NCBI GenBank assembly: GCA_045401115.1
Contig: CP174359.1
Span: forward strand, 419,247-483,246
Length of the DNA stretch: 64,000 nucleotides
Reading direction: 5' to 3'
Source: Candidatus Phycocordibacter aenigmaticus
GTDB lineage: Bacteria; Patescibacteriota; Minisyncoccia; Phycocordibacterales; Phycocordibacteraceae
Shown: positions 1 to 64,000 of the stretch, piece by piece
How positions within the stretch are numbered: the first letter of the stretch is position 1
Layout of the letters: each line of letters starts with the position of its first letter
Made by a program: the position numbers and the translations under genes
Notes under the pieces: model-generated
Seen by the model: the letters and a program-made list of their open reading frames with translations, nothing else
What the model was told of the DNA's origin: nothing
Database searches by the model: none

Positions 1-502
1 TGCTGATGACGATCGTCTTATCGCGGCGCTGCCGGTTTCAGTAAAAGAGAGTGTTTCTTTGGTTACCGCAAAAGGGCAGTCAATCCGTTTCAAAGAGAGT
101 GACGTTCGTGTAATGGGGCGAACTGCCGCGGGAGTATGTGGTATTAAGGTAGGTAAAGGTGATTATATTATTGGCGCCGACGTGGTGCGTAATGAAAAAG
201 AGTCATATCTGCTTGTAGTAACCGATAAGGGATATGGAAAACGTACTCCAGTAAGTGAATATAAATTACAAAAACGAGCCGGAAGTGGTATAAAAACCGC
301 AAATGTCACTGCTAAGACCGGTTCGGTTATAGCCGCTCTGATTGTTGATGAGACAATGAGTGAGTTTATTATCGCGTTAAAGAATGGTCAGGTAGTACGT
401 ACTGAATTAGAACAGGTACCAATCCTTGGTCGTGCGACACAAGGTGTGCGTGTGATGAAGTTGCGCGACGGTGACGCTATTGCAGCATTTGTAGCATTCT
501 AG
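1..502 (+). CDS. gyrA: DNA gyrase subunit A, C-terminal beta-pinwheel domain (5' partial, continues upstream of window)
   Basis: Open frame from window edge; repeated GyrA-CTD blade motifs (VMGRTAAGVCGIK, KRAGSGIKTANV, ILGRATQGVRVMKLRDGD). Confidence 0.65.
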   Translation, partial: ADDDRLIAALPVSVKESVSLVTAKGQSIRFKESDVRVMGRTAAGVCGIKVGKGDYIIGADVVRNEKESYLLVVTDKGYGKRTPVSEYKLQKRAGSGIKTANVTAKTGSVIAALIVDETMSEFIIALKNGQVVRTELEQVPILGRATQGVRVMKLRDGDAIAAFVAF

Positions 503-574
503 TTTTATATCCATATATCACTGATACTGTGACACCAGACACTAATGTCTCGTGCTAGCATGTAAGGAATAGTT

Positions 575-1102
575 ATGTTTCTTCAACCAGCTGACATAGT
601 AAAGAATATGCCGTTGTACGCTGGTATGCGTATTGCAGATTTTGGTTGTGGCTGCGGAAACGTATCGTTTCTTCTTGCCGATAAGTTAGATGAATCATCA
701 ACATTGTATTCATTTGATATACACCCTGAACAAATTGCAACATTGACGCAGGAAAGAGACCGGCGCGCTATTGAATATATGTTTCCCATGCGTGCAGATT
801 TAAATACACATATTCCATTGCGCGACGATATCCTTGATGCAGGTCTTGTTTCTAATACGTTGCATGCTTTACATGATCGAGATCAGTTTTTGCGCGAGTT
901 GATACGCACACTAGTGCCAGGAGGTACAGTGTTGTTCGTTGATTGGTTGCATTCTTTTAAAAACATGGGCCCTCCTGAAAATATGGTTATTGATCCAATA
1001 ACTGCTTCCACGTTGTTTTCTAATAATGGGTTTGTTTTGGGCGCCACTATTCCTGCGGGAACACACCACTACGGTTTTCTCGCTAAGAAGCCATACCTTT
1101 AA
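575..1102 (+). CDS. class I SAM-dependent methyltransferase
   Basis: Motif I ADFGCGCGNVS; DxxxL acidic loop; ~175 aa Methyltransf_11/25-like. Confidence 0.6.
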   Translation: MFLQPADIVKNMPLYAGMRIADFGCGCGNVSFLLADKLDESSTLYSFDIHPEQIATLTQERDRRAIEYMFPMRADLNTHIPLRDDILDAGLVSNTLHALHDRDQFLRELIRTLVPGGTVLFVDWLHSFKNMGPPENMVIDPITASTLFSNNGFVLGATIPAGTHHYGFLAKKPYL

Positions 1103-1156
1103 TACTGTGGGTTATAAACTGGCAGTCATTGAGGAAAGGCTGTATCCTAAAGAGCA

Positions 1157-2446
1157 ATGAAACCGTTCCAACTCGGCATGATTGCGGCGTTTGCCCTTCT
1201 CGCCCTAATATCAATTACTATTTTTGCGACATTCTCTGGTTGTGACAGTGAGTCAGTTGGTTCGGTCACTATTTGGGGCACTGTCTCTGAAGAGACTATG
1301 AGACTCGTATTTAATGAAGTTCGTAATACACACGGCGGCTTTAACGGAGTGAGTTATGAAATGGTACCGGCGGATACTTTGATTACTAACTTAGTAGAAG
1401 CCATTGCAGCTGGGCGTGGTCCTGATTTAATCTTGTTGCCGGCAGCCTCTATTGGTAGTGAACAAGATAAATTACTTGTTATTCCATACTCTGAAATATC
1501 ACGGCGAAGTTTTCAAGACAGTTTTGTTGAGGCGGGCGAGATTTTCCTTGATGAACGTGGTGTTTTAGGATTGCCGTTTTATATTGATCCATACGTGATG
1601 TATTGGAACCGTTCGCTATTTTCACAAGCAGGTATTCCTCGTCCAGTGCGGTATTGGGATGAATTCTCAGATGTTGCTCCGCTTCTCTCACAAGCAAACG
1701 AATCAGGGACACTTACACAAAGTGCGGTGGCACTAGGTGAGTGGGGGAATGTTAATCATGCAAAAGATATCTTCTTATCATTGATTATTGGTTTAGGAAA
1801 TCCAATTGTGCAGAAAAATCAAGAAGGCGAGTATCAGGTAACTTTGACTGCACGCGGTGAAGGATCGGAATTACCAGCAGCGTCCGCGCTCCGTTTCTTT
1901 ACTGAGTTTGCCGACCCGGTACAACGTGTGTATTCATGGAATCGTTCATTACCGGAAGCGCGTGAAGCGTTTCTTGCAGGAGATTTGGCAGTCTATCTCG
2001 GTAAAGCTAGTGAGGTAACTGCTATTCGTGCTTCTAATCCTAACTTAAACTTTGATATTGCCCCATATCCTGAAGTGCGTGGTGGAGTAGTTGCTGTTCC
2101 AGCAGATTTGTATGCTTTTTCGGTGCCACGTGGCGCAAGTAACACTAGTGGCGCACTTGCGGCAGCACAGATACTTTCAAATAGTGTTGCGCAAAAAGCA
2201 CTCGTGAGTGTCACTGGGTTACCTTCGGTTCGACGCGACGTACTGTCAGTCTCTCCGGAAAATCCTTACGAAGCTACGTTTAGAGACGCTGCACTTAATG
2301 CATATTCCTTCCGTGACCCTAATCCAAAACTTTCTGACGATATCTTTAAGCGTATCGTTGAAGGTGTTTCAAGTGGTCGCTTTCGGATTAATGAAGCACT
2401 GCGTAGTGGACAGGAGGAGCTCGAAGAGCTTCTTGGGGTACAATAA
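1157..2446 (+). CDS. ABC transporter extracellular solute-binding protein (family 1), lipoprotein
   Basis: Signal peptide + lipobox (TFSGC); ~430 aa SBP_bac_1-like; no adjacent permease genes (orphan SBP). Confidence 0.5.
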   Translation: MKPFQLGMIAAFALLALISITIFATFSGCDSESVGSVTIWGTVSEETMRLVFNEVRNTHGGFNGVSYEMVPADTLITNLVEAIAAGRGPDLILLPAASIGSEQDKLLVIPYSEISRRSFQDSFVEAGEIFLDERGVLGLPFYIDPYVMYWNRSLFSQAGIPRPVRYWDEFSDVAPLLSQANESGTLTQSAVALGEWGNVNHAKDIFLSLIIGLGNPIVQKNQEGEYQVTLTARGEGSELPAASALRFFTEFADPVQRVYSWNRSLPEAREAFLAGDLAVYLGKASEVTAIRASNPNLNFDIAPYPEVRGGVVAVPADLYAFSVPRGASNTSGALAAAQILSNSVAQKALVSVTGLPSVRRDVLSVSPENPYEATFRDAALNAYSFRDPNPKLSDDIFKRIVEGVSSGRFRINEALRSGQEELEELLGVQ

Positions 2447-2476
2447 AGATACAACTTTATTGGTAATATACACATT

Positions 2477-2824
2477 ATGAAATCTTTTTTAATACATCTC
2501 TTTATACTCGCTCTTTTTGTAGCACCAAGCGCTGTGATGGCTTCAAGTCACGGCGGTCTCAATAACCCACTTGGACCAGACTCAATTTCTGAATTTTTCA
2601 CTGCACTTCTCGGATTGATTGCACAAATTGCCTTTCCTGTCGTGGTACTTTTTATTATCTTTATCGGCTTCCGTTTTGTACAACACTCAGCTACAGGAGA
2701 TGCAGAGGGGCTCAAGAAGGACCGAGAATACTTTCTTTGGGCGTTAGTGGGTGCGTTGCTAGTACTTGGTGCACAAGCACTATCATTCGCTATTGAAGCA
2801 ACTGTTAATAATCTTACGCCGTAA
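2477..2824 (+). CDS. T4SS-pilin-like (TrbC/VirB2-like) small membrane protein with signal peptide
   Basis: Signal peptide then two TM helices around GDAEGLKKDREYFLWALVG motif shared with the next three genes. Confidence 0.45.
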   Translation: MKSFLIHLFILALFVAPSAVMASSHGGLNNPLGPDSISEFFTALLGLIAQIAFPVVVLFIIFIGFRFVQHSATGDAEGLKKDREYFLWALVGALLVLGAQALSFAIEATVNNLTP

Positions 2825-2829
2825 TTACT

Positions 2830-3135
2830 ATGGGAAACGATCTTACTGACTTCATTAATCAGCTTACAGGAATCATCAGCGCGATCATCCCGATTCTCGT
2901 ATCGTTAGCACTCCTTTTCTTTGTGTGGGGACTTGCTCAGTGGCTCTTAAATATGGCTGATTCAGAAAAGCACAAGGAGGGTAAACAACGTATGATGTGG
3001 GGCATTATTGCATTATTCTTTATTGTGTCAGTGAGCGGTCTTATTATGGTACTCCAAGCAACCTTTTTCGGGATGTCTGCAGGTTCGCTGTCACCGAATA
3101 AAGATTCTCAGCCGACTAAGTCGTTTGGTTTCTAA
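2830..3135 (+). CDS. T4SS-pilin-like small membrane protein (paralog)
   Basis: Motif FxWGLAQWLLN-ADSEKHKEGKQRMMWGIIALF; two TM helices; tandem paralog. Confidence 0.5.
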   Translation: MGNDLTDFINQLTGIISAIIPILVSLALLFFVWGLAQWLLNMADSEKHKEGKQRMMWGIIALFFIVSVSGLIMVLQATFFGMSAGSLSPNKDSQPTKSFGF

Positions 3136-3245
3136 TAACATTTTGAAACTGTGCGATATCCACATAGGCACGCATAAAATCAATGCGGAGAGCAGTAAAT
3201 GCTATACTAGAGGGGTACTATAACTATAGATAATATAAAAACATT

Positions 3246-3533
3246 ATGACAACGTTAAATGATATTTTGCAAACTATCGCTGGCTTAATTGACCTTGCAA
3301 CACCAATTGTGGTTGCTCTTGCACTGCTGTACTTCTTCTGGGGTCTTGCGCAGTACATCCTTAATGCAGGCGATGAGAACAAGAAGAAAGAAGGTCGTGA
3401 AATCATGATCTGGGGCATTATTGCTCTCTTCGTTATGGTTTCTATCTGGGGTATTGTAAACGTCATCCAAGACACGTTTGACCTTCGTGGCGGTACTATT
3501 GAAGTGCCACAAGTTGAGACCAACAATAGGTAA
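3246..3533 (+). CDS. T4SS-pilin-like small membrane protein (paralog)
   Basis: Motif FFWGLAQYILNAGDENKKKEGREIMIWGIIALF; own RBS/AT-rich promoter. Confidence 0.5.
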   Translation: MTTLNDILQTIAGLIDLATPIVVALALLYFFWGLAQYILNAGDENKKKEGREIMIWGIIALFVMVSIWGIVNVIQDTFDLRGGTIEVPQVETNNR

Positions 3534-3538
3534 ACTGT

Positions 3539-3751
3539 GTGAGTGAGGAACAGTATACAGGAAATGAAAAAGACGTAACGCCTGCAAATGCGCTCGGAAG
3601 ACTTTCTGAGCGTACGCAGGCGTCTCGTTTTACCGGATTACTTATCGCGTTGGTGTTGGTTTTTGTATTAGCGCTTTTAATCGGTTTAGTGGTACGAGGT
3701 GTCACGGGTAAGGAAAATGTCCCTGAAGTACCACGTGTCAATCAACAATAA
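3539..3751 (+). CDS. small single-TM hypothetical protein
   Basis: 70-aa ORF with one hydrophobic helix between pilin-like genes; no homolog recognised. Confidence 0.25.
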   Translation: MSEEQYTGNEKDVTPANALGRLSERTQASRFTGLLIALVLVFVLALLIGLVVRGVTGKENVPEVPRVNQQ

Positions 3752-3760
3752 CCCCTGCAT

Positions 3761-4021
3761 ATGAACGATCTCTCAATCTTTATAGATAACTTTGTACGTT
3801 TTATTATCAATCCACTGATCGGACTTCTTATGGCTTTGGCGGTTGTGTATTTCTTATGGGGAGCAGCACAGTTGGTACTCAACGGAGGAAGCGAAGAGGG
3901 GAGAAAGAAAGGTAAAGATGCTTTATTGTGGGGATTAATTGGTCTCTTTATTATGGTTGCTGTTTTCGGTATTCTACGTGTCGTCGTAGGTACATTTGTG
4001 CCTGAAGCAGTGACTTTCTAG
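3761..4021 (+). CDS. T4SS-pilin-like small membrane protein (paralog)
   Basis: Motif YFLWGAAQLVLNGGSEEGRKKGKDALLWGLIGLF; fourth tandem paralog. Confidence 0.5.
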   Translation: MNDLSIFIDNFVRFIINPLIGLLMALAVVYFLWGAAQLVLNGGSEEGRKKGKDALLWGLIGLFIMVAVFGILRVVVGTFVPEAVTF

Positions 4022-4114
4022 GGGTTATATTTTAGAGCGACAAATAGCATTTTATTTGATACAGTATCTACGCTGCTCTTGTGGCAGCATTGTTCTTTAC
4101 AGGATGTGTCATAT

Positions 4115-4198
4115 GGGCGAGTGGCGGAATTGGTAGACGCGCGTGGCTTAGGACCACGTATCTTCGGATGTGGAGGTTCGAGTCCTCTCTCGCCCACA
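4115..4198 (+). tRNA. tRNA-Leu (anticodon TAG), type II
   Basis: Acceptor GGGCGAG/CTCGCCC, D-arm GGAATTGGTAGAC, anticodon loop CTTAGGA, long variable arm, T-arm GGAGGTTCGAGTCCTCT. Confidence 0.8.
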
Positions 4199-4252
4199 AA
4201 ATTTAAAATCCTCAAAGTGTAAGCTTTGGGGATTTTTAAATTGCATAGAGGC

Positions 4253-4380
4253 GAAGAGGACTCGAAAGACGGAGGCGGTATACAAGACGAACGAAGTGAG
4301 TGCTTGTCGCCGAGGCCGGGCAGGAGGTCCTTATGCGCGTAAGCGAATTAGGAACCTGACGCCGAGCCTCTCTCGCCCAC
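4253..4380 (+). repeat. tRNA-3'-associated structured element, family A (copy A1, at tRNA-Leu-TAG); terminator follows at 4381..4422
   Basis: Begins AGAGGACTCGAA (inverted copy of the tRNA T-arm); conserved core AGACGGAGGCGG..CCGGGCAGGAGGTCCTTATG..CGAATTAGGAACCTGACGCCGAG; ends CCTCTCTCGCCCAC (direct copy of tRNA 3' end); the 25-nt tRNA trailer and terminator are also duplicated. Confidence 0.55.
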
Positions 4381-4495
4381 AAAATTTAAAACCTCAGAGT
4401 GTGAGCTCTGGGGATTTTTATATTTCGTAGAGGGGGAGAGGAATGGCTACAAATAAATAAACCGCACACGAGGAGTGCGCGGTTTATTTATTTTG

Positions 4496-4578
4496 TGCCG
4501 GGAGTGGGACTCGAACCCACACGGCCGAACGGCCCGGGGATTTTAAGTCCCCTATGTCTACCATTCCATCACCCCGGC
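4496..4578 (-). tRNA. tRNA-Leu (anticodon TAA), type II
   Basis: Revcomp gives acceptor GCCGGGG, anticodon loop CTTAAAA, long variable arm, T-arm GTGGGTTCGAGTCCCAC. Confidence 0.8.
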
Positions 4579-4753
4579 AAGGGATTAAGATACAACATGC
4601 TAGTATCTAGTGTATTGTATCTTGGCCTGCCACTGGAGCAAGCTTTGCTTACCTCGGTAAAGAACTAAATAAAACAGACTGTAATGTTCTATTTTTATTA
4701 TATCCAAGATAAGCAATTCTTATCTTGGCAGCGTCAACACTTGTGTGTCAGCT

Positions 4754-4827
4754 GGAGGCCACGGCGGGAATCGAACCCGCGCATCGAGGTTTTGCAGACC
4801 CCTGTGTTTCCACTTCACCACGTGGCC
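4754..4827 (-). tRNA. tRNA-Cys (anticodon GCA), CCA encoded
   Basis: Revcomp: acceptor GGCCACG, anticodon loop CTGCAAA, T-arm GCGGGTTCGATTCCCGC, 3' CGTGGCC-T-CCA. Confidence 0.8.
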
Positions 4828-5227
4828 AATATCAACAAGAATACTACGATATAGAGCATAAACAAAGAGGGCTATAAAAAATGGAATTAATTTGCTAGAG
4901 TATGCAGTATCGCCTATGAGAGATATCTTATGGGTGATCACTACCGCCTGGAAGAAAAATCTTGCAGGCGGGGCGTGGTAACATAATGCGCTCATCCTTT
5001 TGCTTCACAGCAACAAGAAAGTAAGTAAAACTTTCTTTCGGCGAAGGTTCGAGTATAAAAAATATTTTATACTCCTCACTCTTCTTGAAAGTAAACAAGC
5101 TTCCTTTCTTGTCTTGTTCGCAAAAGACGCGCATTATCGTGAAGCACTACCGCCTGTAAGAGAAATCTTTCAGACGTTCATTTCGGAGATAATGTGAAAG
5201 CAAGCTTTCTCGTTATCCTCCTCAATT

Positions 5228-5299
5228 CCGCCTGTAGCTCAATGGTAGAGCAGCGGCCTTTTAAGCCGTTGGTTGAAGGTTCGAGTCCTTCCGGGCGGA
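5228..5299 (+). tRNA. tRNA-Lys (anticodon TTT)
   Basis: Acceptor CCGCCTG/CGGGCGG, D-arm GCTCAATGGTAGAGC, anticodon loop CTTTTAA, T-arm GAAGGTTCGAGTCCTTC. Confidence 0.8.
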
Positions 5300-5336
5300 C
5301 ACGTTTTAAAAACAGCATCCCATGCTGTTTTTTTCG

Positions 5337-5473
5337 TGCCGCCCGGAAGGACTCGAACCAGAAAGGGGGTCGGGGGAACTGGGTGTTCCCCCGTGGAGGA
5401 GGTTACACGGAACCGTGGGTTCCGTGAGCGCAGGTGAGAATACACCGAGCAGTGAGATTCCTAGTGGGCGGAC
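5337..5473 (+). repeat. tRNA-3'-associated structured element, family B (copy B1, at tRNA-Lys)
   Basis: Begins GCCGCCCGGAAGGACTCGAACC (inverted copy of tRNA-Lys 3' end); core AGGGGGTCGGGGG-hairpin-CCCCCGTGGAGGAGG, CGGAACCGTGGGTTCCG hairpin, TGAGCGCAG, GAGCAGTGAGATTCC; ends in degenerate direct copy ..GGGCGGAC; hairpin terminator follows. Confidence 0.55.
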
Positions 5474-5710
5474 TTGATAGGAAAAAGCAAACTGCTTTGC
5501 TTTTTCCGATACAAGTCCGAGGCGGAGGCATGTTTCATTTTTGCTGCAGTTCATGGCAAAAATGAAAAGCCGAGCCGTGGTCAAGCGCACTTAGTAGATT
5601 TCAAGCGAAGCGAAGAAATATACTTAGTGACGGGTGACGATATGATAAAAATGATTTATATACGCCTGTAAATTTGAAACCATAAAATAAAACACTTCGT
5701 TTAAAGTGTT

Positions 5711-6025
5711 TTATTTTTCTTCTTCGTTATATTCTTCAGCGCCGGAATATCCTCCAAGATGTGGATCAGGAAGAAATTTAACACGAGGGAGGTATTTTAA
5801 AGAAACTGATTTTTTAAGATAACGCTTAAACTCATCGCGATTACGATTAAGAAAATCTGTTGCTGCATGGAGACCAGTTTCAGGGAATGCACTAATAAAA
5901 ATATTTGCACAACCACGTTGATCAACTTGAACTCCCGTAACCGTAATCATTGTTTGACGGTTTGACTCACGGTTAATAAAATCCGACGCTGCTTTTTTTA
6001 GGGCCTCAGCCGCACGCTCCTTCAT
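5711..6025 (-). CDS. rbfA: ribosome-binding factor A
   Basis: 104 aa; RbfA-like KH fold sequence; immediately downstream of infB (conserved infB-rbfA linkage). Confidence 0.7.
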   Translation of the reverse strand: MKERAAEALKKAASDFINRESNRQTMITVTGVQVDQRGCANIFISAFPETGLHAATDFLNRNRDEFKRYLKKSVSLKYLPRVKFLPDPHLGGYSGAEEYNEEEK

Positions 6026-6027
6026 AT

Positions 6028-7545
6028 CTATGATTCTTTGGTACGTGTTTCAATATAATCACCTCCAGTAATATCAGCTTTCGATTCAATTTGGGCACCA
6101 AATTCGGCTCCTTCGCTGACGCTCGACACATCTGATTTCTGTGTTTGAACATTAAGCACTTTTCCATGTCCCACATCAATATCACGACGTTTAATAATTA
6201 CTGAGGCACCGCGTTCAATTGTCCCGCTTTCTACGCGACCACCAACCACATGCTTTGAGCCAGTAGTAGAGAAGTGTTTTAATATTTTTGCGTTTCCCGT
6301 CACAATAATTTCTGGTTCTTTTGGGGCAATACGTTCAACCTCTGTGTGCAACCAATCAACTAGTTCATAGATAATCTCTTTACTTTCAAGACGTACGTTA
6401 TTTCGTTCTGCTAAATCTTTTGCTGATGAATCAACTTTTACATTAAATCCGGCAATTATTGAATCTTCAAAACCAACGAGTTGCTTTACGTCATTTTCAG
6501 AAATAGCACCCACACCTATATCAGCAATAATGAGCCGAGCATTTTCTTGTGGCATTTTATCAAGCTCATACTGTAACGCTTCAATTGATCCGGCAGTATC
6601 TGCCTTTAAAATAATACGAATTGGTTTTTTAGTGTCCTGAGCATCATGAACATTTTGTGCCGGCAGTGGCGGTTCACCTGCTGCAGCAGCAGCCTCTGCT
6701 TCTTTTTTACTTTTTACTACATACATTTCACTACCCACGCGCGGTTCTTTGGAAAAACCTATAATTTTTGCCGGTTGACCACATGATATTTCTTTTACTT
6801 TCTCCCCAAGGGTATTTTCAATAATTCGCAGTGGAGCAAACGCATCATCAGCAACGGCAAATGAACCTGCAGAAAAAGTTCCATCACGTACAACAACTGT
6901 TGCGGCAACACCGCTTTTTGGATCACGGCTTGATTCAATAACTACCGCGCGCGGTGGAAGACTTGTATCGCAGTGAATATCTTCAAGATCGGTTACTAAG
7001 AGGATGATATCCAAAAGTTCATCAATACCTTCACCTGTTTTTGATGAAACTGCCACGTGAGGCACTGAACCACCAAGGCCTTCAAGGTAAATTCCTTCTT
7101 TCATGACCGTCTCTTTCGCGTGATTGAGATTTGCGTTTTCTTTATCTATTTTAGTAAACGCAACGATATATGGAATATCAGCTTTAGTAATTGCGTTCCA
7201 TGCCTCAATTGTCTGTGGTTTTACTCCGTCGTCAGCAGCGACAACAAGAATAGCAATATCGGCGGCTGAGGCTCCACGGCGACGCATTTCCTGGAATGCT
7301 TCGTGTCCCGGGGTGTCAATAAAAGAAATAGCGCGCGCAGCTCCTTCTTTAGGGGTATGGTTAAGTTCATAGGCGGAAATTCCTTGAGTGATACCTCCTG
7401 TTTCTCCTTCGGCTACTTTTGCCTTTCGGATATAGTCTAAGAGTGACGTCTTTCCGTGATCAATGTGTCCAACAACAGCGACGACGGGCTGTACTCTTTT
7501 CTTTGATGTAGGTGTTTTAGGCATAATTAATCCTAAGCAAAACAC
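6028..7545 (-). CDS. infB: translation initiation factor IF-2 (short form, no long N-terminal domain)
   Basis: G-domain VGHIDHGKTSLLD, DTPGHEAF, NKIDK; beta-barrel and C2 domains; true start probably MPKTP at 7524. Confidence 0.85.
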   Translation of the reverse strand: MFCLGLIMPKTPTSKKRVQPVVAVVGHIDHGKTSLLDYIRKAKVAEGETGGITQGISAYELNHTPKEGAARAISFIDTPGHEAFQEMRRRGASAADIAILVVAADDGVKPQTIEAWNAITKADIPYIVAFTKIDKENANLNHAKETVMKEGIYLEGLGGSVPHVAVSSKTGEGIDELLDIILLVTDLEDIHCDTSLPPRAVVIESSRDPKSGVAATVVVRDGTFSAGSFAVADDAFAPLRIIENTLGEKVKEISCGQPAKIIGFSKEPRVGSEMYVVKSKKEAEAAAAAGEPPLPAQNVHDAQDTKKPIRIILKADTAGSIEALQYELDKMPQENARLIIADIGVGAISENDVKQLVGFEDSIIAGFNVKVDSSAKDLAERNNVRLESKEIIYELVDWLHTEVERIAPKEPEIIVTGNAKILKHFSTTGSKHVVGGRVESGTIERGASVIIKRRDIDVGHGKVLNVQTQKSDVSSVSEGAEFGAQIESKADITGGDYIETRTKES

Positions 7546-7599
7546 GTAACTGCTTGAAAAGCAATAAGGACATTCTTATGTGCACCTGACAAGGGCGCT

Positions 7600-8100
7600 T
7601 TATGAAAGTGATTGTCGAGCTTGTTTGATTACTTGATTTTCTTCATCTGACAATTCGCGTTCAGATGTAAATGTTTTAACTTCTTTAGCATAGACTCGTA
7701 CGCCGTCACGTGAATGGATGCCAGACAACACTATCCCGTTACCTCCCTCATTAACCAAGGCAGCAACAAAACTTTGTTGCCCACCTGCGTTTTGGAAAGG
7801 ATCAAAATGTGTAAGTGCAACACCACGCACACTATGCGCTAAACGACCATCGACATTTTCAAGTGCACGTTCAGTCGTTTGTGCGTGTGATTCAAGTTGT
7901 CCTACTCGAGTTTCAAGGCTCACAATTATATCTTCAAGCGATGTTCCGCTTTTTCCTTTAGTTAAACGATTAATGCGAATGTTTAAAAAAATAACGCAAA
8001 TAAGTAGCACAATACCGATGATGCTGAGCGCCAAAAGTACCGGCTTATTTTGAACTACATATAGGAAATAATTGAACGCGGTGTCGACGTATTCATTCAT
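7600..8100 (-). CDS. DUF4446-like membrane-anchored protein
   Basis: N-terminal TM helix; coiled segment; motif LTHFDPFQNAGGQQSF...VRVYAKEV typical of DUF4446 family (recognition by memory, moderate). Confidence 0.4.
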   Translation of the reverse strand: MNEYVDTAFNYFLYVVQNKPVLLALSIIGIVLLICVIFLNIRINRLTKGKSGTSLEDIIVSLETRVGQLESHAQTTERALENVDGRLAHSVRGVALTHFDPFQNAGGQQSFVAALVNEGGNGIVLSGIHSRDGVRVYAKEVKTFTSERELSDEENQVIKQARQSLS

Positions 8101-8194
8101 ACCTATGTAGTATACCTTGAGCTGTAAGATTTTATAGTTTAAAAAGTGAGTATCGGAGTAGGTTTGTATATATTTTTAGCGTACAATATTTTTT

Positions 8195-9409
8195 ATGTGG
8201 TTTAAAAAAAGACGTCTTTACATGGATTTTGCTGCTGCTACTCCGCTTGCACCAGAAGTGCGAAAAGAAATGCAGCGCGGTTTTGATGCATACGCAAACC
8301 CATCATCTCCTCATCAAGAAGCGCGTATAGCAAAAGATCTTTTAGAAGAAGCACGTACACGTACAGCACGTGCGCTTGGCGTAAAACCTGCAACCATTAC
8401 TTTTACCGGCAGCGGTACAGAAAGTAATAATCTGGCAGTGTATGGAGTTGTTGAGGCACTCTTGAAACGTGGCGCAAAGCCTGAAGAGTTGCATATTATC
8501 GCATCAGGCTTTGAGCATCCTTCACTGGGAGATCCGATTTCGTATTGGGCACGTCGAGGTGTTGCTATTTCATTAGTAGCGCCTAATGAAGAGGGAATTA
8601 TTACCCCCGATGCAGTAGCGGCATTAATCCGCCCAGAGACCGTACTCGTTTCAATCGTTGCGGTGCAATCTGAAATTGGTCAAATTCAACCGCTCCGTGA
8701 GATTGCACAATCACTAGAAGAGGTGCGCCGTAAACGGGCTCAGACCGCGCAGCAGTATGCGCCAGAAGCATTGTTTCCAATTCTTCATTCGGATGCCAGT
8801 CAATCATTATTGTTTGTTGATCTATCGCCACAACATTTACAAGTTGATATTGCGACATATGATGCACAAAAACTGATGGGGCCAAAAGGGGTGGGAGTGC
8901 TGTACAAACATTCGCGTGTTCCTATGGATCCATTACTGCGTGGAGGGAAGCAAGAACGTGGCCTCCGTGCGGGAACCGAAAATGTTGCAGGGGCGCTTGG
9001 TGTGGCGCGTGCTACGGAAGAGGCTGTGCGACATCGTGTAAAAAATGTTGCTCGTGCGACAACAGTGCAACATTATTTTATTTCGCTCTTGGAAAAAGAG
9101 TTACCTCAGATAACCATAAACGGAGGTATGAAACATAGAATTGCAAATAATATTAATATTTCTGTTCCTGGGGCCGATGGTGATTATCTTGCAGTATTAC
9201 TCGATAAAGCAGGTGTCGCAGTTGCGGCGCGTTCAGCTTGCATTGCTTCTGGTACGCCATCAAAAACAGTTGCGCAGCTTGGGAAAGGAGAAGCACTGGC
9301 TCGTGGCACTATTCGTTTTAGTTTTACTCCCACAGTTACCAAAGATGATGCGCGGCGTGCAGTTAATGCACTTAAAACTGCACTCGATGTTATTGACTTA
9401 CCGAGCTAA
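8195..9409 (+). CDS. cysteine desulfurase (class V aminotransferase, IscS/NifS family)
   Basis: TFTGSGTESNN, PLP-lysine region DAQKLMGPKGVGVLY, C-terminal catalytic Cys loop (SACIASG). Confidence 0.8.
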   Translation: MWFKKRRLYMDFAAATPLAPEVRKEMQRGFDAYANPSSPHQEARIAKDLLEEARTRTARALGVKPATITFTGSGTESNNLAVYGVVEALLKRGAKPEELHIIASGFEHPSLGDPISYWARRGVAISLVAPNEEGIITPDAVAALIRPETVLVSIVAVQSEIGQIQPLREIAQSLEEVRRKRAQTAQQYAPEALFPILHSDASQSLLFVDLSPQHLQVDIATYDAQKLMGPKGVGVLYKHSRVPMDPLLRGGKQERGLRAGTENVAGALGVARATEEAVRHRVKNVARATTVQHYFISLLEKELPQITINGGMKHRIANNINISVPGADGDYLAVLLDKAGVAVAARSACIASGTPSKTVAQLGKGEALARGTIRFSFTPTVTKDDARRAVNALKTALDVIDLPS

Positions 9410-9484
9410 TATTCTATAATAGCGATAGAGTTATTCTAGTAAAATATAGAATTACATAATGACGCTGTAGTATACTAAAAGTAA

Positions 9485-10369
9485 ATGGAAATCGAAGAAC
9501 TCACTAAATCACAAATTGTTCTCTTGGTACTATTGGTGTCATTTATGACCTCAATAGCAACTGGTATTGTAACGGTTTCACTCCTTGCACAGGCACCGCC
9601 TGCGGTAACACAAACAGTAAACCGTGTGATTGAGCGCACTGTTGAGACCGTTGTGCCGGCTGAAGGGCAAACTGCGTCAGTAGTAAAAAAAGAAACCACC
9701 GTCGTCGTTAAAGAAGACGATCTTATTACTGAATCAATAGATGCAGGTTTTGAAAGAGTGGTACGGATTCACAAAACCCAAGCAACTTCTACACCTATTG
9801 TTGCCCTCGGCGCCATTATTGGTGACGGCACCGTTATCACTGACTTGTCTGTCGTAACTGGCGCACATGCCGTATCTATAGAAGGGGAAACGTATCAGTA
9901 TGAATTAAGTGCATCCATTAAGGAAGCGGGCATTGCTATCTTAAGTGCCACTGGTACTGCGCCAACCACAGAAGCGTTTACTTCAGTTGGAGTGAGTTCT
10001 CTTAAATTGGGACAAACCTTGATCGGGTTATATGGCACCACCATCGATCGTATTGCAATGAGTACGCTCTCAGGGAAGGCAACACTTACTATTGTGAATG
10101 ATGAGTCAAATACACCATCTTCAGATGAGGAGAAAAAAGACACCGGTTCACCAATACGGTCAATAAATGCAACAGTAGATGCAGCTATGACACCTGGCGC
10201 TCCGCTTATCACTGTCTTTGGAGAATTGGTTGGCATTAGTACGGAAGTTTCTCGCGAAGAAGGAAAAGGTACTTTTGTTGCCGTATCTGATATCTCAGCA
10301 TTGTTAAGTAAATCAGCAGAAGCGGCGCGAAAGAAAAATGAAACTGCGTCAACTACTGCGCAACAATAA
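9485..10369 (+). CDS. membrane-anchored hypothetical protein with degenerate trypsin/HtrA-like fold
   Basis: N-terminal TM; Gly/Thr-rich beta segments (GDGTVITDLSVVTGAH, TPGAPLITVFGELVGI) resembling S1C proteases but without clear catalytic triad. Confidence 0.3.
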   Translation: MEIEELTKSQIVLLVLLVSFMTSIATGIVTVSLLAQAPPAVTQTVNRVIERTVETVVPAEGQTASVVKKETTVVVKEDDLITESIDAGFERVVRIHKTQATSTPIVALGAIIGDGTVITDLSVVTGAHAVSIEGETYQYELSASIKEAGIAILSATGTAPTTEAFTSVGVSSLKLGQTLIGLYGTTIDRIAMSTLSGKATLTIVNDESNTPSSDEEKKDTGSPIRSINATVDAAMTPGAPLITVFGELVGISTEVSREEGKGTFVAVSDISALLSKSAEAARKKNETASTTAQQ

Positions 10370-10423
10370 TTATTTTTTGGATAGACTGTACGTGCTCGGT
10401 CTCTTCATATAAGATACAAGTAT

Positions 10424-13126
10424 ATGCCGCCATTTAATAATTTCACCACCAAAGCAAAAGAAGCAGTTCGTAAAGCGCACGAGCTGGCAATTGAGCGTGG
10501 ACAGAACCAGGTGAGTGCTCTTCATATGGCTATTGCGCTCGTCCTGCAAGAAGATTCAGTTATTCTTTCTATTCTAGAGCGTCTTGATGTTGATACGGTA
10601 CTTTTTACCGATTCAATGCTCGACTTACTCGAAGAGCCGGCGACTAACGCAACAATTTCTCCAAGTTATCAACTTTATTTAACACCTGATCTTGCCCAAG
10701 CGCTTGAAGCAAGTGTAAAGATTGCAGATGGTTTAAATGAATCATTTGTTTCAGTTGAACATATTTTTCTTGGTATTCTCCAATACCCTGGTCCGGCCGC
10801 TGAACTTTTTAATCGTTTTCAAATAAACCGCAACACAGTGACTGCTGTTTTACAGGAGTTTCGTTCAAGTGGTGGCGAAGGCCCTGAAGCGCCGAAAAAA
10901 TATCGCGCACTTTCAAAATATACTCAAAACCTCACAAAACTTGCCAGTGAAAATAAACTTGATCCGGTCATTGGTCGTGATCAGGAAATTGGTCGTATCG
11001 TGCAGATACTTTCACGGCGTACTAAGAATAATCCGATTCTTATCGGTGAAGCAGGAGTAGGAAAAACCGCTATCGCTGAAGGATTGGCAGCGCGTATGGC
11101 GGTGGGTGATGTACCAGAGTCATTAAAAGACAAAGAATTACTTTCACTCGACCTCGGCCTTCTTATTGCCGGCACAAAATATCGTGGTGAGTTTGAAGAA
11201 CGCCTTAAGAGTATTATGAAGGAGGTTGAACGTGCTGAAGGGAACGTCATTTTATTTGTAGACGAACTCCACACCCTTGTTGGTGCTGGTGCGGCTGAAG
11301 GCTCTATTGATGCATCGAACATGTTGAAACCTGCGCTTGCGCGTGGTGAATTGCGAGTGATAGGGGCCACAACGCTGAAAGAGTATCAACAACATATTGA
11401 ACGTGATCCGGCGTTGACGAGACGCTTCCAACCAGTGCACGTCAATGAGCCTTCAATTGAAGACGCGATTGCCATTCTACGTGGTTTGCGTGAAAAATAT
11501 GAAGTATTCCATGGCGTGCGAATTACCGATGATGCTATTGTCGCAGCAGTAGAATTATCAAGTCGGTACATTTCTGATCGATTTCTCCCTGATAAATCAG
11601 TGGATTTAATTGACGAAGCTGCTTCAGCACTGCGTATTGCACTTGAAAATAAACCACCGGCGCTTGAAGAAACTGATCGCAAAATTCGTCGTTTGGAAAT
11701 TGAACTTGAGGCACTTCGAAAAGATGAAAAAGAAAAGGTGGGTAAAAAAGTTAAAGACCGCATCAGTCAAATTGAAAGAGAGGTAAGTGAGCTTCGCGAA
11801 AAAACCGCAGATCTTGAGGTGAAGTGGAAAAATGAAAAAGAAGTGCTTACTGACATTGGTGCGTTAAAGAAAGATATTGATCAACTTCGCTCTGACGCCG
11901 AATCTGCAGAGGCACACGCCGATCTTGCACGTGCTGCGGAAATTCGCTACGGCAAACTTCCTGAGTCAGAAAAGAAACTTAAGACAGCGCAAGCAAAGCT
12001 GAAACGGTTCCAGCGTTCACGACGTGTTCTTAAAGAGGAGGTGACTGAGGTTGATATTGCTGAAGTAGTAGCACGATGGACTGGAGTCCCGGTATCACGC
12101 ATGCTTGAAGAAGAAGCCAAAAAGCTTGCACGCATGGAAGACGCTCTTAAAGAGTCAGTTGTGGGACAAGAGGATGCGGTGCGCCTTGTTTCAGATGCAG
12201 TGAAGCGCTCAAGAGTGGGTATTGCAGACCCAAGTCGTCCTATTGGTTCATTCCTGTTCCTTGGACCAACTGGTGTGGGTAAAACAGAACTTTCTAAAGC
12301 ATTAGCGCAATTCATGTTTGATGATGAGAATGCGATTATCCGTGTGGATATGAGTGAGTTCATGGAGAAGCATGCCATTTCTAAAATGATTGGTTCTCCT
12401 CCTGGATATGTTGGTCATGAAGAAGGGGGGTCATTGACTGAGAAAGTACGCCATCGTCCGTACTCAGTGATACTTTTTGATGAAATTGAAAAGGCACATC
12501 CTGAGGTATTTAATATTCTCTTACAGGTGCTTGATAATGGTCATCTCACTGATGCGAAAGGGCGCAAGGTAAACTTCAAAAATTCAATTATCATTCTCAC
12601 CTCAAATATTGGCGCAGAATTTATCGATAAAATGTCTAGCTTCGGCTTCGCTGCGTCTGCTGAGGAAAATGAACAGGCTGAGTACTCAATTGTGAAAGAC
12701 AAAGTAATGGAGCGTTTGAAGGATTATTTCAGACCGGAATTCCTCAACCGTCTTGACGAGATTATTCTGTTTAATATTCTCTCTCAAGAAGCAATCCGCA
12801 ATATTGTTGAGATGCAGGTTGCTATTGTCGAGAAGCGTCTTAAAGAGAAAGATATTACTCTCCTTATTAAACCGGCAGTGTACGATTATTTAGCTAAGGA
12901 AGGTTACAATCCGCAGTACGGTGCTCGGCCACTGAAACGGCTTATCCAATCAAAAATCATGACCCCTGTAGCATCATTCATGGTAAGTCGCGGCGTGCTT
13001 GAGGGTGGCACAGTACAAGTTGATATGAAAGATGGCGAATTCGTTTTTGATGTGGTTAAGAGCGCTCGCGCCAAAAAATTGAAGCGCACCAAAGCACCCA
13101 CATCAGTAGGTTCAAAAACTTCATAA
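10424..13126 (+). CDS. clpB: ATP-dependent chaperone ClpB (AAA+ Hsp100 disaggregase)
   Basis: Clp-N repeats, two AAA modules (GEAGVGKT; GPTGVGKT), long coiled-coil M-domain between NBD1 and NBD2, no ClpP-binding loop. Confidence 0.75.
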
Positions 13127-13168
13127 AAAGTGTTAGATTAGTGTAACCTCACCTTTATGGAGAGGTAT

Positions 13169-13251
13169 GCGTCGGTGGCAGAGCGGTCAAATGCATCAGA
13201 CTGTAAATCTGACGACTTTAGTCTACGCTGGTTCGAATCCAGCCCGGCGCA
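13169..13251 (+). tRNA. tRNA-Tyr (anticodon GTA), type II
   Basis: Acceptor GCGTCGG/CCGGCGC, anticodon loop CTGTAAA, long variable arm, T-arm GCTGGTTCGAATCCAGC. Confidence 0.8.
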
Positions 13252-13296
13252 CAAATTAAAAACTCGAGCTTTTGCTCGGGTTTTTAATTTGTTGCA

Positions 13297-13435
13297 TGCC
13301 GTGAGCAGGATTCGAACCCGTAGGGGGTCGGGGGCGGCGGAACGCCCCCGTGGAGGAGTTAGGCCGTAGGCCGACATAGAACCGCGGGTTCTATGAGCGC
13401 AGCGAAGCGAGCAGTGAGATTCCAGCCCGGCGCAC
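13297..13435 (+). repeat. tRNA-3'-associated structured element, family B (copy B2, at tRNA-Tyr)
   Basis: Imperfect inverted copy GAGCAGGATTCGAACC; core GTAGGGGGTCGGGGG..CCCCCGTGGAGGAG, TAGAACCGCGGGTTCTA hairpin, TGAGCGCAG, GAGCAGTGAGATTCC; ends in direct copy AGCCCGGCGCAC; terminator 13446..13475. Confidence 0.55.
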
Positions 13436-13483
13436 TGTGAATGTTAAAGCCCAACCAATTTGGTTGGGCTTTTTTACATTCAC

Positions 13484-13615
13484 GCGCCGGGCTGGATTCG
13501 AAAGAAGAGGGGGTCGGGGAGAGGATAGTCTCCCCGTGGAGGAGGCTACACGGAACCGTGGGTTCCGTGAGCGCAGGCGAGAATACGCCGAGTAGTGAGA
13601 TCCCAGCCCGGTACA
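13484..13615 (+). repeat. tRNA-3'-associated structured element, family B (copy B3, tandem to B2)
   Basis: Begins GCGCCGGGCTGGATTCGAA = exact reverse complement of tRNA-Tyr 3' end; same core as B1/B2; ends in diverged direct copy TCCCAGCCCGGTACA; terminator 13621..13652. Confidence 0.55.
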
Positions 13616-13712
13616 TCTCCATAAACGGCTCACCCCACTGAGCCGTTTATTTCGTTGGGGAAAGCTTCACAGAGAGGCTTTGGAAGGCATTTTACGCGTG
13701 TATAATGGCCTT

Positions 13713-14720
13713 ATGAAGAGTTTTTTCATAGTGGGAGCCGTAATAGTTTTGTTCGTCCTCCCGTTGAGCGCACTCGCTTCGAATCATTTTACTAGCGACG
13801 GGTTTTCTTTGGTACCAGAAGTTGTCCGCAATATAACCAACCCTCAGGCGGTACAAGCATGTGACCTCGTAACGTTGATAGATAACATAGTAAGTTTTGC
13901 TACATATATTGCAGTATTTATTGCGACTATTATGTTTGCCTATGCTGGGTTCCTCTATGTTACAGCGGCATCGCGCCCAGAAAACCTCAATCAAGCAAAA
14001 GGTATTTTTGGTAAAGTATTTCTCGGGCTCATTCTTGTGCTTGGGGCATGGCTCATTATTAACTTAGTGATGTCTGTGCTGTTCAATGATGATATTGGCG
14101 GTAATTGGACGTCTTTAGGAGATTGCGGTGAACGACTAGAATTTAATCCTGAGGACTATGCGCCAGTTAATCCTGGTGTAAACACATATGTGCCGGACGA
14201 TCCTTATGATCTTGACCAGCGACGTGAAGCTGATTTAAGGGATTGGTTTGCGAGTTGTTATGTAGGAGTGAAAGATGTGAGCTCTACAAGGGTGAGTGGT
14301 ACGAGTGACGCAGCTGCAGTGTATGCCTGCGACCTTAAAAGAGATTGTGAAGCCACTCTTGGAGACAACACTCCACGTGATAGGACTCAGCCAGTTGATA
14401 TACATGATGACGACTCGGGAGTGTGCGGTATTGTAATCACCGGCGGCTCTGAAGGTGGTCATGCTGGTGGCACTCGCCCCGGTTCACATGGTGCTGGCGA
14501 TAAGCTCGATTTTCGAGTAACAGCAACTTTACAAAGTTACATCCAAGCACAGGAAGACGCAGGTCGCTTTACTCCTGTAGAGCCGCCGAGTTTTGGTGAT
14601 AGACAGTGGGTGGATACTGAAACAAACGCTGTGTGGACCCTAGAAGATGAGGGTGGGTCTAATCAGCATTATGATGTGTGTATAGAAAATTGCCGTACTC
14701 CATCTGCACAAGGCTCTTGA
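13713..14720 (+). CDS. T4SS-pilin-like N-terminal module fused to ~230-aa Cys/Asp-rich extracellular domain
   Basis: N-terminus (signal peptide, ATYIAVFIATIMFAYAGFLYV..ENLNQAKGIFGKVFLGLILVLGAWLI) matches the pilin-like family at 2477-4021; long C-terminal extension unique. Confidence 0.4.
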   Translation: MKSFFIVGAVIVLFVLPLSALASNHFTSDGFSLVPEVVRNITNPQAVQACDLVTLIDNIVSFATYIAVFIATIMFAYAGFLYVTAASRPENLNQAKGIFGKVFLGLILVLGAWLIINLVMSVLFNDDIGGNWTSLGDCGERLEFNPEDYAPVNPGVNTYVPDDPYDLDQRREADLRDWFASCYVGVKDVSSTRVSGTSDAAAVYACDLKRDCEATLGDNTPRDRTQPVDIHDDDSGVCGIVITGGSEGGHAGGTRPGSHGAGDKLDFRVTATLQSYIQAQEDAGRFTPVEPPSFGDRQWVDTETNAVWTLEDEGGSNQHYDVCIENCRTPSAQGS

Positions 14721-14752
14721 CCCGCTACTCACTTTAGGATACAGTATCTTTC

Positions 14753-14914
14753 ATGTCACAAGATAATCTCATAAAGCTTAAATCAAGCGCTACTGGTCGC
14801 ATTATTTGGACCCGAAAGAATAGAAAGAAATTGGCAAATGCACCAAAGCTTGAACTTAAGAAGTACGATCCAGCCGTGCGTAAACACGTAGTATATAAAG
14901 AAACAAAGAAATAA
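14753..14914 (+). CDS. rpmG: 50S ribosomal protein L33 (missed by ORF track, 53 aa)
   Basis: [53 protein letters not shown] matches L33 consensus (..[25 protein letters not shown]); RBS-like AGGAT upstream; terminator hairpin 14940..14972 follows. Confidence 0.7.
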
Positions 14915-15029
14915 GCTTTTTGTATATTTGTATTTTTTAAAAAACCGCCATACATATGGCGGTTTTTTAAAATAGGGAAGCCTCCCGCCTGTATGCAAAA
15001 ACAGTGCGCAGGCACTGTTTTTTGTCAGG

Positions 15030-15100
15030 CGGGCCCACTAGGATTCGAACCTAGATCGACGGTTTTGGAGACCGTTATTCTGCCATTGAACTATAGGCCC
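15030..15100 (-). tRNA. tRNA-Trp (anticodon CCA)
   Basis: Revcomp: acceptor GGGCCTA/TGGGCCC, anticodon stem ACGGT/ACCGT loop CTCCAAA, T-arm CTAGGTTCGAATCCTAG. Confidence 0.8.
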
Positions 15101-15156
15101 AGCTCAGGACAAGTGTACTGTAAAATGCTTCTTTTTAAAAGCGTTGTATCTGAATG

Positions 15157-16074
15157 CTATTTTGCAAGGAAGTCTTCTATAAGCGCCTTCGCCTTCTTTG
15201 TTTCAGAAGGATTGATCCATATAATCTCTTCGTTGCGTTTCAACCATGTCATTTGTCGTTTAGCATACTGTTTTGTTGCCTGCTCGAGTTCCTGGACCAT
15301 TTCATCATATGAAAGGGTGCCGACAAGGTGTCGTGCCATATACCGGTACTCAAGACCAAGCTCTTCCATGCGGTCATAGGAAAGTCCGCTCGCATGAAGG
15401 TTTATTGCTTCTTGAAGCATATCCTCCTTTTCGAGGCGTTCCATCAGTCTAGTATGAATACGTTCATGGAGGGTTTGTTGAGGATGAGAGATACCGATCC
15501 ATAACGTCTCGTAGATGGCGTCTTTTTGAGGTGGTGGATTTTTACCAAGTGCTTCAACAATTTCAATAGCACGAATCAGCCGGCGGGGATTCTTTTGGTC
15601 AATGGTCTCAAACCGCTCCGGGTCTTTATGTCTTAAGACCTCCTGTAGTTGTTCGGTTGTGTATGTTTCTAATTTTGTACGTAAGGTTTCATTTGGTGGT
15701 GCGTCAGCAATCGAAGTGTATCCCAAAAGCGCATCAATATAGAATCCTGTCCCGCCGGCGATAATAGGCACCTTTTCACGCGCAAAAATATCCTCAATCG
15801 CTTCTCGACCTTTTTGCACGAATTCTGATGCGGTGAACACCTGCTGCGGGCTGACAACATCAAGGAGGTGATGTGGTACGCCGTCCATTTCCTTCTCAGT
15901 GACCTTACCTGATCCAATATCCAAACCTCGGTATACTTGCCGGGAATCCGCAGAAATTACCTCTCCGTTATATTCTTTGGCAAGAGTGATTGAAAGAGAG
16001 GTTTTTCCAGATGCGGTTGGGCCAACCACACACACGACTTTTCTTTTTTCCATAGATGCACTATACCGCTTCAA
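15157..16074 (-). CDS. miaA: tRNA dimethylallyltransferase
   Basis: P-loop VVCVVGPTASGKTSLSI, DSRQVYRGLDIGSGK, IPP-transferase fold length. Confidence 0.85.
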   Translation of the reverse strand: MKRYSASMEKRKVVCVVGPTASGKTSLSITLAKEYNGEVISADSRQVYRGLDIGSGKVTEKEMDGVPHHLLDVVSPQQVFTASEFVQKGREAIEDIFAREKVPIIAGGTGFYIDALLGYTSIADAPPNETLRTKLETYTTEQLQEVLRHKDPERFETIDQKNPRRLIRAIEIVEALGKNPPPQKDAIYETLWIGISHPQQTLHERIHTRLMERLEKEDMLQEAINLHASGLSYDRMEELGLEYRYMARHLVGTLSYDEMVQELEQATKQYAKRQMTWLKRNEEIIWINPSETKKAKALIEDFLAK

Positions 16075-16151
16075 GACGTTTCTAAAAACCCATTTCAGAA
16101 AATCAAAAAAATTGGTACCATAGAGAGAGAATAATAATATATATAATCAAT

Positions 16152-16790
16152 ATGAATCATCATACAGATACAGAAGAGGACACTGTCGGCTTTACGCAGA
16201 TGGTAAAAGTAGGGCATCCTGTACCGGATATCGAATTCGAAGTGTATCAGAATGAAGAAATAAAAAAGACTCGTTTTGGAGATTATAAAGGAAAGTGGAT
16301 TATCCTTTTCTTTTATCCTGCCGACTTTACGTTTGTATGTCCAACTGAACTTGAAGAGCTTGCTGATTGCTATGAAGAATGTAAAGGTCTTGATACTGAA
16401 GTTATTAGTGTTTCAAGTGATACCGTGTTTACGCATAAAGCATGGCATGATGCATCAAAAGCAATAGGAAAGATTACTTTCCCTATGGCAGCAGATCCCG
16501 CAGCACGACTTTCTGTAGCATTTGGTACGTATGTTGAAGGAGACTCATTTAATCATACTGATGATGAGGGATTGTCCCTACGCGGTACGTTCATTATTGA
16601 TCCAGATGGTATTTTACGAACCATGGAAATTCATGACAATTCCATTGGACGATCTGCTCATGAGTTAGTGCGTAAATTAAAAGCAGCACAGTTTGTCCGT
16701 AAAAATGGTGGACAAGTATGTCCTGCTAGTTGGGAAGAAGGAGACGATACGCTTAAAGGAGGTGATCTTGATTTAGTTGGAAAGATTTAA
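16152..16790 (+). CDS. peroxiredoxin (AhpC/TSA family, 2-Cys)
   Basis: FFYPADFTFVCPTELEEL peroxidatic Cys motif; resolving Cys near C-terminus (VCPASWEEG). Confidence 0.8.
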   Translation: MNHHTDTEEDTVGFTQMVKVGHPVPDIEFEVYQNEEIKKTRFGDYKGKWIILFFYPADFTFVCPTELEELADCYEECKGLDTEVISVSSDTVFTHKAWHDASKAIGKITFPMAADPAARLSVAFGTYVEGDSFNHTDDEGLSLRGTFIIDPDGILRTMEIHDNSIGRSAHELVRKLKAAQFVRKNGGQVCPASWEEGDDTLKGGDLDLVGKI

Positions 16791-16811
16791 AAGATTTACT
16801 TTTGTAACAGT

Positions 16812-16844
16812 AAAAAAACGGCTCACTGTAGTGAGCCGTTTTTT
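16812..16844. terminator. bidirectional rho-independent terminator, AAACGGCTCA..TGAGCCGTTT family
   Basis: AAAAAAACGGCTCACTGTAGTGAGCCGTTTTTT; perfect palindrome with flanking A/T runs. Confidence 0.7.
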
Positions 16845-16886
16845 GTATGGCTGAGGTGGGGCCGTCCCGGAATAGCGGACTTTTTG

Positions 16887-17035
16887 CTGCACAGAGTTGG
16901 AGTCGGCGTCAGCTCACATCGCTATAATTGTTCGCTCCACTCCAATTCTAGCGTGTGGCTCCTGCCCGGACTCGCCGACAAGCACTCGCTCTCGCTCGTC
17001 TTGTGTACCGGCTCCGTCTTTCGACTCCCATCTGG
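16887..17035 (-). repeat. tRNA-3'-associated structured element, family A (copy A4, at tRNA-Leu-CAA, minus strand)
   Basis: Read on minus strand downstream of tRNA-Leu(CAA): inverted copy CCAGATGGGAGTCGAA, core AGACGGAGCCGGTACACAAGACGAGCGAG..GAGTGCTTGTCGGCGAGTCCGGGCAGGAG..GCTGACGCCGAC, ends in diverged direct copy TCCAACTCTGTGCAGC; ~85% identical to A1 core with compensatory changes in the hairpin. Confidence 0.55.
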
Positions 17036-17088
17036 TTGCGACAAATAAAAATCACCGCACACTTTCGTGTACGGTTCATTTATTTTGT

Positions 17089-17169
17089 GCCCAGAGTGGG
17101 AGTCGAACCCACATCCCCGAAGAGACACGATTTTGAGTCGTGCGCGTATACCAATTCCGCCATCTGGGC
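17089..17169 (-). tRNA. tRNA-Leu (anticodon CAA), type II
   Basis: Revcomp: acceptor GCCCAGA/TCTGGGC, anticodon stem CACGA loop CTCAAAA, long variable arm, T-arm GTGGGTTCGACTCCCAC. Confidence 0.8.
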
Positions 17170-17290
17170 AGGTGTGATTATCCTACTGTGTAATTGCGTG
17201 TATGTCCAATTCTAAGAAATTATGTGAGTTTAGTAAAAAATAAGGATGTACACAACAATAAGATTACTCTGACATGCTAAAATAAGTTCC

Positions 17291-18490
17291 ATGTCCAACT
17301 ACCAAAACGATTCAATTTTTTGGGTTGCCGTTGATAAGGTTCGGCCAAACCCGTTTCAGCCGCGCACTGAATTTGATGAATCAAAACTGAAGACGCTTGC
17401 CGACTCTATTCGGCAATATGGCGTACTACAACCATTAGTGGTGACACGCCACGAAGAAGAAAAAGATGATGGGGGTATATCAACCTATTATGAGCTCATT
17501 GCTGGTGAGCGTAGGCTTCGTGCGTCTAAAATTGCGGGTCTTTCTCAGGTGCCGGTTATCATTCGTTCATTTGAAGAACATGACCACATGAAATTGGAAC
17601 TTGCAATTATTGAAAACCTCCAACGTGAAGACCTTAATGCTATTGACCGTGCCCGTGCTTTCCAACGGTTACAAAAAGAATTTGATTTAAATAATACGCA
17701 AATCGGTAAGAAAGTAGGGAAGAGTAGGGAATATGTATCCAACTCATTACGCTTATTGAATCTTCCAGAATTCATGCAGCAAGCCGTTATGGGCGGTAAG
17801 TTGGCTGAAGGACATGCTCGTGCACTTTTAATGCTTGATGGAAGACCTCAGGAGCAAGAGACAGTGTTTCGGGATATTCTGCTTCGTAAACTCTCAGTTC
17901 GTGAGGTTGAAAAAATTACTCGTCAAATTGCGACTGATAAAGTACGTAAAAAAGATCCGCGTCCGGAAATCACCGCGCTTGAACGTGCTTTTGCAGAGCG
18001 TTTTGGTACCCCTGTTGAGATTAAAGAAAAAGAAAATGGTGGAAAACTGATTATTAATTTTTATTCAACTGACGATCTTGAAGGTATCTTGTTGCAGGTA
18101 GAAAACACTAAAAAAGAAACACCACTACCACCACACATACCGTCGGATAGAGTAACTGAACCTCAAACAGTTGAACAACAGCAGCCTACTGAAAAAAATA
18201 CAGAATCCCCGCATTCGACTGTGCATACAGAATTATCTATTAAAAATACAGACACTCCAGCGCCATCAATGCACTCAATATCTCAGCAAGACACGCCACA
18301 AGATGTTCCGGAAGAAGGTGAAAACGATTCAGTTATGAGAGCGCAGGAATTAGATACAGATGAATCACCAAATCCAGTCACTCCAGAGTCAGATTCTTCA
18401 GTTGAACTGCTCGATGACCGTTCTGACGAAGAAAAAAAGATGAAGATGATAATTTCTCCATCGCTAATTTTTCAATTTAATACATTTTAG
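17291..18490 (+). CDS. parB: ParB/Spo0J-family partition protein with long acidic low-complexity C-terminal tail (no adjacent parA)
   Basis: ParB box GERRLRA, HTH region, N-terminal ParB-like nuclease domain; C-terminal ~120 aa rich in E/D/S/P/T. Confidence 0.7.
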   Translation: MSNYQNDSIFWVAVDKVRPNPFQPRTEFDESKLKTLADSIRQYGVLQPLVVTRHEEEKDDGGISTYYELIAGERRLRASKIAGLSQVPVIIRSFEEHDHMKLELAIIENLQREDLNAIDRARAFQRLQKEFDLNNTQIGKKVGKSREYVSNSLRLLNLPEFMQQAVMGGKLAEGHARALLMLDGRPQEQETVFRDILLRKLSVREVEKITRQIATDKVRKKDPRPEITALERAFAERFGTPVEIKEKENGGKLIINFYSTDDLEGILLQVENTKKETPLPPHIPSDRVTEPQTVEQQQPTEKNTESPHSTVHTELSIKNTDTPAPSMHSISQQDTPQDVPEEGENDSVMRAQELDTDESPNPVTPESDSSVELLDDRSDEEKKMKMIISPSLIFQFNTF

Positions 18491-18499
18491 TGTTCTGTA

Positions 18500-20035
18500 T
18501 TAATGTGAGTTTTCCTCTTCCTCTTTTTTAAGTGCGCTTTTAATGTGACTTTTTGCACCGGCAGTTTTTACGACCCCAAGCCATTTGTGGTTTGGTTTTG
18601 CGTTTTTACTGGTTAATATTTCAACAACGTCCCCATTCTTAAGAGTTGACTCAAAAGAGGCCATTTTCCCGTTCACTTTTGCGCCGTTCATAGTATCGCC
18701 CACATCTGAGTGAATGCTATATGCAAAATCAATAGGAGTCGCGGCAAGAGGGAGATCAATCACGTCACCTTTGGGAGTGAATGCAAAAATACGTTCAGCG
18801 AACACGTCTTTTTTAAGAATATCTTCAAATGTCTGTGATTCAGGGTGTTCTTCTTGTGTGTATGATAGATCACGCAACCACCGTGGTGTTGGCACCCCAT
18901 TTTGTGTTGGCATTGTTCGCCTTCGTAGGTTAGGTATTAAGTTTTGAAGCCATTCAAATGTAGTCTTTTTCGATGTATGCGGCGAGGGTGATTGCTTGTA
19001 GTTAAAATGAGAGGCAACACCGTATTGTGCATCACGATGCATGAGTTCAGTACGTAGTTGTAATTCAACAGTTACCCCACGTCGGGTGATAACGGTAGTG
19101 TGAATTGATTGATATCCGTTGGGTTTAGGAAACGCAATATAATCTTTTACTTTTCCAGGGATAGGACGCCATAGGCCATGCACGATACCAAGTGCACGAT
19201 AGCAGTCTTCAGTGTTTTTAAGGATAACGCGCAATGCGAAAAGGTCGAGTACCGCAGAGAGGTCATCATTGTATCGTTCGTGCGCTTTATTGCTAAAACT
19301 GTGTACACCCTTTACCCGGTATTCAGTACGGAAATCACGCAGTCCACTTTCTCCTAGAGTTTTTTTTAAATCTTTAATATCTTCATCAATACGGTGCCCC
19401 ACTTCTTTTTTACGTTCATCAATACGGTGAGTGAGTTCTTCATATTTTTCAGGTTCGAGCGTTGCAAATGCAAGGTCTTCAAGTTGGGCTTTAATATTTC
19501 CCATACCAAGACGCTCCGCAATGGGTACATACACTTCCATTGTTTCAAGTGCTTTACGTTTTTGTCGCTCTGGTTCATGAAATTTGTTTGTTTGCATGTT
19601 GTGCAAACGATCATACATTTTAACGATGATAACGCGGAGGTCTTGTGCTGTTGCCACGAGGAGTTTACGCATGCTCTCTACGTGTCGTTCCATCCCGCGA
19701 TATTTAATAGTTCCAAGCTTAGTTACGCCCTCAACAATAAAGCGAATTTCTGCGTTAAATTCTTTTTCAAGTTCCTCAGGAGTTATCTGGGTGTCTTCAA
19801 TAGTGTCATGCAAAAGACCTGCGGCAATAGAAGACGCATCCATACCAGCTTCAGCAAGATAATATCCGGTACTCGCAATGTGTGATTGAAAATATGGTTC
19901 CCCTGAAAGTCGTTTTTGACCGTCATGCGCTTTTTGGGCAAATTCCCATGCACGCGTCACAATATCTCGTGCGTCGCTACTCTGTTCACGCATCTGAGAG
20001 AGAATATCTTTAAGAGTAAAATATGTTTGAGACAT
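18500..20035 (-). CDS. rel: bifunctional (p)ppGpp synthetase/hydrolase, RelA/SpoT family (compact)
   Basis: HD hydrolase motif HDTIEDT; RelA_SpoT synthetase region (YRALGIVHGLWRPIPG, GYQSIHTTV); TGS domain at C-terminus. Confidence 0.8.
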   Translation of the reverse strand: MSQTYFTLKDILSQMREQSSDARDIVTRAWEFAQKAHDGQKRLSGEPYFQSHIASTGYYLAEAGMDASSIAAGLLHDTIEDTQITPEELEKEFNAEIRFIVEGVTKLGTIKYRGMERHVESMRKLLVATAQDLRVIIVKMYDRLHNMQTNKFHEPERQKRKALETMEVYVPIAERLGMGNIKAQLEDLAFATLEPEKYEELTHRIDERKKEVGHRIDEDIKDLKKTLGESGLRDFRTEYRVKGVHSFSNKAHERYNDDLSAVLDLFALRVILKNTEDCYRALGIVHGLWRPIPGKVKDYIAFPKPNGYQSIHTTVITRRGVTVELQLRTELMHRDAQYGVASHFNYKQSPSPHTSKKTTFEWLQNLIPNLRRRTMPTQNGVPTPRWLRDLSYTQEEHPESQTFEDILKKDVFAERIFAFTPKGDVIDLPLAATPIDFAYSIHSDVGDTMNGAKVNGKMASFESTLKNGDVVEILTSKNAKPNHKWLGVVKTAGAKSHIKSALKKEEEENSH

Positions 20036-20116
20036 TACACCATATTGTAACGTTTTTATTGTCCAGGTGTTAGTCTTTCATTGCGCTAGGCAATAGTATG
20101 TTTCTCTTGGGTTTAT

Positions 20117-22489
20117 TTACCCATTTTTTATCATTTCTGCTGCCACTTCCGGCGTCAGTTTCTCGGGATCTTGTTTCGGGTCAAGAAGGATGTGTTTGAA
20201 TCCTTTTTTAAGAAAGAAACCTCGCTTTGATTTGTAGAGTGTAATTGGTTTTTTGGTGCGCGGATGTGGTCCGACAGTGCGTACCACTTCGATACCTTTA
20301 CGTCCTTTTTTTGGTTCTTTTAATATTTCTAGAGCTCGATCAAAAGTGATTGTGTATGGATCGTCTTCTTTAAGTGATCGGAAATCACCATCGTGTACTA
20401 CATACGGTCCATACCGACCAATGTTGGCACTTATCATATTTCCAGTTTCAGGGTGTTCACCAAGTTCACGAGGAAGGATAAGAAGTTTTACTGCCTCTTG
20501 AAGAGTAATATGTTCAGCATCCATCTCTGGTGGGATAGAAGCACGTTTCGTTTTTGCTTTTATTCTACGTTTTTTACCAGTCTTTGAAATAGATTCTTTT
20601 TCCTCCTCAAGTACCATTTCGACATACGGACCAAATCGACCGTTACGGATATAAATTGGCTTATCAAGTTCCGGGTGGTTACCAATAGGGTCTTCAGTGC
20701 CAATTTCTTGACCTTCTTCGGTGCGTGCACCGGTACAGTCAGGGAATTTAGAACAACTCATAAATACACCAGAGCGGGAGAGTTTCATTTCCATAGATGC
20801 GCCACAGAGAGGGCAGTGGAACTCTTTAGGAGCCGGTCCGAGTGTTGTGAGTTTTGGAATATCAGCTTTTGATTCAAGTGCTTTAGTGAAAGGGGTATAA
20901 AATTCCTGTAGTGTTTTAGCATATTCACGTTCACCTTCAGCAATATGGTCGAGCTTGTCTTCCATCTCTGCAGTGAATGAGTCACTTACATAGTGTTCAA
21001 AATGTTTTTCAAGGAAACTCGAAACGACATCTCCAGTAGCAGTTGGGGTCAGTGTACGTCCTTCTTTGGTCACATAACCACGATCGATAATGGTCTTCAT
21101 AATTGACGCATATGTTGACGGGCGGCCAATGCCACGCTTTTCAAGTTCTTTCACCAATCCTGCCTCAGTATAGCGTTTTGGTGGTTGAGTATAGCGCTCC
21201 TCGCTTTCAATCTCCGTGAGCGTCGCTGTTTCCCCAGTAGTCATTTTTGGAAGTATCGTATCTTCTCCTTTTGCTTCTGGATCCGCTTTAAGCCATCCCT
21301 CATCGGTAAGTACTGAGCCATTCACCGTAAAGTCGGGGACCCCGTCAGTACTTAATGCAATTTTAGTGCGCAACATTTGCGCGTCACGCATTTGACTCGC
21401 AACAGTGCGAGAATGAATCAGGGTGTAGAGTCTTTTTTGCTCCTCATTCAAACCAGCAGCTGTTTTTGTTACATCAGTTGGACGGATTGCCTCGTGGGCT
21501 TCTTGTGCATTTTTACTCTTCCCTTTGTACGTGCGTGTCTCAAGGTATTCTTTGCCGTAGGTGTTTGTGATATGAGTTTTTAATGCATTGATTGCACTGG
21601 CGGCAAGGGTAGTACTGTCGGTACGCATGTACGTAATGTGTCCGGCTTCGTACAGCTTTTGTGCGACACCCATGGTGCGTGCGGGGGAGAAGCCAAGACG
21701 CGTTGATGCGGTTTGTTGGAGTGTACTGGTAGTAAACGGTGGTTTTGGTGAACGTTTGGTTGGCGTTTCAGTGATGGCACTCACATTCCAGGTGCCTTTC
21801 TTCCCAACGCTTACAATACGTTCAGCTTCTTTTTCTTCTGTTGGCTCAATAGAGCATTCTGTAGTGAATGCTTCCTTTCCTTGTGTAGTAAAATCAGCAG
21901 TAATCGTAAAGTACTGATCGGGAATAAACGCCCGAATTTCTCGTTCACGCTCCATAAGAATACGTAATGCCGGTGACTGTACACGACCTGCTGAAAGTCC
22001 GTACCGTACTTTTTTCCAAATCAGCCCCGATAGATCGTAGCCCACGAGTCGATCAAGAACGCGCCGCGCTTCTTGCGCTTTACGCAGGTCATCATCAATA
22101 GTACGCGGTTTTTCTACTGCTTCTTGCACTGCTTCTTTGGTAATTTCATGAAAGACCACTCGTTTTGCCTTATCAAGGTCGGCAACTTCTTTAAGGTGCC
22201 ACGCGATAGCTTCACCTTCACGGTCGGGGTCAGTGGCAAGTAACACCTCGTCCGCTGTGGCGGCAGCTTGTTTAATATCGCTAATCACTTTTCCTTTACC
22301 GGGTGTAGTGACGTATTTAGGTATAAAACCGTTTTCAATATCTACGGCGTCTTTATTTGATTTTGGTAGGTCGCGTACATGACCGACACTTGCCATTACT
22401 TTGTATCCCTTTCCGAGATACTTTTCGATAGTTTTCGCTTTTGCAGGCGACTCTACAATTACCAATGTTGTTTTTTGGGACATTAGCAA
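20117..22489 (-). CDS. topA: DNA topoisomerase I
   Basis: TOPRIM LVIVESPAKAKTIEKYLG, catalytic Tyr region (GHITYMRTDS), C-terminal Zn-ribbon repeats (CPLCGASM, C..C). Confidence 0.85.
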   Translation of the reverse strand: MLMSQKTTLVIVESPAKAKTIEKYLGKGYKVMASVGHVRDLPKSNKDAVDIENGFIPKYVTTPGKGKVISDIKQAAATADEVLLATDPDREGEAIAWHLKEVADLDKAKRVVFHEITKEAVQEAVEKPRTIDDDLRKAQEARRVLDRLVGYDLSGLIWKKVRYGLSAGRVQSPALRILMEREREIRAFIPDQYFTITADFTTQGKEAFTTECSIEPTEEKEAERIVSVGKKGTWNVSAITETPTKRSPKPPFTTSTLQQTASTRLGFSPARTMGVAQKLYEAGHITYMRTDSTTLAASAINALKTHITNTYGKEYLETRTYKGKSKNAQEAHEAIRPTDVTKTAAGLNEEQKRLYTLIHSRTVASQMRDAQMLRTKIALSTDGVPDFTVNGSVLTDEGWLKADPEAKGEDTILPKMTTGETATLTEIESEERYTQPPKRYTEAGLVKELEKRGIGRPSTYASIMKTIIDRGYVTKEGRTLTPTATGDVVSSFLEKHFEHYVSDSFTAEMEDKLDHIAEGEREYAKTLQEFYTPFTKALESKADIPKLTTLGPAPKEFHCPLCGASMEMKLSRSGVFMSCSKFPDCTGARTEEGQEIGTEDPIGNHPELDKPIYIRNGRFGPYVEMVLEEEKESISKTGKKRRIKAKTKRASIPPEMDAEHITLQEAVKLLILPRELGEHPETGNMISANIGRYGPYVVHDGDFRSLKEDDPYTITFDRALEILKEPKKGRKGIEVVRTVGPHPRTKKPITLYKSKRGFFLKKGFKHILLDPKQDPEKLTPEVAAEMIKNG

Positions 22490-22552
22490 TAACTAGTACG
22501 TTATGAATGGAATACTGTCAACCCATTCTCTTGGATATACGTGTTTTCTAAT

Positions 22553-23410
22553 TCATTTTTTTCGACGTATCTCACCACTGGTTTCTTCAAGTAAACCTTT
22601 AAGTTCCATACCAAGTAAAAGCGCATTTGCTTCATGAATTGGTATTTTTAATGTTCGAATTAATTCGTCGCGTGGGATGGGTTCTGAAAGAATATTTATC
22701 ACCTTATTCTCAACATCAGAGAGGTTGGCTGTATGTGTGTGTCCTTTTTCAGGAGTATCTAAATTAAATAATTCTTTAATATCTTCAGCGCTGCGCACCG
22801 GCGCGCCGCCAAGTTTCATGTATATGTGTCCTCCCGTACCACTCTCAGAAAAAATTGGGTGGGGAACACATAACAGATCGCGGTTATAATCGAGCGCAAG
22901 ACGTGCCGTTATCATGGTGCCCGAGCGTTCTTTTGCTTCTACTACAAGTGTTGCGTGTGCGATCCCTGCCATAATCCGATTTCTTTTAGGAAAGCTTTCT
23001 GGACGGGCACAAAATGTCGGTGACTCTTCACTGAGAATGGCGCCACCTGCTTTAAGGATATCGTTTGCAAGTCCTCGGTGTGAACGTGGATACAGCACAC
23101 TATCATCAACTCCTGAGCCTGGAATGGCGATGGTGTGAAGCCCTGCTGTAAGTGCCGCGCGGTGCGCTACACCATCAATGCCCAGCGCAAGGCCGGACAC
23201 TATTGATATTGGAAGCCCTGTGAGTCCGTTGATAATATATTCACAGGCTTCTCGCCCATAGCGGCTCATTTTACGCGAACCAACCACAGCAAGGAGGTAG
23301 TGATCTTGTGGCGGTAGTGAGCCACGTATATAAAGATCAGTAGGAGGGTCAGGAATTTCTTTCAATAGAAGAGGAAGGTCAGCCTGGTGTATGTGACTAA
23401 AAGAGCCCAT
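22553..23410 (-). CDS. dprA: DNA processing protein DprA (Smf)
   Basis: Rossmann-like DprA core AVVGSRKMSRYG..VSGLALGIDGVAHRAAL..IAIPGSGVD; C-terminal winged helix. Confidence 0.8.
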   Translation of the reverse strand: MGSFSHIHQADLPLLLKEIPDPPTDLYIRGSLPPQDHYLLAVVGSRKMSRYGREACEYIINGLTGLPISIVSGLALGIDGVAHRAALTAGLHTIAIPGSGVDDSVLYPRSHRGLANDILKAGGAILSEESPTFCARPESFPKRNRIMAGIAHATLVVEAKERSGTMITARLALDYNRDLLCVPHPIFSESGTGGHIYMKLGGAPVRSAEDIKELFNLDTPEKGHTHTANLSDVENKVINILSEPIPRDELIRTLKIPIHEANALLLGMELKGLLEETSGEIRRKK

Positions 23411-23460
23411 ACTCTTTATGCTACTATGGTTTTTATACTCTTTTGAGATAAAAAATACAT

Positions 23461-24741
23461 ATGTTGGATATTAAATTTATTGAAGAAAATCCCGATATCG
23501 TTCGCGCGGCTATACAGAATAAAAAAAGCCCGGCAGTTGATTTGGATGCATTACTTGCATTGAATGAGAAACGAAAAACGCTTCAAAAAGAAATTGATGA
23601 TTTAAATAGAGCTAAAAACGAAGCCGCTACGGCACGAGATATTGACCGTGGTAAGCAGGTAAAGGAAGAACTTCAAACAGTAACCGCAGAATATTCCGAT
23701 GTGGAAAAAGAATATGCCACGCTTCTTTTAAAAATTCCAAACATACCTTCAGCTGACACACCGATAGGTGCAGATGAGTCTGAAAATAAAGTACTCAGTC
23801 AAGTTGGTGAACAGCCGTCTTTTTCTTTTACTCCAAAACCGCATTGGGAGCTCGGTGAGCATCTTGATGTTATTGATACAAAAAAAGCCGCAGATGTATC
23901 AGGTGCTCGGTTTAATTACCTCAAAGGTGCCGCAGCGATGTTGCAGTATGCGCTGTTCGATCTTGGCGTGAAAGTGTTGACTGATAGCGAGGTGCTTGAA
24001 GGTATTGCTGAGCGTGCAGGGCTTGCAATAAAAGTCACTCCTTTTATACCAGTAGTGCCGCCACTGATGATGCGTAGCGCAGTGATGAACCGTATGGCAC
24101 GCCTTCATCCTCTTGATGAACGTTACTATCTTGAAAAAGATGACCTAGTGCTTATTGGTAGCGCTGAACACACCCTCGGTCCAATTCATATGGATGAGAA
24201 AATCAAAGAGGAAGATGTACCGCTTCGGTATTTTGCCTTTACTCCAGCCTTCAGAAGGGAAGCTGGTTCATATGGGAAAGACACACGAGGGGTTATTCGC
24301 CAGCATCAATTTGATAAATTAGAAATGGAAACGTTTGTAAGACCAGAAGATGGATATCCGGAACAGGACTTTATCGTAGCCATTCAAGAGCACGTACTCC
24401 AATTACTTGAGCTTCCATATCAAAAAGTAGCTATTTGTACGGGAGACATGGGGGCACCGGATCATCGGCAGTTTGATATGGAAACGTGGATGCCGGGGCA
24501 GGGGGTATATAAAGAAACCCACACATCTGATTACATGGGAGGCTACCAAGCTCGCCGTCTGCGCACCCGTCTTGTGCGAAAAGATGGATCTACAGAGGCA
24601 GTACATATGAATGACGCAACTCTATTTGCTATGGGAAGAATGATTGCTGCCATTATGGAAAACTATCAACAAGAAGATGGTTCGATTCGTGTCCCTAAGG
24701 TGCTTCAGCAATACGTTGGAAAAGATATAATTAAGGCATAA
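23461..24741 (+). CDS. serS: serine--tRNA ligase
   Basis: N-terminal coiled-coil arm; class II motifs (FRREAGS.G.DTRGVIRQHQF; GRM IAAIMENY); stop overlaps next ATG (TAATG). Confidence 0.85.
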   Translation: MLDIKFIEENPDIVRAAIQNKKSPAVDLDALLALNEKRKTLQKEIDDLNRAKNEAATARDIDRGKQVKEELQTVTAEYSDVEKEYATLLLKIPNIPSADTPIGADESENKVLSQVGEQPSFSFTPKPHWELGEHLDVIDTKKAADVSGARFNYLKGAAAMLQYALFDLGVKVLTDSEVLEGIAERAGLAIKVTPFIPVVPPLMMRSAVMNRMARLHPLDERYYLEKDDLVLIGSAEHTLGPIHMDEKIKEEDVPLRYFAFTPAFRREAGSYGKDTRGVIRQHQFDKLEMETFVRPEDGYPEQDFIVAIQEHVLQLLELPYQKVAICTGDMGAPDHRQFDMETWMPGQGVYKETHTSDYMGGYQARRLRTRLVRKDGSTEAVHMNDATLFAMGRMIAAIMENYQQEDGSIRVPKVLQQYVGKDIIKA

Positions 24742-25553
24742 TGCCGGGAAAGAAAAAACGTACACTTAAAGAACGTCGCCGTCGAAAGTTGGTGATTGTT
24801 ACTGCGTCGATTGGGGTTATTGTGTTGGCGCTCATTGTGTTGTTGGTTATGTTACTGCGCTTGCCTGAAATACGGATTGGGCACGTTTCAATTTCCGGTA
24901 CGCAGTATTCGCATGAGTCACTGGTAACGCAAACAGTGCAGCGCTCACTCAGTGGAAATTATTTTTTTGTTGTTCCGCACAATAATACTTTTTTATATCC
25001 TAAAACAGAGATACGTCATGAATTGAAAAAGCAATTCCCGGCGGTGCGCTCAGTTACTTTTGAACGCCCTACTATGCAATCACTTTCAATAACTGTGGTA
25101 GAGCGCAAACCAGACGCGCTGTGGTGCGCACACGCAAGTAGTTCTCCGTGCTACCTCATGGATGAGGACGGTTTTGTGTTTGTACGCGCTCCCCACGAAT
25201 ATCCTGAACTGGTTCGCTATCAAGGAACATTAGATGGTGATATTCCGGCTGTGTTTCTTAGTGGCGCGTATCCAGAACTCACTCGGTTTATCGATGATGT
25301 CGGCGAAGTGACCAAACGATCAGTGGATCGGGTTGTGCGAGATGAGCACGGTGATGTATTTGTTTTTTTTGAAGAAGCCGGCGGTGAACTGCGTTTTGTG
25401 CATAATGATGCAAGCGATCTACTTTTACAAAATATTGCCAGTGTGTTTGCCGCACCACGTTTCCATGCCAGCACGACGCCGCTTGAGTATGCTGACTTTC
25501 GTTTTGGTAAAAAGGTATATGTAAAATTTCTTTCCGAAGATTCGGAGCTATAA
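24741..25553 (+). CDS. ftsQ: cell division protein FtsQ/DivIB-like (POTRA domain)
   Basis: Basic N-terminus, single TM, then POTRA-like region (IRIGHVSISGTQYS...); translationally coupled to serS. Confidence 0.45.
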   Translation: MPGKKKRTLKERRRRKLVIVTASIGVIVLALIVLLVMLLRLPEIRIGHVSISGTQYSHESLVTQTVQRSLSGNYFFVVPHNNTFLYPKTEIRHELKKQFPAVRSVTFERPTMQSLSITVVERKPDALWCAHASSSPCYLMDEDGFVFVRAPHEYPELVRYQGTLDGDIPAVFLSGAYPELTRFIDDVGEVTKRSVDRVVRDEHGDVFVFFEEAGGELRFVHNDASDLLLQNIASVFAAPRFHASTTPLEYADFRFGKKVYVKFLSEDSEL

Positions 25554-25678
25554 AAAGAACGAACTGCTTTGTTACCTTCGTCGCGCGAGTGCTCACTGTA
25601 CACAAAAGTACGACTCGCACTCTAGCTCCTCGGTGCCGCACATTTCATTTCTTTTTATAGATCCTTACTTTATTTTTC

Positions 25679-26704
25679 GTGTTTCGCGTATTTGTGCCTG
25701 GTGTGGTATTAAAAGGGGATATGCAAAGTTTCTGGAATAGTCTATCAAAACCAATTATGGTCCTAGCACCTATGGCAGATGTTACTGACGTGGCGTTTCG
25801 TCGTGTTATCGCAAAATACGGCAGGCCAGATGTTATCTGGACTGAATTCGTATCAGCTGACGGACTTGCGCTTGCACCGGACGAAGGACGTGCAAAACTC
25901 ATGAAAGATTTAGAATACTCAGAAGCCGAACGGCCTATCGTTGCTCAATTCTTTACCGCAACCCCAAAACATATGGAATCAGCCGCAGCATTAGCACGTG
26001 AGCTGGGATTTGATGGGGTTGATATTAATATGGGGTGTCCTGATAGGTCTATTGAAAAGCAGGGTTCTGGAGCCGCGCATATAAAAAGCGCTGAGCATGC
26101 AAAAGAAATCATCTATGCCGCGCAGGCCGGAGCAAAGGATATTCCCGTATCGGTAAAAACCCGTCTCGGTTATAACAAAGATGAACTCGACACGTGGCTT
26201 CCGCATCTGTTTGAAACAAAACCAGCCGTACTTACGATGCACGCGCGCACCCGAAAAGAAATGAGTAAAGTACCGGCGCGGTGGGAGCGCGTGGCGGAAG
26301 TAGTCGCTGTACGTGATCGTTTAGCGCCTGATACGTTAGTGTTGGGTAATGGCGACGTCGTCGATCTTGCTGATGCGAGAGAGAAGGTTGCTGAAAGTGG
26401 TGCCGATGGTGCAATGCTTGGCAGAGCTATTTTTGGAAACCCGTGGCTTTTTTCAAATGTTGGACGTCCGACGTCCAACATTTCGCTCAAGGAGCGGCTT
26501 GAAGTGATGGTTGAACATACGAAACTTTTTGAAGAGTTATTGCCGCATAAGAATTTCGCCATTATGAAGAAACACTATAAAGCATATGTTTCTAACTTTG
26601 ACGGCGCCGCAGACCTACGCGCAAAACTTATGGAAACAAAAACTGCAGCAGAAGTTGCGTCTATTGTGGACAACTTTCTTGCTGAAAGCACAATTGGCAC
26701 GTAG
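25679..26704 (+). CDS. dus: tRNA-dihydrouridine synthase
   Basis: LAPMADVTDVAFRRV, TIM-barrel Dus motifs (DINMGCP, catalytic Cys), likely start at MQSFWNS (25724). Confidence 0.8.
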   Translation: MFRVFVPGVVLKGDMQSFWNSLSKPIMVLAPMADVTDVAFRRVIAKYGRPDVIWTEFVSADGLALAPDEGRAKLMKDLEYSEAERPIVAQFFTATPKHMESAAALARELGFDGVDINMGCPDRSIEKQGSGAAHIKSAEHAKEIIYAAQAGAKDIPVSVKTRLGYNKDELDTWLPHLFETKPAVLTMHARTRKEMSKVPARWERVAEVVAVRDRLAPDTLVLGNGDVVDLADAREKVAESGADGAMLGRAIFGNPWLFSNVGRPTSNISLKERLEVMVEHTKLFEELLPHKNFAIMKKHYKAYVSNFDGAADLRAKLMETKTAAEVASIVDNFLAESTIGT

Positions 26705-26837
26705 ACTGCTACCAATTTGTGCCTATGAAAAAAAGATATAAAACAAAGTCTATTTCGCAAGCACAAATTGGTCATTTGACCACCATCCCCGACAATTGTC
26801 GGGGATTTTTTTATTTACCACCTAATCAATAACACTT

Positions 26838-27674
26838 ATGAAAGCAACCTTATCTCCAAAAACAAAACCAACGTACGATACAAAACTCTTCTCGGATACC
26901 GTAAACAGGCTTCGCGCGTTCTTTCTTGAGCGTGGATTTCTTGAGGTACATACACAAGACCGGCTTTCAATTCTTGCCGCTTGTGAAGACCCTGAAACTG
27001 TTTCAACGTATGGGTATGAAAACGAAGTATGGCCACTGCCGCAAACAGGTCAAATGTGGCTCGAATACGAATTACTCACCAAGCCGGAACTTCCCGGCGT
27101 TTTTTGTGTCTCAACGAGTTACCGCAACGAACCTAATCCCATTCCTGGAAGGCATGAGCGTATCTTTCCTATGTTTGAGTTTGAAGCGCCAGGAACCATG
27201 GAGGACCTGGTCGCGCTTGAAAGCGCGCTCTGCACACACATGGGCTTAGGAGAGGAATCAGAATTCGCACACCTTGAGTACGAAGACGCGATGAAGCACT
27301 ACAATACTGACGATATCTCTGCTGAGGAAGAGATGAAGATGAGAGATGAATTTGGTCGCGTAGTGTTCCTTAAAAATTTCCCCGAACATACCTCACCGTT
27401 TTGGAACATGAATCGCGCCGGTGAAATCGCGCGAAAAGTAGATGTGATTATCGATGGTATGGAAACAATCGGCTCTGCAGAGCGTAGCTCTGACCGCGAG
27501 GAAATGAAGCGACGCTTTGCCACCATATCTGACGGAGAGTATGCGGCGCTACTTTATGAAAAATTCGGAGAGGATAGAGTAAAGAAAGAACTTAAAGAAT
27601 TCTTTGAGCTGGAATTCTTTCCTCGCTTTGGTGGTGGAATTGGTATGACTCGTATGATGCGCGCGTGTCAGTAG
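26838..27674 (+). CDS. class II aminoacyl-tRNA synthetase catalytic-core paralog lacking anticodon-binding domain (EpmA/GenX- or AsnA-like)
   Basis: LRAFFLERGFLEVHTQ (motif 1 region), STSYRNEPNP..GRHERIFPMFEFE (motif 2), GGGIGMTRMMRA (motif 3); only 278 aa. Confidence 0.5.
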   Translation: MKATLSPKTKPTYDTKLFSDTVNRLRAFFLERGFLEVHTQDRLSILAACEDPETVSTYGYENEVWPLPQTGQMWLEYELLTKPELPGVFCVSTSYRNEPNPIPGRHERIFPMFEFEAPGTMEDLVALESALCTHMGLGEESEFAHLEYEDAMKHYNTDDISAEEEMKMRDEFGRVVFLKNFPEHTSPFWNMNRAGEIARKVDVIIDGMETIGSAERSSDREEMKRRFATISDGEYAALLYEKFGEDRVKKELKEFFELEFFPRFGGGIGMTRMMRACQ

Positions 27675-27742
27675 TTGTATGAAAACCGAGGAATATCAAC
27701 TGTTCGCTGCGTGGTTGACTGAAGTGGATAACCAATAACGCT

Positions 27743-28252
27743 GTGGTAGTCTGCATTGATATGACAGACGTAGTGTATGTAAATAAGGACGACGAGGTGA
27801 TAGGAGGTGGTTCTATTTCCGATGGAGTCATGCAGGGGGTGGTGTTTCGTGCATCTCGTGTGCTCCTTATTAATGAACACGGTGAAGCGCTCCTGCAACA
27901 ACGTTCGTCAGATATGCTTTTGTATCCGTCGCGATGGAATGAATCAGCCACAGGACATGTTGATGTCGGCGAAGAATATATTGACGCAGCAGCCCGTGAG
28001 CTACAAGAAGAAATTAGCGTATCCGATATAATACTTACTGAACTAGGAACATTTTTTGCTGAAGAGATTGCCCCAGAAGGATTGCCGCGATACAGCTTTA
28101 ACCGTTTGTATGTCGGTGTGTATCCTGAAACAATGCTACCCTCAGTGGATCCTAAAGAAGTAGCACAAGTCCGTTGGGTTCCCTTTGACGAACTCGCTAC
28201 ATGGATTAATGAAAAACCGGAAGATTTCCCCCAGCGGCAGTGCAAAGCTTGA
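27743..28252 (+). CDS. NUDIX hydrolase
   Basis: Nudix box GHVDVGEEYIDAAARELQEEISV. Confidence 0.7.
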   Translation: MVVCIDMTDVVYVNKDDEVIGGGSISDGVMQGVVFRASRVLLINEHGEALLQQRSSDMLLYPSRWNESATGHVDVGEEYIDAAARELQEEISVSDIILTELGTFFAEEIAPEGLPRYSFNRLYVGVYPETMLPSVDPKEVAQVRWVPFDELATWINEKPEDFPQRQCKA

Positions 28253-28319
28253 AACTCTTTTTTGATTCACTTAATAGCTAAGGGCATGGGCAGGTTCCTG
28301 ACTCTGTTATACTACCGAT

Positions 28320-29381
28320 ATGTCAAAAGCAGGGGATGAAGCACATACTCATGGTGGGGCACTGTATCGGAAATACCGACCGCAGAGTTTTGACGATGTG
28401 CTCGGTCAAGACCATGTAGTCACCGCACTCAACGGTGCGCTTAAGGAAAATAACGTAGGACATGCCTATTTGTTTTACGGCTCACGCGGTACGGGAAAAA
28501 CTTCAGTAGCGCGTATTTTTGCACGTGCTCTCGGGGCTACAGACGCTGATATTCATGAAATTGACGCGGCAAGTTACACCGGTGTTGACCATATACGTGA
28601 ATTACGCGACGAGGTACAAGTCATGCCATTTGCGTCAAAAAAGAAAGTGTATATTGTCGACGAGGTGCACATGCTCTCGAAGGCGGCGTTCAACGCCTTT
28701 TTGAAGACGCTTGAGGAGCCACCTGAGTATGTGGTCTTTATTTTGGCAACAACCGAACTTGAAAAAGTTCCCGACACCATCCAATCACGGTGCCAGGTGT
28801 TTACCTTTAAGAAACCCACCACAAAAGTGGTGAGCGAGATGGTAACACGTGTAGCGAAGGCGGAAGGCTTTACCCTTGAAGCACCTGCAGCAGAACTTAT
28901 TGCCTTGCTCGCGGGCGGCTCATTCCGCGATGCGCAAAGTGTGTTGCAAAAGGTGCTTATTTCCTCAGAAGATAAAAAGGTCACCACTGACGAGGTTGAA
29001 GCCGTAACTGGCGCGCCCAAAAGTGAACTAGTACGCCGTGTACTTGAAGCATTGGCTCATGGTGACACAAAAGATGCACTTGCAGCAGTCGGTGAGGGAG
29101 TATCGGCGAATGCGGATATGAATTTATTCCTTACTCTTCTTTTGGAGCGCACCCGTCTTGCACTACTCCTTCGCTACTCCAGTGAGTTAGGTGAGACGCT
29201 AATTGTTGACTTACCGGAGGCAGAACAGCAAGGACTGCGCGCGCTCGCTGAGGACAAAGAATCAAAACTAAATTCAGAGACACTTAAGAAGCTTATTGAG
29301 GCGTCTATTGCGACTGGGCGCGCGGCGGTGCCGCATTTGCCACTTGAGGTCGCGATACTAGAATTAGTAGGTGGAAAGTAG
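28320..29381 (+). CDS. dnaX: DNA polymerase III subunit gamma/tau (short form)
   Basis: AAA+ clamp-loader motifs HAYLFYGSRGTGKTS, DEVHMLS, SRCQVF sensor; 353 aa. Confidence 0.75.
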   Translation: MSKAGDEAHTHGGALYRKYRPQSFDDVLGQDHVVTALNGALKENNVGHAYLFYGSRGTGKTSVARIFARALGATDADIHEIDAASYTGVDHIRELRDEVQVMPFASKKKVYIVDEVHMLSKAAFNAFLKTLEEPPEYVVFILATTELEKVPDTIQSRCQVFTFKKPTTKVVSEMVTRVAKAEGFTLEAPAAELIALLAGGSFRDAQSVLQKVLISSEDKKVTTDEVEAVTGAPKSELVRRVLEALAHGDTKDALAAVGEGVSANADMNLFLTLLLERTRLALLLRYSSELGETLIVDLPEAEQQGLRALAEDKESKLNSETLKKLIEASIATGRAAVPHLPLEVAILELVGGK

Positions 29382-29558
29382 TAGATGGAAGGTGGGAGCT
29401 TCGCTTGAAATTAAAGAAGAATTTGGACAGACACTAAAATAGTGTATATTCTAGAACAGGTCTAATGGCGAGGTTGCTTGCAGTGTTAGCCTATTCAATG
29501 AGGTCCAAGAATTTCTTGGATACCCAGTAGGTATATTGTATAGTTCTAAAGTATTCAA

Positions 29559-29629
29559 TCCGGGATCGTCTAATGGCAGGACGCTTGGTTTTGGTCCAAG
29601 AAATTGGGGTTCGAGTCCCTGTCCCGGAA
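29559..29629 (+). tRNA. tRNA-Gln (anticodon TTG)
   Basis: Acceptor TCCGGGA/TCCCGGA, D-arm GTCTAATGGCAGGAC, anticodon stem CTTGG/CCAAG loop TTTTGGT, T-loop TTCGAGT. Confidence 0.7.
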
Positions 29630-29681
29630 CTAGGTTACGTTACACACCCGATACGAGAGTATCGGGTGTTTACGTACACCT

Positions 29682-29844
29682 TTCCGGGACAGGGACTCGA
29701 AAGACGGAAGCGCAGGGCTCCCGTTGTGCTGAGTTATATGCACAATGGGAACGCTGAGTCCGGGCAGGAGGTCGTTATGAGTTTTCATGCCGGCAGGCAG
29801 GCAAAACGAATTACGAACCTGACGCCGAGTCCCTGTCCCGGAAC
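29682..29844 (+). repeat. tRNA-3'-associated structured element, family A (copy A2, at tRNA-Gln); hairpin terminator 29845..29880
   Basis: Begins TTCCGGGACAGGGACTCGAA = exact reverse complement of tRNA-Gln 3' end; core AGACGGAAGCG..hairpin..GAGTCCGGGCAGGAGGTCGTTATG..CGAATTACGAACCTGACGCCGAG; ends GAGTCCCTGTCCCGGAAC (direct copy from mid T-loop). Confidence 0.55.
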
Positions 29845-29912
29845 TAGAAAGAAAAGCCGCTTTCAGCGGCTTTTCTTAGTTCCGGAGACAAGAACGGTGC
29901 CTGCGCACCGTT

Positions 29913-30051
29913 CGGGGGACTCGAACCGCCGGAGGCATGTCGCGCGCAGCGGAGCGAGCACGAAGCCGAGGCGTGGCCCGCGGTCGTTATGAATATTTTC
30001 TGAAAGAAAATATGAATTACGAACCATCAGGCTCTAGCCCTGTCCCGGAAC
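29913..30051 (+). repeat. tRNA-3'-associated structured element, family A (copy A3, tandem to A2, more diverged); two terminators 30054..30082 and 30088..30120
   Basis: Begins GGGGGACTCGAACC, contains GCCGGAGGC.., GGTCGTTATG, ..GAATTACGAACC.., ends CCCTGTCCCGGAAC direct copy. Confidence 0.5.
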
Positions 30052-30243
30052 AAAATAAACGGCTCACCCAGGTGAGCCGTTCTTTGCTAAACGGCTCAGT
30101 GCACTGAGCTGTTTATTTTTTAAATAAAAATCAAAAATGTGATGCTTTAAAGAAAGAGATTTTTGAGGTGGCTGGGTTACCTCTAAAAACAGTGCCAGTT
30201 GGGTCGAATTTTGCGTTAGCGATCAATGAAATTGTGGGGTAAC

Positions 30244-30271
30244 TTGAACCTTGAGGGGAAGAGCGTATAAT
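30244..30271 (+). promoter_or_regulatory. sigma70-like promoter of islet gene 30280 (-35 TTGAAC, 16-nt spacer, -10 TATAAT), near-leaderless
   Basis: TTGAAC at 30244-30249, TATAAT at 30266-30271, ATG at 30280. Confidence 0.4.
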
Positions 30272-30279
30272 TTAACTCA

Positions 30280-30765
30280 ATGGACACACTTCTAAAACAA
30301 CTTACCTCATACAATCTATTCAACTACCTCTTACCGGGGGTGCTCTTTGCGGTTTTCATGGAATTTTTTACTCCATATTCATTTGCAGACCTTCATCCAA
30401 TAATTACGGCACTTATCTACTATTTTACAGGCATGGTCATAAGTCGTATCGGCTCACTTATTGTGGAGCCGTTTTTAAAATGGATTAAGTTTGTTAAATT
30501 TGCAGACCATAAAGATTTTGTAATTGCATCTCTAAAAAACTCAAAAATTGAAGTACTTTCAGAGGCTAACAACACTTACCGCACTCTCACCGCACTTTTT
30601 TTGGTGATGTTGCTAATAAAATTATACGAGTCACTGGCAAGCGTGTTTTCTGTGTTGTCTAACGGTACCGTACTCCCGCTTCTTTTATTGTTCGGAGTTT
30701 TTCTTTTTTCGTACAGAAAACAAACTGAATATATTACAAGTACAATAGAGGCAACTAAAGTATGA
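30280..30765 (+). CDS. hypothetical integral membrane protein (about 4 TM), first gene of AT-rich islet
   Basis: 161 aa, four hydrophobic segments; low GC relative to flanks; stop overlaps next start (ATGA). Confidence 0.5.
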   Translation: MDTLLKQLTSYNLFNYLLPGVLFAVFMEFFTPYSFADLHPIITALIYYFTGMVISRIGSLIVEPFLKWIKFVKFADHKDFVIASLKNSKIEVLSEANNTYRTLTALFLVMLLIKLYESLASVFSVLSNGTVLPLLLLFGVFLFSYRKQTEYITSTIEATKV

Positions 30766-31853
30766 GCGATTTTTACGAAGTAGACCTCTTTAAGGTTGGA
30801 AACGGAAAAAGCGGTGATGCGATTTGTTTAAGGTATCAGCGAGAAGCGGACGAGCATATAACAATCCATGTAGTGGATGGGGGTTATGTTGAAAATGCAG
30901 ATGAATTTGTTGCACACATTAACTCACATTATGGAGACCCTCAGCGTATCGAACATGTGGTACTTACACATCCGGACGGTGATCATGCCGGGGGGCTCAG
31001 AAAAATTCTCGAAGAATTTGAAGTTGGCACACTATGGGTGAACCGACCTTGGAACCATGTCGCGGATTTGTTACCACGTTTCGATTATCCATATACACCA
31101 GATGGTCTCGTGCAAAGATTAAAAAAAGATTTTTCTCATACCGCTACTTTAGAAAAAATAGCTCAAGAGAAAGGGATTGAGATTAGAGATGCATTTCAAG
31201 GACAAGAAATCGGAGCGTTTAAAGTTCTTTCTCCCACGCGTTCCTTCTATTTAGATCTTGTTATTGAATCAGAAAAGACACCAGAGGCTGAACGTGAAGC
31301 GTCAATCGTAGGAAAGGTTTATGAGGCAGTGCATGAAGTAATCGGCAAAGTGGCTTCTTTGTGGGGAGTAGAGAACCTAAAAGGTGACTCAGTCGGCACA
31401 AGTGCTGAGAATGAAATGAGTATTGTACAACTCGCAAATTTAAGTAATGAAAAAATTCTCTTAACTGGCGATGCAGGAGTACGTGCTCTAGGTTTAGCGT
31501 ATGACTATGTTCGTGGAATTGGAATTCCGCTACCTGGTATTGATAAATTTCAAGTACCCCATCATGGCTCAAGAAGAAACCTTTCAACAGAAATATTAGA
31601 CCAATGGCTTGGGGAAAGATTACCGGATATGCCCACACCTGAACAACAAACCATAGCAGCTATGATTTCTGCTCATGAAGATGATCCGGCTCATCCTAAA
31701 AATGCTGTGGTACGCGCAATGTGGCATAGGGGTGCCGGTGTAGGTTCAACCGAGAATCAAGAATTTCTTTACTGGAAACCAGACGGACAACCTAATCGTC
31801 CTGGTTGCGGGCCGGTTGCAGGCCTACCGTATCCTAACGATATGGAAGAATAA
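30762..31853 (+). CDS. standalone ComEC/Rec2-type metallo-beta-lactamase-fold hydrolase (COG2333-like)
   Basis: MBL motifs VLTHPDGDHAGG (HxHxDH variant as in ComEC C-domain), later VPHHGSRRN (ComEC PHHGS motif). Confidence 0.55.
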   Translation: MSDFYEVDLFKVGNGKSGDAICLRYQREADEHITIHVVDGGYVENADEFVAHINSHYGDPQRIEHVVLTHPDGDHAGGLRKILEEFEVGTLWVNRPWNHVADLLPRFDYPYTPDGLVQRLKKDFSHTATLEKIAQEKGIEIRDAFQGQEIGAFKVLSPTRSFYLDLVIESEKTPEAEREASIVGKVYEAVHEVIGKVASLWGVENLKGDSVGTSAENEMSIVQLANLSNEKILLTGDAGVRALGLAYDYVRGIGIPLPGIDKFQVPHHGSRRNLSTEILDQWLGERLPDMPTPEQQTIAAMISAHEDDPAHPKNAVVRAMWHRGAGVGSTENQEFLYWKPDGQPNRPGCGPVAGLPYPNDMEE

Positions 31854-31857
31854 GTTT

Positions 31858-32856
31858 ATGGGTGTAGTTCACTTTTTAAACGTTAAGGATGGAGATTGTC
31901 ATGTTATTCAACATCCGTTAGGTCACGTTTCTGTTATTGATGTATGCAATGCATATTTAGATTATGAAACTACAGAGACAGAAGGAGTGGATTTTTCTGC
32001 AAAATCTTTGGGTGTCTCTGGCAATTTTAATCAAAAGGCAAATCCAGAGAATCCAATTGATTACTTAGAGAATCAAGGTATTTCTTCAGTATTTCGCTTC
32101 ATTCTCACGCATCCAGACATGGACCACATGGATGGAATTGAAGATTTCTTTGATGAATTTCCCCCTACTAACTTCTGGGATACTGAAAACTCAAAAGAAA
32201 TTATAGATTTTAAAAAGAAGTATAAAGAATCTGACTGGGACTTCTATAAGTCTTTAAGAGATAACAATGGTGATAACATTACAAAACGTCTGACATTGTA
32301 TGCTGGGGCAAGAAATAAATTTTTTAATAGAAACGAAGATGGAAATGGTGGGGGTGATGGGTTACATGTACTTTCACCAACTCCTGAATTAATAAATCAA
32401 GCAAACGACAAAGAAGATTGGAATGATTCATCTTATGTCATCCTTTACCGAACCGGTGCTCGAAAGATTCTATTCACAGGCGATTCACACGATAGCACTT
32501 GGGAGCATATATTAGAAAATTATGAAAACGATGTAAAAGATATAGATGTTTTAATGGCACCACATCACGGACGTGATTCAAACCGTAATTATGATTTTCT
32601 TGATGTGGTAAATCCGAAATTAACCCTGTTTGGTAATGCAAAATCAAAGCATTTAGCTTATGATAAATGGAGTAATAGAGGGTTAAAATATATTACTAAT
32701 AATCAGGCTGGGACAATAATTCTTAACCCAGATGGAAGCGATTTCGAAGTTTATGTTACGTGCAAAGCTTTTGCAGAAGCGTATGCCACTCAAGAAAGAA
32801 GAAATACATTTTTTTATGATAAACACTCAGCTTGGTATTTAATGGATATTATCTAA
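31858..32856 (+). CDS. standalone ComEC/Rec2-type MBL-fold hydrolase, paralog of preceding gene (very AT-rich)
   Basis: ILTHPDMDHMDGI and MAPHHGRDSNRN motifs; ORF-track start 31816 overlaps upstream gene, ATG at 31858 with RBS more plausible. Confidence 0.55.
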   Translation: MGVVHFLNVKDGDCHVIQHPLGHVSVIDVCNAYLDYETTETEGVDFSAKSLGVSGNFNQKANPENPIDYLENQGISSVFRFILTHPDMDHMDGIEDFFDEFPPTNFWDTENSKEIIDFKKKYKESDWDFYKSLRDNNGDNITKRLTLYAGARNKFFNRNEDGNGGGDGLHVLSPTPELINQANDKEDWNDSSYVILYRTGARKILFTGDSHDSTWEHILENYENDVKDIDVLMAPHHGRDSNRNYDFLDVVNPKLTLFGNAKSKHLAYDKWSNRGLKYITNNQAGTIILNPDGSDFEVYVTCKAFAEAYATQERRNTFFYDKHSAWYLMDII

Positions 32857-32926
32857 TTTCAGATACCAGTGGGATGGATTTGAGAGGTATAATAAGCCCT
32901 AACATCGTCCCAGACAGTTAAACAAG

Positions 32927-32952
32927 AAAAAAGCCGCTTTCAGCGGCTTTTT
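32927..32952. terminator. bidirectional terminator AAAAAAGCCGCTTTCAGCGGCTTTTT (same hairpin core as at 29851..29875)
   Basis: Perfect GCCGC-TTTCA-GCGGC hairpin with A/T tails between convergent genes. Confidence 0.65.
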
Positions 32953-32973
32953 AAATTAAGCATTTTTTCTTAC

Positions 32974-34254
32974 TTACCTCTTTGGCACAAACGTCAATGC
33001 TTTTCCTTGTTTATCGCCACGGCCGGTGCGGCCAATGCGGTGTACGTAATCCTCGAACGTACCAGGTAGGTCATAGTTAATCACGTGTGACACTTGCTCT
33101 ACGTGGATACCACGCGCCGCAACGTCAGTCGCAACCAAGACACGTGCTTCACCGCTCTTAAAGCGTGAGAGCGCGTTCTGTCGTTGCCCGTGAGTTTTAT
33201 TTCCATGAATTGCTGTTGCGGAAATACCCGAGTCTGAGAGTTGCTGAGCAATTTTCTGTACACTATGTTTCATTGCGCCGAATATGAGTACACGCTTGAG
33301 TTCAGGATCCTTGAGAAGGTTAGTGAGTGTCCCAAATTTATCAGCTTGGAGGTAGTGTACGACGTCTTGTTCAATGCTCTGTGTAATGTCGTTTTTCTTA
33401 ACCGACACCGTAACAGGATCTTTGAGGAAATCGTCTGTTAATTTCTTGGTTTTTACGTCAAAGGTCGCTGAGAAGAAGAGTGTCTCTCTTTCTTTTGGAA
33501 TCTCTGAGATGATTTTCTTAATATCGGTAATGAATCCCATATCAAGCATACGGTCAGCTTCGTCCAGTACAACGGTTGTAATGTACTGTGGCTTGAGTGC
33601 TCCTCTTTTAATGAGGTCAAGGATACGCCCCGGTGTTCCGATAACAAAATCGTTAGGACGACTCACCGCACGAAGCTGTGGGCGAATATCAACACCGCCG
33701 ACACACATTGCTGAGAAGATACGGAAACATGAAGAGAGTTTCTGTAGTTCGTCTCGAATTTGAACAGCAAGTTCACGTGTAGGCGCAATAATGAGTGTTT
33801 GCCGATTTTGGTCTTTGAGCGCTTTTTCAATAAGCGGTATCAAGAACGCAGCTGTTTTACCGGTGCCGGTTTCTGCTAAACCAATAACGTCCTGGCCTTT
33901 AAGAATAGTAGGGATGATTTGGTCTTGAATAGGCGTTGGTTTGGTCATACCAAGTTTCACAATATGATCCGCAAACTTTTTGTTGATTCCAATATTTTCA
34001 AAAGAGTGCTCTGGCACATACTCCTCTTGTACTACTTTTTTAGGGTTGGTGTTAATAAAGTTGGCTGGGTTGAATGTAGGCATTTTACGGCCGCCACGAG
34101 CACCGCCGCGTGCGCCACCACGAAAGCCGCCACGAGCGGGTCCACGGGAAGGTCCACGAGAACCACCACCTGATCGTGATGATGAATGAAACGGTTTACG
34201 TTTTTGAGATGAATAAGGCGCACCTCGACGCTGTCGATTATTATTTGTATTCAT
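32974..34254 (-). CDS. DEAD-box ATP-dependent RNA helicase with N-terminal RGG-rich tail
   Basis: Q-motif, AETGTGKT, DEAD (VLDEADRMLDMGF), SAT, HRIGRTGR; N-terminus GGSRGPSRGPARGGFRGGARGG. Confidence 0.85.
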   Translation of the reverse strand: MNTNNNRQRRGAPYSSQKRKPFHSSSRSGGGSRGPSRGPARGGFRGGARGGARGGRKMPTFNPANFINTNPKKVVQEEYVPEHSFENIGINKKFADHIVKLGMTKPTPIQDQIIPTILKGQDVIGLAETGTGKTAAFLIPLIEKALKDQNRQTLIIAPTRELAVQIRDELQKLSSCFRIFSAMCVGGVDIRPQLRAVSRPNDFVIGTPGRILDLIKRGALKPQYITTVVLDEADRMLDMGFITDIKKIISEIPKERETLFFSATFDVKTKKLTDDFLKDPVTVSVKKNDITQSIEQDVVHYLQADKFGTLTNLLKDPELKRVLIFGAMKHSVQKIAQQLSDSGISATAIHGNKTHGQRQNALSRFKSGEARVLVATDVAARGIHVEQVSHVINYDLPGTFEDYVHRIGRTGRGDKQGKALTFVPKR

Positions 34255-34455
34255 TTTTTTATAGTTAACAAACCTCAGTTACGAGGTGTGCAGGTTGAAA
34301 AATCAAACGTAGTCAGATAGAAAGTTTGAGGCTAGTGAGCCCCACACGAGTATCAAAAGCGTGTGTGTATAATAGTATATTTACGATTTTTGTCAATCTA
34401 CTATTTTTGATCCTCGGAAGAGGGTGTACACAATGCATATTTTAAAAAGTGACAT

Positions 34456-34485
34456 ATAAACGGCTCATTCCATTGAGCCGTTTAT
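34456..34485. terminator. terminator hairpin of AAACGGCTCA..TGAGCCGTTT family
   Basis: ATAAACGGCTCATTCCATTGAGCCGTTTAT. Confidence 0.6.
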
Positions 34486-34572
34486 ATTTATAGAGAAGTA
34501 TAGGGACCTATCCACTTTACAAGGAATATATTTTAAATCAGAAGTTGGTTGCTATAGTACACTATAAAAGAT

Positions 34573-34776
34573 ATGGATATAGAATTTATCAGCAGTACGT
34601 TTGAGGTAATAGGTACAGTGCTTATTGCGCTCGCTGCACTTCGCGTACACCACCGTGTACTCCACGACCATCGTATTTCAGACAGCGTATCGAAAGTCAT
34701 GCGTTTTGAGCAAAAGTTAGGCATTTTGGGAATACTCCTTGTTCTGCTTGGGTATGCGTTGAGTATCGTGTTCTAA
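34573..34776 (+). CDS. small two-TM hypothetical membrane protein
   Basis: 67-aa ORF with two hydrophobic helices in 680-nt divergent intergenic region; unsupported by homology. Confidence 0.25.
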   Translation: MDIEFISSTFEVIGTVLIALAALRVHHRVLHDHRISDSVSKVMRFEQKLGILGILLVLLGYALSIVF

Positions 34777-34880
34777 CGTATACCTAACTTGTTTAGTGTC
34801 TAAACCGTAGTGGGGCACTACATCTTCAGTGTGTGCATCTATACGATTGATGTTTATCCACATATAATCTGTAAAACTTC

Positions 34881-34940
34881 TTTACACTGTTTACACCCAC
34901 AAGGTACTATAGAAACATAGCAATAACACTATGTTCTATG
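34881..34940 (+). promoter_or_regulatory. putative lexA promoter (-35 TTTACA, -10 TACTAT) with Cheo-like palindrome TAGAAACATAG-N10-CTATGTTCTA overlapping lexA start
   Basis: Palindrome 34910..34938 has GAAC/GTTC half-sites like the Gram-positive SOS box; it sits between the -10 element and the ATG. Confidence 0.4.
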
Positions 34941-35585
34941 CACGACACACAAGCAAAACTTCTCACCCTTATTCGTCAAAATAAAAATCTCGGCAGGCAG
35001 AGCCTCCGTCAAATTGCCAGCTTTATTGATGCCGAAGGAAAACCACAGGTAGTAAAGTATCACTTACGTAAACTTGAAGAGGCAGGGTTGATTCAGCTGA
35101 ACTTAGCAAAAGGTATTATTAAACCAGTCCAGAAAGGAGTAACTGGAAAAGTGCGCAGTTTGTTCTTTTCACTACCTATTGTGGGTGCGGCGAATTGTGG
35201 CCCCGCGACGGTCTTTGCCGATGAGCGTATTGAGGGGTATCTCAAAGTCTCAACAAACATGCTTCCACACCGAAAGAATGATCTGTATGTACTAGTGGCG
35301 GACGGTCCTTCTATGAATAAGGCTGAGGTTCACGACGGAGTAACTATTGAAAATGGTGATTTTGTCGTAGTAGATAGCAAAGCTAAAAACCCTAAGAACG
35401 GTGATATCGTAGTTGCCGTTATAGATGGTATGGCTACTATCAAGCGCTATACAATTGACCGGGTGAATAACTGTATTGTATTGAATGCTGAGTCAACAGA
35501 GAAGTATCACCCAGTGTATTTACATAGTGGTGACGATTTTACTATCTCCGGCAAGGTGATTGATGTCATTAAAAAAAGCACATAA
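34938..35585 (+). CDS. lexA: LexA repressor (S24 peptidase)
   Basis: N-terminal winged HTH, Ala-Gly cleavage site (VGAANCGP), catalytic Ser (GPSM) and Lys (ATIKRY). Confidence 0.8.
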   Translation: MHDTQAKLLTLIRQNKNLGRQSLRQIASFIDAEGKPQVVKYHLRKLEEAGLIQLNLAKGIIKPVQKGVTGKVRSLFFSLPIVGAANCGPATVFADERIEGYLKVSTNMLPHRKNDLYVLVADGPSMNKAEVHDGVTIENGDFVVVDSKAKNPKNGDIVVAVIDGMATIKRYTIDRVNNCIVLNAESTEKYHPVYLHSGDDFTISGKVIDVIKKST

Positions 35586-35596
35586 ACATTCATTAC

Positions 35597-35884
35597 ATGG
35601 CGGTGGGTGAATATCATATAGAGGTAGAAGAGATTGAGCCGTTCCCTGAGGCACTCTTTCGAGTAACAGTGCGTGCTGAAGATGCTACGACTGAACATAT
35701 GGTGACACTCGATTGGGCATACTTTACAAAACTGCGAGGTGATAGGGAGGTCGAGGCATTTATACAAGATTCTTTTATGTTTTTACTTGAGCGTGAAGCG
35801 CCAAGTGCGATTCTGTCTCAGTTCAATATGCGTACCGTTGTCACTTATTTTCCCGAATATGAAAAAAATATCGCAAAAAAATAA
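35597..35884 (+). CDS. hypothetical acidic protein (95 aa)
   Basis: ORF 12 nt after lexA stop; no recognised domain; 3' end overlaps next frame in an A-rich tract. Confidence 0.35.
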   Translation: MAVGEYHIEVEEIEPFPEALFRVTVRAEDATTEHMVTLDWAYFTKLRGDREVEAFIQDSFMFLLEREAPSAILSQFNMRTVVTYFPEYEKNIAKK

Positions 35885-36182
35885 GTATCATGTCACTGCA
35901 CAAGTTTGGATATACCCAGGGAAGCAGGCGCAATGGTATTTTATTACCATACCTAAAAAAGAAAGTTCTGAGATAAAAAAATCTTACGGGCATGTTGCAC
36001 GTGGGTGGAGGTCACTGCCGGTGTGTGTGACGATAGGGCAGACAGAATGGCGTACCTCAGTGTTTCCTGACTCTCATTCAGGTTCATATTTACTTCCTCT
36101 TAAAGCTGCAGTGCGTCGAGCAGAGGCGATAGAAAGTGGGGACTCTGTTCGGTGCAGTCTTAGTATTTTATTAGATGTATAA
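35859..36182 (+). CDS. DUF1905-like small protein
   Basis: WIYPGKQAQWYFITIP...GW.SLPVCVTIGQTEWRTSVFPD..GSYLLPLKAAVRRAEAIESGDSV matches DUF1905 pattern; ORF-track start at 35739 is an upstream extension without ATG context. Confidence 0.4.
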   Translation: MKKISQKNKYHVTAQVWIYPGKQAQWYFITIPKKESSEIKKSYGHVARGWRSLPVCVTIGQTEWRTSVFPDSHSGSYLLPLKAAVRRAEAIESGDSVRCSLSILLDV

Positions 36183-36258
36183 ATTACTTCAGAACATCCT
36201 ACTGTAGACTTTCGCTGCTTTTGGGGAGTTTCTATAAAGATTGTCTTTGTTATACTAG

Positions 36259-36744
36259 ATGTATATGAAAAAAGCATTACCTTGGGTTATCGGTATTATT
36301 ATTGTAATGGGCGGTCTTTTATATTGGTCGGCATCGTTTCAATCCAACGCGCAACTTCAATTTGTAAATGAATCAGATGTGGCATGTCTACCAAATGGTC
36401 ACCAACAGATCGCGGTACACATTCACCCTATTTTATCGATTACAGTTGATGGTATGGCTGAAACAATACCAGCAAATATTGGTATAACACGCAATTGTAT
36501 GGCTGAGGTACATACACACGACTCTAGTGGAACGCTACATATAGAAACAGCTGATGCGTCTCGTCTATCAGAACTTTCTTTCTCTCACTTTTTTGATATG
36601 TGGGAACAACCAATTGAGCGCGAAGGATATCAACTAACCATTAAGGTAGATGGTGTAGAAGTAGATTCGGTAGATAATGTTCCACTGCGTGACCAAGCAA
36701 AGATTGAACTCATCTATACTTCTGAGTCTCAAGAAAGTGCGTAA
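36259..36744 (+). CDS. membrane-anchored extracytoplasmic protein with His-rich motifs (HIHPILSI, HTHDSSGTLHIE), possible metal-binding
   Basis: N-terminal TM/signal anchor; conserved His clusters; no firm family assignment. Confidence 0.4.
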   Translation: MYMKKALPWVIGIIIVMGGLLYWSASFQSNAQLQFVNESDVACLPNGHQQIAVHIHPILSITVDGMAETIPANIGITRNCMAEVHTHDSSGTLHIETADASRLSELSFSHFFDMWEQPIEREGYQLTIKVDGVEVDSVDNVPLRDQAKIELIYTSESQESA

Positions 36745-36789
36745 CCATACATACAGAACGTTGCTACTGTCGTATACTGTTTGTAAGGT

Positions 36790-37812
36790 ATGTTCTATGC
36801 TTCTGTGCTTGCGTTATTGTTTACTGCCCTCACGGTGTTTGGTTGGGGGTTATCAGTCGAGGCGTTTATTAACGATTCTGAAATTGTAGAAATAAATGAA
36901 CCAGGTCCTGACGCACCTCCTCCAGAAAATACAGTCCAAGTAGGTGTTGATACTACAAATAATTCATCACTAAACAATTCTGAAGAAGGTGACGACAGTG
37001 GCAATGAAACACTCTCGTTGGATAATAGTGGTGCAACCACCACTATTACGTTCAGTGAAGATACACAAGAGCAGGAGAACGATACAAGCACTCAGACTTC
37101 AGTGACTACTGAAGTGTCGATAACCACAGAAACTGAGACATCCGCGTCTGGTGACGCTTCTTCTGGTGGCTCAGGAGGGACAACTAGCACTACTGAAACG
37201 ACGGTTTCCGACCCAGCGTCTGTCATTGCTTCGTTGATTGGTTCAGGCGCTGTACTGTTTTTAGGAGGAGGATCAGTGGAAGGCGGTAGTGGTAATAACG
37301 GAACATTTACAGACAGCACAGTGCGTATTGATGCCGCTCGTGCTCGTGCGTCTTTTAAAGTGCAACGTATCACACAATTATCTCTATCAGGTGTTGAAGC
37401 GGTTATACGTGGGCGAGAAGGGAACGTGACACAACGTTTCAATGAGAATGATTTTGCATTATTTGTTTCGTCAAAACTCCTTCAAGATGAGTATATTGAT
37501 GATGTTGCGTTAACGGGACACACGGTGGACATTGAATATCGTGCATTAGGTCGTTTATTCGGTATATTTCCTTTACGTTATGTAATGAACGTGAGTGTTG
37601 ACTTTAACGATGCAGACAGCGTGCTAGTTGATATTCGTTTCCCTTGGTATAAATTTTTCCTTGCATCCGGTGTTTCTTCTACTGAACTTGAACGTGTACT
37701 TATCGCTGAAGTAAAAAATAACATTTCATTACAGAGTGAAGATGTATTTGGTGTAGCAACACAAGTGTTCGCTGCAGTAATTGAAACACTCCAGACGTAT
37801 TTAGATGTGTAA
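36790..37812 (+). CDS. secreted/anchored Ser/Thr/Gly-rich hypothetical protein
   Basis: N-terminal TM, long low-complexity T/S/E/G-rich linker, structured C-terminal ~170 aa. Confidence 0.4.
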   Translation: MFYASVLALLFTALTVFGWGLSVEAFINDSEIVEINEPGPDAPPPENTVQVGVDTTNNSSLNNSEEGDDSGNETLSLDNSGATTTITFSEDTQEQENDTSTQTSVTTEVSITTETETSASGDASSGGSGGTTSTTETTVSDPASVIASLIGSGAVLFLGGGSVEGGSGNNGTFTDSTVRIDAARARASFKVQRITQLSLSGVEAVIRGREGNVTQRFNENDFALFVSSKLLQDEYIDDVALTGHTVDIEYRALGRLFGIFPLRYVMNVSVDFNDADSVLVDIRFPWYKFFLASGVSSTELERVLIAEVKNNISLQSEDVFGVATQVFAAVIETLQTYLDV

Positions 37813-37870
37813 ACACCTTCATAATACAATCATCTGTGAGGTAATAAATAATAAGCTATACTAAAAAAGA

Positions 37871-38377
37871 ATGAAGTATATCAAGCAAGGAGGTCTCTAT
37901 TCTGTTGGATTTCTCGTGGTGGTAGTACTTGGATTAGTTGTGTTGTGGTTTTTAACTACTCAACAACAAAATAATTCTCCTATACAGCACGTCGTTCAAG
38001 GTGTTTCAGTGAGCGGTAGTCTTATTGAATTACTTGAGGAAGGGGGTAATCGTCATTGTTCTTTTGTACAGGCACAAAGTAATAGCGAGATACAAGGATC
38101 GGTATATATTGATAATTCGCGCGCTCGCGCCAATTTTATTAGCGTAGAAGACGGGCTTACGCTCACAGTGCATCTTATTGTACGTGATGGGACGTTGTAT
38201 GTGTGGTCGCCAATGGCTCCAATAGGAGTGCAAACAGATTATAATCTCGCAGATATTCAAGCAGACTCAGCTCGGTATGGTAACGCGCTTCAAGTATATG
38301 AATATACGTGTGAACCGTGGGATGCTGTAGATGAATTTTTTGCACTCCCAACAGAGATTGAATTTACTGGTGAATAA
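37871..38377 (+). CDS. membrane-anchored hypothetical protein
   Basis: N-terminal TM then ~140-aa beta-rich domain. Confidence 0.4.
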   Translation: MKYIKQGGLYSVGFLVVVVLGLVVLWFLTTQQQNNSPIQHVVQGVSVSGSLIELLEEGGNRHCSFVQAQSNSEIQGSVYIDNSRARANFISVEDGLTLTVHLIVRDGTLYVWSPMAPIGVQTDYNLADIQADSARYGNALQVYEYTCEPWDAVDEFFALPTEIEFTGE

Positions 38378-38379
38378 AT

Positions 38380-38970
38380 ATGAAATACGGTATCCGAAGA
38401 GAATTTTTCAGTATTGGAGCAGCAAGTGTACTCCTTGCCGGTTTCTTCGTATGGGTCCCAGTCATTCAAGAGTCAACAATGGTGCGTTTTTTTACCAGTG
38501 TAGATTCATTTGAATCATGTGTGGATGCGGGGTATGCAGTCCTTGAATCTCATCCGCGTCAGTGTCGGGACGGTTCGGGAACTGTTTTTATGGAAAACAC
38601 ATTTCCAAACACACGTTCCACTACATACACCAATACGAGCAAGAACGATATTATGCTCGATCACATAAATAAAAAGAATAATAATGTTACCTCTCCACTT
38701 ATTTTTACTGGAAAAGCTCACACTTCATGGTTTTATGAAGGAAGTTTTCCGGTGACAGTTACGAATTGGGATGGACGTATTATTGCGAAAGGTGAAGCGC
38801 AGGCAACACGGGACTGGAAGACAAATACACTTGTTCCATTTGAAGCAACACTGACGTTTACTATCCCAGCTTATAATCTCCACGGAACACTTCTGCTTCA
38901 TAAAGCAAACCCTTCGGGGGTTGCGGAATCCGATGCTGTGTTTAGCATGCCAGTGGTATTTTATAAATAA
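38380..38970 (+). CDS. membrane-anchored hypothetical protein
   Basis: N-terminal TM; starts 3 nt after preceding stop (operon). Confidence 0.4.
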   Translation: MKYGIRREFFSIGAASVLLAGFFVWVPVIQESTMVRFFTSVDSFESCVDAGYAVLESHPRQCRDGSGTVFMENTFPNTRSTTYTNTSKNDIMLDHINKKNNNVTSPLIFTGKAHTSWFYEGSFPVTVTNWDGRIIAKGEAQATRDWKTNTLVPFEATLTFTIPAYNLHGTLLLHKANPSGVAESDAVFSMPVVFYK

Positions 38971-39039
38971 TATTATATATAGTTACACTGGTAATTCGCC
39001 ACGATAAAAATGGTGTAGTATAAAAATTATAGCTCTAGT

Positions 39040-39243
39040 ATGCGCCAAGGTATTAAAAATAGTGTTTATACGTATCGCGAAAAAAGCAGGTACACACAAG
39101 TAGCTCTTGCTGATGCAGTGGGTGTAACCAGACAAACTATTATTGCCCTTGAAAAGGGGAATTACACCCCCTCAGTCGCATTGGCGCTTAAACTGGCTTC
39201 TGTATTTGACTGTTGTGTTGAAGATTTATTTACCTTACTGTGA
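39040..39243 (+). CDS. XRE-family helix-turn-helix transcriptional regulator
   Basis: HTH_XRE consensus YTQVALADAVGVTRQTIIALEKGNYTPSVALALKLASVF. Confidence 0.7.
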   Translation: MRQGIKNSVYTYREKSRYTQVALADAVGVTRQTIIALEKGNYTPSVALALKLASVFDCCVEDLFTLL

Positions 39244-39593
39244 TATATATGCGAAATTTTGTTTTTGTTTCTAGTGTTTTTGTGCTCCTCTTACTTTTAT
39301 TAATTAATCCACTTGACTGGTGGATGCCACAGGAAATTGTGTATCTCGCTGTGGCGCTCCTTGCGGTTGTTGCGGCAATTTTTGCCGGAATGATATTCGG
39401 TGAACAGGCACGAGATGAGCGCGAGGAAACGCTGCGAGCGCGAGCAGCGCGTGCGGGGTATCTCGTTGGTGTGTTCGTCCTTACATTGGCAATAGCGGTA
39501 ACAGTGTTACGTGGAGACTATATTGATATATGGATTCCCATAACACTCATAAGTATGGTGTTAGTACGGGTGTTTGTACGGTGTCTTCCATAG
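39240..39593 (+). CDS. small multi-TM membrane protein co-transcribed with XRE regulator
   Basis: Start overlaps XRE stop (ATGA); 3 hydrophobic helices. Confidence 0.45.
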   Translation: MIYMRNFVFVSSVFVLLLLLLINPLDWWMPQEIVYLAVALLAVVAAIFAGMIFGEQARDEREETLRARAARAGYLVGVFVLTLAIAVTVLRGDYIDIWIPITLISMVLVRVFVRCLP

Positions 39594-39662
39594 GTGTGTG
39601 ATTTTCGTTTTATTTTGAAATAGGGCAGAACATGACATTAAAACACCTGATATGATGGAGTT

Positions 39663-40184
39663 ATGTTAAAAACAGGGAAAGATTGGTTTGCGCTTATTAT
39701 TTCACTTCTTATTCCTCATGCAGCCGGAGCGTTAGGATCACTTTTTACTATTAGTGCTATACCACTTTGGTATAGCACGCTGACACTCCCTGCTTTTGCT
39801 CCTCCGTCGTGGGTTTTTGGTCCGGCATGGACCGCACTTTACACTTTAATGGGAATTGCGCTCTTTTTAGTATGGCGTACACGTGGGGCGCGTACGTTAC
39901 ATGCACCAAAAGAGGAAACCAGAGCGCGCGGTCGTGCACGAACGATAGGTCTGTACCTGTTTGGTGTCCAGATGGTGCTTAATTTACTCTGGTCTATTAT
40001 CTTTTTTGGTATGCAAAGCCCGGTTGCTGCATTAGTAGATATTATTCTCCTCGATATCTTTGTTGCGCTCACTATTGTGTATTTTTATCGCGCGCGTCCG
40101 AGCGCTGCAGTGTTATTACTTCCGTACATAGCATGGATACTTTTTGCCACTGCACTTAATCTCGGTATTGTTATTTTGAACTAA
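39663..40184 (+). CDS. tspO: TspO/MBR family tryptophan-rich sensory protein (with ~25-aa Arg-rich insertion)
   Basis: WYSTLTLPAFAPPSWVFGPAWTALYTLMGIALFLVW and LLWSIIFFG motifs; insertion RTRGARTLHAPKEETRARGRARTIG in a loop. Confidence 0.65.
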   Translation: MLKTGKDWFALIISLLIPHAAGALGSLFTISAIPLWYSTLTLPAFAPPSWVFGPAWTALYTLMGIALFLVWRTRGARTLHAPKEETRARGRARTIGLYLFGVQMVLNLLWSIIFFGMQSPVAALVDIILLDIFVALTIVYFYRARPSAAVLLLPYIAWILFATALNLGIVILN

Positions 40185-40260
40185 CACCAAATATGTACCC
40201 AAAAAGTGAGTGAGTATGTGGGCATACTATTAAAAATAAGTACGATATACTAAATGGACT

Positions 40261-41259
40261 ATGCAAACATTACATGAAACTGTTGCTGCGCTTATGCAGC
40301 AAGGAAAAGGTATTCTTGCGGCAGATGAAAGCAATAGCACTGCTACAAAACGTTTAGAAGCGGTTCATGTTGAACCAACAGAAGAAAATAGACGGCGGTA
40401 TCGTGAGGTGTTGCTTACGACACCTGGTGCGGAATCATATCTTTCAGGTGTCATTCTTTATGATGAGACGATCCGACAATCACTTTCGGACGGAACCCCA
40501 TTTCCTCAATACCTGACCGGGAAAGATATTATCCCAGGTATTAAAGTTGACCTTGGTCTTGAAGAGGTTCCTGGCGGGCAGGTGACTAATGGTCTTGAGG
40601 GGCTTGCTGAGCGTCTTCAAGAATATAAGTCGTTCGGTGCTCGTTTTACTAAATGGCGTGCGGTTGCGCGTGTTGGTGATGGATATGGTGATCCAGTTAT
40701 AAAAGAAAACGCGAAGCGTATGGCATCATATGCGCGGATATGTCAGGACGCTGGTTTTGTACCTATTGTAGAGCCTGAAGTGCTTCGTGATGGTACACAT
40801 TCTGCAGAAGACGCAGAAGGCGCAATTATTGAGACAGTAGCGATTGTTTTTGATGCGCTTAAAGGGGAGGGTGTTGATCTTTCTGGGGTTATTTTAAAGA
40901 CGAGTATGGCAATTTCCGGTAGCGGTGCGGAAACACAAGCGGAACCTGAAGAGGTAGCCGAGCGTACTGTGCGTGCGCTTACTACTTCAACTCCTGAGGA
41001 GTGCGGTGGTGTAGTATTTCTTTCTGGCGGACAAAGTCCTGAAGCGGCGACTGCCAACTTAAATGCAATCGCTCGATTAGAGCCGCATCCATGGCCAATT
41101 ACTTTCTCATTTGCACGTGCGCTACAGGAACCAGCACTTGATATATGGCGCGGTCAGGATGAGAACAAAGACGAGGCACAAGCAGCCTTGCTCTATCGTC
41201 TATCACTGAATGTGTCTGCAGATGCCGGCGGTTATGGAGAGGGGATGGAAAAACTTTAA
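40261..41259 (+). CDS. fba: fructose-bisphosphate aldolase class I
   Basis: GKGILAADESNSTATKRL, Schiff-base Lys region (VILKTSMA), 332 aa. Confidence 0.8.
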   Translation: MQTLHETVAALMQQGKGILAADESNSTATKRLEAVHVEPTEENRRRYREVLLTTPGAESYLSGVILYDETIRQSLSDGTPFPQYLTGKDIIPGIKVDLGLEEVPGGQVTNGLEGLAERLQEYKSFGARFTKWRAVARVGDGYGDPVIKENAKRMASYARICQDAGFVPIVEPEVLRDGTHSAEDAEGAIIETVAIVFDALKGEGVDLSGVILKTSMAISGSGAETQAEPEEVAERTVRALTTSTPEECGGVVFLSGGQSPEAATANLNAIARLEPHPWPITFSFARALQEPALDIWRGQDENKDEAQAALLYRLSLNVSADAGGYGEGMEKL

Positions 41260-41619
41260 ATTCTTTTCTGTTTTTTCAATTACTCACTTTCTATAATCTA
41301 TAATTATGATGATAAATAAGGAAGTAATTTTCCTGAAATAACACATGTTTGTAGGCTCTATTGAGAGTGTCACAAAACGTTGATTGACCCCATGCGTTTT
41401 TTGTTTCTTTCTGAGGATAAAACTCCGAAATCCACACCCATGAGTAAGGACAGGATCAATGTGCGTACGCTAGAATGGTACTCCAGAGACAGATGCAATG
41501 TGTAATTGAAATAATCCCTTCGGTTTCATTTCAATGGATTCAAAAATACCCATTCCAAAGCATTCTGATTTATCTTTAGTAACATAATAATCCGTGATCA
41601 CGGTATAACTGCAAACCCC

Positions 41620-44508
41620 ATGTCAGTAACTCAAAAACTTAAAAAAAGAAACGGTGCTATTGTCGACTTTGATCAAGAAAAAGTTGCACTTGCGGCACAA
41701 AAGGCATTTTTAGACGTTCTTAAGGACCCTCACACTGATGAGGCAAAAGAAATTGCTGAATTAGTTGCACGATCACTTAATGAAAATTACGGTGACACTG
41801 CTCAAGTCCCTAGCGTTGAAGAGGTGCAGGATCTTGTTGAGCGCTCATTGGCTGAGCGTGGTTACTTTGATGTGGCAAAGAGTTATATTATTTATCGGTA
41901 TGAGCACTCGAAGATTCGAGAAGAAGAAAAGAAACATGTAGAAGAAAAAATTGATTCACAGTCACTTCTTATCGAGACAGGTACGGGTGAACGTGCTGTG
42001 TTTTCTCCTGATCGTATCCGCAGTGTTATCACCGCACTTCTTTCTGAAAAAGAAATTGCTGATATCAATGTTGAAAGTATACTCAATCAGTTAAAACAGG
42101 AGGTATATGACGGCATCAGTACAAAAGAGATCTCTCGCCTCCTTACGTCAGTAGTACGTTCAATGATTGAACGTGATCCTATGTATGACGCGCTTGCTGC
42201 GCGTTTATTGTTGCGTGATATTTACGCTGATGTAATGAATTCAAACAGTCTTCCCGATGACGTAACTGACCCTGCGTTTGAAGAAGCATATCGTAAAGCG
42301 TTTGTTGCGAATATTAAGCAGGGGGTTGAGACAAAACAATATGACCCCGTGCTTCTTGATTTTGACCTTGAAGCACTTGCACAAAAACTTGAACCAACAC
42401 GTGATCGTACCCTTCGTTATCTTGGAATTCAAACACTCAATGACCGTTATTTTGTAAAAGAAAAATCAGGAGGGCGACTTATTGAGACCCCGCAGTTCCT
42501 CTTTATGCGTGTTGCGATGGGGCTTGCTCGAGAGGAATCAGATAAAGAGGGTCAGGTAGAACGCTTCTATACCATTATGAGTCAGTTGCGTTTTGTACCA
42601 TCAACTCCAACATTATTCCATGCTGGAACACCGCATGCACAGCTTTCAAGTTGTTACCTCAATACGGTTGAAGACGACCTTGATCATATCTTTAAAGTGT
42701 ATTCAGATAATGCCAACCTTTCAAAATGGGCTGGTGGAATCGGCACTGACTGGAGCAACATCCGTGCAACCGGTGCAATGATTAAGAAAGCAGGATTCGG
42801 TTCGCAAGGAGTGGTGCCATTCCTAAAAATTGCTAATGATGTCACCGTTGCCATCAACCGATCAGGGCGTCGTCGTGGCGCAACCGCGGTATATCTTGAG
42901 TCATGGCACTATGACGTGGAAGATTTTCTTGAACTCCGTAAGAATACTGGAGACGAGCGAAGACGTACCCATGACATTAATACAGTGAACTGGATTCCCG
43001 ACCTTTTTATGAAGCGTGTGCGCAGTGGGGAAGACTGGACACTGTTCTCACCAGATGAGGTTCCTGAACTTCACCATGTATATGGTAAAAAGTTTGAAGA
43101 AGCGTATCTGAAGTATGAACAGATGGCTGAAGAAGGGAAAATTAACGTACATCGAAAAGTAAAAGCAACGAACCTTTGGAAGAAGATGCTTGGCATGCTC
43201 TTTGAAACAGGACACCCGTGGGTTACGTTCAAAGACCCATCTAATATTCGTTCTCCACAAGACCATGTTGGTGTGGTGCATAATTCAAACCTATGTACTG
43301 AAATCACACTTAATACGTCTCGTGAAGAAACCGCGGTATGTAACTTAGGTTCAGTGAATCTTGGTCGACATATTACCGGTGAAGGTCTTGATCGTGAAAA
43401 GATAAAAGAGACAGTCAGTATTGCGATGCGCATGCTCGACAATGTTATCGATATTAACTTCTATCCAACAAAAGAAGCAAAAGTCTCAAACCTAAAACAT
43501 CGCCCGGTAGGTCTCGGTGTTATGGGATTCCAAGATGCGCTTTATCAATTAGATATTGATTTTGCGAGTGAACGCTGTGTTGGTTTTGCTGACGAGAGTA
43601 TGGAGGTTATTAGTTACTACACCATCCTTGCATCAGTGTCGCTTGCGAAAGAGCGCGGAACTTACGAAACCTTTGCGGGCAGTAAATGGGATCGCGGCCT
43701 GTTACCAATTGATACGATTGACCTTTTGGAAGAAGAGCGCGGTGAAGCAATTGAAGTGTCTCGCAACACTACCTTAGATTGGGATGTTGTACGTAGTGCT
43801 ATTAAAGAGTATGGAATGCGTAACTCAAACTGTATGGCTATTGCACCGACTGCAACTATCTCTAATATTGCGGGTACGACACCAACTATCGAACCGATTT
43901 ACAAGAACATTTTTGTTGAGTCAAACATTAGCGGTGACTTTACCGTAGTAAATCCGTACCTGGTACGTGACTTGAAAGAACATGGTCTTTGGAACGAATC
44001 AATGCTGAACGAGTTGAAATATCGTGACGGATCAGTAGCTGATATTGCGAGTGTTCCAGATGTACTCAAGAATAAATATAAAGAGGTGTTCGAGATTGAT
44101 ATGCGATGGTTAGTGCGCGCTGCGGCATATCGCGGTAAGTGGATTGACCAATCACAATCACTTAATATCTTCTTTAGTGGTTCCTCTGGTAAAGACCTCT
44201 CTGAAATTTATTTCTATGCGTGGAAAATGGGACTTAAGACCACGTATTACCTTCGTTCACTTGCTGCTACACAGGTAGAGAAATCAACAGTATCAACTAA
44301 GGATTTCGGCTCAACACATCAACGTGGCGCTACACGAAAAACAGACGCAATGAGTGTTGAACAATCTACCGCTTCTGCACCTGAGAAGACACCAATACCA
44401 ACACCAGCGCCCGTGGCACAAGCAGCTCCAGTAGCACAAGCACAACATAATACACCACCGGTCACGCTGCATCGCGCGCCGGAAGCATTGTGTGAAGCAT
44501 GCGAGTAA
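41620..44508 (+). CDS. nrdA: ribonucleoside-diphosphate reductase class I alpha subunit (ATP-cone + catalytic barrel)
   Basis: N-terminal ATP-cone (KRNGAIVDFDQEKV), active-site NLCTEI, C-terminal tail with CEACE redox Cys pair; followed by nrdB. Confidence 0.85.
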   Translation: MSVTQKLKKRNGAIVDFDQEKVALAAQKAFLDVLKDPHTDEAKEIAELVARSLNENYGDTAQVPSVEEVQDLVERSLAERGYFDVAKSYIIYRYEHSKIREEEKKHVEEKIDSQSLLIETGTGERAVFSPDRIRSVITALLSEKEIADINVESILNQLKQEVYDGISTKEISRLLTSVVRSMIERDPMYDALAARLLLRDIYADVMNSNSLPDDVTDPAFEEAYRKAFVANIKQGVETKQYDPVLLDFDLEALAQKLEPTRDRTLRYLGIQTLNDRYFVKEKSGGRLIETPQFLFMRVAMGLAREESDKEGQVERFYTIMSQLRFVPSTPTLFHAGTPHAQLSSCYLNTVEDDLDHIFKVYSDNANLSKWAGGIGTDWSNIRATGAMIKKAGFGSQGVVPFLKIANDVTVAINRSGRRRGATAVYLESWHYDVEDFLELRKNTGDERRRTHDINTVNWIPDLFMKRVRSGEDWTLFSPDEVPELHHVYGKKFEEAYLKYEQMAEEGKINVHRKVKATNLWKKMLGMLFETGHPWVTFKDPSNIRSPQDHVGVVHNSNLCTEITLNTSREETAVCNLGSVNLGRHITGEGLDREKIKETVSIAMRMLDNVIDINFYPTKEAKVSNLKHRPVGLGVMGFQDALYQLDIDFASERCVGFADESMEVISYYTILASVSLAKERGTYETFAGSKWDRGLLPIDTIDLLEEERGEAIEVSRNTTLDWDVVRSAIKEYGMRNSNCMAIAPTATISNIAGTTPTIEPIYKNIFVESNISGDFTVVNPYLVRDLKEHGLWNESMLNELKYRDGSVADIASVPDVLKNKYKEVFEIDMRWLVRAAAYRGKWIDQSQSLNIFFSGSSGKDLSEIYFYAWKMGLKTTYYLRSLAATQVEKSTVSTKDFGSTHQRGATRKTDAMSVEQSTASAPEKTPIPTPAPVAQAAPVAQAQHNTPPVTLHRAPEALCEACE

Positions 44509-44538
44509 TTAATAACCTACCTAAACGATATAGAACCT

Positions 44539-45573
44539 ATGGCAATTAAAAAAGGAGCATCTCCTGTCAGTGTTAACGACCGACGAATTATTAATGGGAA
44601 AGAAGCTGATGTCATTCAGCTCTATCCTATGAAGCACACGTTTGCGTGGGAATACTACAATAGTGCAAACGCAAACCACTGGCTACCAACAGAGATATCA
44701 ATGCAGTCGGACATTGAGCAATGGAAAAGTCCTACTGCCCTCAGCGCAGATGAGCGCAGTGCGTTTGAAACAGTGCTCGGGTTCTTCACTACTGCAGACT
44801 CAATTGCTGCGAATAATATCGTGATGGCTTTTTATGGGCACGTCACCAGTCCTGAAATTCGCATGTATTTACTGCGTCAGGCGTACGAAGAAGCAATTCA
44901 TACCCATGCCTACCAGTACATTGTCGAATCGCTTGGTATGGATGAATCAAAAATATTTAACATGTACCGCGAGGTAGATGCTATTTACGACAAAGATGAA
45001 TTCATCCTCGGCTTCAACGAAGGTATTTTCGATGGTTCATTTAAAACTGGTACGTTCGAGGCTGATCAGAAATTCCTTGAAAACTGGTGTGTGTTCTCAC
45101 TTATCTTAGAAGGTATCTTCTTCTACTCATCGTTTGCTGTGGTGCTCGGGTTCAAGCGTCAAAATAAGCTGACTGGTTCTGCTGAACAAATTGAGTACAT
45201 CATGCGTGATGAATCAATGCACCTTAACTTCGGTATTGAAGTGATTAATGGCCTCAAGAAAGAGAACCCTGAGTTATGGACTCAAGAGTTCCAGGATCGT
45301 ATTACTGGATTGGTAGCTGAAGCAGCGAAATTGGAATATACGTATGCGCAAGAAGTCTTTCCTACCGGTATTTTTGGTTTGAACGCGGAAGGCTTTAGGC
45401 AGTATATTGAACATATTGCCGATAGGCGTCTTGAACGTGTTGGACTGCCGGCACAGTTTGGCTCACCGAATCCGTTCCCATGGATGTCAGAAGCTATTGA
45501 CCTGTCAAAGAAGAAGAACTTCTTTGAGACGCGGGTTACTGAATACAAAACTGGTGGTAGTTTAGATTGGTGA
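44539..45573 (+). CDS. nrdB: ribonucleoside-diphosphate reductase class I beta subunit (ferritin-like R2)
   Basis: Iron ligands EAIHTHAY, EGIFFYSSF, DESMHLNFG; Tyr radical site region. Confidence 0.85.
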   Translation: MAIKKGASPVSVNDRRIINGKEADVIQLYPMKHTFAWEYYNSANANHWLPTEISMQSDIEQWKSPTALSADERSAFETVLGFFTTADSIAANNIVMAFYGHVTSPEIRMYLLRQAYEEAIHTHAYQYIVESLGMDESKIFNMYREVDAIYDKDEFILGFNEGIFDGSFKTGTFEADQKFLENWCVFSLILEGIFFYSSFAVVLGFKRQNKLTGSAEQIEYIMRDESMHLNFGIEVINGLKKENPELWTQEFQDRITGLVAEAAKLEYTYAQEVFPTGIFGLNAEGFRQYIEHIADRRLERVGLPAQFGSPNPFPWMSEAIDLSKKKNFFETRVTEYKTGGSLDW

Positions 45574-45577
45574 ATTT

Positions 45578-45700
45578 AGGTTTCGATAAAAATCGCGAAT
45601 TACTGCGTTGTCTACGTCGTGCCGGCATTCGCCGTACCATTAGTACGTCTCATACCCGCACGCCTTGCCGTCTTGTACTTCATCGATTTTTATCGAAACC
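45578..45700. repeat. perfect 18-bp terminal inverted repeat (AGGTTTCGATAAAAATCG / CGATTTTTATCGAAACC) enclosing an 88-nt GC-richer core
   Basis: Arms at 45578-45595 and 45684-45700 read directly; core CGAATTACTGCGTTGTCTACGTCGTGCCGGCATTCGCCGTACC... Confidence 0.6.
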
Positions 45701-45725
45701 CAGGAGAATGCTATACTAGAAATAT

Positions 45726-45935
45726 ATGAATGAAGGAATTGAGGGGGTCAGTAATATTATAGAAGAGCATTGGGAATTAGCACTCGGTGTTTTAATAGTA
45801 GGAGGCGTCATCGGCGCTCTTGGTAGGCACTATGGTGCACGTATTTATGATGCGCTTACTTTTGCTGATTATGAAAAGGAGAAAGAAAACGCTACACAGA
45901 GAATTGTGGACATGGTGAGTTCAAGAAGGGATTAG
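45726..45935 (+). CDS. small hypothetical protein (69 aa, one TM)
   Basis: ORF with hydrophobic stretch LALGVLIVGGVIGALG; no homology recognised. Confidence 0.3.
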   Translation: MNEGIEGVSNIIEEHWELALGVLIVGGVIGALGRHYGARIYDALTFADYEKEKENATQRIVDMVSSRRD

Positions 45936-45974
45936 TTTACATCACGCCTCATTTAATACGTGGGAATAGATACG

Positions 45975-46006
45975 CAAAAACGGCTCATCAAGGTGAGCCG
46001 TTTTTG
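45975..46006. terminator. terminator hairpin of AAACGGCTCA..TGAGCCGTTT family (lies inside the ORF-track N-terminal extension of cysS)
   Basis: CAAAAACGGCTCATCAAGGTGAGCCGTTTTTG. Confidence 0.6.
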
Positions 46007-46043
46007 CGTATACCCACCACTATGCATTTGCTATACTTGCTAT

Positions 46044-47477
46044 ATGCCATTTTTCAAAAAGAAAGATTCTACTCCGCCTATTACGCTTTTTAATACGCGC
46101 TCAAAGGAAAAAGAAACTTTTAAGTCAATCACTGCCGGTAAAGTAAAAATGTATACCTGTGGCTCAACGGTGTACGACTATGCGCATATTGGGAATCTGC
46201 GCGCGGCGATATTCCCTGATATTATTCGTCGCGTATTTGAGTACGCGGGGTACGAGGTGAAGTCAGTACTTAATATTACCGACTTTGGGCACCTTGCGGA
46301 CGAAACGGACGATTTGAGTGAAGACAAAATGTCTCTTGCAGTAAAACGAGAGGGAAGGGAATTAACCATGGAGAATATGCTCTCTGTCGCCGGTGAATTT
46401 ATGCATGCATATCAGGACGATTTGCGTGAGTTGAATGTTAAAAATTTTCATGCGATGCCCCGCGCTTCTGAACATGTGCGCGGTATGGTTGCATATATTG
46501 AGGAGCTTTTGCATAAAGATTTTGCCTACACAACATCAGATGGCATTTATTTTGATACAGCAAAATTTCCGCATTATGGATGTCTTGGTGGCTCAAGTTC
46601 CACTGAACATTCACGTGTTGGAGTGCTAAAAGAAAAACATAACCCAGAAGATTTTGCGCTCTGGAAGTTTAATGATTCATTTGGATGGGATGCGCCGTGG
46701 GGGAAAGGTTTCCCGGGGTGGCATATAGAGTGTGTTGCTATGAGTACTCAATACCTTGGTAAAACATTTGATATTCATGCTGGTGGCATCGATCTTATTC
46801 CTATCCATCATAATAATGAAATTGCAGAAGCTGAAGCGGCAAACAATAAACCATACGCGCATTACTGGATGCATAATGAATTTATTACGATTGGAGGACA
46901 AAAGATATCAAAATCGCTTGGTAATACCATCACGTTAAAGCAGCTTGTTGATAGAGGAATTAGTCCACTTGCGTTCAGGTACTGGCTTTTGACGGGCCAC
47001 TATCGACAAAAAATGAATTTTACGTGGGACGCCATTGAGGCTGCGCAGACAGCGCTTACCCGTGCATGGCGCACATTCACTGAATTAAAAGGGGATGGTG
47101 AACCTGATACAGATTTTATACAAAAATTTGAAGACTCATTATATGACGATTTTAATACCGCGGAAGCGGTTGCAGTGTTGTGGGAGACTTTAAAAGACTC
47201 CACTATTGCTGATGGTGTTAAAAAAGCAACTATTTTAAAAATGGATACGGTACTCGGTGTCGGATTTGGTAGAGCAGCATTGCGACTTGAAAAGACAAAG
47301 GTAGCTGTTCTTGAAGGAGATGAGATTCCGGAGAAAGTACAAGAATTGATTGATGAACGTGAAGCGGCACGCAATATGAAAGATTTTGCAAAAGCAGACA
47401 ATTTACGTGAAGAAATTAAAAAAGCAGGATTTGAGGTTCATGATTCGTCAAATGGACCTGTGATTAACCGTATCTAG
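46044..47477 (+). CDS. cysS: cysteine--tRNA ligase
   Basis: HIGH (YDYAHIGN), KMSKS (KISKSLGN), Zn-binding Cys; start set at MPFFKKK (46044) because the upstream part of the ORF contains a terminator hairpin. Confidence 0.85.
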   Translation: MPFFKKKDSTPPITLFNTRSKEKETFKSITAGKVKMYTCGSTVYDYAHIGNLRAAIFPDIIRRVFEYAGYEVKSVLNITDFGHLADETDDLSEDKMSLAVKREGRELTMENMLSVAGEFMHAYQDDLRELNVKNFHAMPRASEHVRGMVAYIEELLHKDFAYTTSDGIYFDTAKFPHYGCLGGSSSTEHSRVGVLKEKHNPEDFALWKFNDSFGWDAPWGKGFPGWHIECVAMSTQYLGKTFDIHAGGIDLIPIHHNNEIAEAEAANNKPYAHYWMHNEFITIGGQKISKSLGNTITLKQLVDRGISPLAFRYWLLTGHYRQKMNFTWDAIEAAQTALTRAWRTFTELKGDGEPDTDFIQKFEDSLYDDFNTAEAVAVLWETLKDSTIADGVKKATILKMDTVLGVGFGRAALRLEKTKVAVLEGDEIPEKVQELIDEREAARNMKDFAKADNLREEIKKAGFEVHDSSNGPVINRI

Positions 47478-47536
47478 TGCTCTTACTTTATTTCTGCTAA
47501 CCTGTAGAAAGACGTTTATAAAAAATAATTACATCT

Positions 47537-48070
47537 ATGTCGATACAAAAAAACACAAGTATTGCTATTATTCTCGCACTCATTGTGGTGGCAATTTTTA
47601 TTGGGTTAGGTTTCTTTGTATTTCCTGGGTCTAACACCGACGCAGAAAATAGAGGAAACGCGCAAGCGCTTTTAGATGAGTTGCAACAAACAGGAACAGT
47701 CACTGAACTCAAAATGCAAAACATTGTCTCAGGCAATGGTGAAGAGGCAGAAGCTGGCGATGTGGTAGTGGTGCACTACACTGGAGTGCTTCCTGATGGA
47801 ACTGTTTTTGATTCTTCACATAACCGTGGCGAACCGTTTATTTTTGAACTCGGCGCAGGTCAGGTTATAGAAGGGTGGGAACGAGGAGTGAGCGGTATGC
47901 AAGTTGGTGGTCGAAGGCTTCTAGTTATACCACCAGAACTTGGTTACGGAGCGACTGCCGTAGGACCAATCCCTGCAAACGCAACACTAATTTTTGATGT
48001 TGAGCTACTTCAAATTCTTTCATCTGAAGCACGTGAACAACAAGCAGAAGTGAATCTAGAATCTCAATAG
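47537..48070 (+). CDS. membrane-anchored FKBP-type peptidyl-prolyl cis-trans isomerase
   Basis: N-terminal TM; FKBP core GDVVVVHYTGVLPDGTVFDSS...GAGQVIEGWERGVSGMQVGGRRLLVIPPELGYG. Confidence 0.75.
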   Translation: MSIQKNTSIAIILALIVVAIFIGLGFFVFPGSNTDAENRGNAQALLDELQQTGTVTELKMQNIVSGNGEEAEAGDVVVVHYTGVLPDGTVFDSSHNRGEPFIFELGAGQVIEGWERGVSGMQVGGRRLLVIPPELGYGATAVGPIPANATLIFDVELLQILSSEAREQQAEVNLESQ

Positions 48071-48073
48071 CAT

Positions 48074-49318
48074 ATGAGCGCTTCGGCTCCTCAGGGCCCT
48101 TTGCAATTTTCTATTACACACGCGATCCCGGAAGGGGCGCGTGTTGGTCGTATCACGACTCCTCATGGGTCTTTTGACACGCCGGCTTTTTGTTCAGTCG
48201 GTACTAAAGGAACAATAAAGGCGATACTACCAAAAGACTTGCATGAGATTGCAGAAAGTCCTGTGGCGCTTGCTAATACCTACCATCTTTTTTTACAACC
48301 AGGACATGATGTCGTTCAAGAGGCAGGTGGTCTACATGCTTTTATGGGTTGGGATGGTCCTTTGGTAACTGATTCAGGTGGTTTTCAAGTTTTTTCTCTT
48401 GGTGTTGGATTTGATAAAAGCGAGTCAAAATTTGCTTCTGGTGAAACTAAAACAGCGGACGCCGGGAAATTGCCACAAATATATGATGAGAGTATAAAGA
48501 CTCAACATGGGAAGTTAGCCATTATTGATGAGGAAGGAGTATCGTTTACTTCGCATATTGATGGTACGCTGTACCGTTTTACCCCAGAGCGCAGTGTTGA
48601 AATTCAACACGCGCTTGGTGCGGATATTTTTTTTGTGTTTGATGAGTGTACTGCGCCAAGCGCAGACTACGCGTATCAAAAAGAAGCTGCTGATCGTACA
48701 CACCGATGGGCACAACGGTGTTTGGTGACTCATCAGAATAATAGCGTCGCACGTAAGAAACAAGCTCTGTTTGGGATTGTACAAGGTGGGCGTTATCCAG
48801 ATTTGCGCACGTGGAGCGCAGAGACTGTAGGCGCGATGGATTTTGATGGTTTCGGCATTGGCGGGTCATTTTCGAAAGCTGATCTTGGTGAAGCGCTCTC
48901 TTCAGCTATCACCCCATTACCGAAAGAAAAACCGCGACACTTACTTGGTATTGGAGAGCCTGAAGATTTATTTGAAGGAGTAGCACATGGTATTGATATG
49001 TTTGATTGTGTACAACCAACTCGCATGGGACGCATGGGAGTGCTTTACACTGCAGACGGTAAGATAAATCTTAATAAAGCAAAATATACACGTGACTTTA
49101 CCCCGCTTGATACTGCAACTGGTGGGTACGCATCGGAACATTTTACACGCGCATATCTGGCGCATCTATTCCGTGCAAACGAGATGCTCGCCGCAACTAT
49201 TGCTTCACTACACAACCTCTATTTTATAAATCGTCTGATGCAGGATATGCGCACTGCAATTATAGACGGTACATTTAACGAATTTCGCGCTGAATTCCTT
49301 AGTAGGTATCGTGGCTGA
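48074..49318 (+). CDS. tgt: queuine/guanine tRNA-ribosyltransferase family protein
   Basis: LVTDSGGFQVFSLG, catalytic Asp region, (beta/alpha)8 TGT fold; canonical CxCxxC Zn site not obvious. Confidence 0.75.
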   Translation: MSASAPQGPLQFSITHAIPEGARVGRITTPHGSFDTPAFCSVGTKGTIKAILPKDLHEIAESPVALANTYHLFLQPGHDVVQEAGGLHAFMGWDGPLVTDSGGFQVFSLGVGFDKSESKFASGETKTADAGKLPQIYDESIKTQHGKLAIIDEEGVSFTSHIDGTLYRFTPERSVEIQHALGADIFFVFDECTAPSADYAYQKEAADRTHRWAQRCLVTHQNNSVARKKQALFGIVQGGRYPDLRTWSAETVGAMDFDGFGIGGSFSKADLGEALSSAITPLPKEKPRHLLGIGEPEDLFEGVAHGIDMFDCVQPTRMGRMGVLYTADGKINLNKAKYTRDFTPLDTATGGYASEHFTRAYLAHLFRANEMLAATIASLHNLYFINRLMQDMRTAIIDGTFNEFRAEFLSRYRG

Positions 49319-49430
49319 GTGTCGTGGGGAAAACACATCAGAATCAGTAACCTTCTACTATACTGATAAGTATAGTAGGTAGAGGACATACATTCTGTGA
49401 TCTCTGTATAACCTATGAAATAAAAGATAT

Positions 49431-49550
49431 ATGAGTCGTGAACGTTGCAGTATTCACCCTGAATCAAGAGAATGTCCTGGTGGACATTGTAATCCTGGGA
49501 ATAAAGACAGCGAGGGAAGATGTTGGGATTGTCAGGTAAGCTGCTATTAA
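49431..49550 (+). CDS. candidate Cys-rich micro-protein (39 aa: MSRERCSIHPESRECPGGHCNPGNKDSEGRCWDCQVSCY)
   Basis: Unannotated ATG-to-TAA frame in 320-nt intergenic region upstream of uvrB; 6 Cys incl. CxxC; no homolog known. Confidence 0.2.
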   Translation: MSRERCSIHPESRECPGGHCNPGNKDSEGRCWDCQVSCY

Positions 49551-49635
49551 TTTCGTTATAATAGATTACCTTCGCTGTAGTTATAGTATTAGTTAATACG
49601 CCCTTTTAGGGTGTTTTTTGTTATAGTGCAGGGTA

Positions 49636-51699
49636 ATGGCAAACCCTTTTAAATTACACTCTGAATACAAACCGGCTGGTGACCAACCAGGGGCAATTAA
49701 AGCGCTCACTGCGGGAGTAAAGAAGGGTGAGCGTCATCAGACTCTGCTTGGTGTGACTGGCTCTGGTAAGACATTCACCGGAGCAAATGTGATACAGAAC
49801 ATAGGCAAGCCGACCTTAGTTATTGCACACAATAAAACATTAGCGGCACAACTTACGCAAGAGTATCGTGAGTTCTTTCCTGAAAACGCCGTGCACTACT
49901 TTGTGTCGTACTATGACTATTACCAACCGGAGGCATATGTGCCGCACTCAGATACGTATATTGAAAAAGAGGCACAGATTAACGCAGAAATTGATCGTCT
50001 ACGCCATGCTTCTACACAGGCTCTATTAACGCGGGACGATGTAATTATTGTGGCATCAGTATCGTGTATCTATGGTTTAGGTTCGCCTGATGAGTATGAA
50101 AAAGTGCATCGTAAGGTCACAGTGGGTGAGAGCTTTGAACGCGCTGAGTTCATTCGTTTCCTTATTGGTTTGTACTTTGAGCGTACTAATGCCGACCTTA
50201 CTCCGGGAACATTTCGTGCAGTGGGGAATCAAATTGAGGTAATGCCAGTTAATGAAACAATTATCTACCGTATTACCCCCGAAGCCGGGCATATCAGACA
50301 TATCAGTAAAATTGACGCGGTAAGTCGCAGTATTATTGATGAACCAGATGTGTTTTACCTCTTCCCCGCAAAACACTATGTGACTCCTGAAAGCGAACGA
50401 GAAGAAGCGCTGGCTGATATTGAACGTGAGCTCGAAGCGCAACTCAAAGCACTGACTGATTCAGGAAAAATATTAGAAGCAGATCGACTTAAACGTCGTA
50501 CGCGTTATGACATCGCGCTTATTAGAGAGATTGGCTATTGTAACGGTATTGAAAATTATTCTCGCCACTTTGACCGGCGGAAAGTAGGTGAGCCACCATA
50601 CACGCTTTTGTCATACTTTCCTCATAAAGCGGATGGTACTCCTGACTTCCTGACTATTATTGACGAGTTGCATGTGACTATACCGCAACTCTCAGCTATG
50701 TATGCTGGTGACCAGGCGCGTAAAAAAACACTCGTTGAGTACGGATTCCGCCTACCGTCCGCAGCAGATAACCGTCCACTCATGTTTAATGAGATCCAAG
50801 ACCGCCTCGGTACGACTATTTATACGAGTGCGACTCCAGGACCATTTGAACTGGAGCATTCAGGAAAACCTGTCGAACAAATTATTCGCCCTACTGGTCT
50901 TATTGATCCGGAAATAATAATTCGTCCGGTCACGGGCGCAGGTGCGACTGATACGGAAACACATAAAGGTCAAGTTGAAGATTTTATAGAAGAGACAGAG
51001 AAAGTCGTAAAAGGTGGCGGACGTGTGTTGGTTACTACGCTCACTAAAAAAATGGCAGAAGACCTTTCCGAGTTTTTACAGGCTAGAGGAGTCAAATCTG
51101 AGTATATTCATTCAGATATTAAAACTATAGAACGTATCGATATTCTAACCGCATTTCGTAGAGGAACGTTTGACTGTCTCGTAGGTGTTAACTTGCTTCG
51201 TGAAGGACTCGACCTACCTGAGGTTGAGCTCGTTGGTATCTTAGATGCCGACAAAGAAGGGTTCCTACGCTCTGAAACGAGTCTTATTCAAACCATGGGC
51301 CGCGCGGCACGTAACGTGCAGGGCCGGGTCATTCTATACGCTGATCAAATGACTGGTTCACTTGAACGAGCTATTGCTGAGACTGAACGACGACGTGAAA
51401 TTCAATTGGCATACAATAAAGAGCACGGCATCACACCGCAAACCATTAAAAAGAATATTAGCGATATTACTGCCTCGCTTAGGAAAGACCGTGATCGTGC
51501 AACAGCGCTTGCGCTTGCAGTTGAAATGGCTGATGCAGAAAGTCCGAAAGCGCTCCGGGAACTCTTAAAAGAGAAACGTTCGGAAATGGAGCTTGCGGTA
51601 CAATCACTTGATTTTGAAACTGCCGCGATTCTTCGTGATGAGATTTATAAGCTTGAAGATATGACATCTAAGAAGGACACATTTAAGAAAAAGAAATAA
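49636..51699 (+). CDS. uvrB: excinuclease ABC subunit B
   Basis: GVTGSGKTFT, helicase motifs, beta-hairpin, C-terminal UVR domain (LDFETAAILRDEIYKL). Confidence 0.9.
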   Translation: MANPFKLHSEYKPAGDQPGAIKALTAGVKKGERHQTLLGVTGSGKTFTGANVIQNIGKPTLVIAHNKTLAAQLTQEYREFFPENAVHYFVSYYDYYQPEAYVPHSDTYIEKEAQINAEIDRLRHASTQALLTRDDVIIVASVSCIYGLGSPDEYEKVHRKVTVGESFERAEFIRFLIGLYFERTNADLTPGTFRAVGNQIEVMPVNETIIYRITPEAGHIRHISKIDAVSRSIIDEPDVFYLFPAKHYVTPESEREEALADIERELEAQLKALTDSGKILEADRLKRRTRYDIALIREIGYCNGIENYSRHFDRRKVGEPPYTLLSYFPHKADGTPDFLTIIDELHVTIPQLSAMYAGDQARKKTLVEYGFRLPSAADNRPLMFNEIQDRLGTTIYTSATPGPFELEHSGKPVEQIIRPTGLIDPEIIIRPVTGAGATDTETHKGQVEDFIEETEKVVKGGGRVLVTTLTKKMAEDLSEFLQARGVKSEYIHSDIKTIERIDILTAFRRGTFDCLVGVNLLREGLDLPEVELVGILDADKEGFLRSETSLIQTMGRAARNVQGRVILYADQMTGSLERAIAETERRREIQLAYNKEHGITPQTIKKNISDITASLRKDRDRATALALAVEMADAESPKALRELLKEKRSEMELAVQSLDFETAAILRDEIYKLEDMTSKKDTFKKKK

Positions 51700-51739
51700 A
51701 ATTGCTTTAAGAGAGGTATTATTATACATTTGAATCAAT

Positions 51740-51874
51740 ATGGAAGGATCTTATAAACCTCGTGTGTGTGGGTGTTCTTGTGGCTGTCGTTTGGTATTTG
51801 TCAGCTCTGAAACAATTTGTCCTAAGTGTAGGAATGATGAATGTATTCCTTCTCCGTTTGGATCACACCCTTAG
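51740..51874 (+). CDS. candidate Cys-rich micro-protein (44 aa: MEGSYKPRVCGCSCGCRLVFVSSETICPKCRNDECIPSPFGSHP)
   Basis: Unannotated frame in 250-nt gap between uvrB and uvrA; CGCSCGC + CPKC motifs suggest Zn-ribbon-like peptide. Confidence 0.2.
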   Translation: MEGSYKPRVCGCSCGCRLVFVSSETICPKCRNDECIPSPFGSHP

Positions 51875-51951
51875 GATATACTCTAAAAAAGATCATACAC
51901 AAGAATATTCTTTAAGGCTTTTGTGCTACTATAGGTCAACCTACCGCCCAC

Positions 51952-54633
51952 GTGGCTGGCGAATTTGTATATATGACTGCAAAAAACGATAAAAACAAAA
52001 CAAATGAAGCCGATCTTGGCACCGATAAAATAGTAATTCGGGGAGCAAAGACACATAATTTGAAGAACGTTACGCTTGAGATACCTCGTAATAAGATGGT
52101 GGTTTTTACCGGACTATCAGGTTCCGGAAAATCATCGCTCGCGTTTGACACTATTTTTGCGGAAGGGCAACGAAGGTATGTTGAAAGTCTCTCTGCCTAT
52201 GCTCGTCAATTTTTAAACCAAATGCAGAAGCCCGACGTTGAAGAGATTACTGGACTCTCACCGGCTATTTCAATTGATCAAAAGTCGCGATCCAACAACC
52301 CACGCTCAACAGTGGCGACTATTACCGAAATTTATGATTACTTACGTATTCTTTATGCACGTATTGGCCAGCCCTATTGTCTGAACGATGACGTAGCTAT
52401 TGAAAAACTTTCAAAAGAAGAGATTCTTAAAATTATTCTTCGTTCAATTAAAACAGTTGATTTAAAAAAGAGTGATAAGCGCATTAAAGGAACTACCTAC
52501 AACACGCTTCGTATAAAAGTGCTTTCTCCAGTCGTAGTGGGGCGAAAGGGTGAATATTATCAACTGCTCTACGACCTTCTTGGTAAGGGGTTTGAAACAG
52601 TGATTGTTGATGGAAAAGAGTATTCACTGCGTGATCGTATTGAGCTTGATAAAAAGAAGCGTCATGATATTTCAGTGGTGGTTGATGAGATTTTTCTTAC
52701 CGAATTTGAAAGCGCTCCCAAAGATGCCGAGGAACGTCTCAGTGAAGCAGTTGAATTAGCGCTTCGTGAATCAGAAGGACTAGTGAGTATTGTAAATCCC
52801 GAAGGGGAGGAGCGAATGCTTTCAGCCAAGTTTATCTGCCCGATTGATGGTTCGTCTTTTCCGGAAGTAGAGCCACGTCTCTTTTCATTTAACTCTCCAT
52901 ATGGTGCGTGTCCGGAGTGTAACGGGCTCGGTACGGTAGGGTTTTTCGATCTTGATGAGTGTCCGGTCTGTGCCGGTGCGCGCCTACGACCCGAAGCGCT
53001 CCGTATTTTTCTCGGAGGGAGTACGACCACTGGTGATAAAAAGTTAGGTAATGAAGTACAACACCCATTAGGGTTGAATATTGTTAATCTCACTCAGCTT
53101 TCTATTGTCGAGGCACAGGAGTTTATTGCTGGTCTTACTTTGACCAAGAAGCAACAGGAAATTTCTAATACGGTGGTGAACGAAATTCTCAACCGTTTGC
53201 AGTTTATGATTGATGTAGGCATTGGCTACCTTACACTTGATCGTACCGCAAACACACTTTCAGGTGGAGAGGCACAACGCATTCGTCTGGCGAGTCAGTT
53301 AGGAAGTGGACTTGTTGGTGCGCTGTACGTGCTTGATGAACCAACTATTGGGTTGCATCAAAAAGACAATGACCGCCTTATTCAAACACTCACCACGTTA
53401 CGTGATTTAGGTAACACTATTATTGTAGTTGAGCATGATGAGGATACTATTTACGCGTCAGACTTTATTGTTGATATTGGGCCCGGTGCCGGCGTACATG
53501 GCGGGGAAGTAGTTGTTGCTGGTTGGTTGGATACCTTGCTCACTGCAAAAACAAACCCAAGTGGTTCTTCAACACTGGCATATTTACGAAGAGAAAAAGA
53601 AATAGCTGTTCCTACTGAATGGCGAACAGAAGATAAAGGTGCTTTAAAAGTCCGTGGCGGTGAGAAGTTTAATATTGTTGGAATGGATGTTGATGTACCA
53701 CTCGGCAGATTTATCGGTGTTACTGGTGTATCTGGTTCAGGAAAATCAACGTTTGTGTATGAATTGTTGCATAAGAATCTGCGTGCAAAATTGGAAAAGC
53801 GCTACCGTACCACAAAGACGTATAATGTAAAAAGTTTTTCAGGCGCCGAAAGTCTTTCTCGCGTCGTGCTTATTGATCAGTCCCCAGTGGGGCGTACACC
53901 ACGTTCGAATCCGGCAACATATACCGGGGCGTTTACCCACATTCGTGATTTGTTTGCTGCAACTGCTGAGGCGCGAGCGCGTGGGTGGAAGCCAGGCAGG
54001 TTTTCATTTAACGTGAAGGGAGGCCGATGTGAAGCGTGTCAGGGTAATGGCGTGCAGGCCATTGAAATGCATTTCTTACCGACCGTGCACGTAACATGTG
54101 ATGTGTGTAATGGTACACGATTCATGAAAGAGACTCTCGAGGTGTTGTATAAGAAAAAGAATATCCATGATGTGTTGCGTATGACTGTAGAGGAGGCATT
54201 GGAATTTTTCAATGATATTCCTGCTGTGGCTGATCGTCTACAAACTCTTTATAACGTAGGATTGGGCTATCTTGAACTCGGACAAAGTGCTACCACACTC
54301 TCTGGCGGAGAAGCACAACGTGTGAAAATTTCTTCTGAGCTGTACCGACGTCATACGGAAAAAACTATTTACCTTCTTGATGAGCCAACGGTCGGCCTTC
54401 ACTATGATGATGTGGCAAAACTTATTGAAATTCTTCAGTCACTGGTAAACAAAGGAAACACAGTACTCACTATTGAGCATAACCTCGATTTACTTAAATG
54501 CACCGACTATTTGATTGATATCGGCCCTGGCGGGGGAATTGATGGTGGTAAAATAGTTGCTAAAGGCACACCTGAGGACGTGGCTAAAACAAAAGGTTCG
54601 GCAACCGGGGAGTATTTAAAAAAAATTCTTTAA
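51952..54633 (+). CDS. uvrA: excinuclease ABC subunit A
   Basis: Two ABC modules (GLSGSGKSSL; GVSGSGKST), Zn-finger Cys pairs, signature LSGGEAQR x2; start likely MTAKND at 51973. Confidence 0.9.
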   Translation: MAGEFVYMTAKNDKNKTNEADLGTDKIVIRGAKTHNLKNVTLEIPRNKMVVFTGLSGSGKSSLAFDTIFAEGQRRYVESLSAYARQFLNQMQKPDVEEITGLSPAISIDQKSRSNNPRSTVATITEIYDYLRILYARIGQPYCLNDDVAIEKLSKEEILKIILRSIKTVDLKKSDKRIKGTTYNTLRIKVLSPVVVGRKGEYYQLLYDLLGKGFETVIVDGKEYSLRDRIELDKKKRHDISVVVDEIFLTEFESAPKDAEERLSEAVELALRESEGLVSIVNPEGEERMLSAKFICPIDGSSFPEVEPRLFSFNSPYGACPECNGLGTVGFFDLDECPVCAGARLRPEALRIFLGGSTTTGDKKLGNEVQHPLGLNIVNLTQLSIVEAQEFIAGLTLTKKQQEISNTVVNEILNRLQFMIDVGIGYLTLDRTANTLSGGEAQRIRLASQLGSGLVGALYVLDEPTIGLHQKDNDRLIQTLTTLRDLGNTIIVVEHDEDTIYASDFIVDIGPGAGVHGGEVVVAGWLDTLLTAKTNPSGSSTLAYLRREKEIAVPTEWRTEDKGALKVRGGEKFNIVGMDVDVPLGRFIGVTGVSGSGKSTFVYELLHKNLRAKLEKRYRTTKTYNVKSFSGAESLSRVVLIDQSPVGRTPRSNPATYTGAFTHIRDLFAATAEARARGWKPGRFSFNVKGGRCEACQGNGVQAIEMHFLPTVHVTCDVCNGTRFMKETLEVLYKKKNIHDVLRMTVEEALEFFNDIPAVADRLQTLYNVGLGYLELGQSATTLSGGEAQRVKISSELYRRHTEKTIYLLDEPTVGLHYDDVAKLIEILQSLVNKGNTVLTIEHNLDLLKCTDYLIDIGPGGGIDGGKIVAKGTPEDVAKTKGSATGEYLKKIL

Positions 54634-54648
54634 GAGTATTACATTATT

Positions 54649-54689
54649 AAAAAATAAACGGCTCAGTGCACTGAGCCGTTTATTTTTTT
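54649..54689. terminator. terminator hairpin of AAACGGCTCA..TGAGCCGTTT family
   Basis: AAAAAATAAACGGCTCAGTGCACTGAGCCGTTTATTTTTTT. Confidence 0.7.
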
Positions 54690-54780
54690 AATTCCTCCCC
54701 TTTAGCCCACTCCTTTTGGTCAAAGCCCGGGTTTTGACCAAAAAAGTGAGATTTTTATTCATCTGACAGGTTGGTATAGT

Positions 54781-56020
54781 GTGGAAGTGAAGAAAAAAGA
54801 TATAGACTTTACCACTCTTCCTGATTCCCCAGGAGTATACCAATTTATAGGTCCTGAAAAAAGAGGTATTGTATGTCGGGAAGGCAACGTCACTACGCGA
54901 TCGAGTGAAGAGTTATTTTGTGTCCGGTATCGCTGAGGTACGTAGTCCACTTATTGCTAAGATTGTGGACGATGCGGTAGCGATTAAAACAGAAGAAACT
55001 GAATCAGTACTGGAAGCGCTTATTCTTGAAGCAAAGCGCATTAAACAATACGAGCCAGTAGGGAATACAGTTCAGAAGGATAATAAAAGCTGGAGCTACT
55101 TGGTGATCACGAACGAAAAATTTCCACGGGTATTAGTGGCACGTGAGCGTGAACTTAACACAAAATTTTCTTCAGCGATCATTAAAGAGTTATTCGGGCC
55201 ATTTCCTAGTGTTGGTACGTTGCGCGAAGCACTCAAAATCGTTCGTAAAATATTCCCATTTTTTGACACTCCGTTTCCATTGGATAGTACGTTTTCAAAA
55301 GCGCATGAAAAAACAGTGCGTTTTAACCAGTCAATTGGTTTGTATCCGAAAGAATGTAATGAAAAGGAATATAAGAAAACAATTCGCGCTATTATCGATC
55401 TTTTTTCTGGTCGCAAACAAACATTGATAAGGCGGTTAGAAAAAGAAATGCATCGAGCTGCAAAGCAGGAAGAATTTGAAAAAGCGCATGTGTTAAAAAG
55501 ACAAGTATTTGCACTACAGCATATTCAAGACATCACGCTCATTAAAGATGAGTTGCGTGCTCCCACAACAGCTACGTTTCGTGTTGAAGCATACGATGTG
55601 GCACACTTACGCGGCGAAGCCCCTCGTGGTGTCATGACTGTGATTATTGATGGTGAACCCGTTACGAGCGAGTATCGCACATTTACTATTCGATCCGCAG
55701 CACCAGGTGATGATTATGCGGCACTAGATGAGGTAATTACACGACGCGCTAAACATACTGAATGGCCGTTTCCGCAATTGGTGGTTATTGACGGTGGACG
55801 TGGACACTTAAACCGAGCGAAGAAAACACTCACTGATAATGGTGTAACTGCTCCAGTTGTTTCGGTGGTGAAAGATGAAAAACATCGACCAAGAGAGATA
55901 CTTGGCTCACCAAAAATAGTACATACACACGAAGCTTCTATTCTACGTGCCAATAATGAAGCACATCGTTTTGCTATTGGAAAGCACCGAAAAGCCTTAA
56001 GAAAGAGACGTTTTAGTTAA
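54781..56020 (+). CDS. uvrC: excinuclease ABC subunit C, short form, with apparent +1 frameshift in an A6 tract (54857-54862)
   Basis: Upstream frame encodes LPDSPGVYQFIGPEK; downstream frame (TTG 54869) encodes LYVGKATSLRDRVKSYF; removing one A restores GIY-YIG consensus GPEKEVLYVGKA; UVR domain and RNaseH-like C-terminal part present. Confidence 0.6.
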
Positions 56021-56109
56021 TATTTTTTCACCACATAGGGTTGTAGATAACATTTTGAGGTGATTTAAGCATGATATATTTAATGTATTAGGAGTATTTT
56101 TATATAGCA

Positions 56110-57993
56110 ATGCAATACTACATGTCTACACATATATTACAGAGAGGATTATTACTTCTCGGAGCTACATCTCTTTTTGTGTTTTTTGTTGGTGTTCTGT
56201 TTTTTATACCAAATGACTCAGCGCTTGCTGCGACATGTATGCCGGGAAACAGTCAGTCAGTACGTATGACTGGAACTAATCCGAACAGAGAAGCCGATTC
56301 TGTTTGGGCGAGTGCACGCATTAATAGTTCGTATGCTCCTGGAGAGGATATATATGCGGTGGGGGCGATGTGGTCGGATGATTACCCAACCATATGTCCT
56401 CAGCTAGCAATTAATGGAGTCTCTTTTGACCTCGGCTGTCGATTACAGATGGTGTTGACCGAAACTAAGAAAGTAGATACGGCGCCAATGGAACCAGGAA
56501 CGTATGAAATGTGGTGGTCAGTGAGCGGCACACACCCATACCGTGTTGATCGTATTTGTCCTTTGACGTATACCGTTGTTGCGCCCACTCCAACCGCTTC
56601 ACTTTCCGCATCACCATCAACAGTAACCAATGGTGACAGCAGTATACTTTCGTGGTCTTCATCTAACGCCACGAGTTGTACCGGTTCAGGGTTTGATACT
56701 AACAGTGCCACTTCAGGGAGTGTAACGTTGTCACCAAATACAAACACTACGTACACGGTAGAGTGTACAAATACGAGCGGGTCAGCGAGTGATTCAACAA
56801 ACATTTCTGTTATACAACCTCCACAAGCACCAACCGCCTCACTTTCTGCATCACCTTCATCTATTACCCAAGGCGATAGTAGTACGCTTACGTGGACATC
56901 AACCGCTGCAAGTTTCTGTACTGGTTCTGGGTTTAGCACAGGGAATCGTGCCAATGGTTCGGTGACTGTATCACCAAGCAACACCACTGATTATTCAATT
57001 ACTTGTAGTGGTACTGGAGGGTCTGCGCAAGATTCTGCTCGCGTGACGGTTGCGGGAGATGTTCCTACACCAACCGCCTCACTTTCTGCATCACCTTCAT
57101 CTATTACCCAAGGCGATAGTAGTACGCTTACGTGGACATCAACCGCTGCAAGTTTCTGTACTGGTTCTGGGTTTAGCACAGGGAATCGTGCCAATGGTTC
57201 GGTGACTGTATCACCAAGCAACACCACTGATTATTCAATTACTTGTAGTGGTACTGGAGGGTCTGCACAAGATTCTGCTCGCGTGACGGTTGCTTCCGTA
57301 CCAGGTGTGGTGTCGGCATCACTTTCAGCATCTCCAGCTGTTATTTCTAACGGAGAGACAGCATTGCTTTCATGGAGTTCAGTGAACGCTACGCGTTGTT
57401 CTGGCGATGGGAAAGACGGCTTCTATACCGGTGGACGTACTGTAGGGTCACGACTTGTAACTCCAGAAGATTCGACTGTGTATGCGCTTACTTGTGTTGG
57501 TCCGAGTGGTGCCGCGTATGCCTCTGCGTCTGTCATCGTAATACATACGGGTGGACCAGGCGACCCGGGTGATCCAGGCGACCCAGGCGATCCGGGTGAT
57601 CCAAGGGATCCTGAGGATGACCCATCAGAGTGTTCTGACGGAATTGATAATGATGGCGACGGGGCAGTAGATTATCCCGATGATCCTGCATGTTCTTCAG
57701 AAGATGATGACAATGAACGGGCACTAGACGTTTCCCTTGAACTCAACGCGACACCAAATCCAACACGTTCAGGAAAAACTACTACCTTACAATGGAGTAC
57801 GCAAAACGCTATTTCCTGTGCACTTGGTGTAGCAGGAGGGGCTCCTGTTGCTTTACCAAGTGTTTCTGGTTCTCGTGAATCAGCACCATTAACAACTGAG
57901 ACATCATTCAGATTAACTTGTAGAAACTTGGATCAAGTTCCGTTTTCTACTGAAACCAAGGTGAGAATACTCCCTTCATTTATTGAAGAGTAG
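56110..57993 (+). CDS. secreted repeat protein: N-terminal ~110-aa Cys-containing module, tandem ~80-aa Ig-like repeats, (GDP)n collagen-like run, TSP3-like Ca-binding motif
   Basis: Signal peptide; repeats PTASLSASPSSITQGDSSTLTWTST..CTGSGFSTGNRANGSV.. (two units identical at DNA level); PGDPGDPGDPGDPGDP; CSDGIDNDGDGAVDYPDDPAC. Confidence 0.55.
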   Translation: MQYYMSTHILQRGLLLLGATSLFVFFVGVLFFIPNDSALAATCMPGNSQSVRMTGTNPNREADSVWASARINSSYAPGEDIYAVGAMWSDDYPTICPQLAINGVSFDLGCRLQMVLTETKKVDTAPMEPGTYEMWWSVSGTHPYRVDRICPLTYTVVAPTPTASLSASPSTVTNGDSSILSWSSSNATSCTGSGFDTNSATSGSVTLSPNTNTTYTVECTNTSGSASDSTNISVIQPPQAPTASLSASPSSITQGDSSTLTWTSTAASFCTGSGFSTGNRANGSVTVSPSNTTDYSITCSGTGGSAQDSARVTVAGDVPTPTASLSASPSSITQGDSSTLTWTSTAASFCTGSGFSTGNRANGSVTVSPSNTTDYSITCSGTGGSAQDSARVTVASVPGVVSASLSASPAVISNGETALLSWSSVNATRCSGDGKDGFYTGGRTVGSRLVTPEDSTVYALTCVGPSGAAYASASVIVIHTGGPGDPGDPGDPGDPGDPRDPEDDPSECSDGIDNDGDGAVDYPDDPACSSEDDDNERALDVSLELNATPNPTRSGKTTTLQWSTQNAISCALGVAGGAPVALPSVSGSRESAPLTTETSFRLTCRNLDQVPFSTETKVRILPSFIEE

Positions 57994-58023
57994 AAACTTA
58001 TTAATTATTATTTATTACACGTT

Positions 58024-58992
58024 ATGAACACTTCTACCCAAACCACTTACGTTAGAAATATACTTATTGGAATAGGCCTCCTTGCGATTCTTGCGATTGT
58101 GGCTTTTTACTTCTCAGATAACGAACCAGCCGAACAGCCACAAGATCGTGTACCATTATTAGCTGTACTTTCTGAAGTATCTGATCAGTCATGGTTCTCT
58201 CTTAAAGAGGTTCATGTCCGCAGTGTTGAATCAGCACTTCCTGAGTTTGATGGCAAAGTGGTTGATTATGCTCGAAATGGAGGAAGTGAAGTACTCATAT
58301 ACGATGATAGTGGTATTCATGCGGTACAAATGCGATATGATAATTCTGGAGATTGGCACGTCATTTCACGTTCCCCATATGAGAAGCGAGAGGTAGCAGT
58401 GGCACAAAGTGGAGACTATATCGCATATGCTGAACGAGACCGTGATGTCACAGATAGTCTGCAATTAGATGCGTGGACAATATATCTTTTTGACCGCACC
58501 AGTAAAGAACTTTATACCATTGGTGCCGGATATCAGCCGCAATTCCTTACCTTTGGTTCCGGCGATAATATTTGGGAAGCACTCGTTTTCAGTAGTCAAA
58601 ATGGAGTGGGTATGTTTAATTTGAATTTAGTTGCTGCTGATGAGGCGGAACCTCAAATTTATGAGGGTGTTATTCCAGAGTCAACTCATCACCCAGTGCT
58701 ATTTTCTAAGCGAATAAACGATGGGGAAGCGTACGCACTTGCATACGATTCAGTTGCAGGAGCATACAATGTGTTCTCTGTATCAAAGAACTATCTCGGG
58801 TTAAGTGCGCGTGAACAGGTACAAGCTGATGAATTATTAGGCATCACTAATAATTTATTGTATTTTTCTCGCAACGGTGAACTTTACGTACATCGTATTG
58901 GCGGTACTGAAGAACCAAAGTACGTGATGGACATTGAAAACGAACAAGGACAGCGCATTATTGCCGTACTCGATGAGGTTGAGGCAGAGTAA
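58024..58992 (+). CDS. membrane-anchored hypothetical protein
   Basis: N-terminal TM; paralogous to next gene (DYARNGGSEVLIYDDSGIHAVQMRYDNSGDWHVISRSPYEK vs IDYARQGEVEALIQSKDGFHQVLYREKEGDWRVVSESPFEK). Confidence 0.45.
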   Translation: MNTSTQTTYVRNILIGIGLLAILAIVAFYFSDNEPAEQPQDRVPLLAVLSEVSDQSWFSLKEVHVRSVESALPEFDGKVVDYARNGGSEVLIYDDSGIHAVQMRYDNSGDWHVISRSPYEKREVAVAQSGDYIAYAERDRDVTDSLQLDAWTIYLFDRTSKELYTIGAGYQPQFLTFGSGDNIWEALVFSSQNGVGMFNLNLVAADEAEPQIYEGVIPESTHHPVLFSKRINDGEAYALAYDSVAGAYNVFSVSKNYLGLSAREQVQADELLGITNNLLYFSRNGELYVHRIGGTEEPKYVMDIENEQGQRIIAVLDEVEAE

Positions 58993-59000
58993 TTATTCCT

Positions 59001-59936
59001 ATGGTGACATCCACTCAAAGTATAGTAAGATTTTTTTTACCTATCTTAGGGGTGGTGGTTTTGTTTATTGTAGTTGGTTGGTTTTCTATTACAGAACAAG
59101 ATCGGAGCCAAGATACACCCTCCACTTCTTTTCCGGCACTCGATGGACTCTCTTTTCTTGTAGAATCTGATGAGGGCGATTGGTATAGCGTACAACAAAA
59201 AACTTCAGATGGATTCGTGACACAAACACCGGAATTTACTGGAACAATAATTGACTATGCGCGTCAAGGAGAAGTCGAAGCACTTATCCAATCTAAGGAT
59301 GGTTTTCATCAAGTACTTTATAGGGAAAAAGAAGGCGATTGGCGCGTCGTGTCTGAGAGTCCTTTCGAAAAAGCAACACTGAAACTCTCTGAAGATGGCA
59401 CATTACTAGGTTTTTCTGAACGCACAGAAACAGAGATGGATTCAGCTGACTTTGAAGCATGGCAAATTGTTGTTTACTCTCTTGAAACTTCTGAAAGTAC
59501 ATTAATTTCAGGATACGCGCCGCAGTTTGTAACGGTCACTGAGGGATGGACACTAATATATTTCAGTTCTTCTTTAGGTTTGGCAATGTATGAACCAATA
59601 TCAGGAGACATTATCTATTCAGAAGACATTACACCGGTATCCACTCGGCTACCGGTAAAAATTTCTTCTGATGGCACAACGTTGATTTCATACAATGAGA
59701 CTACTCAAGATTTTGTAATCTTTGATTTACAAAATCCAACCACTATTGGTCTTAATGCGCTTGGTACTCTTCCGCCGTATAATGATATATATAAAAAAGA
59801 CGGACTACTATTCGGTCTTGATATACGTGAAAAGGAAAGTTTTATGTGGGTGCATGCGTTGGATCGTTTAGACGAAGGAGAGCAAATATATACTTTTCCT
59901 GAAAACATTATTCCGCTTAAATTTTCATCATCATAA
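59001..59936 (+). CDS. membrane-anchored hypothetical protein (paralog of 58024)
   Basis: Same architecture and conserved blocks as preceding gene. Confidence 0.45.
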   Translation: MVTSTQSIVRFFLPILGVVVLFIVVGWFSITEQDRSQDTPSTSFPALDGLSFLVESDEGDWYSVQQKTSDGFVTQTPEFTGTIIDYARQGEVEALIQSKDGFHQVLYREKEGDWRVVSESPFEKATLKLSEDGTLLGFSERTETEMDSADFEAWQIVVYSLETSESTLISGYAPQFVTVTEGWTLIYFSSSLGLAMYEPISGDIIYSEDITPVSTRLPVKISSDGTTLISYNETTQDFVIFDLQNPTTIGLNALGTLPPYNDIYKKDGLLFGLDIREKESFMWVHALDRLDEGEQIYTFPENIIPLKFSSS

Positions 59937-59944
59937 ATTAATTT

Positions 59945-62900
59945 ATGCACGCTATTTTTAAAGCAACACGTCACCGTATTTTTCTCGCCACCATTGTGGG
60001 TATGTTGGTTCTTTTTCCTATAGGTGTTGACGCGTTCCTTGACTTTAATGGAGGTGGTTTTTTTAATCCTGATCCAGGCGATCAAGGATTCCCTAATCCA
60101 GGCGGAGGCGGACCTCTTAGTATTAGTTGTGGAGCTACTCCTCGAACAATTTCTTCAGGAGGATCAGTTAATTGGTTCTCTTCTGTGTCAGGAGGAACTG
60201 GTTCTTATACGTATTCATGGAGTGGGACTAATGGGTTGTCTGGTAACGCGTCAAATGTGTTTAAAACATATAGTACTGTAGGTACTAAAACAGCACAGGT
60301 TACTGTATATAGTGGCGGACAAACGGCAAGCGATACATGTGGGACGGTACAAGTAAGCGCTCCAACACCAAGTCCGACAGTATCATTATCAGCGAACCCA
60401 ACATCAATTGCAGCAGGAAATACCTCAACACTTTCATGGTCGTCATCTAACGCCACGAGTTGTACCGGTTCAGGATTCAGCACCGGAGGCGCTACGAGTG
60501 GTTCACGTTCGGTGTCGCCAAGTTCGAACACCACATACGGTATTGTTTGTAGTGGCGCAGGAGGAACAGTATATAAAGCAGCATCGGTTTCAGTAACTCA
60601 AGCGGTAGCAACCAATCTTTCCATCTACCCAACATCAATTGTACGCGGAAATTCTGCAACCATCTCATGGTCGTCATCTAACGCCACGAGTTGTACCGGT
60701 TCAGGATTCAGCACCGGAGGCGCTACGAGTGGTTCACGTTCGGTGTCGCCAAGTTCTTCAACAACATATAGTGTGACCTGTCAAAATTCAGTTTCATCAT
60801 CTTCGAAGAGTAGGACATTGACCGTCACCACTCCAACTCCAGCCCCAACCGCCTCACTCTCAGCATCACCGTCATCACTTACGCAAGGCCAGTACACAAC
60901 ACTTTCATGGTCGTCATCTAATGCCAGTAGTTGTGCTGGTTCCGGGTTTAGCACCTCAAACCGTACCAGCGGTTCAGTGACCATATCACCAAACAGCACC
61001 ACAAATTATTCGGTGACGTGTTACGGCACAGGCGGAACCGCATCTGATAGTTCACGAGTGACCGTTACCACGCCACTTCCATCATCATGTAGCAGTGGTT
61101 CTCGTCAAACAGTGAGTATGGCGTTATATAACACAAATAATGAGGCATCAGGTATCTGGGGCAGTGCAAGTATTAATAGTTCATATGCTCCGGGTGAGAC
61201 GATACGCGCAACTGGCTCATTATGGTCAGACGATTATCCACGTGCGTGTCCTTCACTATCTATTAACGGCACCTCATTTAATCTTGGTTGTCAGTTGCAA
61301 CTAGCACCAAGCAAAGTGCTCACAGTTGGTACAGCACCATCAACTCCAGGAACGTATCAAATGTGGTGGGCAGTGGGCAGCACAGGAAGCTATCGACTTG
61401 ATCGTATTTGTCCTATGACATATACCGTTGTTGCACCCGCCCCAACCACCTCACTCTCCGCATCACCTTCTTCTATTACACGTGGTGACAACAGTACACT
61501 TTCATGGTCATCGACTAATGCCACAAGCTGTTCTGGGAATGGTTTTAACACTTCAAACCGTACCAGCGGCTCGGTATCCGTATCACCAAACAGCACCACA
61601 AATTATTCGGTGACGTGTACTGGTGGTGGGGGAAGTCGTTCAGATTCTAGCACTGTTACTGTCACCACTCCAACTCCAGCCCCAACCGCCTCACTCTCAG
61701 CATCACCGTCATCACTTACGCAAGGCCAGTACACAACACTTTCATGGTCGTCATCTAATGCCAGTAGTTGTGCTGGTTCCGGGTTTAGCACCTCAAACCG
61801 TACCAGCGGTTCAGTGACCATATCACCAAACAGCACCACAAATTATTCGGTGACGTGTTACGGCACAGGCGGAACCGCATCTGATAGTTCACGAGTGACC
61901 GTTACCACGCCACTTCCATCATCATGTAGCAGTGGTTCTCGTCAAACAGTGAGTATGGCGTTATATAACACAAATAATGAGGCATCAGGTATCTGGGGCA
62001 GTGCAAGTATTAATAGTTCATATGCTCCGGGTGAGACGATACGCGCAACTGGCTCATTATGGTCAGACGATTATCCACGTGCGTGTCCTTCACTATCTAT
62101 TAACGGCACCTCATTTAATCTTGGTTGTCAGTTGCAACTAGCACCAAGCAAAGTGCTCACAGTTGGTACAGCACCATCAACTCCAGGAACGTATCAAATG
62201 TGGTGGGCAGTGGGCAGCACAGGAAGCTATCGACTTGATCGTATTTGTCCTATGACATATACCGTTGTTGCACCCGCCCCAACCACCTCACTCTCCGCAT
62301 CACCTTCTTCTATTACACGTGGTGACAACAGTACACTTTCATGGTCATCGACTAATGCCACAAGCTGTTCTGGGAATGGTTTTAACACTTCAAACCGTAC
62401 CAGCGGCTCGGTATCCGTATCACCAAACAGCACCACAAATTATTCGGTGACGTGTACTGGTGGTGGGGGTTCAGATTCTGATACGGCTCGTGTCACTGTT
62501 AATGATCCGCCTCCAGAACCAACGGCAAATATTTCTGTGAACCCGTCTACAATTATCCGTGGAAACAGCAGTACGCTTTCATGGTCATCGACTGCCGCAA
62601 GTTTTTGTACTGGCTCAGGATTCAGCACTTCAAACCGTACGAGTGGCTCGGTATCCGTATCACCAAACAGCACCACAAATTATTCGGTGACGTGTAGTGG
62701 AACTGGTGGCAGTGATTCTGACACTGCGCGCGTGACTGTAAACGACCCCGCCCCAACCACCTCACTCTCCGCATCACCTTCTTCTATTACACGTGGTGAC
62801 AACAGTACACTTTCATGGTCATCGACTAATGCCACAAGCTGTTCTGGGAATGGTTTTAACACTTCAAACCGTACCAGCGGCTCGGTATCCGTATCACCAA

Positions 62901-64000
62901 ACAGCACCACAAATTATTCGGTGACGTGTACTGGTGGTGGGGGTTCAGATTCTGATACGGCTCGTGTCACTGTTAATGATCCGCCTCCAGAACCAACGGC
63001 AAATATTTCTGTGAACCCGTCTACAATTATCCGTGGAAACAGCAGTACTATTTCATGGAGTTCCGAAGATGCTACCGGATGTACTGGTTCAGGTTTTTCA
63101 ACAAGTGGTGCCACGAGCGGTTCACGTACCATTTCACCGCCTTCAAGTCGAAATTATAGTGTTACATGTTCTGGACCTGGTGGTAGTGATTCAGACACTG
63201 CGGGAATAACGGTGAACGATCCAGCTCCAACCGCCTCACTCTCAGTGTCACCGTCGTCTATTACGCGCGGTGAAACTGTCACGTTAAGTTGGTCTTCAAA
63301 TAATGCTACTCGTTGTTCTGGCGATGGCCAAGATGGTTTTTTCACTGGAGGTAATGCTTCAGGTAATATCACCATTATTCCGACTGGAAGTAAGACATAT
63401 ACTGTAAGTTGTACTGGTCCTGGCGGTAGCGCTTCTGATGGTGTATATGTGTCAGTAAGTAATCCCGCTCCAACCGCCTCACTCTCAGCATCACCATCTT
63501 CACTTACTCAAGGTGGTAATACTCGATTGAGTTGGAATTCAACCAATGCAACCCGTTGTTCTGGTGATGGGCAAGACGGTTTTTACACTAATGCGCGTAC
63601 GTCAGGTAGTGTGACTATCACTCCAAGTAGTAGTAAAACATACACTGTTACCTGTGAAGGATATGGCGGTGAAGATACTGACTCAGCTTCTGTAAGCATT
63701 TCAACACAATGCTCAGATGGCATCGACAACGATGGCGATGGGCTTATCGACCATCCAAATGACCCAGGCTGTTTTGCGGCATCAGACAATGACGAATATA
63801 ATCCACCACCAGAAGCGTCAATTTCGCTCTCAGTGTCACCTAATCCTGCACGTACCAATGAAACCGCACGACTCTCATGGACCGCACGTAATGTGGAAAA
63901 CGGATCCTGTCGTCTGACCGGTAGTAACGGAGATTCATGGAATTTGAGTGGCACACAAGGCTCTCGTACTTCATCAACACTTACCGAGGAGGTTACGTAT
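59945..64000 (+). CDS. giant secreted tandem-repeat surface protein (3' partial, runs off window; >1350 aa)
   Basis: ATG 59945 with signal peptide MHAIFKATRHRIFLATIVGMLVLFPIGVDA; no stop in this frame to window end (all ORF-track hits here are antisense or off-frame); >15 Ig-like ~80-aa repeats, two copies of the ~110-aa module shared with 56110, and a second CSDGIDNDGDGLIDHPNDPGC motif. Confidence 0.55.
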   Translation, partial: MHAIFKATRHRIFLATIVGMLVLFPIGVDAFLDFNGGGFFNPDPGDQGFPNPGGGGPLSISCGATPRTISSGGSVNWFSSVSGGTGSYTYSWSGTNGLSGNASNVFKTYSTVGTKTAQVTVYSGGQTASDTCGTVQVSAPTPSPTVSLSANPTSIAAGNTSTLSWSSSNATSCTGSGFSTGGATSGSRSVSPSSNTTYGIVCSGAGGTVYKAASVSVTQAVATNLSIYPTSIVRGNSATISWSSSNATSCTGSGFSTGGATSGSRSVSPSSSTTYSVTCQNSVSSSSKSRTLTVTTPTPAPTASLSASPSSLTQGQYTTLSWSSSNASSCAGSGFSTSNRTSGSVTISPNSTTNYSVTCYGTGGTASDSSRVTVTTPLPSSCSSGSRQTVSMALYNTNNEASGIWGSASINSSYAPGETIRATGSLWSDDYPRACPSLSINGTSFNLGCQLQLAPSKVLTVGTAPSTPGTYQMWWAVGSTGSYRLDRICPMTYTVVAPAPTTSLSASPSSITRGDNSTLSWSSTNATSCSGNGFNTSNRTSGSVSVSPNSTTNYSVTCTGGGGSRSDSSTVTVTTPTPAPTASLSASPSSLTQGQYTTLSWSSSNASSCAGSGFSTSNRTSGSVTISPNSTTNYSVTCYGTGGTASDSSRVTVTTPLPSSCSSGSRQTVSMALYNTNNEASGIWGSASINSSYAPGETIRATGSLWSDDYPRACPSLSINGTSFNLGCQLQLAPSKVLTVGTAPSTPGTYQMWWAVGSTGSYRLDRICPMTYTVVAPAPTTSLSASPSSITRGDNSTLSWSSTNATSCSGNGFNTSNRTSGSVSVSPNSTTNYSVTCTGGGGSDSDTARVTVNDPPPEPTANISVNPSTIIRGNSSTLSWSSTAASFCTGSGFSTSNRTSGSVSVSPNSTTNYSVTCSGTGGSDSDTARVTVNDPAPTTSLSASPSSITRGDNSTLSWSSTNATSCSGNGFNTSNRTSGSVSVSPNSTTNYSVTCTGGGGSDSDTARVTVNDPPPEPTANISVNPSTIIRGNSSTISWSSEDATGCTGSGFSTSGATSGSRTISPPSSRNYSVTCSGPGGSDSDTAGITVNDPAPTASLSVSPSSITRGETVTLSWSSNNATRCSGDGQDGFFTGGNASGNITIIPTGSKTYTVSCTGPGGSASDGVYVSVSNPAPTASLSASPSSLTQGGNTRLSWNSTNATRCSGDGQDGFYTNARTSGSVTITPSSSKTYTVTCEGYGGEDTDSASVSISTQCSDGIDNDGDGLIDHPNDPGCFAASDNDEYNPPPEASISLSVSPNPARTNETARLSWTARNVENGSCRLTGSNGDSWNLSGTQGSRTSSTLTEEVTY

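Follow-up and report, generated by a model that had tools for sequence, protein, structure and literature searches.

Integrative elements that target tRNA genes are known from the att sites of their tyrosine integrases, and they include non-autonomous derivatives that can be mobilised in cis. RNAs processed from tRNA transcripts are a second type of neighbour, as exemplified by the 3' external transcribed spacer of E. coli leuZ, by mascRNA and by the herpesvirus tRNA-miRNA units; to our knowledge, none of these RNAs has a stem in which one strand copies the neighbouring tRNA directly and the other in inverted form, and none forms multi-family arrays behind most tRNA genes. Tandem inversion duplications, for their part, are triplications with an inverted middle copy which arise at quasi-palindromes. 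Plant tRNA-snoRNA genes also yield RNAs from tRNA transcripts, according to the statement in PMC12045711 that relies on its references 66-67.

The stretch of 64,000 nt from Candidatus Phycocordibacter aenigmaticus that was analysed here (the window) carries units which share with the tRNA-targeting integrative elements a direct repeat extending from the T-loop to about the end of the gene, with regeneration of the tRNA, as well as tandem accretion at one tRNA and a fixed orientation relative to it. Unlike integrative elements, these units are 120-190 bp long and gene-free, with no integrase in the ORFs scanned; they bear an antisense copy of the target, a terminator of their own and a conserved, covarying and strand-specific fold, and their cores are common to units specific for many different tRNAs. 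The locus at 4177-4442 may well represent one complete unit and the stump of another, belonging to a modular non-coding element that would colonise the 3' sides of tRNA genes in Patescibacteria by insertion in the T-loop, a reading which we favour while holding it to be slightly short of an even chance.

The element, designated A1, is located behind a tRNA-Leu(TAG) gene of the plus strand (4115..4196 or 4197; ARAGORN, with 57.4 bits for Rfam tRNA) that does not encode CCA and whose T-stem 5' strand, GGAGG, and T-loop, TTCGAGT, occupy 4172-4176 and 4177-4183, respectively. From 4177 to 4442, and on the same strand, the order is tRNA (S0), T, AS, core A, S1, T' and AS' stump. S0 (4179..4197) extends from C56 of the tRNA to one position past the discriminator, as delimited by boundary statistics on 45 sense and 53 antisense copies, and is the tRNA segment that is duplicated in sense (S1) and in antisense (AS). 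It is followed by T (4198..4243), an A-rich trailer and an intrinsic-terminator hairpin with a U-tract (TTTTT in the DNA), whose palindrome reaches outwards into both S0 and AS, so that the S0-T-AS stretch is predicted to fold as a single 93-nt hairpin of -48.6 kcal/mol. AS itself (4248..4266) was detected as an inverted repeat facing the tRNA from T54 to the acceptor 3' strand; its acceptor part has decayed, and the arm, with which the element begins, is exact at 4255-4266, where AGAGGACTCGAA is the exact complement of 4177-4188. It contains AGAGG, the exact complement of CCTCT, and not the GGAGG of the tRNA's own T-stem 5' strand, which indicates that AS is the exact complement of S and no copy of that 5' strand.

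The core of A1 (4264..4363) is a three-way junction, based on alignments with the second member of the family in the window (A2), on RNAalifold and on pair counts. Its junction reads GAAAGA, and its helices P2 and P3 occupy 4270-4317 and 4319-4363, the latter with a tandem G.A motif and a GUAA loop. It departs from the family consensus by two defects, namely GAGGCC where GAGUCC is expected and a bulged P1; the fold has a predicted energy of -53.9 kcal/mol (z = -3.0) and the covariance-model score is 113 bits. S1 (4364..4380), identified by repeat and alignment, runs from G57 to one position past the discriminator and is a gapped copy of tRNA nt 57-73, exact from 61, in which one T of the T-loop is missing (CGAG-CCTCT). 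Pairing of S1 with AS results in P1, which closes the core. The second trailer and terminator, T' (4381..4425), is paralogous to T by terminator scan, alignment and fold; it consists of a hairpin at 4392-4413 followed by ATTTTTAT and passes the intrinsic-terminator scan on the tRNA strand. Both T and T' have the G+C-rich hairpin and T-run of predicted terminators, with folds of -18.8 and -15.3 kcal/mol, respectively. Finally, the remnant of a second antisense arm (AS' stump, 4428..4442, supported by direct repeat and alignment) reads TAGAGGGGGAGAGGA, aligns with TAGAGGCGAAGAGGA at 4246-4260 and breaks off ahead of CTCGAA, directly next to the terminator of a convergent tRNA-Leu(TAA) gene. The A1 unit measures 183 bp and has no ORF.

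As reported in the initial annotation, the 3' end of the tRNA is duplicated together with its trailer and terminator. The 25-nt sequence CCTCTCTCGCCCACAAAATTTAAAA occurs identically at 4184-4208 and at 4367-4391, which is far beyond chance, and the longer stretches 4184-4262 and 4367-4445 agree at 69/80 positions (86%) with one gap, the block comprising the 3' strands of the T-stem and acceptor stem, the discriminator, the A-rich trailer and the terminator hairpin. The compensatory change described between the two terminators is real and corresponds to CAAAG/CTTTG becoming CAGAG/CTCTG, that is one A-T to G-C pair, the only one among four substitutions and one indel in the hairpin. The block does extend past the tRNA, but the end first assigned to it falls ca. 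20 nt short, as similarity continues into the AS' stump. Since it also spans this stump, the long duplication is more plausibly an incomplete second unit of this family, derived either from tandem repetition or from an older unit that has lost its core; trailer and terminator would then mark the beginning of a coreless unit. The 55-nt extension had also been regarded as what a site-specific integration would produce, a view which is not supported in that form, because identity ends 0-5 nt beyond the discriminator in some 33 of the 45 sense copies; duplications of trailer and terminator as long as that of A1 form a minority (ca. 8/45). The A1 locus is identical in two independent Logan assemblies, which excludes an assembly artefact.

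The same architecture was found at five of the eight tRNA genes of the window. A2, also of family A, lies on the minus strand (16887..17040) behind tRNA-Leu(CAA) (17087-17169, minus strand), and its arms, now decayed, match that tRNA. A3, the third member (29681..29844, plus strand), is located behind tRNA-Gln(TTG) with a perfect AS of 20 nt and a perfect S of 19 nt, and is followed in the tRNA-Gln array by Gln-2 (29879..30051, plus strand), which belongs to family C and in whose AS an extra hairpin separates the part facing the acceptor from that facing the T-stem. Family B, known from four members, is represented by Lys-1 behind tRNA-Lys (5339..5473, plus strand; perfect 21-nt AS) and by two successive units behind tRNA-Tyr, Tyr-1 (13294..13435, plus strand) and Tyr-2 (13484..13616, plus strand; perfect 19-nt AS), the AS being more decayed in the unit that adjoins the tRNA. 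At least three core families (A, B and C) thus occur in the window and a fourth (D) elsewhere. In three arrays of the window the outermost terminator is the generic hairpin of this genome, AACGGCTCA-N6-TGAGCCGTT, which is also found 3' of protein genes, and the inner terminators are unit-specific. Contigs ended in or beside arrays in two of three short-read look-ups for this organism, so that the arrays may contribute to assembly breaks.

Beyond the window, many tRNA genes in other Patescibacteria (CPR) genomes show the same succession of tRNA, terminator hairpin, AS, structured core, S (tRNA 56-73) and further terminator. An AS at +47 to +72 and/or an S at +142 to +188 was found for 31/50 tRNAs of the window and the CPR loci, a share that is biased because the loci examined were selected for carrying an element. 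In most of the 45 sense copies identity begins 18-20 nt before the end of the tRNA as called by ARAGORN, at about C56, and in 32/53 antisense copies AS ends opposite T54; CCA is copied only where the tRNA gene encodes it. A boundary at the end of the gene, with CCA included only if encoded, is expected if the element must regenerate the tRNA 3' end from DNA. Arrays combine different core families, and these have identical boundaries. Several loci depart from the common type. L062 and L100 are plain partial copies of the tRNA 3' part without insert, the sense copies of L060 and L062 are longer than that of A1, and the direct-type variants L035, L060, L087 and L075 show a sense T-stem/anticodon-stem of variable length followed by an insert in the T-loop. 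In L035, L060 and L087 this insert sits between C56 and G57 of the partial tRNA copy, which recalls the non-canonical T-loop tRNA introns of Thermoproteales, inserted at positions such as 56/57; unlike these, no bulge-helix-bulge was seen, the host is bacterial, and the tRNA 5' half is missing from the interrupted copy, upstream of which lies an intact tRNA.

Family A is a real fold, a three-way junction with strong covariation. In its alignment 93.3% of the cells are paired, versus 75.6% in shuffled and 27-41% in slid controls, and double changes affect 20/25 pairs, a figure attained in 0/500 shuffles; these statistics are inflated by the relatedness of the sequences and by the fitting of the alignment to the model. 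Compensatory changes in otherwise invariant helices were also seen among 13 members that lie outside the selection by search pattern. The sense strand folds better than the antisense strand in 33/33 cores (mean -6.5 kcal/mol), and purine-rich motifs of the RGCGAR type occur 12 times in sense and once in antisense in the window elements, about one being expected. G.U pairs are scarce (25/865 pairs), which is low for an RNA family.

Family A was found behind 19 isoacceptors covering 14 amino acids, and its arms match the local tRNA every time. In one genome the cores behind a tRNA-Thr (L009) and a tRNA-Asp (L010) are identical at 103/106 positions, whereas the flanks agree at ca. 50%. One tRNA-Leu gene, identical over the 83 nt compared, is filled at L121 and empty at L129 and L058. 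These empty sites, the recurrence of one core behind so many isoacceptors and the left edge of identity in the T-loop (ca. C56), shared by nearly all of the 45 other copies, sustain the earlier proposal that the duplication at A1 is associated with an insertion. The competing possibility of a simple tandem tRNA pseudogene was rejected, as the sense copy of A1 lacks the whole 5' part of the tRNA and the arm upstream of it is antisense, and no coreless version of this arrangement was found for the A1 locus. An orthologous empty site of exactly this locus was not found either: exact-protein look-ups returned the same strain only, and a metagenome scan anchored on the T-arm and acceptor of the tRNA yielded 120 loci, none of them close (best 45/57, in the tRNA 5' part). 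The initial interpretation is therefore partly supported; what it overlooked is that the core has a covarying fold, that an antisense arm is present and that the phenomenon extends across the genome and the clade.

Similarity searches relate the elements to none of the families examined. With Rfam 15 at gathering score only tRNAs were detected in the whole window, and E-values up to 10 for 4000-5800 gave hairpin-like chance matches, all below half their thresholds; this negative result spans hammerhead, twister, pistol, hatchet, HDV-like, T-box, tmRNA and RNase P. A type II hammerhead was considered because GAAA and CUGACG occur in the correct order; it was rejected, as position 9 has a C and the covariation (GAC/GUC, GGU/ACC) of the GGC/GCC helix beside CUGAC is incompatible with that fold. 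Likewise, AGUCCGGGC, a 9-nt match to conserved region I of RNase P RNA, was taken as a coincidence, with no strand to pair as P4 and no Rfam match. The anatomy does not fit T-box, tmRNA or Y-RNA-like readings, and the TIGR-Tas system was found to be unrelated on checking the paper. Patterns for families A and B returned from IMG/VR a single chance match in coding sequence, BLAST of 4198-4425 gave no match in phage and plasmid collections, and a three-block pattern search gave 22 genome matches of which five, in G+C-rich coding sequence of other phyla, were discarded as chance. No recombinase, integrase, reverse transcriptase, transposase or RNA ligase was detected in the Pfam scan of 40 window ORFs. 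An autonomous relative bearing ORFs was not found, the only finds being the segment at L018, a 2-kb stretch with three genes and no recombinase between two unit copies, and an unrelated tRNA cluster in L110. Short, non-coding, hairpin-forming, multicopy and at gene 3' ends, the elements are like REP/REPIN, Correia and Rickettsia palindromic elements and MITEs, which are often co-transcribed; these have fixed terminal repeats, short target duplications and no tRNA specificity, unlike the present arms, which are retailored to each tRNA with a boundary at a fixed tRNA position. Derivation from a MITE or IS was rejected, given that every locus has arms of its own, copied from the local tRNA, while the cores are unchanged. 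Family A is absent from Rfam, no description of these elements was found in the literature searched, and the element family is apparently undescribed.

In the model that we favour, a unit composed of S, its own terminator T, AS and core would enter the T-loop by site-specific insertion between positions 55 and 56, and the S that follows would pair with AS and close the core. The incoming unit would supply a replacement 3' end and terminator, keeping the tRNA functional and displacing the old 3' end downstream. Arrays would grow by repeated insertion and unequal crossing-over, and cores would be exchanged between existing frames. At A1, T and T' may both be under selection because each must stop transcription. 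Since no enzyme is encoded nearby, the activity must come in trans; the 40 ORFs without recombinase, reverse transcriptase or transposase in any case count against the model. It gives no explanation for the re-matching of S and AS from one tRNA to another, and exchange of cores between pre-existing frames merely shifts the problem to the origin of the frames. Furthermore, the order of decay in the Tyr array misfits a simple rule by which the newest unit is next to the tRNA. The core would act in folded, single-stranded form with the sequence of the tRNA-sense strand, most likely in a read-through or operon RNA and alternatively as a single-stranded DNA intermediate. The elements likely act at the RNA level, because some copies lie within tRNA operons without an upstream terminator: the element of L010 (7550-7672) occurs between two tRNA-Thr genes with a 4-nt spacer, and those of L052 and L029 are between tRNA-Lys and tRNA-Leu. 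At most loci, A1 included, a strong predicted terminator separates the tRNA from AS, which argues against efficient transcription of those copies.

These operon-embedded copies are also in keeping with structured RNA genes maintained by the host, namely small RNAs freed from tRNA transcripts by RNase Z after the discriminators and by RNase P before the next tRNA. Like known tRNA-derived RNAs, the elements are located in the tRNA 3' trailer or between tRNAs, where release by RNase Z, RNase P or RNase E is possible; with an AS:S stem that would imitate the acceptor/T-arm helix of the tRNA next to it, the RNA might serve as a tRNA 3'-end mimic, a decoy or a backup acceptor strand for read-through transcripts. 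Such a role, which is compatible with mobility, would fit the strand specificity of fold and motifs, the unpaired discriminator and following 1-2 nt in S-T-AS palindromes, the predicted read-through fold of 4115-4425, in which the 5' acceptor strand of the tRNA pairs with the distal S1, and the perfect (18/18) copy of the tRNA tail that S1 represents in ca. 21/29 family-A elements, even where AS has decayed. The tRNA-Asp units of three genomes, with similar terminator hairpins, similarly decayed AS and a conserved core, further suggest long vertical retention under selection. We nevertheless regard this explanation as somewhat unlikely. A stem requires complementarity only, which leaves the match to the neighbouring tRNA without reason; most loci have the strong terminator ahead of AS; both arms have decayed in the old copies A2 and L004; and the absence of elements from many related tRNA genes indicates that they are dispensable. 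The exact retailoring to any tRNA would be accounted for by an RNA-mediated copy-back, in which a core RNA would be joined into the T-loop of a primary tRNA transcript and a reverse transcriptase would copy from the terminated 3' end through S and core, an early stop giving the 5'-truncated sense copy and snap-back on its own cDNA the antisense arm, before the product recombined into the tRNA locus via the shared S-terminator homology. This route would also explain why CCA is copied only if gene-encoded, why genomic trailer is copied, the direct-type variants L035, L060, L087 and L075, and the near-identity of first and last terminators in young-looking units (39/40 at L011 and 38/40 at L014, with 86% at A1). 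It is less probable still, and we consider it doubtful: ca. 33/45 copies have unrelated terminators ahead of AS and behind S1, no reverse transcriptase is encoded nearby among the 40 window ORFs, the similarity that passes the U-tract into AS or even the core at A1, L010 and L011 misfits a template ending at the terminator, and none of the many steps required was observed.

Explanations that dispense with a mobile core fare worse. The succession S, terminator loop, AS, core and S amounts formally to a triplication whose middle copy is inverted, and with its sense-antisense-sense order and both turnarounds at hairpins (the TCGA of the T-loop is itself palindromic) it resembles a tandem inversion duplication; a purely local rearrangement, tandem or by fold-back between the T-arm and terminator palindromes with the core as filler, could also be read into the unit-level tandem repeats at L011, at L084 (tRNA-Cys) and at L141 and into the insert-free copies at L062 and L100. 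Unlike in tandem inversion duplications, one junction here always carries a conserved, foreign, structured core, at dozens of loci. The conserved covarying cores shared behind 19 isoacceptors in many genomes, the 97% core identity with unrelated flanks inside one genome and the boundaries common to different core families largely refute local rearrangement as a complete explanation and make it very improbable. Hardly credible is the scar of a tRNA-integrated phage or integrative conjugative element deleted down to ca. 180 bp, even though attL and attR classically appear as direct repeats of the tRNA 3' end that begin in the T-loop, and even though the three genes of L018 are flanked by two unit copies. 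Classes of integrase sublocation at tRNA genes were reportedly set out by Williams in 2002. Regarding such an att duplication, the repeat from the loop crossover to about the end of the gene is present at A1, but neither an integrase gene nor a remnant was found in the unit or in the 40 window ORFs; phage, plasmid and IMG/VR similarity is lacking, dozens of loci have the same 100-nt core, with covariation, and an antisense arm is not known from scars of this kind.

A bolder extension of the insertion model, which we consider unlikely, is that of a new genetic cassette system with the universally conserved tRNA T-loop as attachment point, movable folded single-stranded cores, target-copied frames and possibly a circular intermediate. 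The core could be an attC-like recombination site or a T-loop-homing RNA and, on arrival, would come to lie between two copies of the target's 3' end, one inverted and one direct. As with integron cassettes (attC) and the folded attP of CTX phage, the units are small and promoterless and form arrays of one orientation on a fixed platform. In common with attC they have strand-specific imperfect palindromes, structure conserved over sequence and complementary end boxes, here the T-loop-derived TTCGANT and ANTCGAA; structure, strand bias, arrays and boxes are equally compatible with RNA. In contrast to integrons, the platform is any tRNA gene and not an attI beside an integrase gene, the arms copy the target, and the T-loop GTTCRAN differs from the GTTRRRY core site; no dedicated tyrosine recombinase gene of the integron type was found in the 64-kb window. 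The excised trailer, terminator, AS, core and S would fold into a rod; its 5' and 3' ends, produced by RNase Z at two discriminators, would abut on the AS strand, which could allow a circular viroid-like RNA or DNA intermediate.

If these views are correct, a large share of Patescibacteria tRNA genes would carry a hidden layer of structured modular elements that is reported by no current RNA family library or annotation pipeline, and whose arrays could be misannotated as tRNA fragments or att sites. The orphan bacterial RNAs would gain at least four conserved folds, and non-coding elements would have a universal landing site in the tRNA T-loop. The units would also provide a natural case of stems retailored to their target, with copying by a recombinase acting on folded DNA, by a reverse transcriptase or by fold-back replication.

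The tRNA-Leu(TAG) gene called by ARAGORN and Rfam (4115-4196, forward strand) is followed by an element, A1, around which the 3' end of the gene is duplicated. The sequence CCTCTCTCGCCCACAAAATTTAAAA, which comprises the final 14 nt of the tRNA and the following 11 nt, has an exact second copy at 4367-4391, and a one-gap alignment of 4184-4262 with 4367-4445 shows identity at 69 of 80 positions, the repeated block containing the 3' strands of the T-stem and acceptor, the discriminator, an A-rich trailer and the entire terminator hairpin. The initial annotation was thus correct in reporting a duplication of the tRNA 3' end together with its 25-nt trailer and terminator, and the block reaches past the tRNA as proposed, although it ends about 20 nt further on. 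The sequence of the locus is identical in two independent Logan assemblies.

The locus is ordered as tRNA (its own 3' end being S0), terminator (T), antisense arm (AS), core, sense copy (S1), second terminator (T') and the stump of a second antisense arm (4428-4442); this second unit stops after AGAGGA, directly against the terminator of the convergent tRNA-Leu(TAA). A1 begins with an antisense tRNA copy, AGAGGACTCGAA (4255-4266) being exactly complementary to the T-loop and the 3' strand of the T-stem (4177-4188). The arm reads AGAGG, the Watson-Crick complement of CCTCT, and not GGAGG as in the 5' T-stem strand of the gene, and would therefore have been made by copying the 3' strand. The earlier suggestion of an integration holds in part, but the long duplication of trailer and terminator represents a second, partial unit rather than a signature of insertion; the alternative of a tandem tRNA pseudogene is excluded. 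Both hairpins are predicted to be stable (-18.8 kcal/mol for T, -15.3 kcal/mol for T') and T' passes a terminator scan. The compensatory change from CAAAG/CTTTG in T to CAGAG/CTCTG in T' is real but is a single pair among four substitutions and one indel, and is consistent with both hairpins having been kept as terminators. A1 itself has a predicted fold of -53.9 kcal/mol (z = -3.0) and looks like an ageing copy, with GAGGCC instead of the GAGUCC of the family-A consensus and a one-base deletion in S1. In the minimum-energy fold of the read-through transcript 4115-4425, a thermodynamic prediction only, S0 pairs with AS so that the tRNA 3' end is locked in a 45-bp hairpin, and the 5' acceptor strand of the tRNA pairs with the distal S1 (4372-4378).

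A search at every tRNA of the window for sense and antisense repeats of the tRNA tail showed the same unit order behind Leu(TAG), Leu(CAA), Lys, Tyr and Gln, the last two having two tandem units each; AS begins 39-58 nt and S 166-196 nt past the tRNA. On the basis of shared sequence blocks, the cores fall into family A (Leu-TAG, Leu-CAA and Gln-1), family B (Lys-1, Tyr-1 and Tyr-2) and family C (Gln-2 and probably Lys-2). Past the first tRNA-Lys element, the stretch 5474-5645 has GGCGGAGGCATGT and AAGCCGAG in common with the Gln-2 core and a hairpin, CACTTAGTAGATTTC...GAAATATACTTAGTG, nearly identical to the P3 stem of an A-like element of another genome (L004:6908-7051); it is not closed by any clear sense copy of the end of tRNA-Lys. 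Upstream of tRNA-Lys, the region 4920-5227 contains two 43-nt repeats (4928-4970 and 5134-5176, 79% identical), a 14-mer similar to the 5' end of tRNA-Lys in three copies (4939, 5145 and 5223) and an isolated T-stem/T-loop fragment, GAAGGTTCGAGT (5043-5054), with a small AT hairpin behind it, all of which may be remains of other tRNA-derived rearrangements.

The window is otherwise an ordinary CPR chromosome encoding IF-2, ClpB, MiaA, ParB, RelA/SpoT, topoisomerase I, Dus, DnaX, SerRS, CysRS, TGT, UvrABC, ribonucleotide reductase and several T4SS-pilin-like proteins. Directly upstream of tRNA-Leu(TAG) is a series of small T4SS-pilin-like ORFs (2400-4021), and another pilin-domain ORF comes immediately past the tRNA-Tyr array (13680-14720). 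Near the window end (62273-63273), long tandem repeats with periods of 234 and 474 nt (75-86% identity) probably belong to a repetitive coding region.

Among 45 sense copies of all families, the left edge of tRNA identity mostly lies 18-20 nt upstream of where the ARAGORN call ends, at about C56, and the right edge usually 0-5 nt past the discriminator; of 53 antisense arms, 32 end opposite T54. CCA occurs in the sense copies only where the gene encodes it; the source of the copy would therefore be the gene or its primary transcript, not the mature tRNA. Duplication of a long trailer and terminator concerns about 8 of the 45 copies (the A1 locus, L009, L011, L014, L022, the tRNA-Cys of L084 and L141), and in L010, L011 and L014:7762 similarity continues into the next AS or even the first core bases. 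As far as the alignments tell, these latter cases are whole-unit tandem repeats with a truncated second copy.

RNAalifold predicts a three-way junction for the family-A core. P1 is formed by the AS:S pairing, including the T-loop-derived ANUCG/CGANU, and is followed by the junction GAAAGA; P2 is closed by GAC/GUC with a tandem G.A motif, and P3 consists of GGC/GCC, a 3x3 internal loop and a variable stem also having a tandem G.A. In a 33-member alignment, which was fitted to the model and contains related sequences, pairing holds in 93.3% of cells versus 75.6% in column shuffles and 27-41% with slid partners, and changes on both sides affect 20 of 25 pairs, a level reached by none of 500 shuffles. 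Members from outside the pattern selection carry compensatory changes in otherwise invariant helices, GAC..GUC occurring as GGC..GCC, ACC..GGU or AGC..GCU, and GGC/GCC as GAC/GUC or GGU/ACC. By this covariation, the fold of the core is genuine. It is also strand-specific: in 33 of 33 cores the tRNA-sense strand folds more stably than the antisense (mean difference -6.5 kcal/mol), and motifs rich in purines, for example RGCGAR, are found 12 times in sense versus once in antisense in the window elements, with about one expected. Just past the tRNA-Leu element array of L084, a perfect tandem array (10033-10314; 56 nt in five copies, 100% identity) has a unit hairpin (AATTTCTCTTA CGAGTCTGCGAG TTAGAGAAAT) resembling family-A P3 stems.

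A search with a three-block family-A pattern, covering one genome per species, gave 22 stretches, 17 of which are real and, wherever a lineage is named, belong to Patescibacteria (Paceibacteria, Saccharibacteria, Kaiser-, Campbell- and Vogelbacteria, UBA3458); five are fortuitous hits within G+C-rich coding regions of other phyla. With a covariance model derived from 20 members, the family grew to 33 elements, 13 of them outside the pattern selection. Family A is found behind 19 isoacceptors for 14 amino acids, with arms matching the adjacent tRNA in every case, and AS and/or S occur at 31 of the 50 tRNA genes of the window and family-A loci. Nothing similar to the elements was found in viral, phage and plasmid collections, no Rfam family matched them, and no description was found in the literature. 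Two family-A elements (L021, about 3390-3620; L019, about 2230-2430) have no upstream tRNA by ARAGORN; a T-arm and an acceptor 3' end do occur there, after ca. 200 nt of structured-looking sequence, and the tRNA genes may be split by introns. In L110 (7690-7835), the T-stem and acceptor 3' end of a tRNA-Leu recur ca. 130 nt past the gene (ATTCCTCTCTCGCCCGCCA), with complementary stretches (CTCGACTCATT ... AATGAGTCGAG) between the two copies; the tRNA genes of this contig encode CCA and it may not be CPR. The phenomenon may extend beyond CPR.

Loci with the same Lys-Leu gene order, whose tRNA-Leu(TAG) genes show no difference in the 83 nt compared, have two family-D units behind the gene in L121 versus a plain terminator without antisense arm in L129 and L058. 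Most of the 120 metagenome loci that have this T-arm and acceptor are empty and ca. 20 are filled, with various cores. The complete genome OZ253947 has cores behind tRNA-Thr and tRNA-Asp that agree at 103 of 106 positions while their flanks are unrelated. Core families are mixed within arrays, and P2 and P3 modules recombine between genomes and even between families, as illustrated by the Lys-2 P3, closely similar to that of L004:6908. Variants also occur: a partial sense copy in L035, L060, L087 and L075, consisting of the T-stem 5' strand and TTC or starting as far up as the anticodon stem, has a 27-70-nt insert between C56 and G57 (folding as two hairpins in L035 and L060) followed by GAGU and the 3' end; L062 and L100 have plain partial 3' copies without insert, and the tRNA-Val of L004 has a terminator and AS without core. 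Behind the tRNA-Asp of L018, a 2-kb segment (5414-7611) with three genes (233, 149 and 130 aa) lies between two near-identical 195-bp terminator-AS-core-S copies, the second preceded by just the last 5 nt of the tRNA, and has the look of a unit that carries genes or of an island trapped between two units. Short-read contigs of the organism of the window end in or beside the arrays (the ends of L024 and L025, the end of L146 at window position ca. 17000 and the start of L147 at window position ca. 30094), so the repeats appear to break assemblies.

At A1 and most loci a good predicted terminator separates tRNA and AS; in one family-A subgroup its place is taken by a small covarying hairpin (GCACGCAA/UUGCGUGC and variants) without U-tract. 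Such copies lie between tRNA genes, namely at L010:7550-7672, between tRNA-Thr(GGU) and tRNA-Thr(CGU) with a 4-nt spacer past S1, and in L052 and L029, between tRNA-Lys and tRNA-Leu; judged by this arrangement, they would have to belong to tRNA operon transcripts. In the Tyr, Gln and Leu-CAA arrays, the terminator furthest out is a generic hairpin of the genome, AACGGCTCA-N6-TGAGCCGTT, that also ends protein genes, and the inner ones are unit-specific, a pattern which fits units bringing their own 3' end and terminator and displacing the native ones. The generic hairpin has seven window copies, one with a mismatch (13624-13647, 16817-16840, 30058-30081, 30090-30113, 34459-34482, 45979-46002 and 54657-54680); its stem is conserved and its loop variable, so it may represent an independent REP-like repeat.

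Any model has to explain a fixed T-loop junction with one inverted and one direct target copy, a strand-specific conserved fold at that junction, several core families in the same frame of arms, near-identical cores in unrelated frames and unit-specific inner terminators. An ordinary phage scar is very unlikely, the least probable of the origins considered here. The shared cores refute a purely local fold-back duplication as the complete explanation; it is hardly probable overall, its place being at most in the origin of the frames. Reverse transcription of a primary transcript interrupted in the T-loop, with snap-back, would account for the retailoring of the arms and the direct-type variants but fails on the unrelated terminators of most units, and we consider it unlikely. 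That the element is an RNA kept by the host and released by tRNA-processing enzymes is a less remote prospect, if still a doubtful one, and is compatible with mobility. The explanation we tentatively prefer, short of being convinced of it, is a small non-coding cassette. It leaves the matching of the arms to each new tRNA without explanation, and no enzyme for its movement was found among the 40 window ORFs scanned; it accords with the boundary statistics and the terminator pattern as well as with the arrays and empty sites. Such a cassette would insert site-specifically at T-loop position 55/56 and regenerate the tRNA 3' end, with cores exchangeable between frames and the enzyme supplied in trans.

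Follow-up and report, generated by a model that had tools for sequence, protein, structure and literature searches.

The window, by which we mean the whole stretch of 64,000 nucleotides that was analysed, carries behind its tRNA-Tyr gene two tandem copies, B2 and B3, of a short cassette that we call family B. Reading 3′ from the tRNA, the window sequence gives hairpin 1, B2, hairpin 2, B3 and hairpin 3; this is the layout proposed in a preliminary description, whose coordinates and motifs were correct. The gene upstream was identified as clpB from its homologues, and the best relatives of its product (72-85% identity) are found in Paceibacteria, Kaiserbacteria and other Patescibacteria bins. 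Thirty of the larger ORFs of the window, out of about 40, were scanned: 25 had a Pfam match, all of the housekeeping type (IF-2, MiaA, ParB, RelA/SpoT, TopA, DprA, SerRS, Dus, and also ribonucleotide reductase, CysRS, TGT and UvrB), and five had none. No integrase, transposase, reverse transcriptase or RNA-guided nuclease was found among these 30 ORFs. The arms of the cassettes copy about the last 20 nt of tRNA-Tyr, i.e. the T loop, the 3′ strand of the T stem, the 3′ strand of the acceptor stem and the discriminator. The features are listed below, together with B1, a third copy located elsewhere in the window.

13169-13252, + strand: tRNA-Tyr (GTA), the anchor of the locus (ARAGORN; 61.7 bits with the Rfam tRNA model)
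13253-13292, + strand: hairpin 1, a palindromic A-tract, CTCGAGC/GCTCGGG stem and T-tract, by its sequence terminator-like both ways
13296-13435, + strand: B2, whole element (144.2 bits with covariance model R1)
13296-13317, + strand: B2 5′ arm, ATGCCGTGAGCAGGATTCGAAC, resembling an inverted tRNA 3′ end (arm comparison)
13318-13420, + strand: B2 core (predicted fold; R1, 144.2 bits; pair counts), including J1/2, CCGTAGGGGGTC (predicted fold)
13330-13349, + strand: B2 P2 (predicted fold, pair counts)
13350-13358, + strand: B2 strand GTGGAGGAG
13363-13373, + strand: B2 extra hairpin (predicted fold)
13376-13394, + strand: B2 P3 (predicted fold, pair counts)
13395-13401, + strand: B2 GAGCGCA
13402-13408, + strand: B2 P4 (predicted fold, pair counts)
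13409-13420, + strand: B2 strand GAGCAGTGAGAT
13421-13435, + strand: B2 3′ arm, TCCAGCCCGGCGCAC, direct copy of the tRNA-Tyr 3′ end (15/15)
13436-13483, + strand: hairpin 2 (terminator scan: 13446-13472, 12 pairs and a T run)
13484-13615, + strand: B3, whole element (R1, 141.4 bits)
13484-13502, + strand: B3 5′ arm, exact 19-nt reverse complement of the tRNA-Tyr 3′ end including the T loop
13503-13601, + strand: B3 core (predicted fold, z = -5.0; R1, 141.4 bits; pair counts)
13503-13515, + strand: B3 J1/2 (predicted fold)
13516-13535, + strand: B3 P2 (predicted fold)
13536-13544, + strand: B3 strand GTGGAGGAG
13550-13568, + strand: B3 P3 (predicted fold)
13569-13575, + strand: B3 GAGCGCA
13576-13589, + strand: B3 P4 (predicted fold)
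13590-13601, + strand: B3 strand GAGTAGTGAGAT
13602-13615, + strand: B3 3′ arm, CCCAGCCCGGTACA, diverged direct copy of the tRNA-Tyr 3′ end
13621-13652, + strand: hairpin 3, member of a repeated palindrome family
5335-5473, + strand: B1, third family B copy, behind tRNA-Lys(TTT) and its hairpin (R1, 138.2 bits)

The occurrence of tandem family B copies at tRNA-Tyr is confirmed. B1, B2 and B3 have in common GGGGGTCGGGG...CCCCGTGGAGGAG, a GAACC-GYG-GGTTC hairpin, TGAGCGCAG and CGAGYAGTGAGAT; they score 138-144 bits with the covariance model (E about 1e-37 to 1e-39), values that are high by construction because the three are among the seven copies used to build it. The distinct conserved core and the terminal direct copy of the acceptor strand, both ascribed to each element at the outset, were thus found again, the direct copy being perfect in B2 and diverged in B3. 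The proposal that each element opens with an inverted tRNA-Tyr 3′ end holds for B3, whose 5′ arm shows no mismatch over 19 nt (none of 100 shuffles matched it), and fails for B2, whose 5′ arm is foreign to tRNA-Tyr (18/21, with gaps) and common to the copies L028 and L056; it is an inverted tRNA-tail-like sequence of other origin. Likewise, a terminator had been attributed to each element, which is borne out only in part. In a simple terminator scan, hairpin 2 alone passes on the + strand, hairpin 1 scores on the - strand only and hairpin 3 is flagged on neither.

The flanking hairpins are mostly symmetric (A-tract, stem, T-tract), and those terminator-like on the + strand only are hairpin 2 and the hairpin of L028. 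Hairpin 2 is the centre of a palindrome that runs from the B2 3′ arm through spacer, stem and spacer to the B3 5′ arm; similarly, a tRNA 3′ end, a hairpin and the next 5′ arm form a single near-perfect palindrome of about 80 nt. Palindromes of this length draw spurious microRNA-like matches in a permissive Rfam search. Hairpin 3 belongs to a palindrome family, AAACGGCTCA-N6-TGAGCCGTTT, found at seven places in the window.

A second family, A, has the same arm plan around a different core, which consists of GACGGAGGC, a hairpin, GCCGAGGCCGGGCAGGAGG, a hairpin and CUGACGCCGAG, and its helices covary too; its early interpretation as another lineage of the same kind of element is borne out. Family A lies in the window behind tRNA-Leu(TAG), tRNA-Leu(CAA) and tRNA-Gln (two copies), at about 4.2 and 29.7 kb on the + strand and about 17 kb on the - strand, and in sister genomes behind tRNA-Cys, tRNA-Leu(TAA) and tRNA-Tyr. 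Five of the eight tRNAs of the window have at least one cassette.

Predicted fold, covariation and strand

The predicted folds of the copies agree: both arms form a closing helix, P1, which is followed by hairpins P2-P4, and the joining strands are purine-rich and conserved (GGGAAGGGGGUC, GUGGNGGAG, UGAGCGCA and GAGCAGUGAGAU). On the R1 alignment, which is fitted by the model and represents a sample of 15 copies, 95.3% of the cells of P2-P4 are paired and 18 of the 22 pairs show changes on both sides. None of 500 shuffles was as good, and slid pairings fall to 34-66%. The apparent invariance of TGAGCGCAG and CGAGYAGTGAGA is partly owed to their use as the search pattern, which left the stems and the remaining conserved strands unconstrained. 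Outside this pattern, L056, a copy found by synteny alone, exchanges G-C for A-U at the base of P4. Compensatory helix changes across copies, by which structured non-coding RNAs are generally recognised, are therefore present; where hairpin stems had at first been noted to differ between copies and still pair, strong covariation is now seen in three hairpins over 15 copies. P1 may extend further inwards, by pairing of UUCGAAC, at the inner end of the 5′ arm, with GUGAGAU (U-A, C-G, tandem G.A/A.G, A-U and C-G); as both sequences are nearly invariant, the alignment is consistent with this extension. No targets complementary to the conserved joining strands were found in the window.

A coding function was rejected. 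B1 and B3 have a frame of 20-30 codons in common, which in B2 is disrupted by a deletion of 7 nt, and the hairpins differ in length by non-multiples of three; two ORFs that cross cassettes, 5306-5590 (-) and 29573-29992 (+), are spurious.

As to the strand, the evidence is thin, and it favours the tRNA strand as the one that would be transcribed. P2 shows three G-U pairs against one A-C, the latter in a rearranged copy, a count that is suggestive only; two hairpins are terminator-like on the + strand alone; and the gap between the upstream hairpin and the 5′ arm is only about 5 nt, which leaves no room for a separate promoter. From such sequence features we infer the strand, the ends of the putative RNA and its activity as RNA rather than as single-stranded DNA.

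The covariation itself would be equally well explained by a folded DNA strand. The cassettes could then be single-stranded-DNA hairpin elements, of the REPIN or IS200/IS605-derivative type, with a HUH (Y1) transposase encoded elsewhere and the folded DNA recognised during replication. They are indeed built of hairpins and embedded in long palindromes, and other small palindromes are repeated, and apparently exchanged, in these genomes. We nevertheless consider this very unlikely, because such transposases require a short fixed target and subterminal hairpins that stay constant, whereas the ends of the cassettes vary with the local tRNA, because there is no Y1/RAYT gene among the 30 scanned window ORFs, and because orientation follows the tRNA and not replication (the B copies at about 5.3 and 13.3 kb are on the + strand and the A copies on both).

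Distribution, arms and known relatives

Twelve further family B copies were found in Patescibacteria genomes and metagenomes, which gives 15 in total. Pattern scans yielded one Patescibacteria genome bin (L018) and 13 metagenome contigs, corresponding to 10 distinct loci; in the strict scan of species-representative genomes, one of 19 matches was true (L018). L056 and L057 were added through ClpB synteny. A genome scan with a covariance model, as had been suggested from the first three copies, was carried out with R1, built from seven copies: 15 full copies were found, with scores of 36-160 bits, and none beyond these 15 in about 265 kb of related DNA. In viral contigs the pattern scans gave chance matches only, and phage and plasmid collections gave no blastn match. 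One recurrent viral match, GGGAGTGAGCGCAGACGCACGAGCAGTGAGATTC (L025, L036, L047 and L053), reached just 11-12 bits with the model in the two cases scored, L025 and L053, and is probably a chance match within coding sequence.

The hosts are Patescibacteria (Paceibacteria and Kaiserbacteria-like genomes). The copies adjoin at least eight kinds of tRNA, those of the external copies being Cys, Met (four times), Ile (twice), Arg, His-like (L039, read from the 3′ end, where ARAGORN made no call), Asn and Tyr. In all copies the cassette is just 3′ of the tRNA and in the same orientation, except in L049, where only about 230 nt of contig precede the cassette. Typical cassettes measure about 135 nt (range about 135-180 nt) and have no conserved ORF. 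L023, L024 and L020 are truncated or rearranged.

The two arms behave differently. In the 3′ arm, the end of the local tRNA, from the first base past the T loop to a point beyond the discriminator, is almost always reproduced perfectly (15/15, 21/21, 23/23, 18/19, 16/17 and 19/21). The exceptions are L026 and B1, whose 3′ arms resemble tails of other tRNAs, in B1 most nearly one of the tRNA-Lys(CTT) type. B1 (25/26 against tRNA-Lys(TTT)) and B3 (19/19) have a near-perfect 5′ arm; in L033, L039 and L040 this arm is cut down to its T-loop and T-stem part, and in B2, L028 and L056, whose cores are related, it is foreign but common to the three. The 5′ arm is partly inherited together with the core. 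When self was compared with non-self by RNAduplex, B1, B3 and L023 gave -20 to -23 kcal/mol, while self was no better than non-self for L018, L020, L026, L028 and L039. Because the 5′ arm varies in this way, only about half of the copies have a strong acceptor-like outer half of P1; the complete minihelix mimic is thus not kept throughout the family. A core-less precursor, composed of mirror arm, T loop and tRNA tail, was searched for and none was found. We know of no insertion mechanism that gives a perfect direct copy of 15-23 nt of the target together with an inverted copy on the opposite side.

Arms that change with the tRNA while the core is kept might suggest a guide RNA for a protein encoded elsewhere, of the TnpB/Cas12 type or similar to a bridge RNA, which would steer cutting or insertion to tRNA 3′ ends; the scaffold would correspond to the core, the adjacent motif to the T loop, and the guide, 15-20 nt long and matching the tRNA gene, to the 3′ arm. 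A structured scaffold is indeed followed by a variable, perfect target copy that starts exactly past the T loop, and the cassettes are multi-copy and target-specific. Such a nuclease, however, would also target the intact resident tRNA gene, and the inverted 5′ arm would be left unexplained. Moreover, there is no TnpB, IscB, Cas or IS110-type gene in the 30 scanned ORFs or beside any copy, and the HEARO and IS605-orfB families of Rfam are unmatched, so that we hold this reading to be quite unlikely. TnpB/IscB omega RNAs and IS110 bridge RNAs do resemble the cassettes in placing a structured scaffold beside a target-matching segment, but no cognate nuclease or recombinase gene was found among the scanned window ORFs or around the copies, Rfam gave no match, and in the cassettes the target-matching segment is duplicated in both orientations.

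A different possibility is an RNA that serves the host and is tied to tRNA biology: a mimic or decoy of the top half of tRNA, whose acceptor/T-arm helix would be identical to that of its neighbour, or an RNA that docks on tRNA via the T-loop-like pentamers UUCGA and UGAGA, which may affect tRNA processing, protection or turnover, and whose copies arose by duplication and not by selfish spread. This would suit the well-formed copies, in which UUCGA comes after a helix of 12-13 bp that copies the adjacent tRNA, the 3′ arms that are perfect even beside a decayed 5′ arm, the cores that are better conserved than neighbouring protein-coding DNA, and a density (five of eight window tRNAs) that is very high for a small streamlined genome. 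Against it stand the weakness of the acceptor-like helix in half of the copies, the truncated and rearranged copies mentioned above, and the empty site in sister genomes and the replacement of A and B by one another at the same tRNA (see below), which fit dispensable, exchangeable elements. All in all, it seems to us an unlikely account.

Among the collections and the literature searched, family B matches no described RNA or mobile element. At the gathering threshold, only tRNAs of the window pass with Rfam 15 (4227 models, which include ribozymes, riboswitches, HEARO/IS605-orfB, YrlA, tmRNA and RNase P). Permissive searches of 13100-13720 (E ≤10) and 4190-5660 (E ≤1) gave scattered sub-threshold matches, none common to the copies. 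All calls by ARAGORN and the Rfam tRNA model are the eight genuine tRNAs; neither a tRNA nor a tRNA pseudogene is called over 13296-13615 or 5335-5473, and in the cassettes only the arms derive from tRNA. ARAGORN found no tmRNA in the window or the related loci. The core could have been a piece of a known RNA, such as tmRNA or an intron fragment; Rfam and ARAGORN gave no such match. Hammerhead, hairpin and HDV-like ribozyme cores misfit on inspection of their consensus and have no Rfam match either. Nothing comparable was found in the literature searched, a survey of 224 motifs included.

The tRNA-like modules of other RNAs (the tRNA-like domain of tmRNA, bacterial YrlA, mascRNA and viral tRNA-like structures) share with the cassettes an end-paired, acceptor/T-arm-like helix beside T-loop sequence, and maturation by tRNA-processing enzymes is plausible. 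They differ in that no ARAGORN or Rfam tRNA, tmRNA or YrlA match is found over the cassettes, and in that the helix of the cassettes is copied from the neighbouring gene and degenerate in about half of the copies. The E. coli 3′ETS-leuZ is similarly located directly behind a tRNA, probably on the same transcript, and ends at a terminator, but it is a short unstructured sponge from one locus, whereas the cassettes form a repeated, mobile and highly structured family. MITEs and REP/REPIN sequences are also short, non-coding, multi-copy, hairpin-rich, intergenic and reliant on enzymes encoded elsewhere. In the cassettes, in contrast, the conserved part is an internal folded core. MITEs have terminal repeats that are identical in all copies and flanked by a short target duplication; the arms of the cassettes differ by copy and follow the adjacent tRNA, and the duplicated target measures 15-23 nt. 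As regards other candidates, no reverse transcriptase domain that would indicate a retron was found in the 30 scanned window ORFs or in genes neighbouring the related loci. The palindrome ends GTTCGAAT ... ATTCGAAC (the tRNA T loop) misfit the R boxes RYYYAAC ... GTTRRRY of integron attC sites, and there is no IntI gene among the scanned window ORFs. A primer binding site of the retroviral type was rejected, since the 5′ arm mirrors the genomic trailer and not a CCA end.

Turnover at tRNA-Tyr and mobility

The clpB - tRNA-Tyr - pilin - L33 neighbourhood is kept in sister genomes, while what lies behind tRNA-Tyr changes:

Window: two B copies
L054: terminator only, empty of cassette
L056: one mosaic or hybrid B copy
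L055: 1.6-kb island closed by an 18-nt direct repeat of the tRNA tail
L060: family A element
L059: unrelated sequence

Precise absence of the elements from sister genomes had been named as a check; in L054 the site is empty. In an identical strain from another sample, the assembly breaks inside B2. Identities between copies and their surroundings are as follows:

B1 and B3 (tRNA-Lys and tRNA-Tyr of one genome, same sublineage): 85%
B2 and B3 (tandem neighbours, different sublineages): 68%
B2 and L028 (the latter behind tRNA-Ile in another metagenome): 88%
Cores, window and L056: 76-79%
clpB 3′ end, window and L056: 66%
Hairpin spacer, window and L056: 51%

The 68% identity of B2 and B3 points to independent arrivals and speaks against a recent duplication. 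Between the window and L056, the cores are more identical than their surroundings, which means that the core is conserved or was recently exchanged. Across sister genomes, one and the same tRNA gains, loses, exchanges or stacks cassettes; one sublineage is found at different tRNAs, and different sublineages occur in tandem at one tRNA.

Such behaviour recalls the islands that tyrosine integrases insert at tRNA 3′ ends, which the cassettes resemble in insertion site, direct repeat of the tail, variation among sister genomes and tandem stacking. The cassettes could be scars or miniaturised derivatives of integrase-mobilised islands, the tail copy being attR and the core the attR-proximal end, which would work at the DNA level, by means of binding sites for a recombinase or accessory factors, and not as RNA. 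A direct repeat of the tRNA 3′ end flanks the cassettes and marks their far border, as in integrase-type islands; occupancy differs among sister genomes; several tandem tRNA-Asn 3′ fragments lie in L040; and the island of L055 sits at tRNA-Tyr with its 18-nt tail repeat. This island codes for a TrmB-family protein and two tiny ORFs only, and its right end, in spite of a local similarity (GGTGAGCGC..GCGAATACG), is not a B member by the model. No integrase was found in the 30 scanned window ORFs, and no integrase gene or remnant in the islands or cassettes seen. Besides, true islands lack the extra inverted tail copy, which has no role in this scheme, and carry genes where the cassettes, at about 135-180 nt, carry a covarying RNA fold. 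The compensating stem changes, G-U included, and the varying loop and stem lengths fit a folded single strand better than duplex sites. An attP-type tail would need to match each of the at least eight kinds of tRNA at which the core occurs, and related cores are found at different tRNAs without the common hairpin region expected of an attP-type element. We therefore think it improbable that the cassettes are island scars. None of these four alternatives covers the whole pattern; each accounts for some of it and fails at particular points.

A possible class of mobile RNA cassettes

The interpretation that we tentatively put forward, as a real possibility that falls somewhat short of being probable, is that family B is a non-autonomous, multi-copy insertion cassette, specifying a structured RNA, at the 3′ flanks of tRNA genes in Patescibacteria. 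The travelling unit would consist of the T-loop complement and the core. Homology to the tRNA end would allow it to enter, through recombination or template switching, either where T loop and T stem meet or immediately behind the tRNA, and the tail of the local tRNA would thereby be duplicated on the right. As no enzyme is encoded nearby, mobilisation might be ensured by the host or by enzymes acting in trans.

Read-through from the tRNA promoter would yield an RNA of about 135 nt on the tRNA strand, as suggested by the gap of about 5 nt between hairpin and 5′ arm, although the good-looking terminator hairpins between tRNA and cassette argue against efficient read-through. In well-formed copies, the helix of 12-13 bp and the UUCGA that follows it would resemble a tRNA acceptor/T-arm minihelix, so that RNase P, RNase Z and the CCA-adding enzyme could excise the cassette RNA. 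The function would reside in the conserved junction, to which a trans-acting protein or a tRNA would most likely bind.

A wider proposal, which we regard as rather doubtful, is that families A and B are mobile RNA genes of an undescribed, protein-less class, which home to tRNA 3′ ends by complementarity to the tRNA tail borne on their arms, rely on hijacked tRNA machinery for expression and maturation, and may populate most tRNA loci of some Patescibacteria. If true, this would define a new kind of mobile element by an RNA fold and arms copied from the target rather than by a transposase gene, and the well-supported structures of B and A, with their conserved purine-rich cores, would count as two new RNA structures. 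It would also raise the question of how a tRNA tail gets duplicated around an insert, once inverted and once direct, and would help to explain assembly breaks and spurious ORF calls beside tRNAs in metagenome-assembled Patescibacteria. Finally, dozens of copies of a folded RNA attached to tRNA genes would then be tolerated, or exploited, by some bacteria whose genomes are among the smallest and most streamlined.

Family A elements and hairpin modules

The arm plan of family B, in which an inverted and a direct copy of the tRNA tail frame the cassette, recurs in the elements of family A, with a different conserved core, and the following copies were found in the window.

Family A elements in the window
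4240-4383, + strand, element behind tRNA-Leu(TAG)
5500-5640, + strand, possible element
16888-17042, - strand, element behind tRNA-Leu(CAA)
29678-29848, + strand, first of a tandem pair behind tRNA-Gln
29897-30052, + strand, second of the tandem pair behind tRNA-Gln

Sister genomes carry family A at tRNA-Cys, tRNA-Leu(TAA) and tRNA-Tyr. The tRNA-Leu(TAG) element is followed (4381-4442) by a second hairpin and the start of a 5' arm, 82% identical to 4199-4260; since this repeat stops short, it represents a truncated second unit. The second tRNA-Gln element has its 5' arm split by a small G+C-rich palindrome, AACGGTGCCTGCGCACCGTT (~29868-29890), similar to the tRNA-Trp terminator AACAGTGCCTGCGCACTGTT.

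At L033 and L039, two metagenome loci with family B copies, the A/T flanks of the terminators are kept and the stems are different, so that hairpin modules seem to be exchanged.

A repeated terminator-like palindrome

One terminator-like palindrome, AAACGGCTCA-N6-TGAGCCGTTT, occurs in at least seven places in the window and also in the sister genome L055, and the copies have the appearance of a family of REP-like or mobile terminators.

Copies of the palindrome
13619-13652, copy 1
16812-16845, copy 2
30053-30086, copy 3
30085-30118, copy 4
34454-34487, copy 5
45974-46007, copy 6
54652-54685, copy 7
L055 11377-11405, sister-genome copy

Repeats of another kind lie at 56400-63700, where tandem units of ~240 nt (periods of 231-243 and 597 nt, identity 60-100%) are contained within large ORFs, which probably encode a repetitive surface protein.

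Possible tRNA-tail debris and an island behind tRNA-Tyr

Behind tRNA-Trp, on the - strand (~14975-15027), 9 nt that mirror the 3' strand of the acceptor (ACAGGCGGG) come after the terminator, without any core; they may be what is left of a cassette since lost, or a cassette at an early stage. The region between tRNA-Cys and tRNA-Lys (~4935-5180) contains part of the T arm of tRNA-Lys, GAAGGTTCGAGT (~5042-5053), as well as a pair of segments that resemble each other, ACTACCGCCTG[GT]AAGA[GA]AAATCTT (~4940 and ~5150); these are more debris or small repeats around tRNAs.

In L055, a 1.6-kb island (11199-12803) starts behind tRNA-Tyr and is closed by 18 nt that repeat the 3' end of this tRNA in direct orientation. 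It encodes two tiny ORFs as well as a regulator of the TrmB family, and no integrase.

Probable effects on gene calling and assembly

Two mechanical ORFs run straight across cassettes.

ORFs across cassettes
5306-5590, - strand, 94 aa, across a B cassette
29573-29992, + strand, 139 aa, across A cassettes

Gene callers are likely to produce spurious proteins over cassettes (compare the 86-aa ORF called in the gap of L059, a sister genome). The cassettes also appear to break short-read assemblies: in L058, a contig from another sample whose ClpB is 100% identical, the contig end (L058 3849-3894) falls inside P2, the first core hairpin, of B2.

Follow-up and report, generated by a model that had tools for sequence, protein, structure and literature searches.

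A tRNA-linked, multi-copy and apparently undescribed structured-RNA family of Patescibacteria, with a copy behind tRNA-Leu(CAA) of Candidatus Phycocordibacter aenigmaticus

Several described systems share features with an element of about 150 nt that lies behind the tRNA-Leu(CAA) gene (copy A4; Table 1) in the 64-kb stretch of DNA analysed here (the window), which originates from a member of the Patescibacteria, bacteria whose genomes are among the smallest. Islands integrated in tRNA genes, for which a sublocation scheme was reportedly set out by Williams in 2002 (attL/attR repeats of the tRNA 3' end), resemble the element in their direct repeat of a tRNA 3' end that starts in the T-loop and in their tandem arrays. 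The element differs by its size of about 150 nt, the lack of an integrase, an additional inverted copy of the site, its occurrence at tRNAs of 19 specificities, and a covarying interior. Hence, the criterion of a direct repeat of the tRNA 3' end is met, but that of an integrase gene or a full-length relative is not. Domains with tRNA-like ends, such as the tRNA-like domain of tmRNA and mascRNA, also possess paired ends with a 3' strand that has acceptor and T-stem sequence, and the element, being in a tRNA context, could use tRNA-processing enzymes too. However, it has no analogue of a T-loop or D-loop, its acceptor end is poorly conserved, and its helix copies whichever tRNA is located upstream instead of having one fixed identity. 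The criterion for tRNA, tmRNA or tRNA-like structures (a 7-bp acceptor stem plus T-arm) is not met, the junction replacing the T-loop, and only true tRNAs are called by ARAGORN and Rfam. MITEs, REP/BIME and Correia-type repeats are likewise short, non-coding, multi-copy, palindromic, intergenic, often located near terminators, and subject to birth and death. With respect to MITEs the situation is reversed, as the terminal inverted repeats of the element are target-derived and particular to each copy, whereas its interior is conserved; shared terminal inverted repeats with a short fixed target-site duplication, the MITE criterion, are not present.

Other comparisons concern RNAs and rearrangements. 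The R2 retrotransposon carries a 5' HDV-like ribozyme that pairs with the upstream 28S rRNA. Co-transcription with a highly expressed host RNA gene (inferred for the present element) and a fold that takes in host gene sequence are common to both, but the element contains neither a reverse transcriptase (RT) gene nor an HDV-like double pseudoknot and has many tRNA targets instead of one rDNA site. Retron msr-msd RNAs have similar closing inverted repeats, a conserved G after the stem, two hairpin domains, and a similar size; unlike these, the element has tRNA-derived arms and is dispersed behind tRNAs without an RT gene downstream. The latter gene, the criterion for a retron ncRNA, is replaced by terminators or housekeeping genes as neighbours. 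The type II hammerhead ribozyme also consists of a three-way junction, with the order open stem, GAAA, hairpin, hairpin, CUGA, open stem. Its core fails nevertheless, as CUGACGC has an invariant C at the conserved A9, GAAAGA places 6 nt instead of 3 between the stems, and UCCG is directly followed by GGC without an unpaired cleavage-site H; no Rfam hammerhead match occurred at E <= 5. Finally, tandem inversion duplications of Salmonella are formed by snap-back at quasi-palindromes. They too repeat one segment in direct, inverted and again direct order and have a hairpin at their first junction, but the element, whose repeated segment is the tRNA 3' end, has a conserved structured core at the second junction and recurs at many tRNAs and in many genomes. 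For its architecture, in which tRNA arms in both orientations are common to unrelated cores, no described counterpart was found in the literature searched, nor was a description of the family itself, including by its invariant sequence strings. Similarly, Rfam 15 retrieved only eight tRNAs from the whole window at the gathering threshold, nothing relevant from the region of the copies A2 and A3 at E <= 10, and zero matches from the A4 region at E <= 5. The family is thus apparently undescribed.

In a sequence-only reading of the window, A4 had been proposed to carry an RNA hairpin with compensatory base changes relative to copy A1. The A1 hairpin GGCG-GTAT-ACAAG[16 nt]CTTGT-CGCC is located exactly where that reading had placed it. 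The A4 hairpin, GCCG-GTAC-ACAAG[17 nt]CTTGT-CGGC on the minus strand (loop of 17 nt), had been read correctly, but its assigned plus-strand position (16964-17002) is 10 nt off (16974-17012). As proposed, the second pair of the hairpin is flipped (C-G in A4, G-C in A1) with pairing kept. The likeness of both cores, estimated at about 85%, amounts to 88.6% over 70 nt (within-window BLAST, E = 3.5e-20), which is far above chance level. A structure-aware alignment of A1 and A4 revealed seven double compensatory changes, of which one in the P2 hairpin, four in P3 and two in the closing stem; these changes had been under-counted before. The AhpC gene, its terminator and the tRNA gene were all located, so that the position of A4 between the peroxiredoxin terminator and tRNA-Leu(CAA) is right. 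What had been proposed holds as far as a conserved structure is concerned, but was too narrow, as a three-way junction includes this hairpin as one of its arms and has a tRNA-derived closing stem that had been missed. This stem is the most unusual feature of the element.

Table 1. Positions in the window of the A4 element, its surroundings and the copies A1 and A2
Feature	Position	Strand	Basis
AhpC/peroxiredoxin gene	16152-16790		Pfam scan
Peroxiredoxin terminator	~16812-16845		
A4 element, three-way junction of ~150 nt	16888-17039	minus	
A4 internal-loop GAC, Px 3' strand GCC, 3' arm CGACUCCAACUCUGUGCA	16888-16910	minus	
A4 P3 hairpin AGCCACACGCUA...UAGCGAUGUGAGCU	16911-16960	minus	
Invariant GAG bulge, P2a 3' strand UCCG, Px 5' strand GGC, internal-loop AGG	16961-16973	minus	
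A4 P2 hairpin GCCG-GUAC-ACAAG[17]CUUGU-CGGC	16974-17012	minus	
Junction AAAGA and P2a 5' strand CGGA, invariant in the family	17013-17021	minus	Alignment columns
A4 5' arm (P1 5' strand) GCAACCAGATGGGAGTCG	17022-17039	minus	
Spacer hairpin with T-run, terminator-like, in the gap between tRNA and A4	17045-17075	minus	Terminator scan
tRNA-Leu(CAA) gene	17087-17169	minus	ARAGORN; Rfam tRNA 60.8 bits
Promoter-like sites upstream of tRNA-Leu(CAA)	17237-17180		Promoter scan
Copy A1, behind tRNA-Leu(TAG) (4115-4197)	4250-4379	plus	Covariance model 118.6 bits
A1 5' arm	4250-4264	plus	
A1 P2	4274-4311	plus	
A1 P3	4325-4357	plus	
A1 3' arm	4363-4379	plus	
Copy A2, behind tRNA-Gln(TTG) (29559-29630)	29682-29843	plus	Covariance model 114.2 bits

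All members of the family, with a length of about 130-180 nt, fold into a three-way junction composed of a closing stem (P1), the arm with the hairpin described above (P2a/P2), and a second hairpin (Px/P3). P1 has a 5' strand ...nUCG and a 3' strand CGAn..., and is followed by the junction (G)AAAGA. P2a (CGGA/UCCG), whose 3' side has a GAG bulge, stacks on P2, a variable hairpin, whereas Px (GGC/GCC) leads via an AGG/GAC internal loop to the likewise variable hairpin P3, which has a bulged A and a conserved U-U mismatch. Hardly any variation is seen at about 35 nucleotides of the junction (UCGAAAGACGGA, GAGUCCGGGCAGGAG, CUGACGCCGA). The same three-way junction was obtained with RNAalifold, independently of the covariance model. 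The proposed hairpin would have been refuted by further copies with independent variation at the paired positions, but the flagged P2 pair was never broken among 31 copies aligned to the covariance model (CG 16, GC 13, AU 1, UA 1, broken 0), and all four basal pairs of the P2 hairpin covary. A conserved RNA hairpin with compensatory change is hence supported by covariation. Double changes occurred at 26 of the 34 model pairs in this alignment. Paired cells amounted to 89.1%, compared with 70.5% in column shuffles (0/500 reaching the observed value) and 31-41% in slid-register controls, and the covariation score was 0.458, compared with 0.144 (shuffled) and at most 0.093 (slid). The generic criterion for a structured RNA, namely covariation above shuffled and slid controls, is met. 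The Px helix, otherwise an invariant GGC/GCC, reads GAC/GUC in one subfamily, which supports this helix too. In addition, A1 and A4, the only window copies folded, fold well below shuffled controls (z = -3.0 and -3.5, respectively). The ratio of G-U to A-C was 14:1 in P2, 16:8 in P3, and 30:9 for both together, indicating that the folding strand is the tRNA-sense strand; P1 showed no such excess (13:15). This bias fits RNA, but single-stranded DNA of the same strand would give an equal one. Overall, the family has a covarying three-way-junction fold on the tRNA-sense strand.

About 41 distinct copies were retrieved. Three of them belong to the window, and all others come from genomes or metagenomes of Patescibacteria; the complete Paceibacterota chromosome OZ253947 is one of the genomes with the family. 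When one genome for each prokaryotic species was scanned with an exact pattern, 24 loci were obtained. Genuine copies are present at 20 of these, each within a MAG of the Patescibacteria (Paceibacteria, Kaiser-, Campbell- and Vogelbacteria, Parcubacteria, and Saccharibacteria); the other four, outside the Patescibacteria, are chance matches that lack the rest of the element. The covariance model, built from 23 copies, found nine more within the same loci, and a metagenome scan added about ten further distinct copies. In both collections searched, by exact patterns, the family is confined to the Patescibacteria. As such searches catch close relatives only, its patchiness may be overstated. No copy was found in IMG/VR, phage and plasmid collections by pattern searches and BLAST. 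A phage or plasmid origin was considered and discarded: the IMG/VR matches to two A-family patterns and one B-family pattern are due to chance only, without a covariance-model match or a tRNA, and one of them is on a high-GC contig.

The linkage to tRNA genes is tight. For 25 out of 27 copies measured, a same-strand tRNA gene ends 39-79 nt (mostly 55-67 nt) before the junction, and the same placement behind a same-strand tRNA applies to all ten further metagenome copies considered (10/10). With one exception, every copy either follows a tRNA gene of the same strand at a distance of 40-80 nt, with a hairpin in between, or stands in tandem with a preceding unit, the latter being the case for the second and third units of the arrays L023 and L024. 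As to the exceptions, one copy follows a tRNA that is interrupted by a group I intron. Another has its cognate tRNA-Pro 2.4 kb upstream, with a two-gene islet (a methyltransferase and an unknown gene) in between; a related genome has the same MscS gene too, and there it is contiguous with the tRNA and the element. The spacing is accounted for by hairpin and arm length together. It is too loose for fixed-distance insertion in the style of CRISPR-associated transposons, which was ruled out. An invertible DNA switch between the inverted arms was excluded too, since every copy checked has the orientation of its tRNA. Members of the family occur behind tRNAs of 19 amino-acid specificities, and tRNA-Tyr, Trp, Pro, Gly and Gln are followed by an element in several genomes.

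The arms of the closing stem correspond to the local tRNA. The P1 3' strand equals the 3' end of this tRNA from T-loop C56 onward, usually exactly and often over at least 16 nt, and the P1 5' strand is reverse-complementary to that segment. Closing stems are perfect in A2 (18/18), L006 (17/17), and L023 (16/16). In the case of A2, TTCCGGGACAGGGACTCG pairs with CGAGTCCCTGTCCCGGAA, the latter being identical to positions 29612-29629 within tRNA-Gln. The conserved word TCGAAAGACGGAG also occurs behind this tRNA-Gln (at 29697), and three loci share the unit of about 150 nt. The source of the A4 arms is formed by the last ~18 nt of tRNA-Leu(CAA), from T-loop C56 to the discriminator. The A4 3' arm copies this tRNA 3' end (CGACUCCCACUCUGGGCA) with two mismatches, and its reverse complement, in degenerate form, makes up the 5' arm, the remaining P1 pairing being restricted to GGGAGUCG plus four distal pairs. 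Together with the spacer hairpin (a 9-bp stem ACCGTACAC/GTGTGCGGT followed by TTTTT; terminator scan), the tRNA 3' end and the 5' arm of A4 represent one long imperfect palindrome. Such a palindrome of tRNA 3' end, hairpin and 5' arm is a feature of the family and continues through the trailer, which indicates that the template was DNA or the primary transcript and not the mature tRNA. In A2, the 18 nt complementary to the tRNA end were suggestive of a retroviral-type primer-binding site, but this was rejected, as a TGG for CCA is lacking and the palindrome enters the trailer. For tRNA-Gln, the 5' arm reads CAGGG, whereas the tRNA's own T-stem strand is UGGGG, so that the 5' arm complements the 3' strand and is not a remnant of the tRNA 5' half; an origin of this arm as a deletion derivative of the tRNA's 5' strands was rejected accordingly. 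The direct repeat of the tRNA 3' end varies from 14 to 85 nt among copies. It reaches through the trailer and the hairpin (52-85 nt) in L016, L010 and L038, where the entire unit was recently duplicated in tandem. Pairing in P1 is found in 88-96% of the copies for tRNA positions 56-62, in about 64-72% for positions 63-70, and in 44-48% for positions 71-73, and is at background level beyond position 73. The 7-10 junction-proximal base pairs stay paired while the distal arms decay, and this decay can hit either arm. The left junction always comes directly after TCGAA.

The cores are conserved beyond what the hosts would suggest, about 85-90% identity being found for the cores and 37-67% for host proteins at syntenic loci between genomes. 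A4 and the Kaiserbacteria copy L016 hardly differ, the variable part of P3 included, although the former is located behind tRNA-Leu and the latter behind tRNA-Tyr. Genome ARS1360 possesses five copies behind different tRNAs that have decayed arms and an identical P2, which is absent from the other genomes of the set; one of the five is a mosaic of the shared P2 with a different P3, and a sixth copy, behind tRNA-Phe, has the same P2 slightly mutated. These sequences indicate that the core was homogenised or replaced within this genome. A compensatory change also distinguishes L001 from L003, copies of one and the same genome. Truncated units (4412-4442 in the window; L038) and copies with changes at invariant positions (L032, 2297-2456) testify to birth and death. 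Core conservation, the compensatory change between L001 and L003, and the concerted evolution in ARS1360 would fit host-beneficial RNA genes equally well, and to that extent count against a repeat.

Besides core A, which has the subfamilies A' and A'', unrelated cores make use of the same arm architecture. Core B, a four-way junction, occurs in the window behind tRNA-Lys and twice behind tRNA-Tyr, and core C is found behind tRNA-Gln in the C-A-C array of L023. As tRNA-Tyr carries core A in L001 and L016 and core B in the window, the arm architecture does not belong to one core but is a vehicle that several cores share. Diverged A-like units have kept only the P3 module (A3 at 29879-30051; 5518-5640). 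In total, the 64-kb window harbours at least eight tRNA-tail elements of this kind, representing about 1.2 kb together. A mini-ORF in P3 (AGGAGG, 5 nt, and ATG in A1, A2 and L023) was dismissed, as the ATG is missing in most copies.

A promoter scan retrieved promoter-like sites before the tRNAs only and none for the element itself. Transcription of the element by read-through from the tRNA promoter is inferred, in the absence of expression data. The spacer hairpin before A2 has no T-run, whereas that before A4 looks like a real, efficient terminator; consequently, the A4 copy may be poorly transcribed. Downstream of the elements, terminators and convergent or unrelated genes are found; A4 is directed towards the end of the peroxiredoxin gene, A1 towards tRNA-Leu(TAA). 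A riboswitch or cis-regulatory leader was discarded, since there is no consistent position upstream of a regulated gene class. The genes of the window have housekeeping functions (among them GyrA, IF-2, ClpB, MiaA, AhpC, ParB, RelA, TopA, DprA, SerRS, DnaX, RNR, and UvrABC). A Pfam scan over the ORFs of the 64-kb window revealed no reverse transcriptase, integrase or transposase, and ORF clustering across loci gave housekeeping synteny only, without a recurrent neighbour or mobility gene. The metallo-beta-lactamase proteins beside the tRNA-Gln array are ComEC-like, so that an RNase Z at this place was rejected. No pair of empty and filled sites was found and no insertion event was directly observed; an exact-protein look-up for strain variants with an empty site returned a single contig of 1.4 kb. 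That no mobility enzyme is present in the window or in the fetched flanks is a point against a spreading repeat.

A4 is a genuine copy of a multi-copy structured-RNA family in Patescibacteria. With a probability of roughly 0.5, this family consists of non-autonomous structured-RNA repeats that are transcribed by read-through from tRNA promoters and have arms templated from the local tRNA gene. The tRNA would fold first, so that the 5' arm would pair with the downstream copy and not with the tRNA. Spread would take place as a non-autonomous repeat, not by vertical descent alone, and a new copy would take its arms from the DNA of the tRNA gene where it lands. The most likely route may consist of template switching or recombination at the T-loop box GGTTCGAnTCC and the palindromic spacer hairpin. 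This near-universal box flanks the core left and right, inverted on one side relative to the other, and the hairpin with its palindrome could be the pivot for strand switching. Such a route, by template switch or microhomology repair, would reproduce the order tRNA - X - hairpin - X' - TCGAA - core - CGA - X - hairpin, and tandem duplication between the direct repeats may account for the growth of arrays. Several switches would be required, and the route has been reconstructed rather than observed. The core may be a protein-binding scaffold or a catalytic RNA for its own processing or spread, and both remain possible; in favour of a self-cleaving ribozyme there is only the very high conservation of the junction nucleotides, which is suggestive in the absence of cleavage data. 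More speculatively, the family could represent a new class of tRNA-gene-targeting mobile RNA elements, in which unrelated cores (A with A' and A'', B, and C) share one re-templated closing stem, the T-loop box is the point of recombination or template switching, and the core, being catalytic or protein-recruiting, drives processing or copying; this wider proposal is put forward tentatively.

The main rival is a host-beneficial ncRNA enclosed in a tRNA-like minihelix, in which P1 mimics the coaxial acceptor/T-arm helix of the upstream tRNA, RNase P, RNase Z and the CCA-adding enzyme excise the RNA from the tRNA co-transcript and cap it, like tmRNA or mascRNA, the core binds a protein or ligand, and copies made by local duplication are kept by selection. 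It would explain the strong core constraint between hosts with proteins of 37-67% identity, the compensatory change and concerted evolution within genomes, the recurrence of the element behind the same tRNAs (Tyr, Trp, Pro, Gly, and Gln) in several genomes, and its maintenance in very small genomes, and agrees with a promoter at the tRNA only and with well-preserved stems that end at about tRNA position 72/73. Yet, the acceptor end that these enzymes need is the least conserved part (44-48% paired at positions 71-73), the junction is 15-18 bp from the end instead of 12, the T-loop is absent, and neither ARAGORN nor the Rfam tRNA, tmRNA and tRNA-like models give a match. Moreover, a palindrome that runs past the tRNA end into the trailer indicates a DNA-templated origin, and truncated, mutated and orphan copies as well as unrelated cores look like turnover and not like an essential gene. 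Such an ncRNA, which overlaps with the repeat preferred here, is thus weakened and rather unlikely, but not excluded.

Readings that involve DNA mobility were weighed as well. That no transposase, relaxase or RT gene is found in the 64-kb window or beside any copy makes it improbable that the element acts as single-stranded DNA, be it with P2/P3 hairpins for an HUH-type transposase or relaxase (IS200/IS605-derived, palindrome-associated) or as a retron-like template for an RT encoded elsewhere, with cleavage or priming at the P1 junctions. Two hairpins with a conserved foot within terminal inverted repeats, an invariant G right after the closing stem, like the branching G of retron msr RNA, the constant co-orientation with the tRNA, and TCGAA as a possible short target word before the left junction are all in line with this idea, and an excess of G-T over A-C is equally expected. 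IS200/IS605 elements, however, do not make target-derived inverted and direct repeats, the right flank is not a continuation of the left flank's target, and about 35 invariant junction nucleotides in a three-way junction are more typical of a folded RNA. Still less support exists for a relic of a tRNA-targeting integrative element, the direct repeats being attL/attR of a tyrosine integrase with its crossover in the T-loop, the core an attP-arm region left over when the remainder of the island was deleted, and the arrays tandem accretion. The repeat from the T-loop to or past the tRNA end is exactly that of T-loop-targeting integrases, tandem arrays exist, and one genome has the 2.4-kb islet at tRNA-Pro. 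This inheritance is very unlikely nevertheless, given that integrases are site-specific whereas one core occurs behind 19 tRNA specificities, that no integrase is near any copy, and that IMG/VR, phage and plasmid collections contain no copy; the inverted copy of the site would be left unexplained, and covariation in P2/P3 is unexpected for double-stranded protein-binding arms. Lastly, ordinary degenerate repeats without a selected structure, compensated by chance, might have been invoked, as a single flip from G-C to C-G between two copies is weak evidence on its own. The double changes at 26 of 34 pairs, the 0/500 shuffles, and the collapse of the slid controls refute this possibility, and the conservation of cores across hosts with proteins that are 37-67% identical speaks against it too.

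If the core is a functional RNA, the family is a candidate new ncRNA class in a large section of bacterial diversity that is poorly understood. Should it be mobile instead, it would point to a means of targeting tRNA genes for which no site-specific integrase is needed. The covariance model can be used to annotate copies of the family, which explains spurious ORFs and repeats beside tRNAs in metagenome assemblies of Patescibacteria. Indeed, the ORFs 16897-17136 and 16955-17215, for which the sequence-only reading had already held the A4 copy responsible, do exist and overlap with both the tRNA gene and the A4 element; most plausibly, they are spurious.

A second structured core, core B, unrelated to the main core family behind tRNA genes (family A, a three-way junction) and of the same architecture, was found in three copies in the window (see table). 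Each unit consists of a 5' arm reverse-complementary to the tRNA 3' end, followed by the core, a 3' arm that copies the tRNA 3' end, and a hairpin. The core is predicted to fold into a four-way junction, with z-scores of -2.5 to -5.2. The 3' arm of the copy at tRNA-Lys fits the tRNA-Lys(CTT) type of another genome (locus L015) and not the adjoining tRNA-Lys(TTT). No Rfam match was obtained for core B, and neither IMG/VR nor the remaining fetched loci contained a copy.

Coordinates of the additional features (window positions unless a locus is named)
Feature	Position	Strand	Setting
Core B unit	5339-5473	+	behind tRNA-Lys(TTT)
Core B unit	13291-13435	+	behind tRNA-Tyr, tandem with next
Core B unit	13486-13612	+	behind tRNA-Tyr, tandem with previous
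Diverged A-like unit (presumable A3)	29879-30051	+	
Diverged A-like unit	5518-5640	+	behind core B unit at tRNA-Lys
Truncated second unit	4381-4442	+	downstream of A1
tRNA-Trp terminator palindrome	14985-15035	-	
Terminator hairpins with common arms	13619-13652, 16812-16845, 30053-30086, 30085-30118, 34454-34487, 45974-46007, 54652-54685		
Type IV secretion pilin-like genes (TrbC/VirB2, T4SS_pilin)	2477-2824, 3761-4021, 13680-14720		
Repeat-unit arrays	56400-57300, 60400-63700		
Islet, 2.4 kb	L029 4113-6507 (same region as L019)		genome ARS1360, between tRNA-Pro(TGG) and cognate A element

A1, the family A copy at tRNA-Leu(TAG), is followed by another copy of the tRNA 3' end and the hairpin, together with the initial ~12 nt of an additional 5' arm (GGGGGAGAGGA). 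This repeat stops abruptly where it meets the terminator of tRNA-Leu(TAA), which is convergent. This is a second unit, truncated, the product of a tandem duplication. Compensatory changes distinguish the two copies of the hairpin (CAAAG/CTTTG versus CAGAG/CTCTG). Furthermore, two diverged A-like units, one presumably the A3 of the sequence-only reading, have in common CGGAGGCATGT...GCCGAGsCGTGG and the P3 module; the junction consensus is not shared, and the covariance model built from family A copies matches P3 only (10.8 bits for the presumable A3 and 14.9 bits for the other unit). A hairpin is inserted within the 5' arm of A3, as is the case in the third unit of the array at locus L023.

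The tRNA-Trp of the window is without an element, and an A-type element is present behind tRNA-Trp in loci L001, L016, and L031. The palindrome of the window tRNA-Trp terminator reaches 8 nt into the tRNA end plus trailer (CCCGCCTG ... CAGGCGGG), and may be a trace left by a unit since lost, or else a seed from which a unit could form. In genome ARS1360, an islet with two genes, one for a methyltransferase-domain protein and one for a 351-aa protein without Pfam match, separates tRNA and element, whereas locus L002 has tRNA, element, and the same MscS gene in one contiguous run, indicating that other DNA can insert between tRNA and element. In locus L021 (3288-3531), a group I intron (Rfam Intron_gpI, 40 bits, E = 1.7e-8, a score under the gathering level) splits the tRNA upstream of the element copy, and for this reason ARAGORN did not call the tRNA.

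Seven terminator hairpins of the window have identical arms (AAACGGCTCA(n4-6)TGAGCCGTTT), a pattern that recalls the pairing of DNA-uptake sequences in terminators. DprA and ComEC-like proteins are encoded in the window as well. The pilin-like genes directly adjoin two of the tRNA-element arrays, and in L001 and L016 homologues occupy the interval from tRNA-Trp to tRNA-Tyr, which probably reflects conserved synteny only. Lastly, the repeat-unit arrays, with units of ~234-243 nt (also 597/837 nt) of 60-100% identity, span a plus-strand ORF of 627 aa and, on the minus strand, a series of ORFs of 72-78 aa. These ORFs, for which no Pfam match was found, appear to form a family of paralogues coding for small secreted or repeat proteins.
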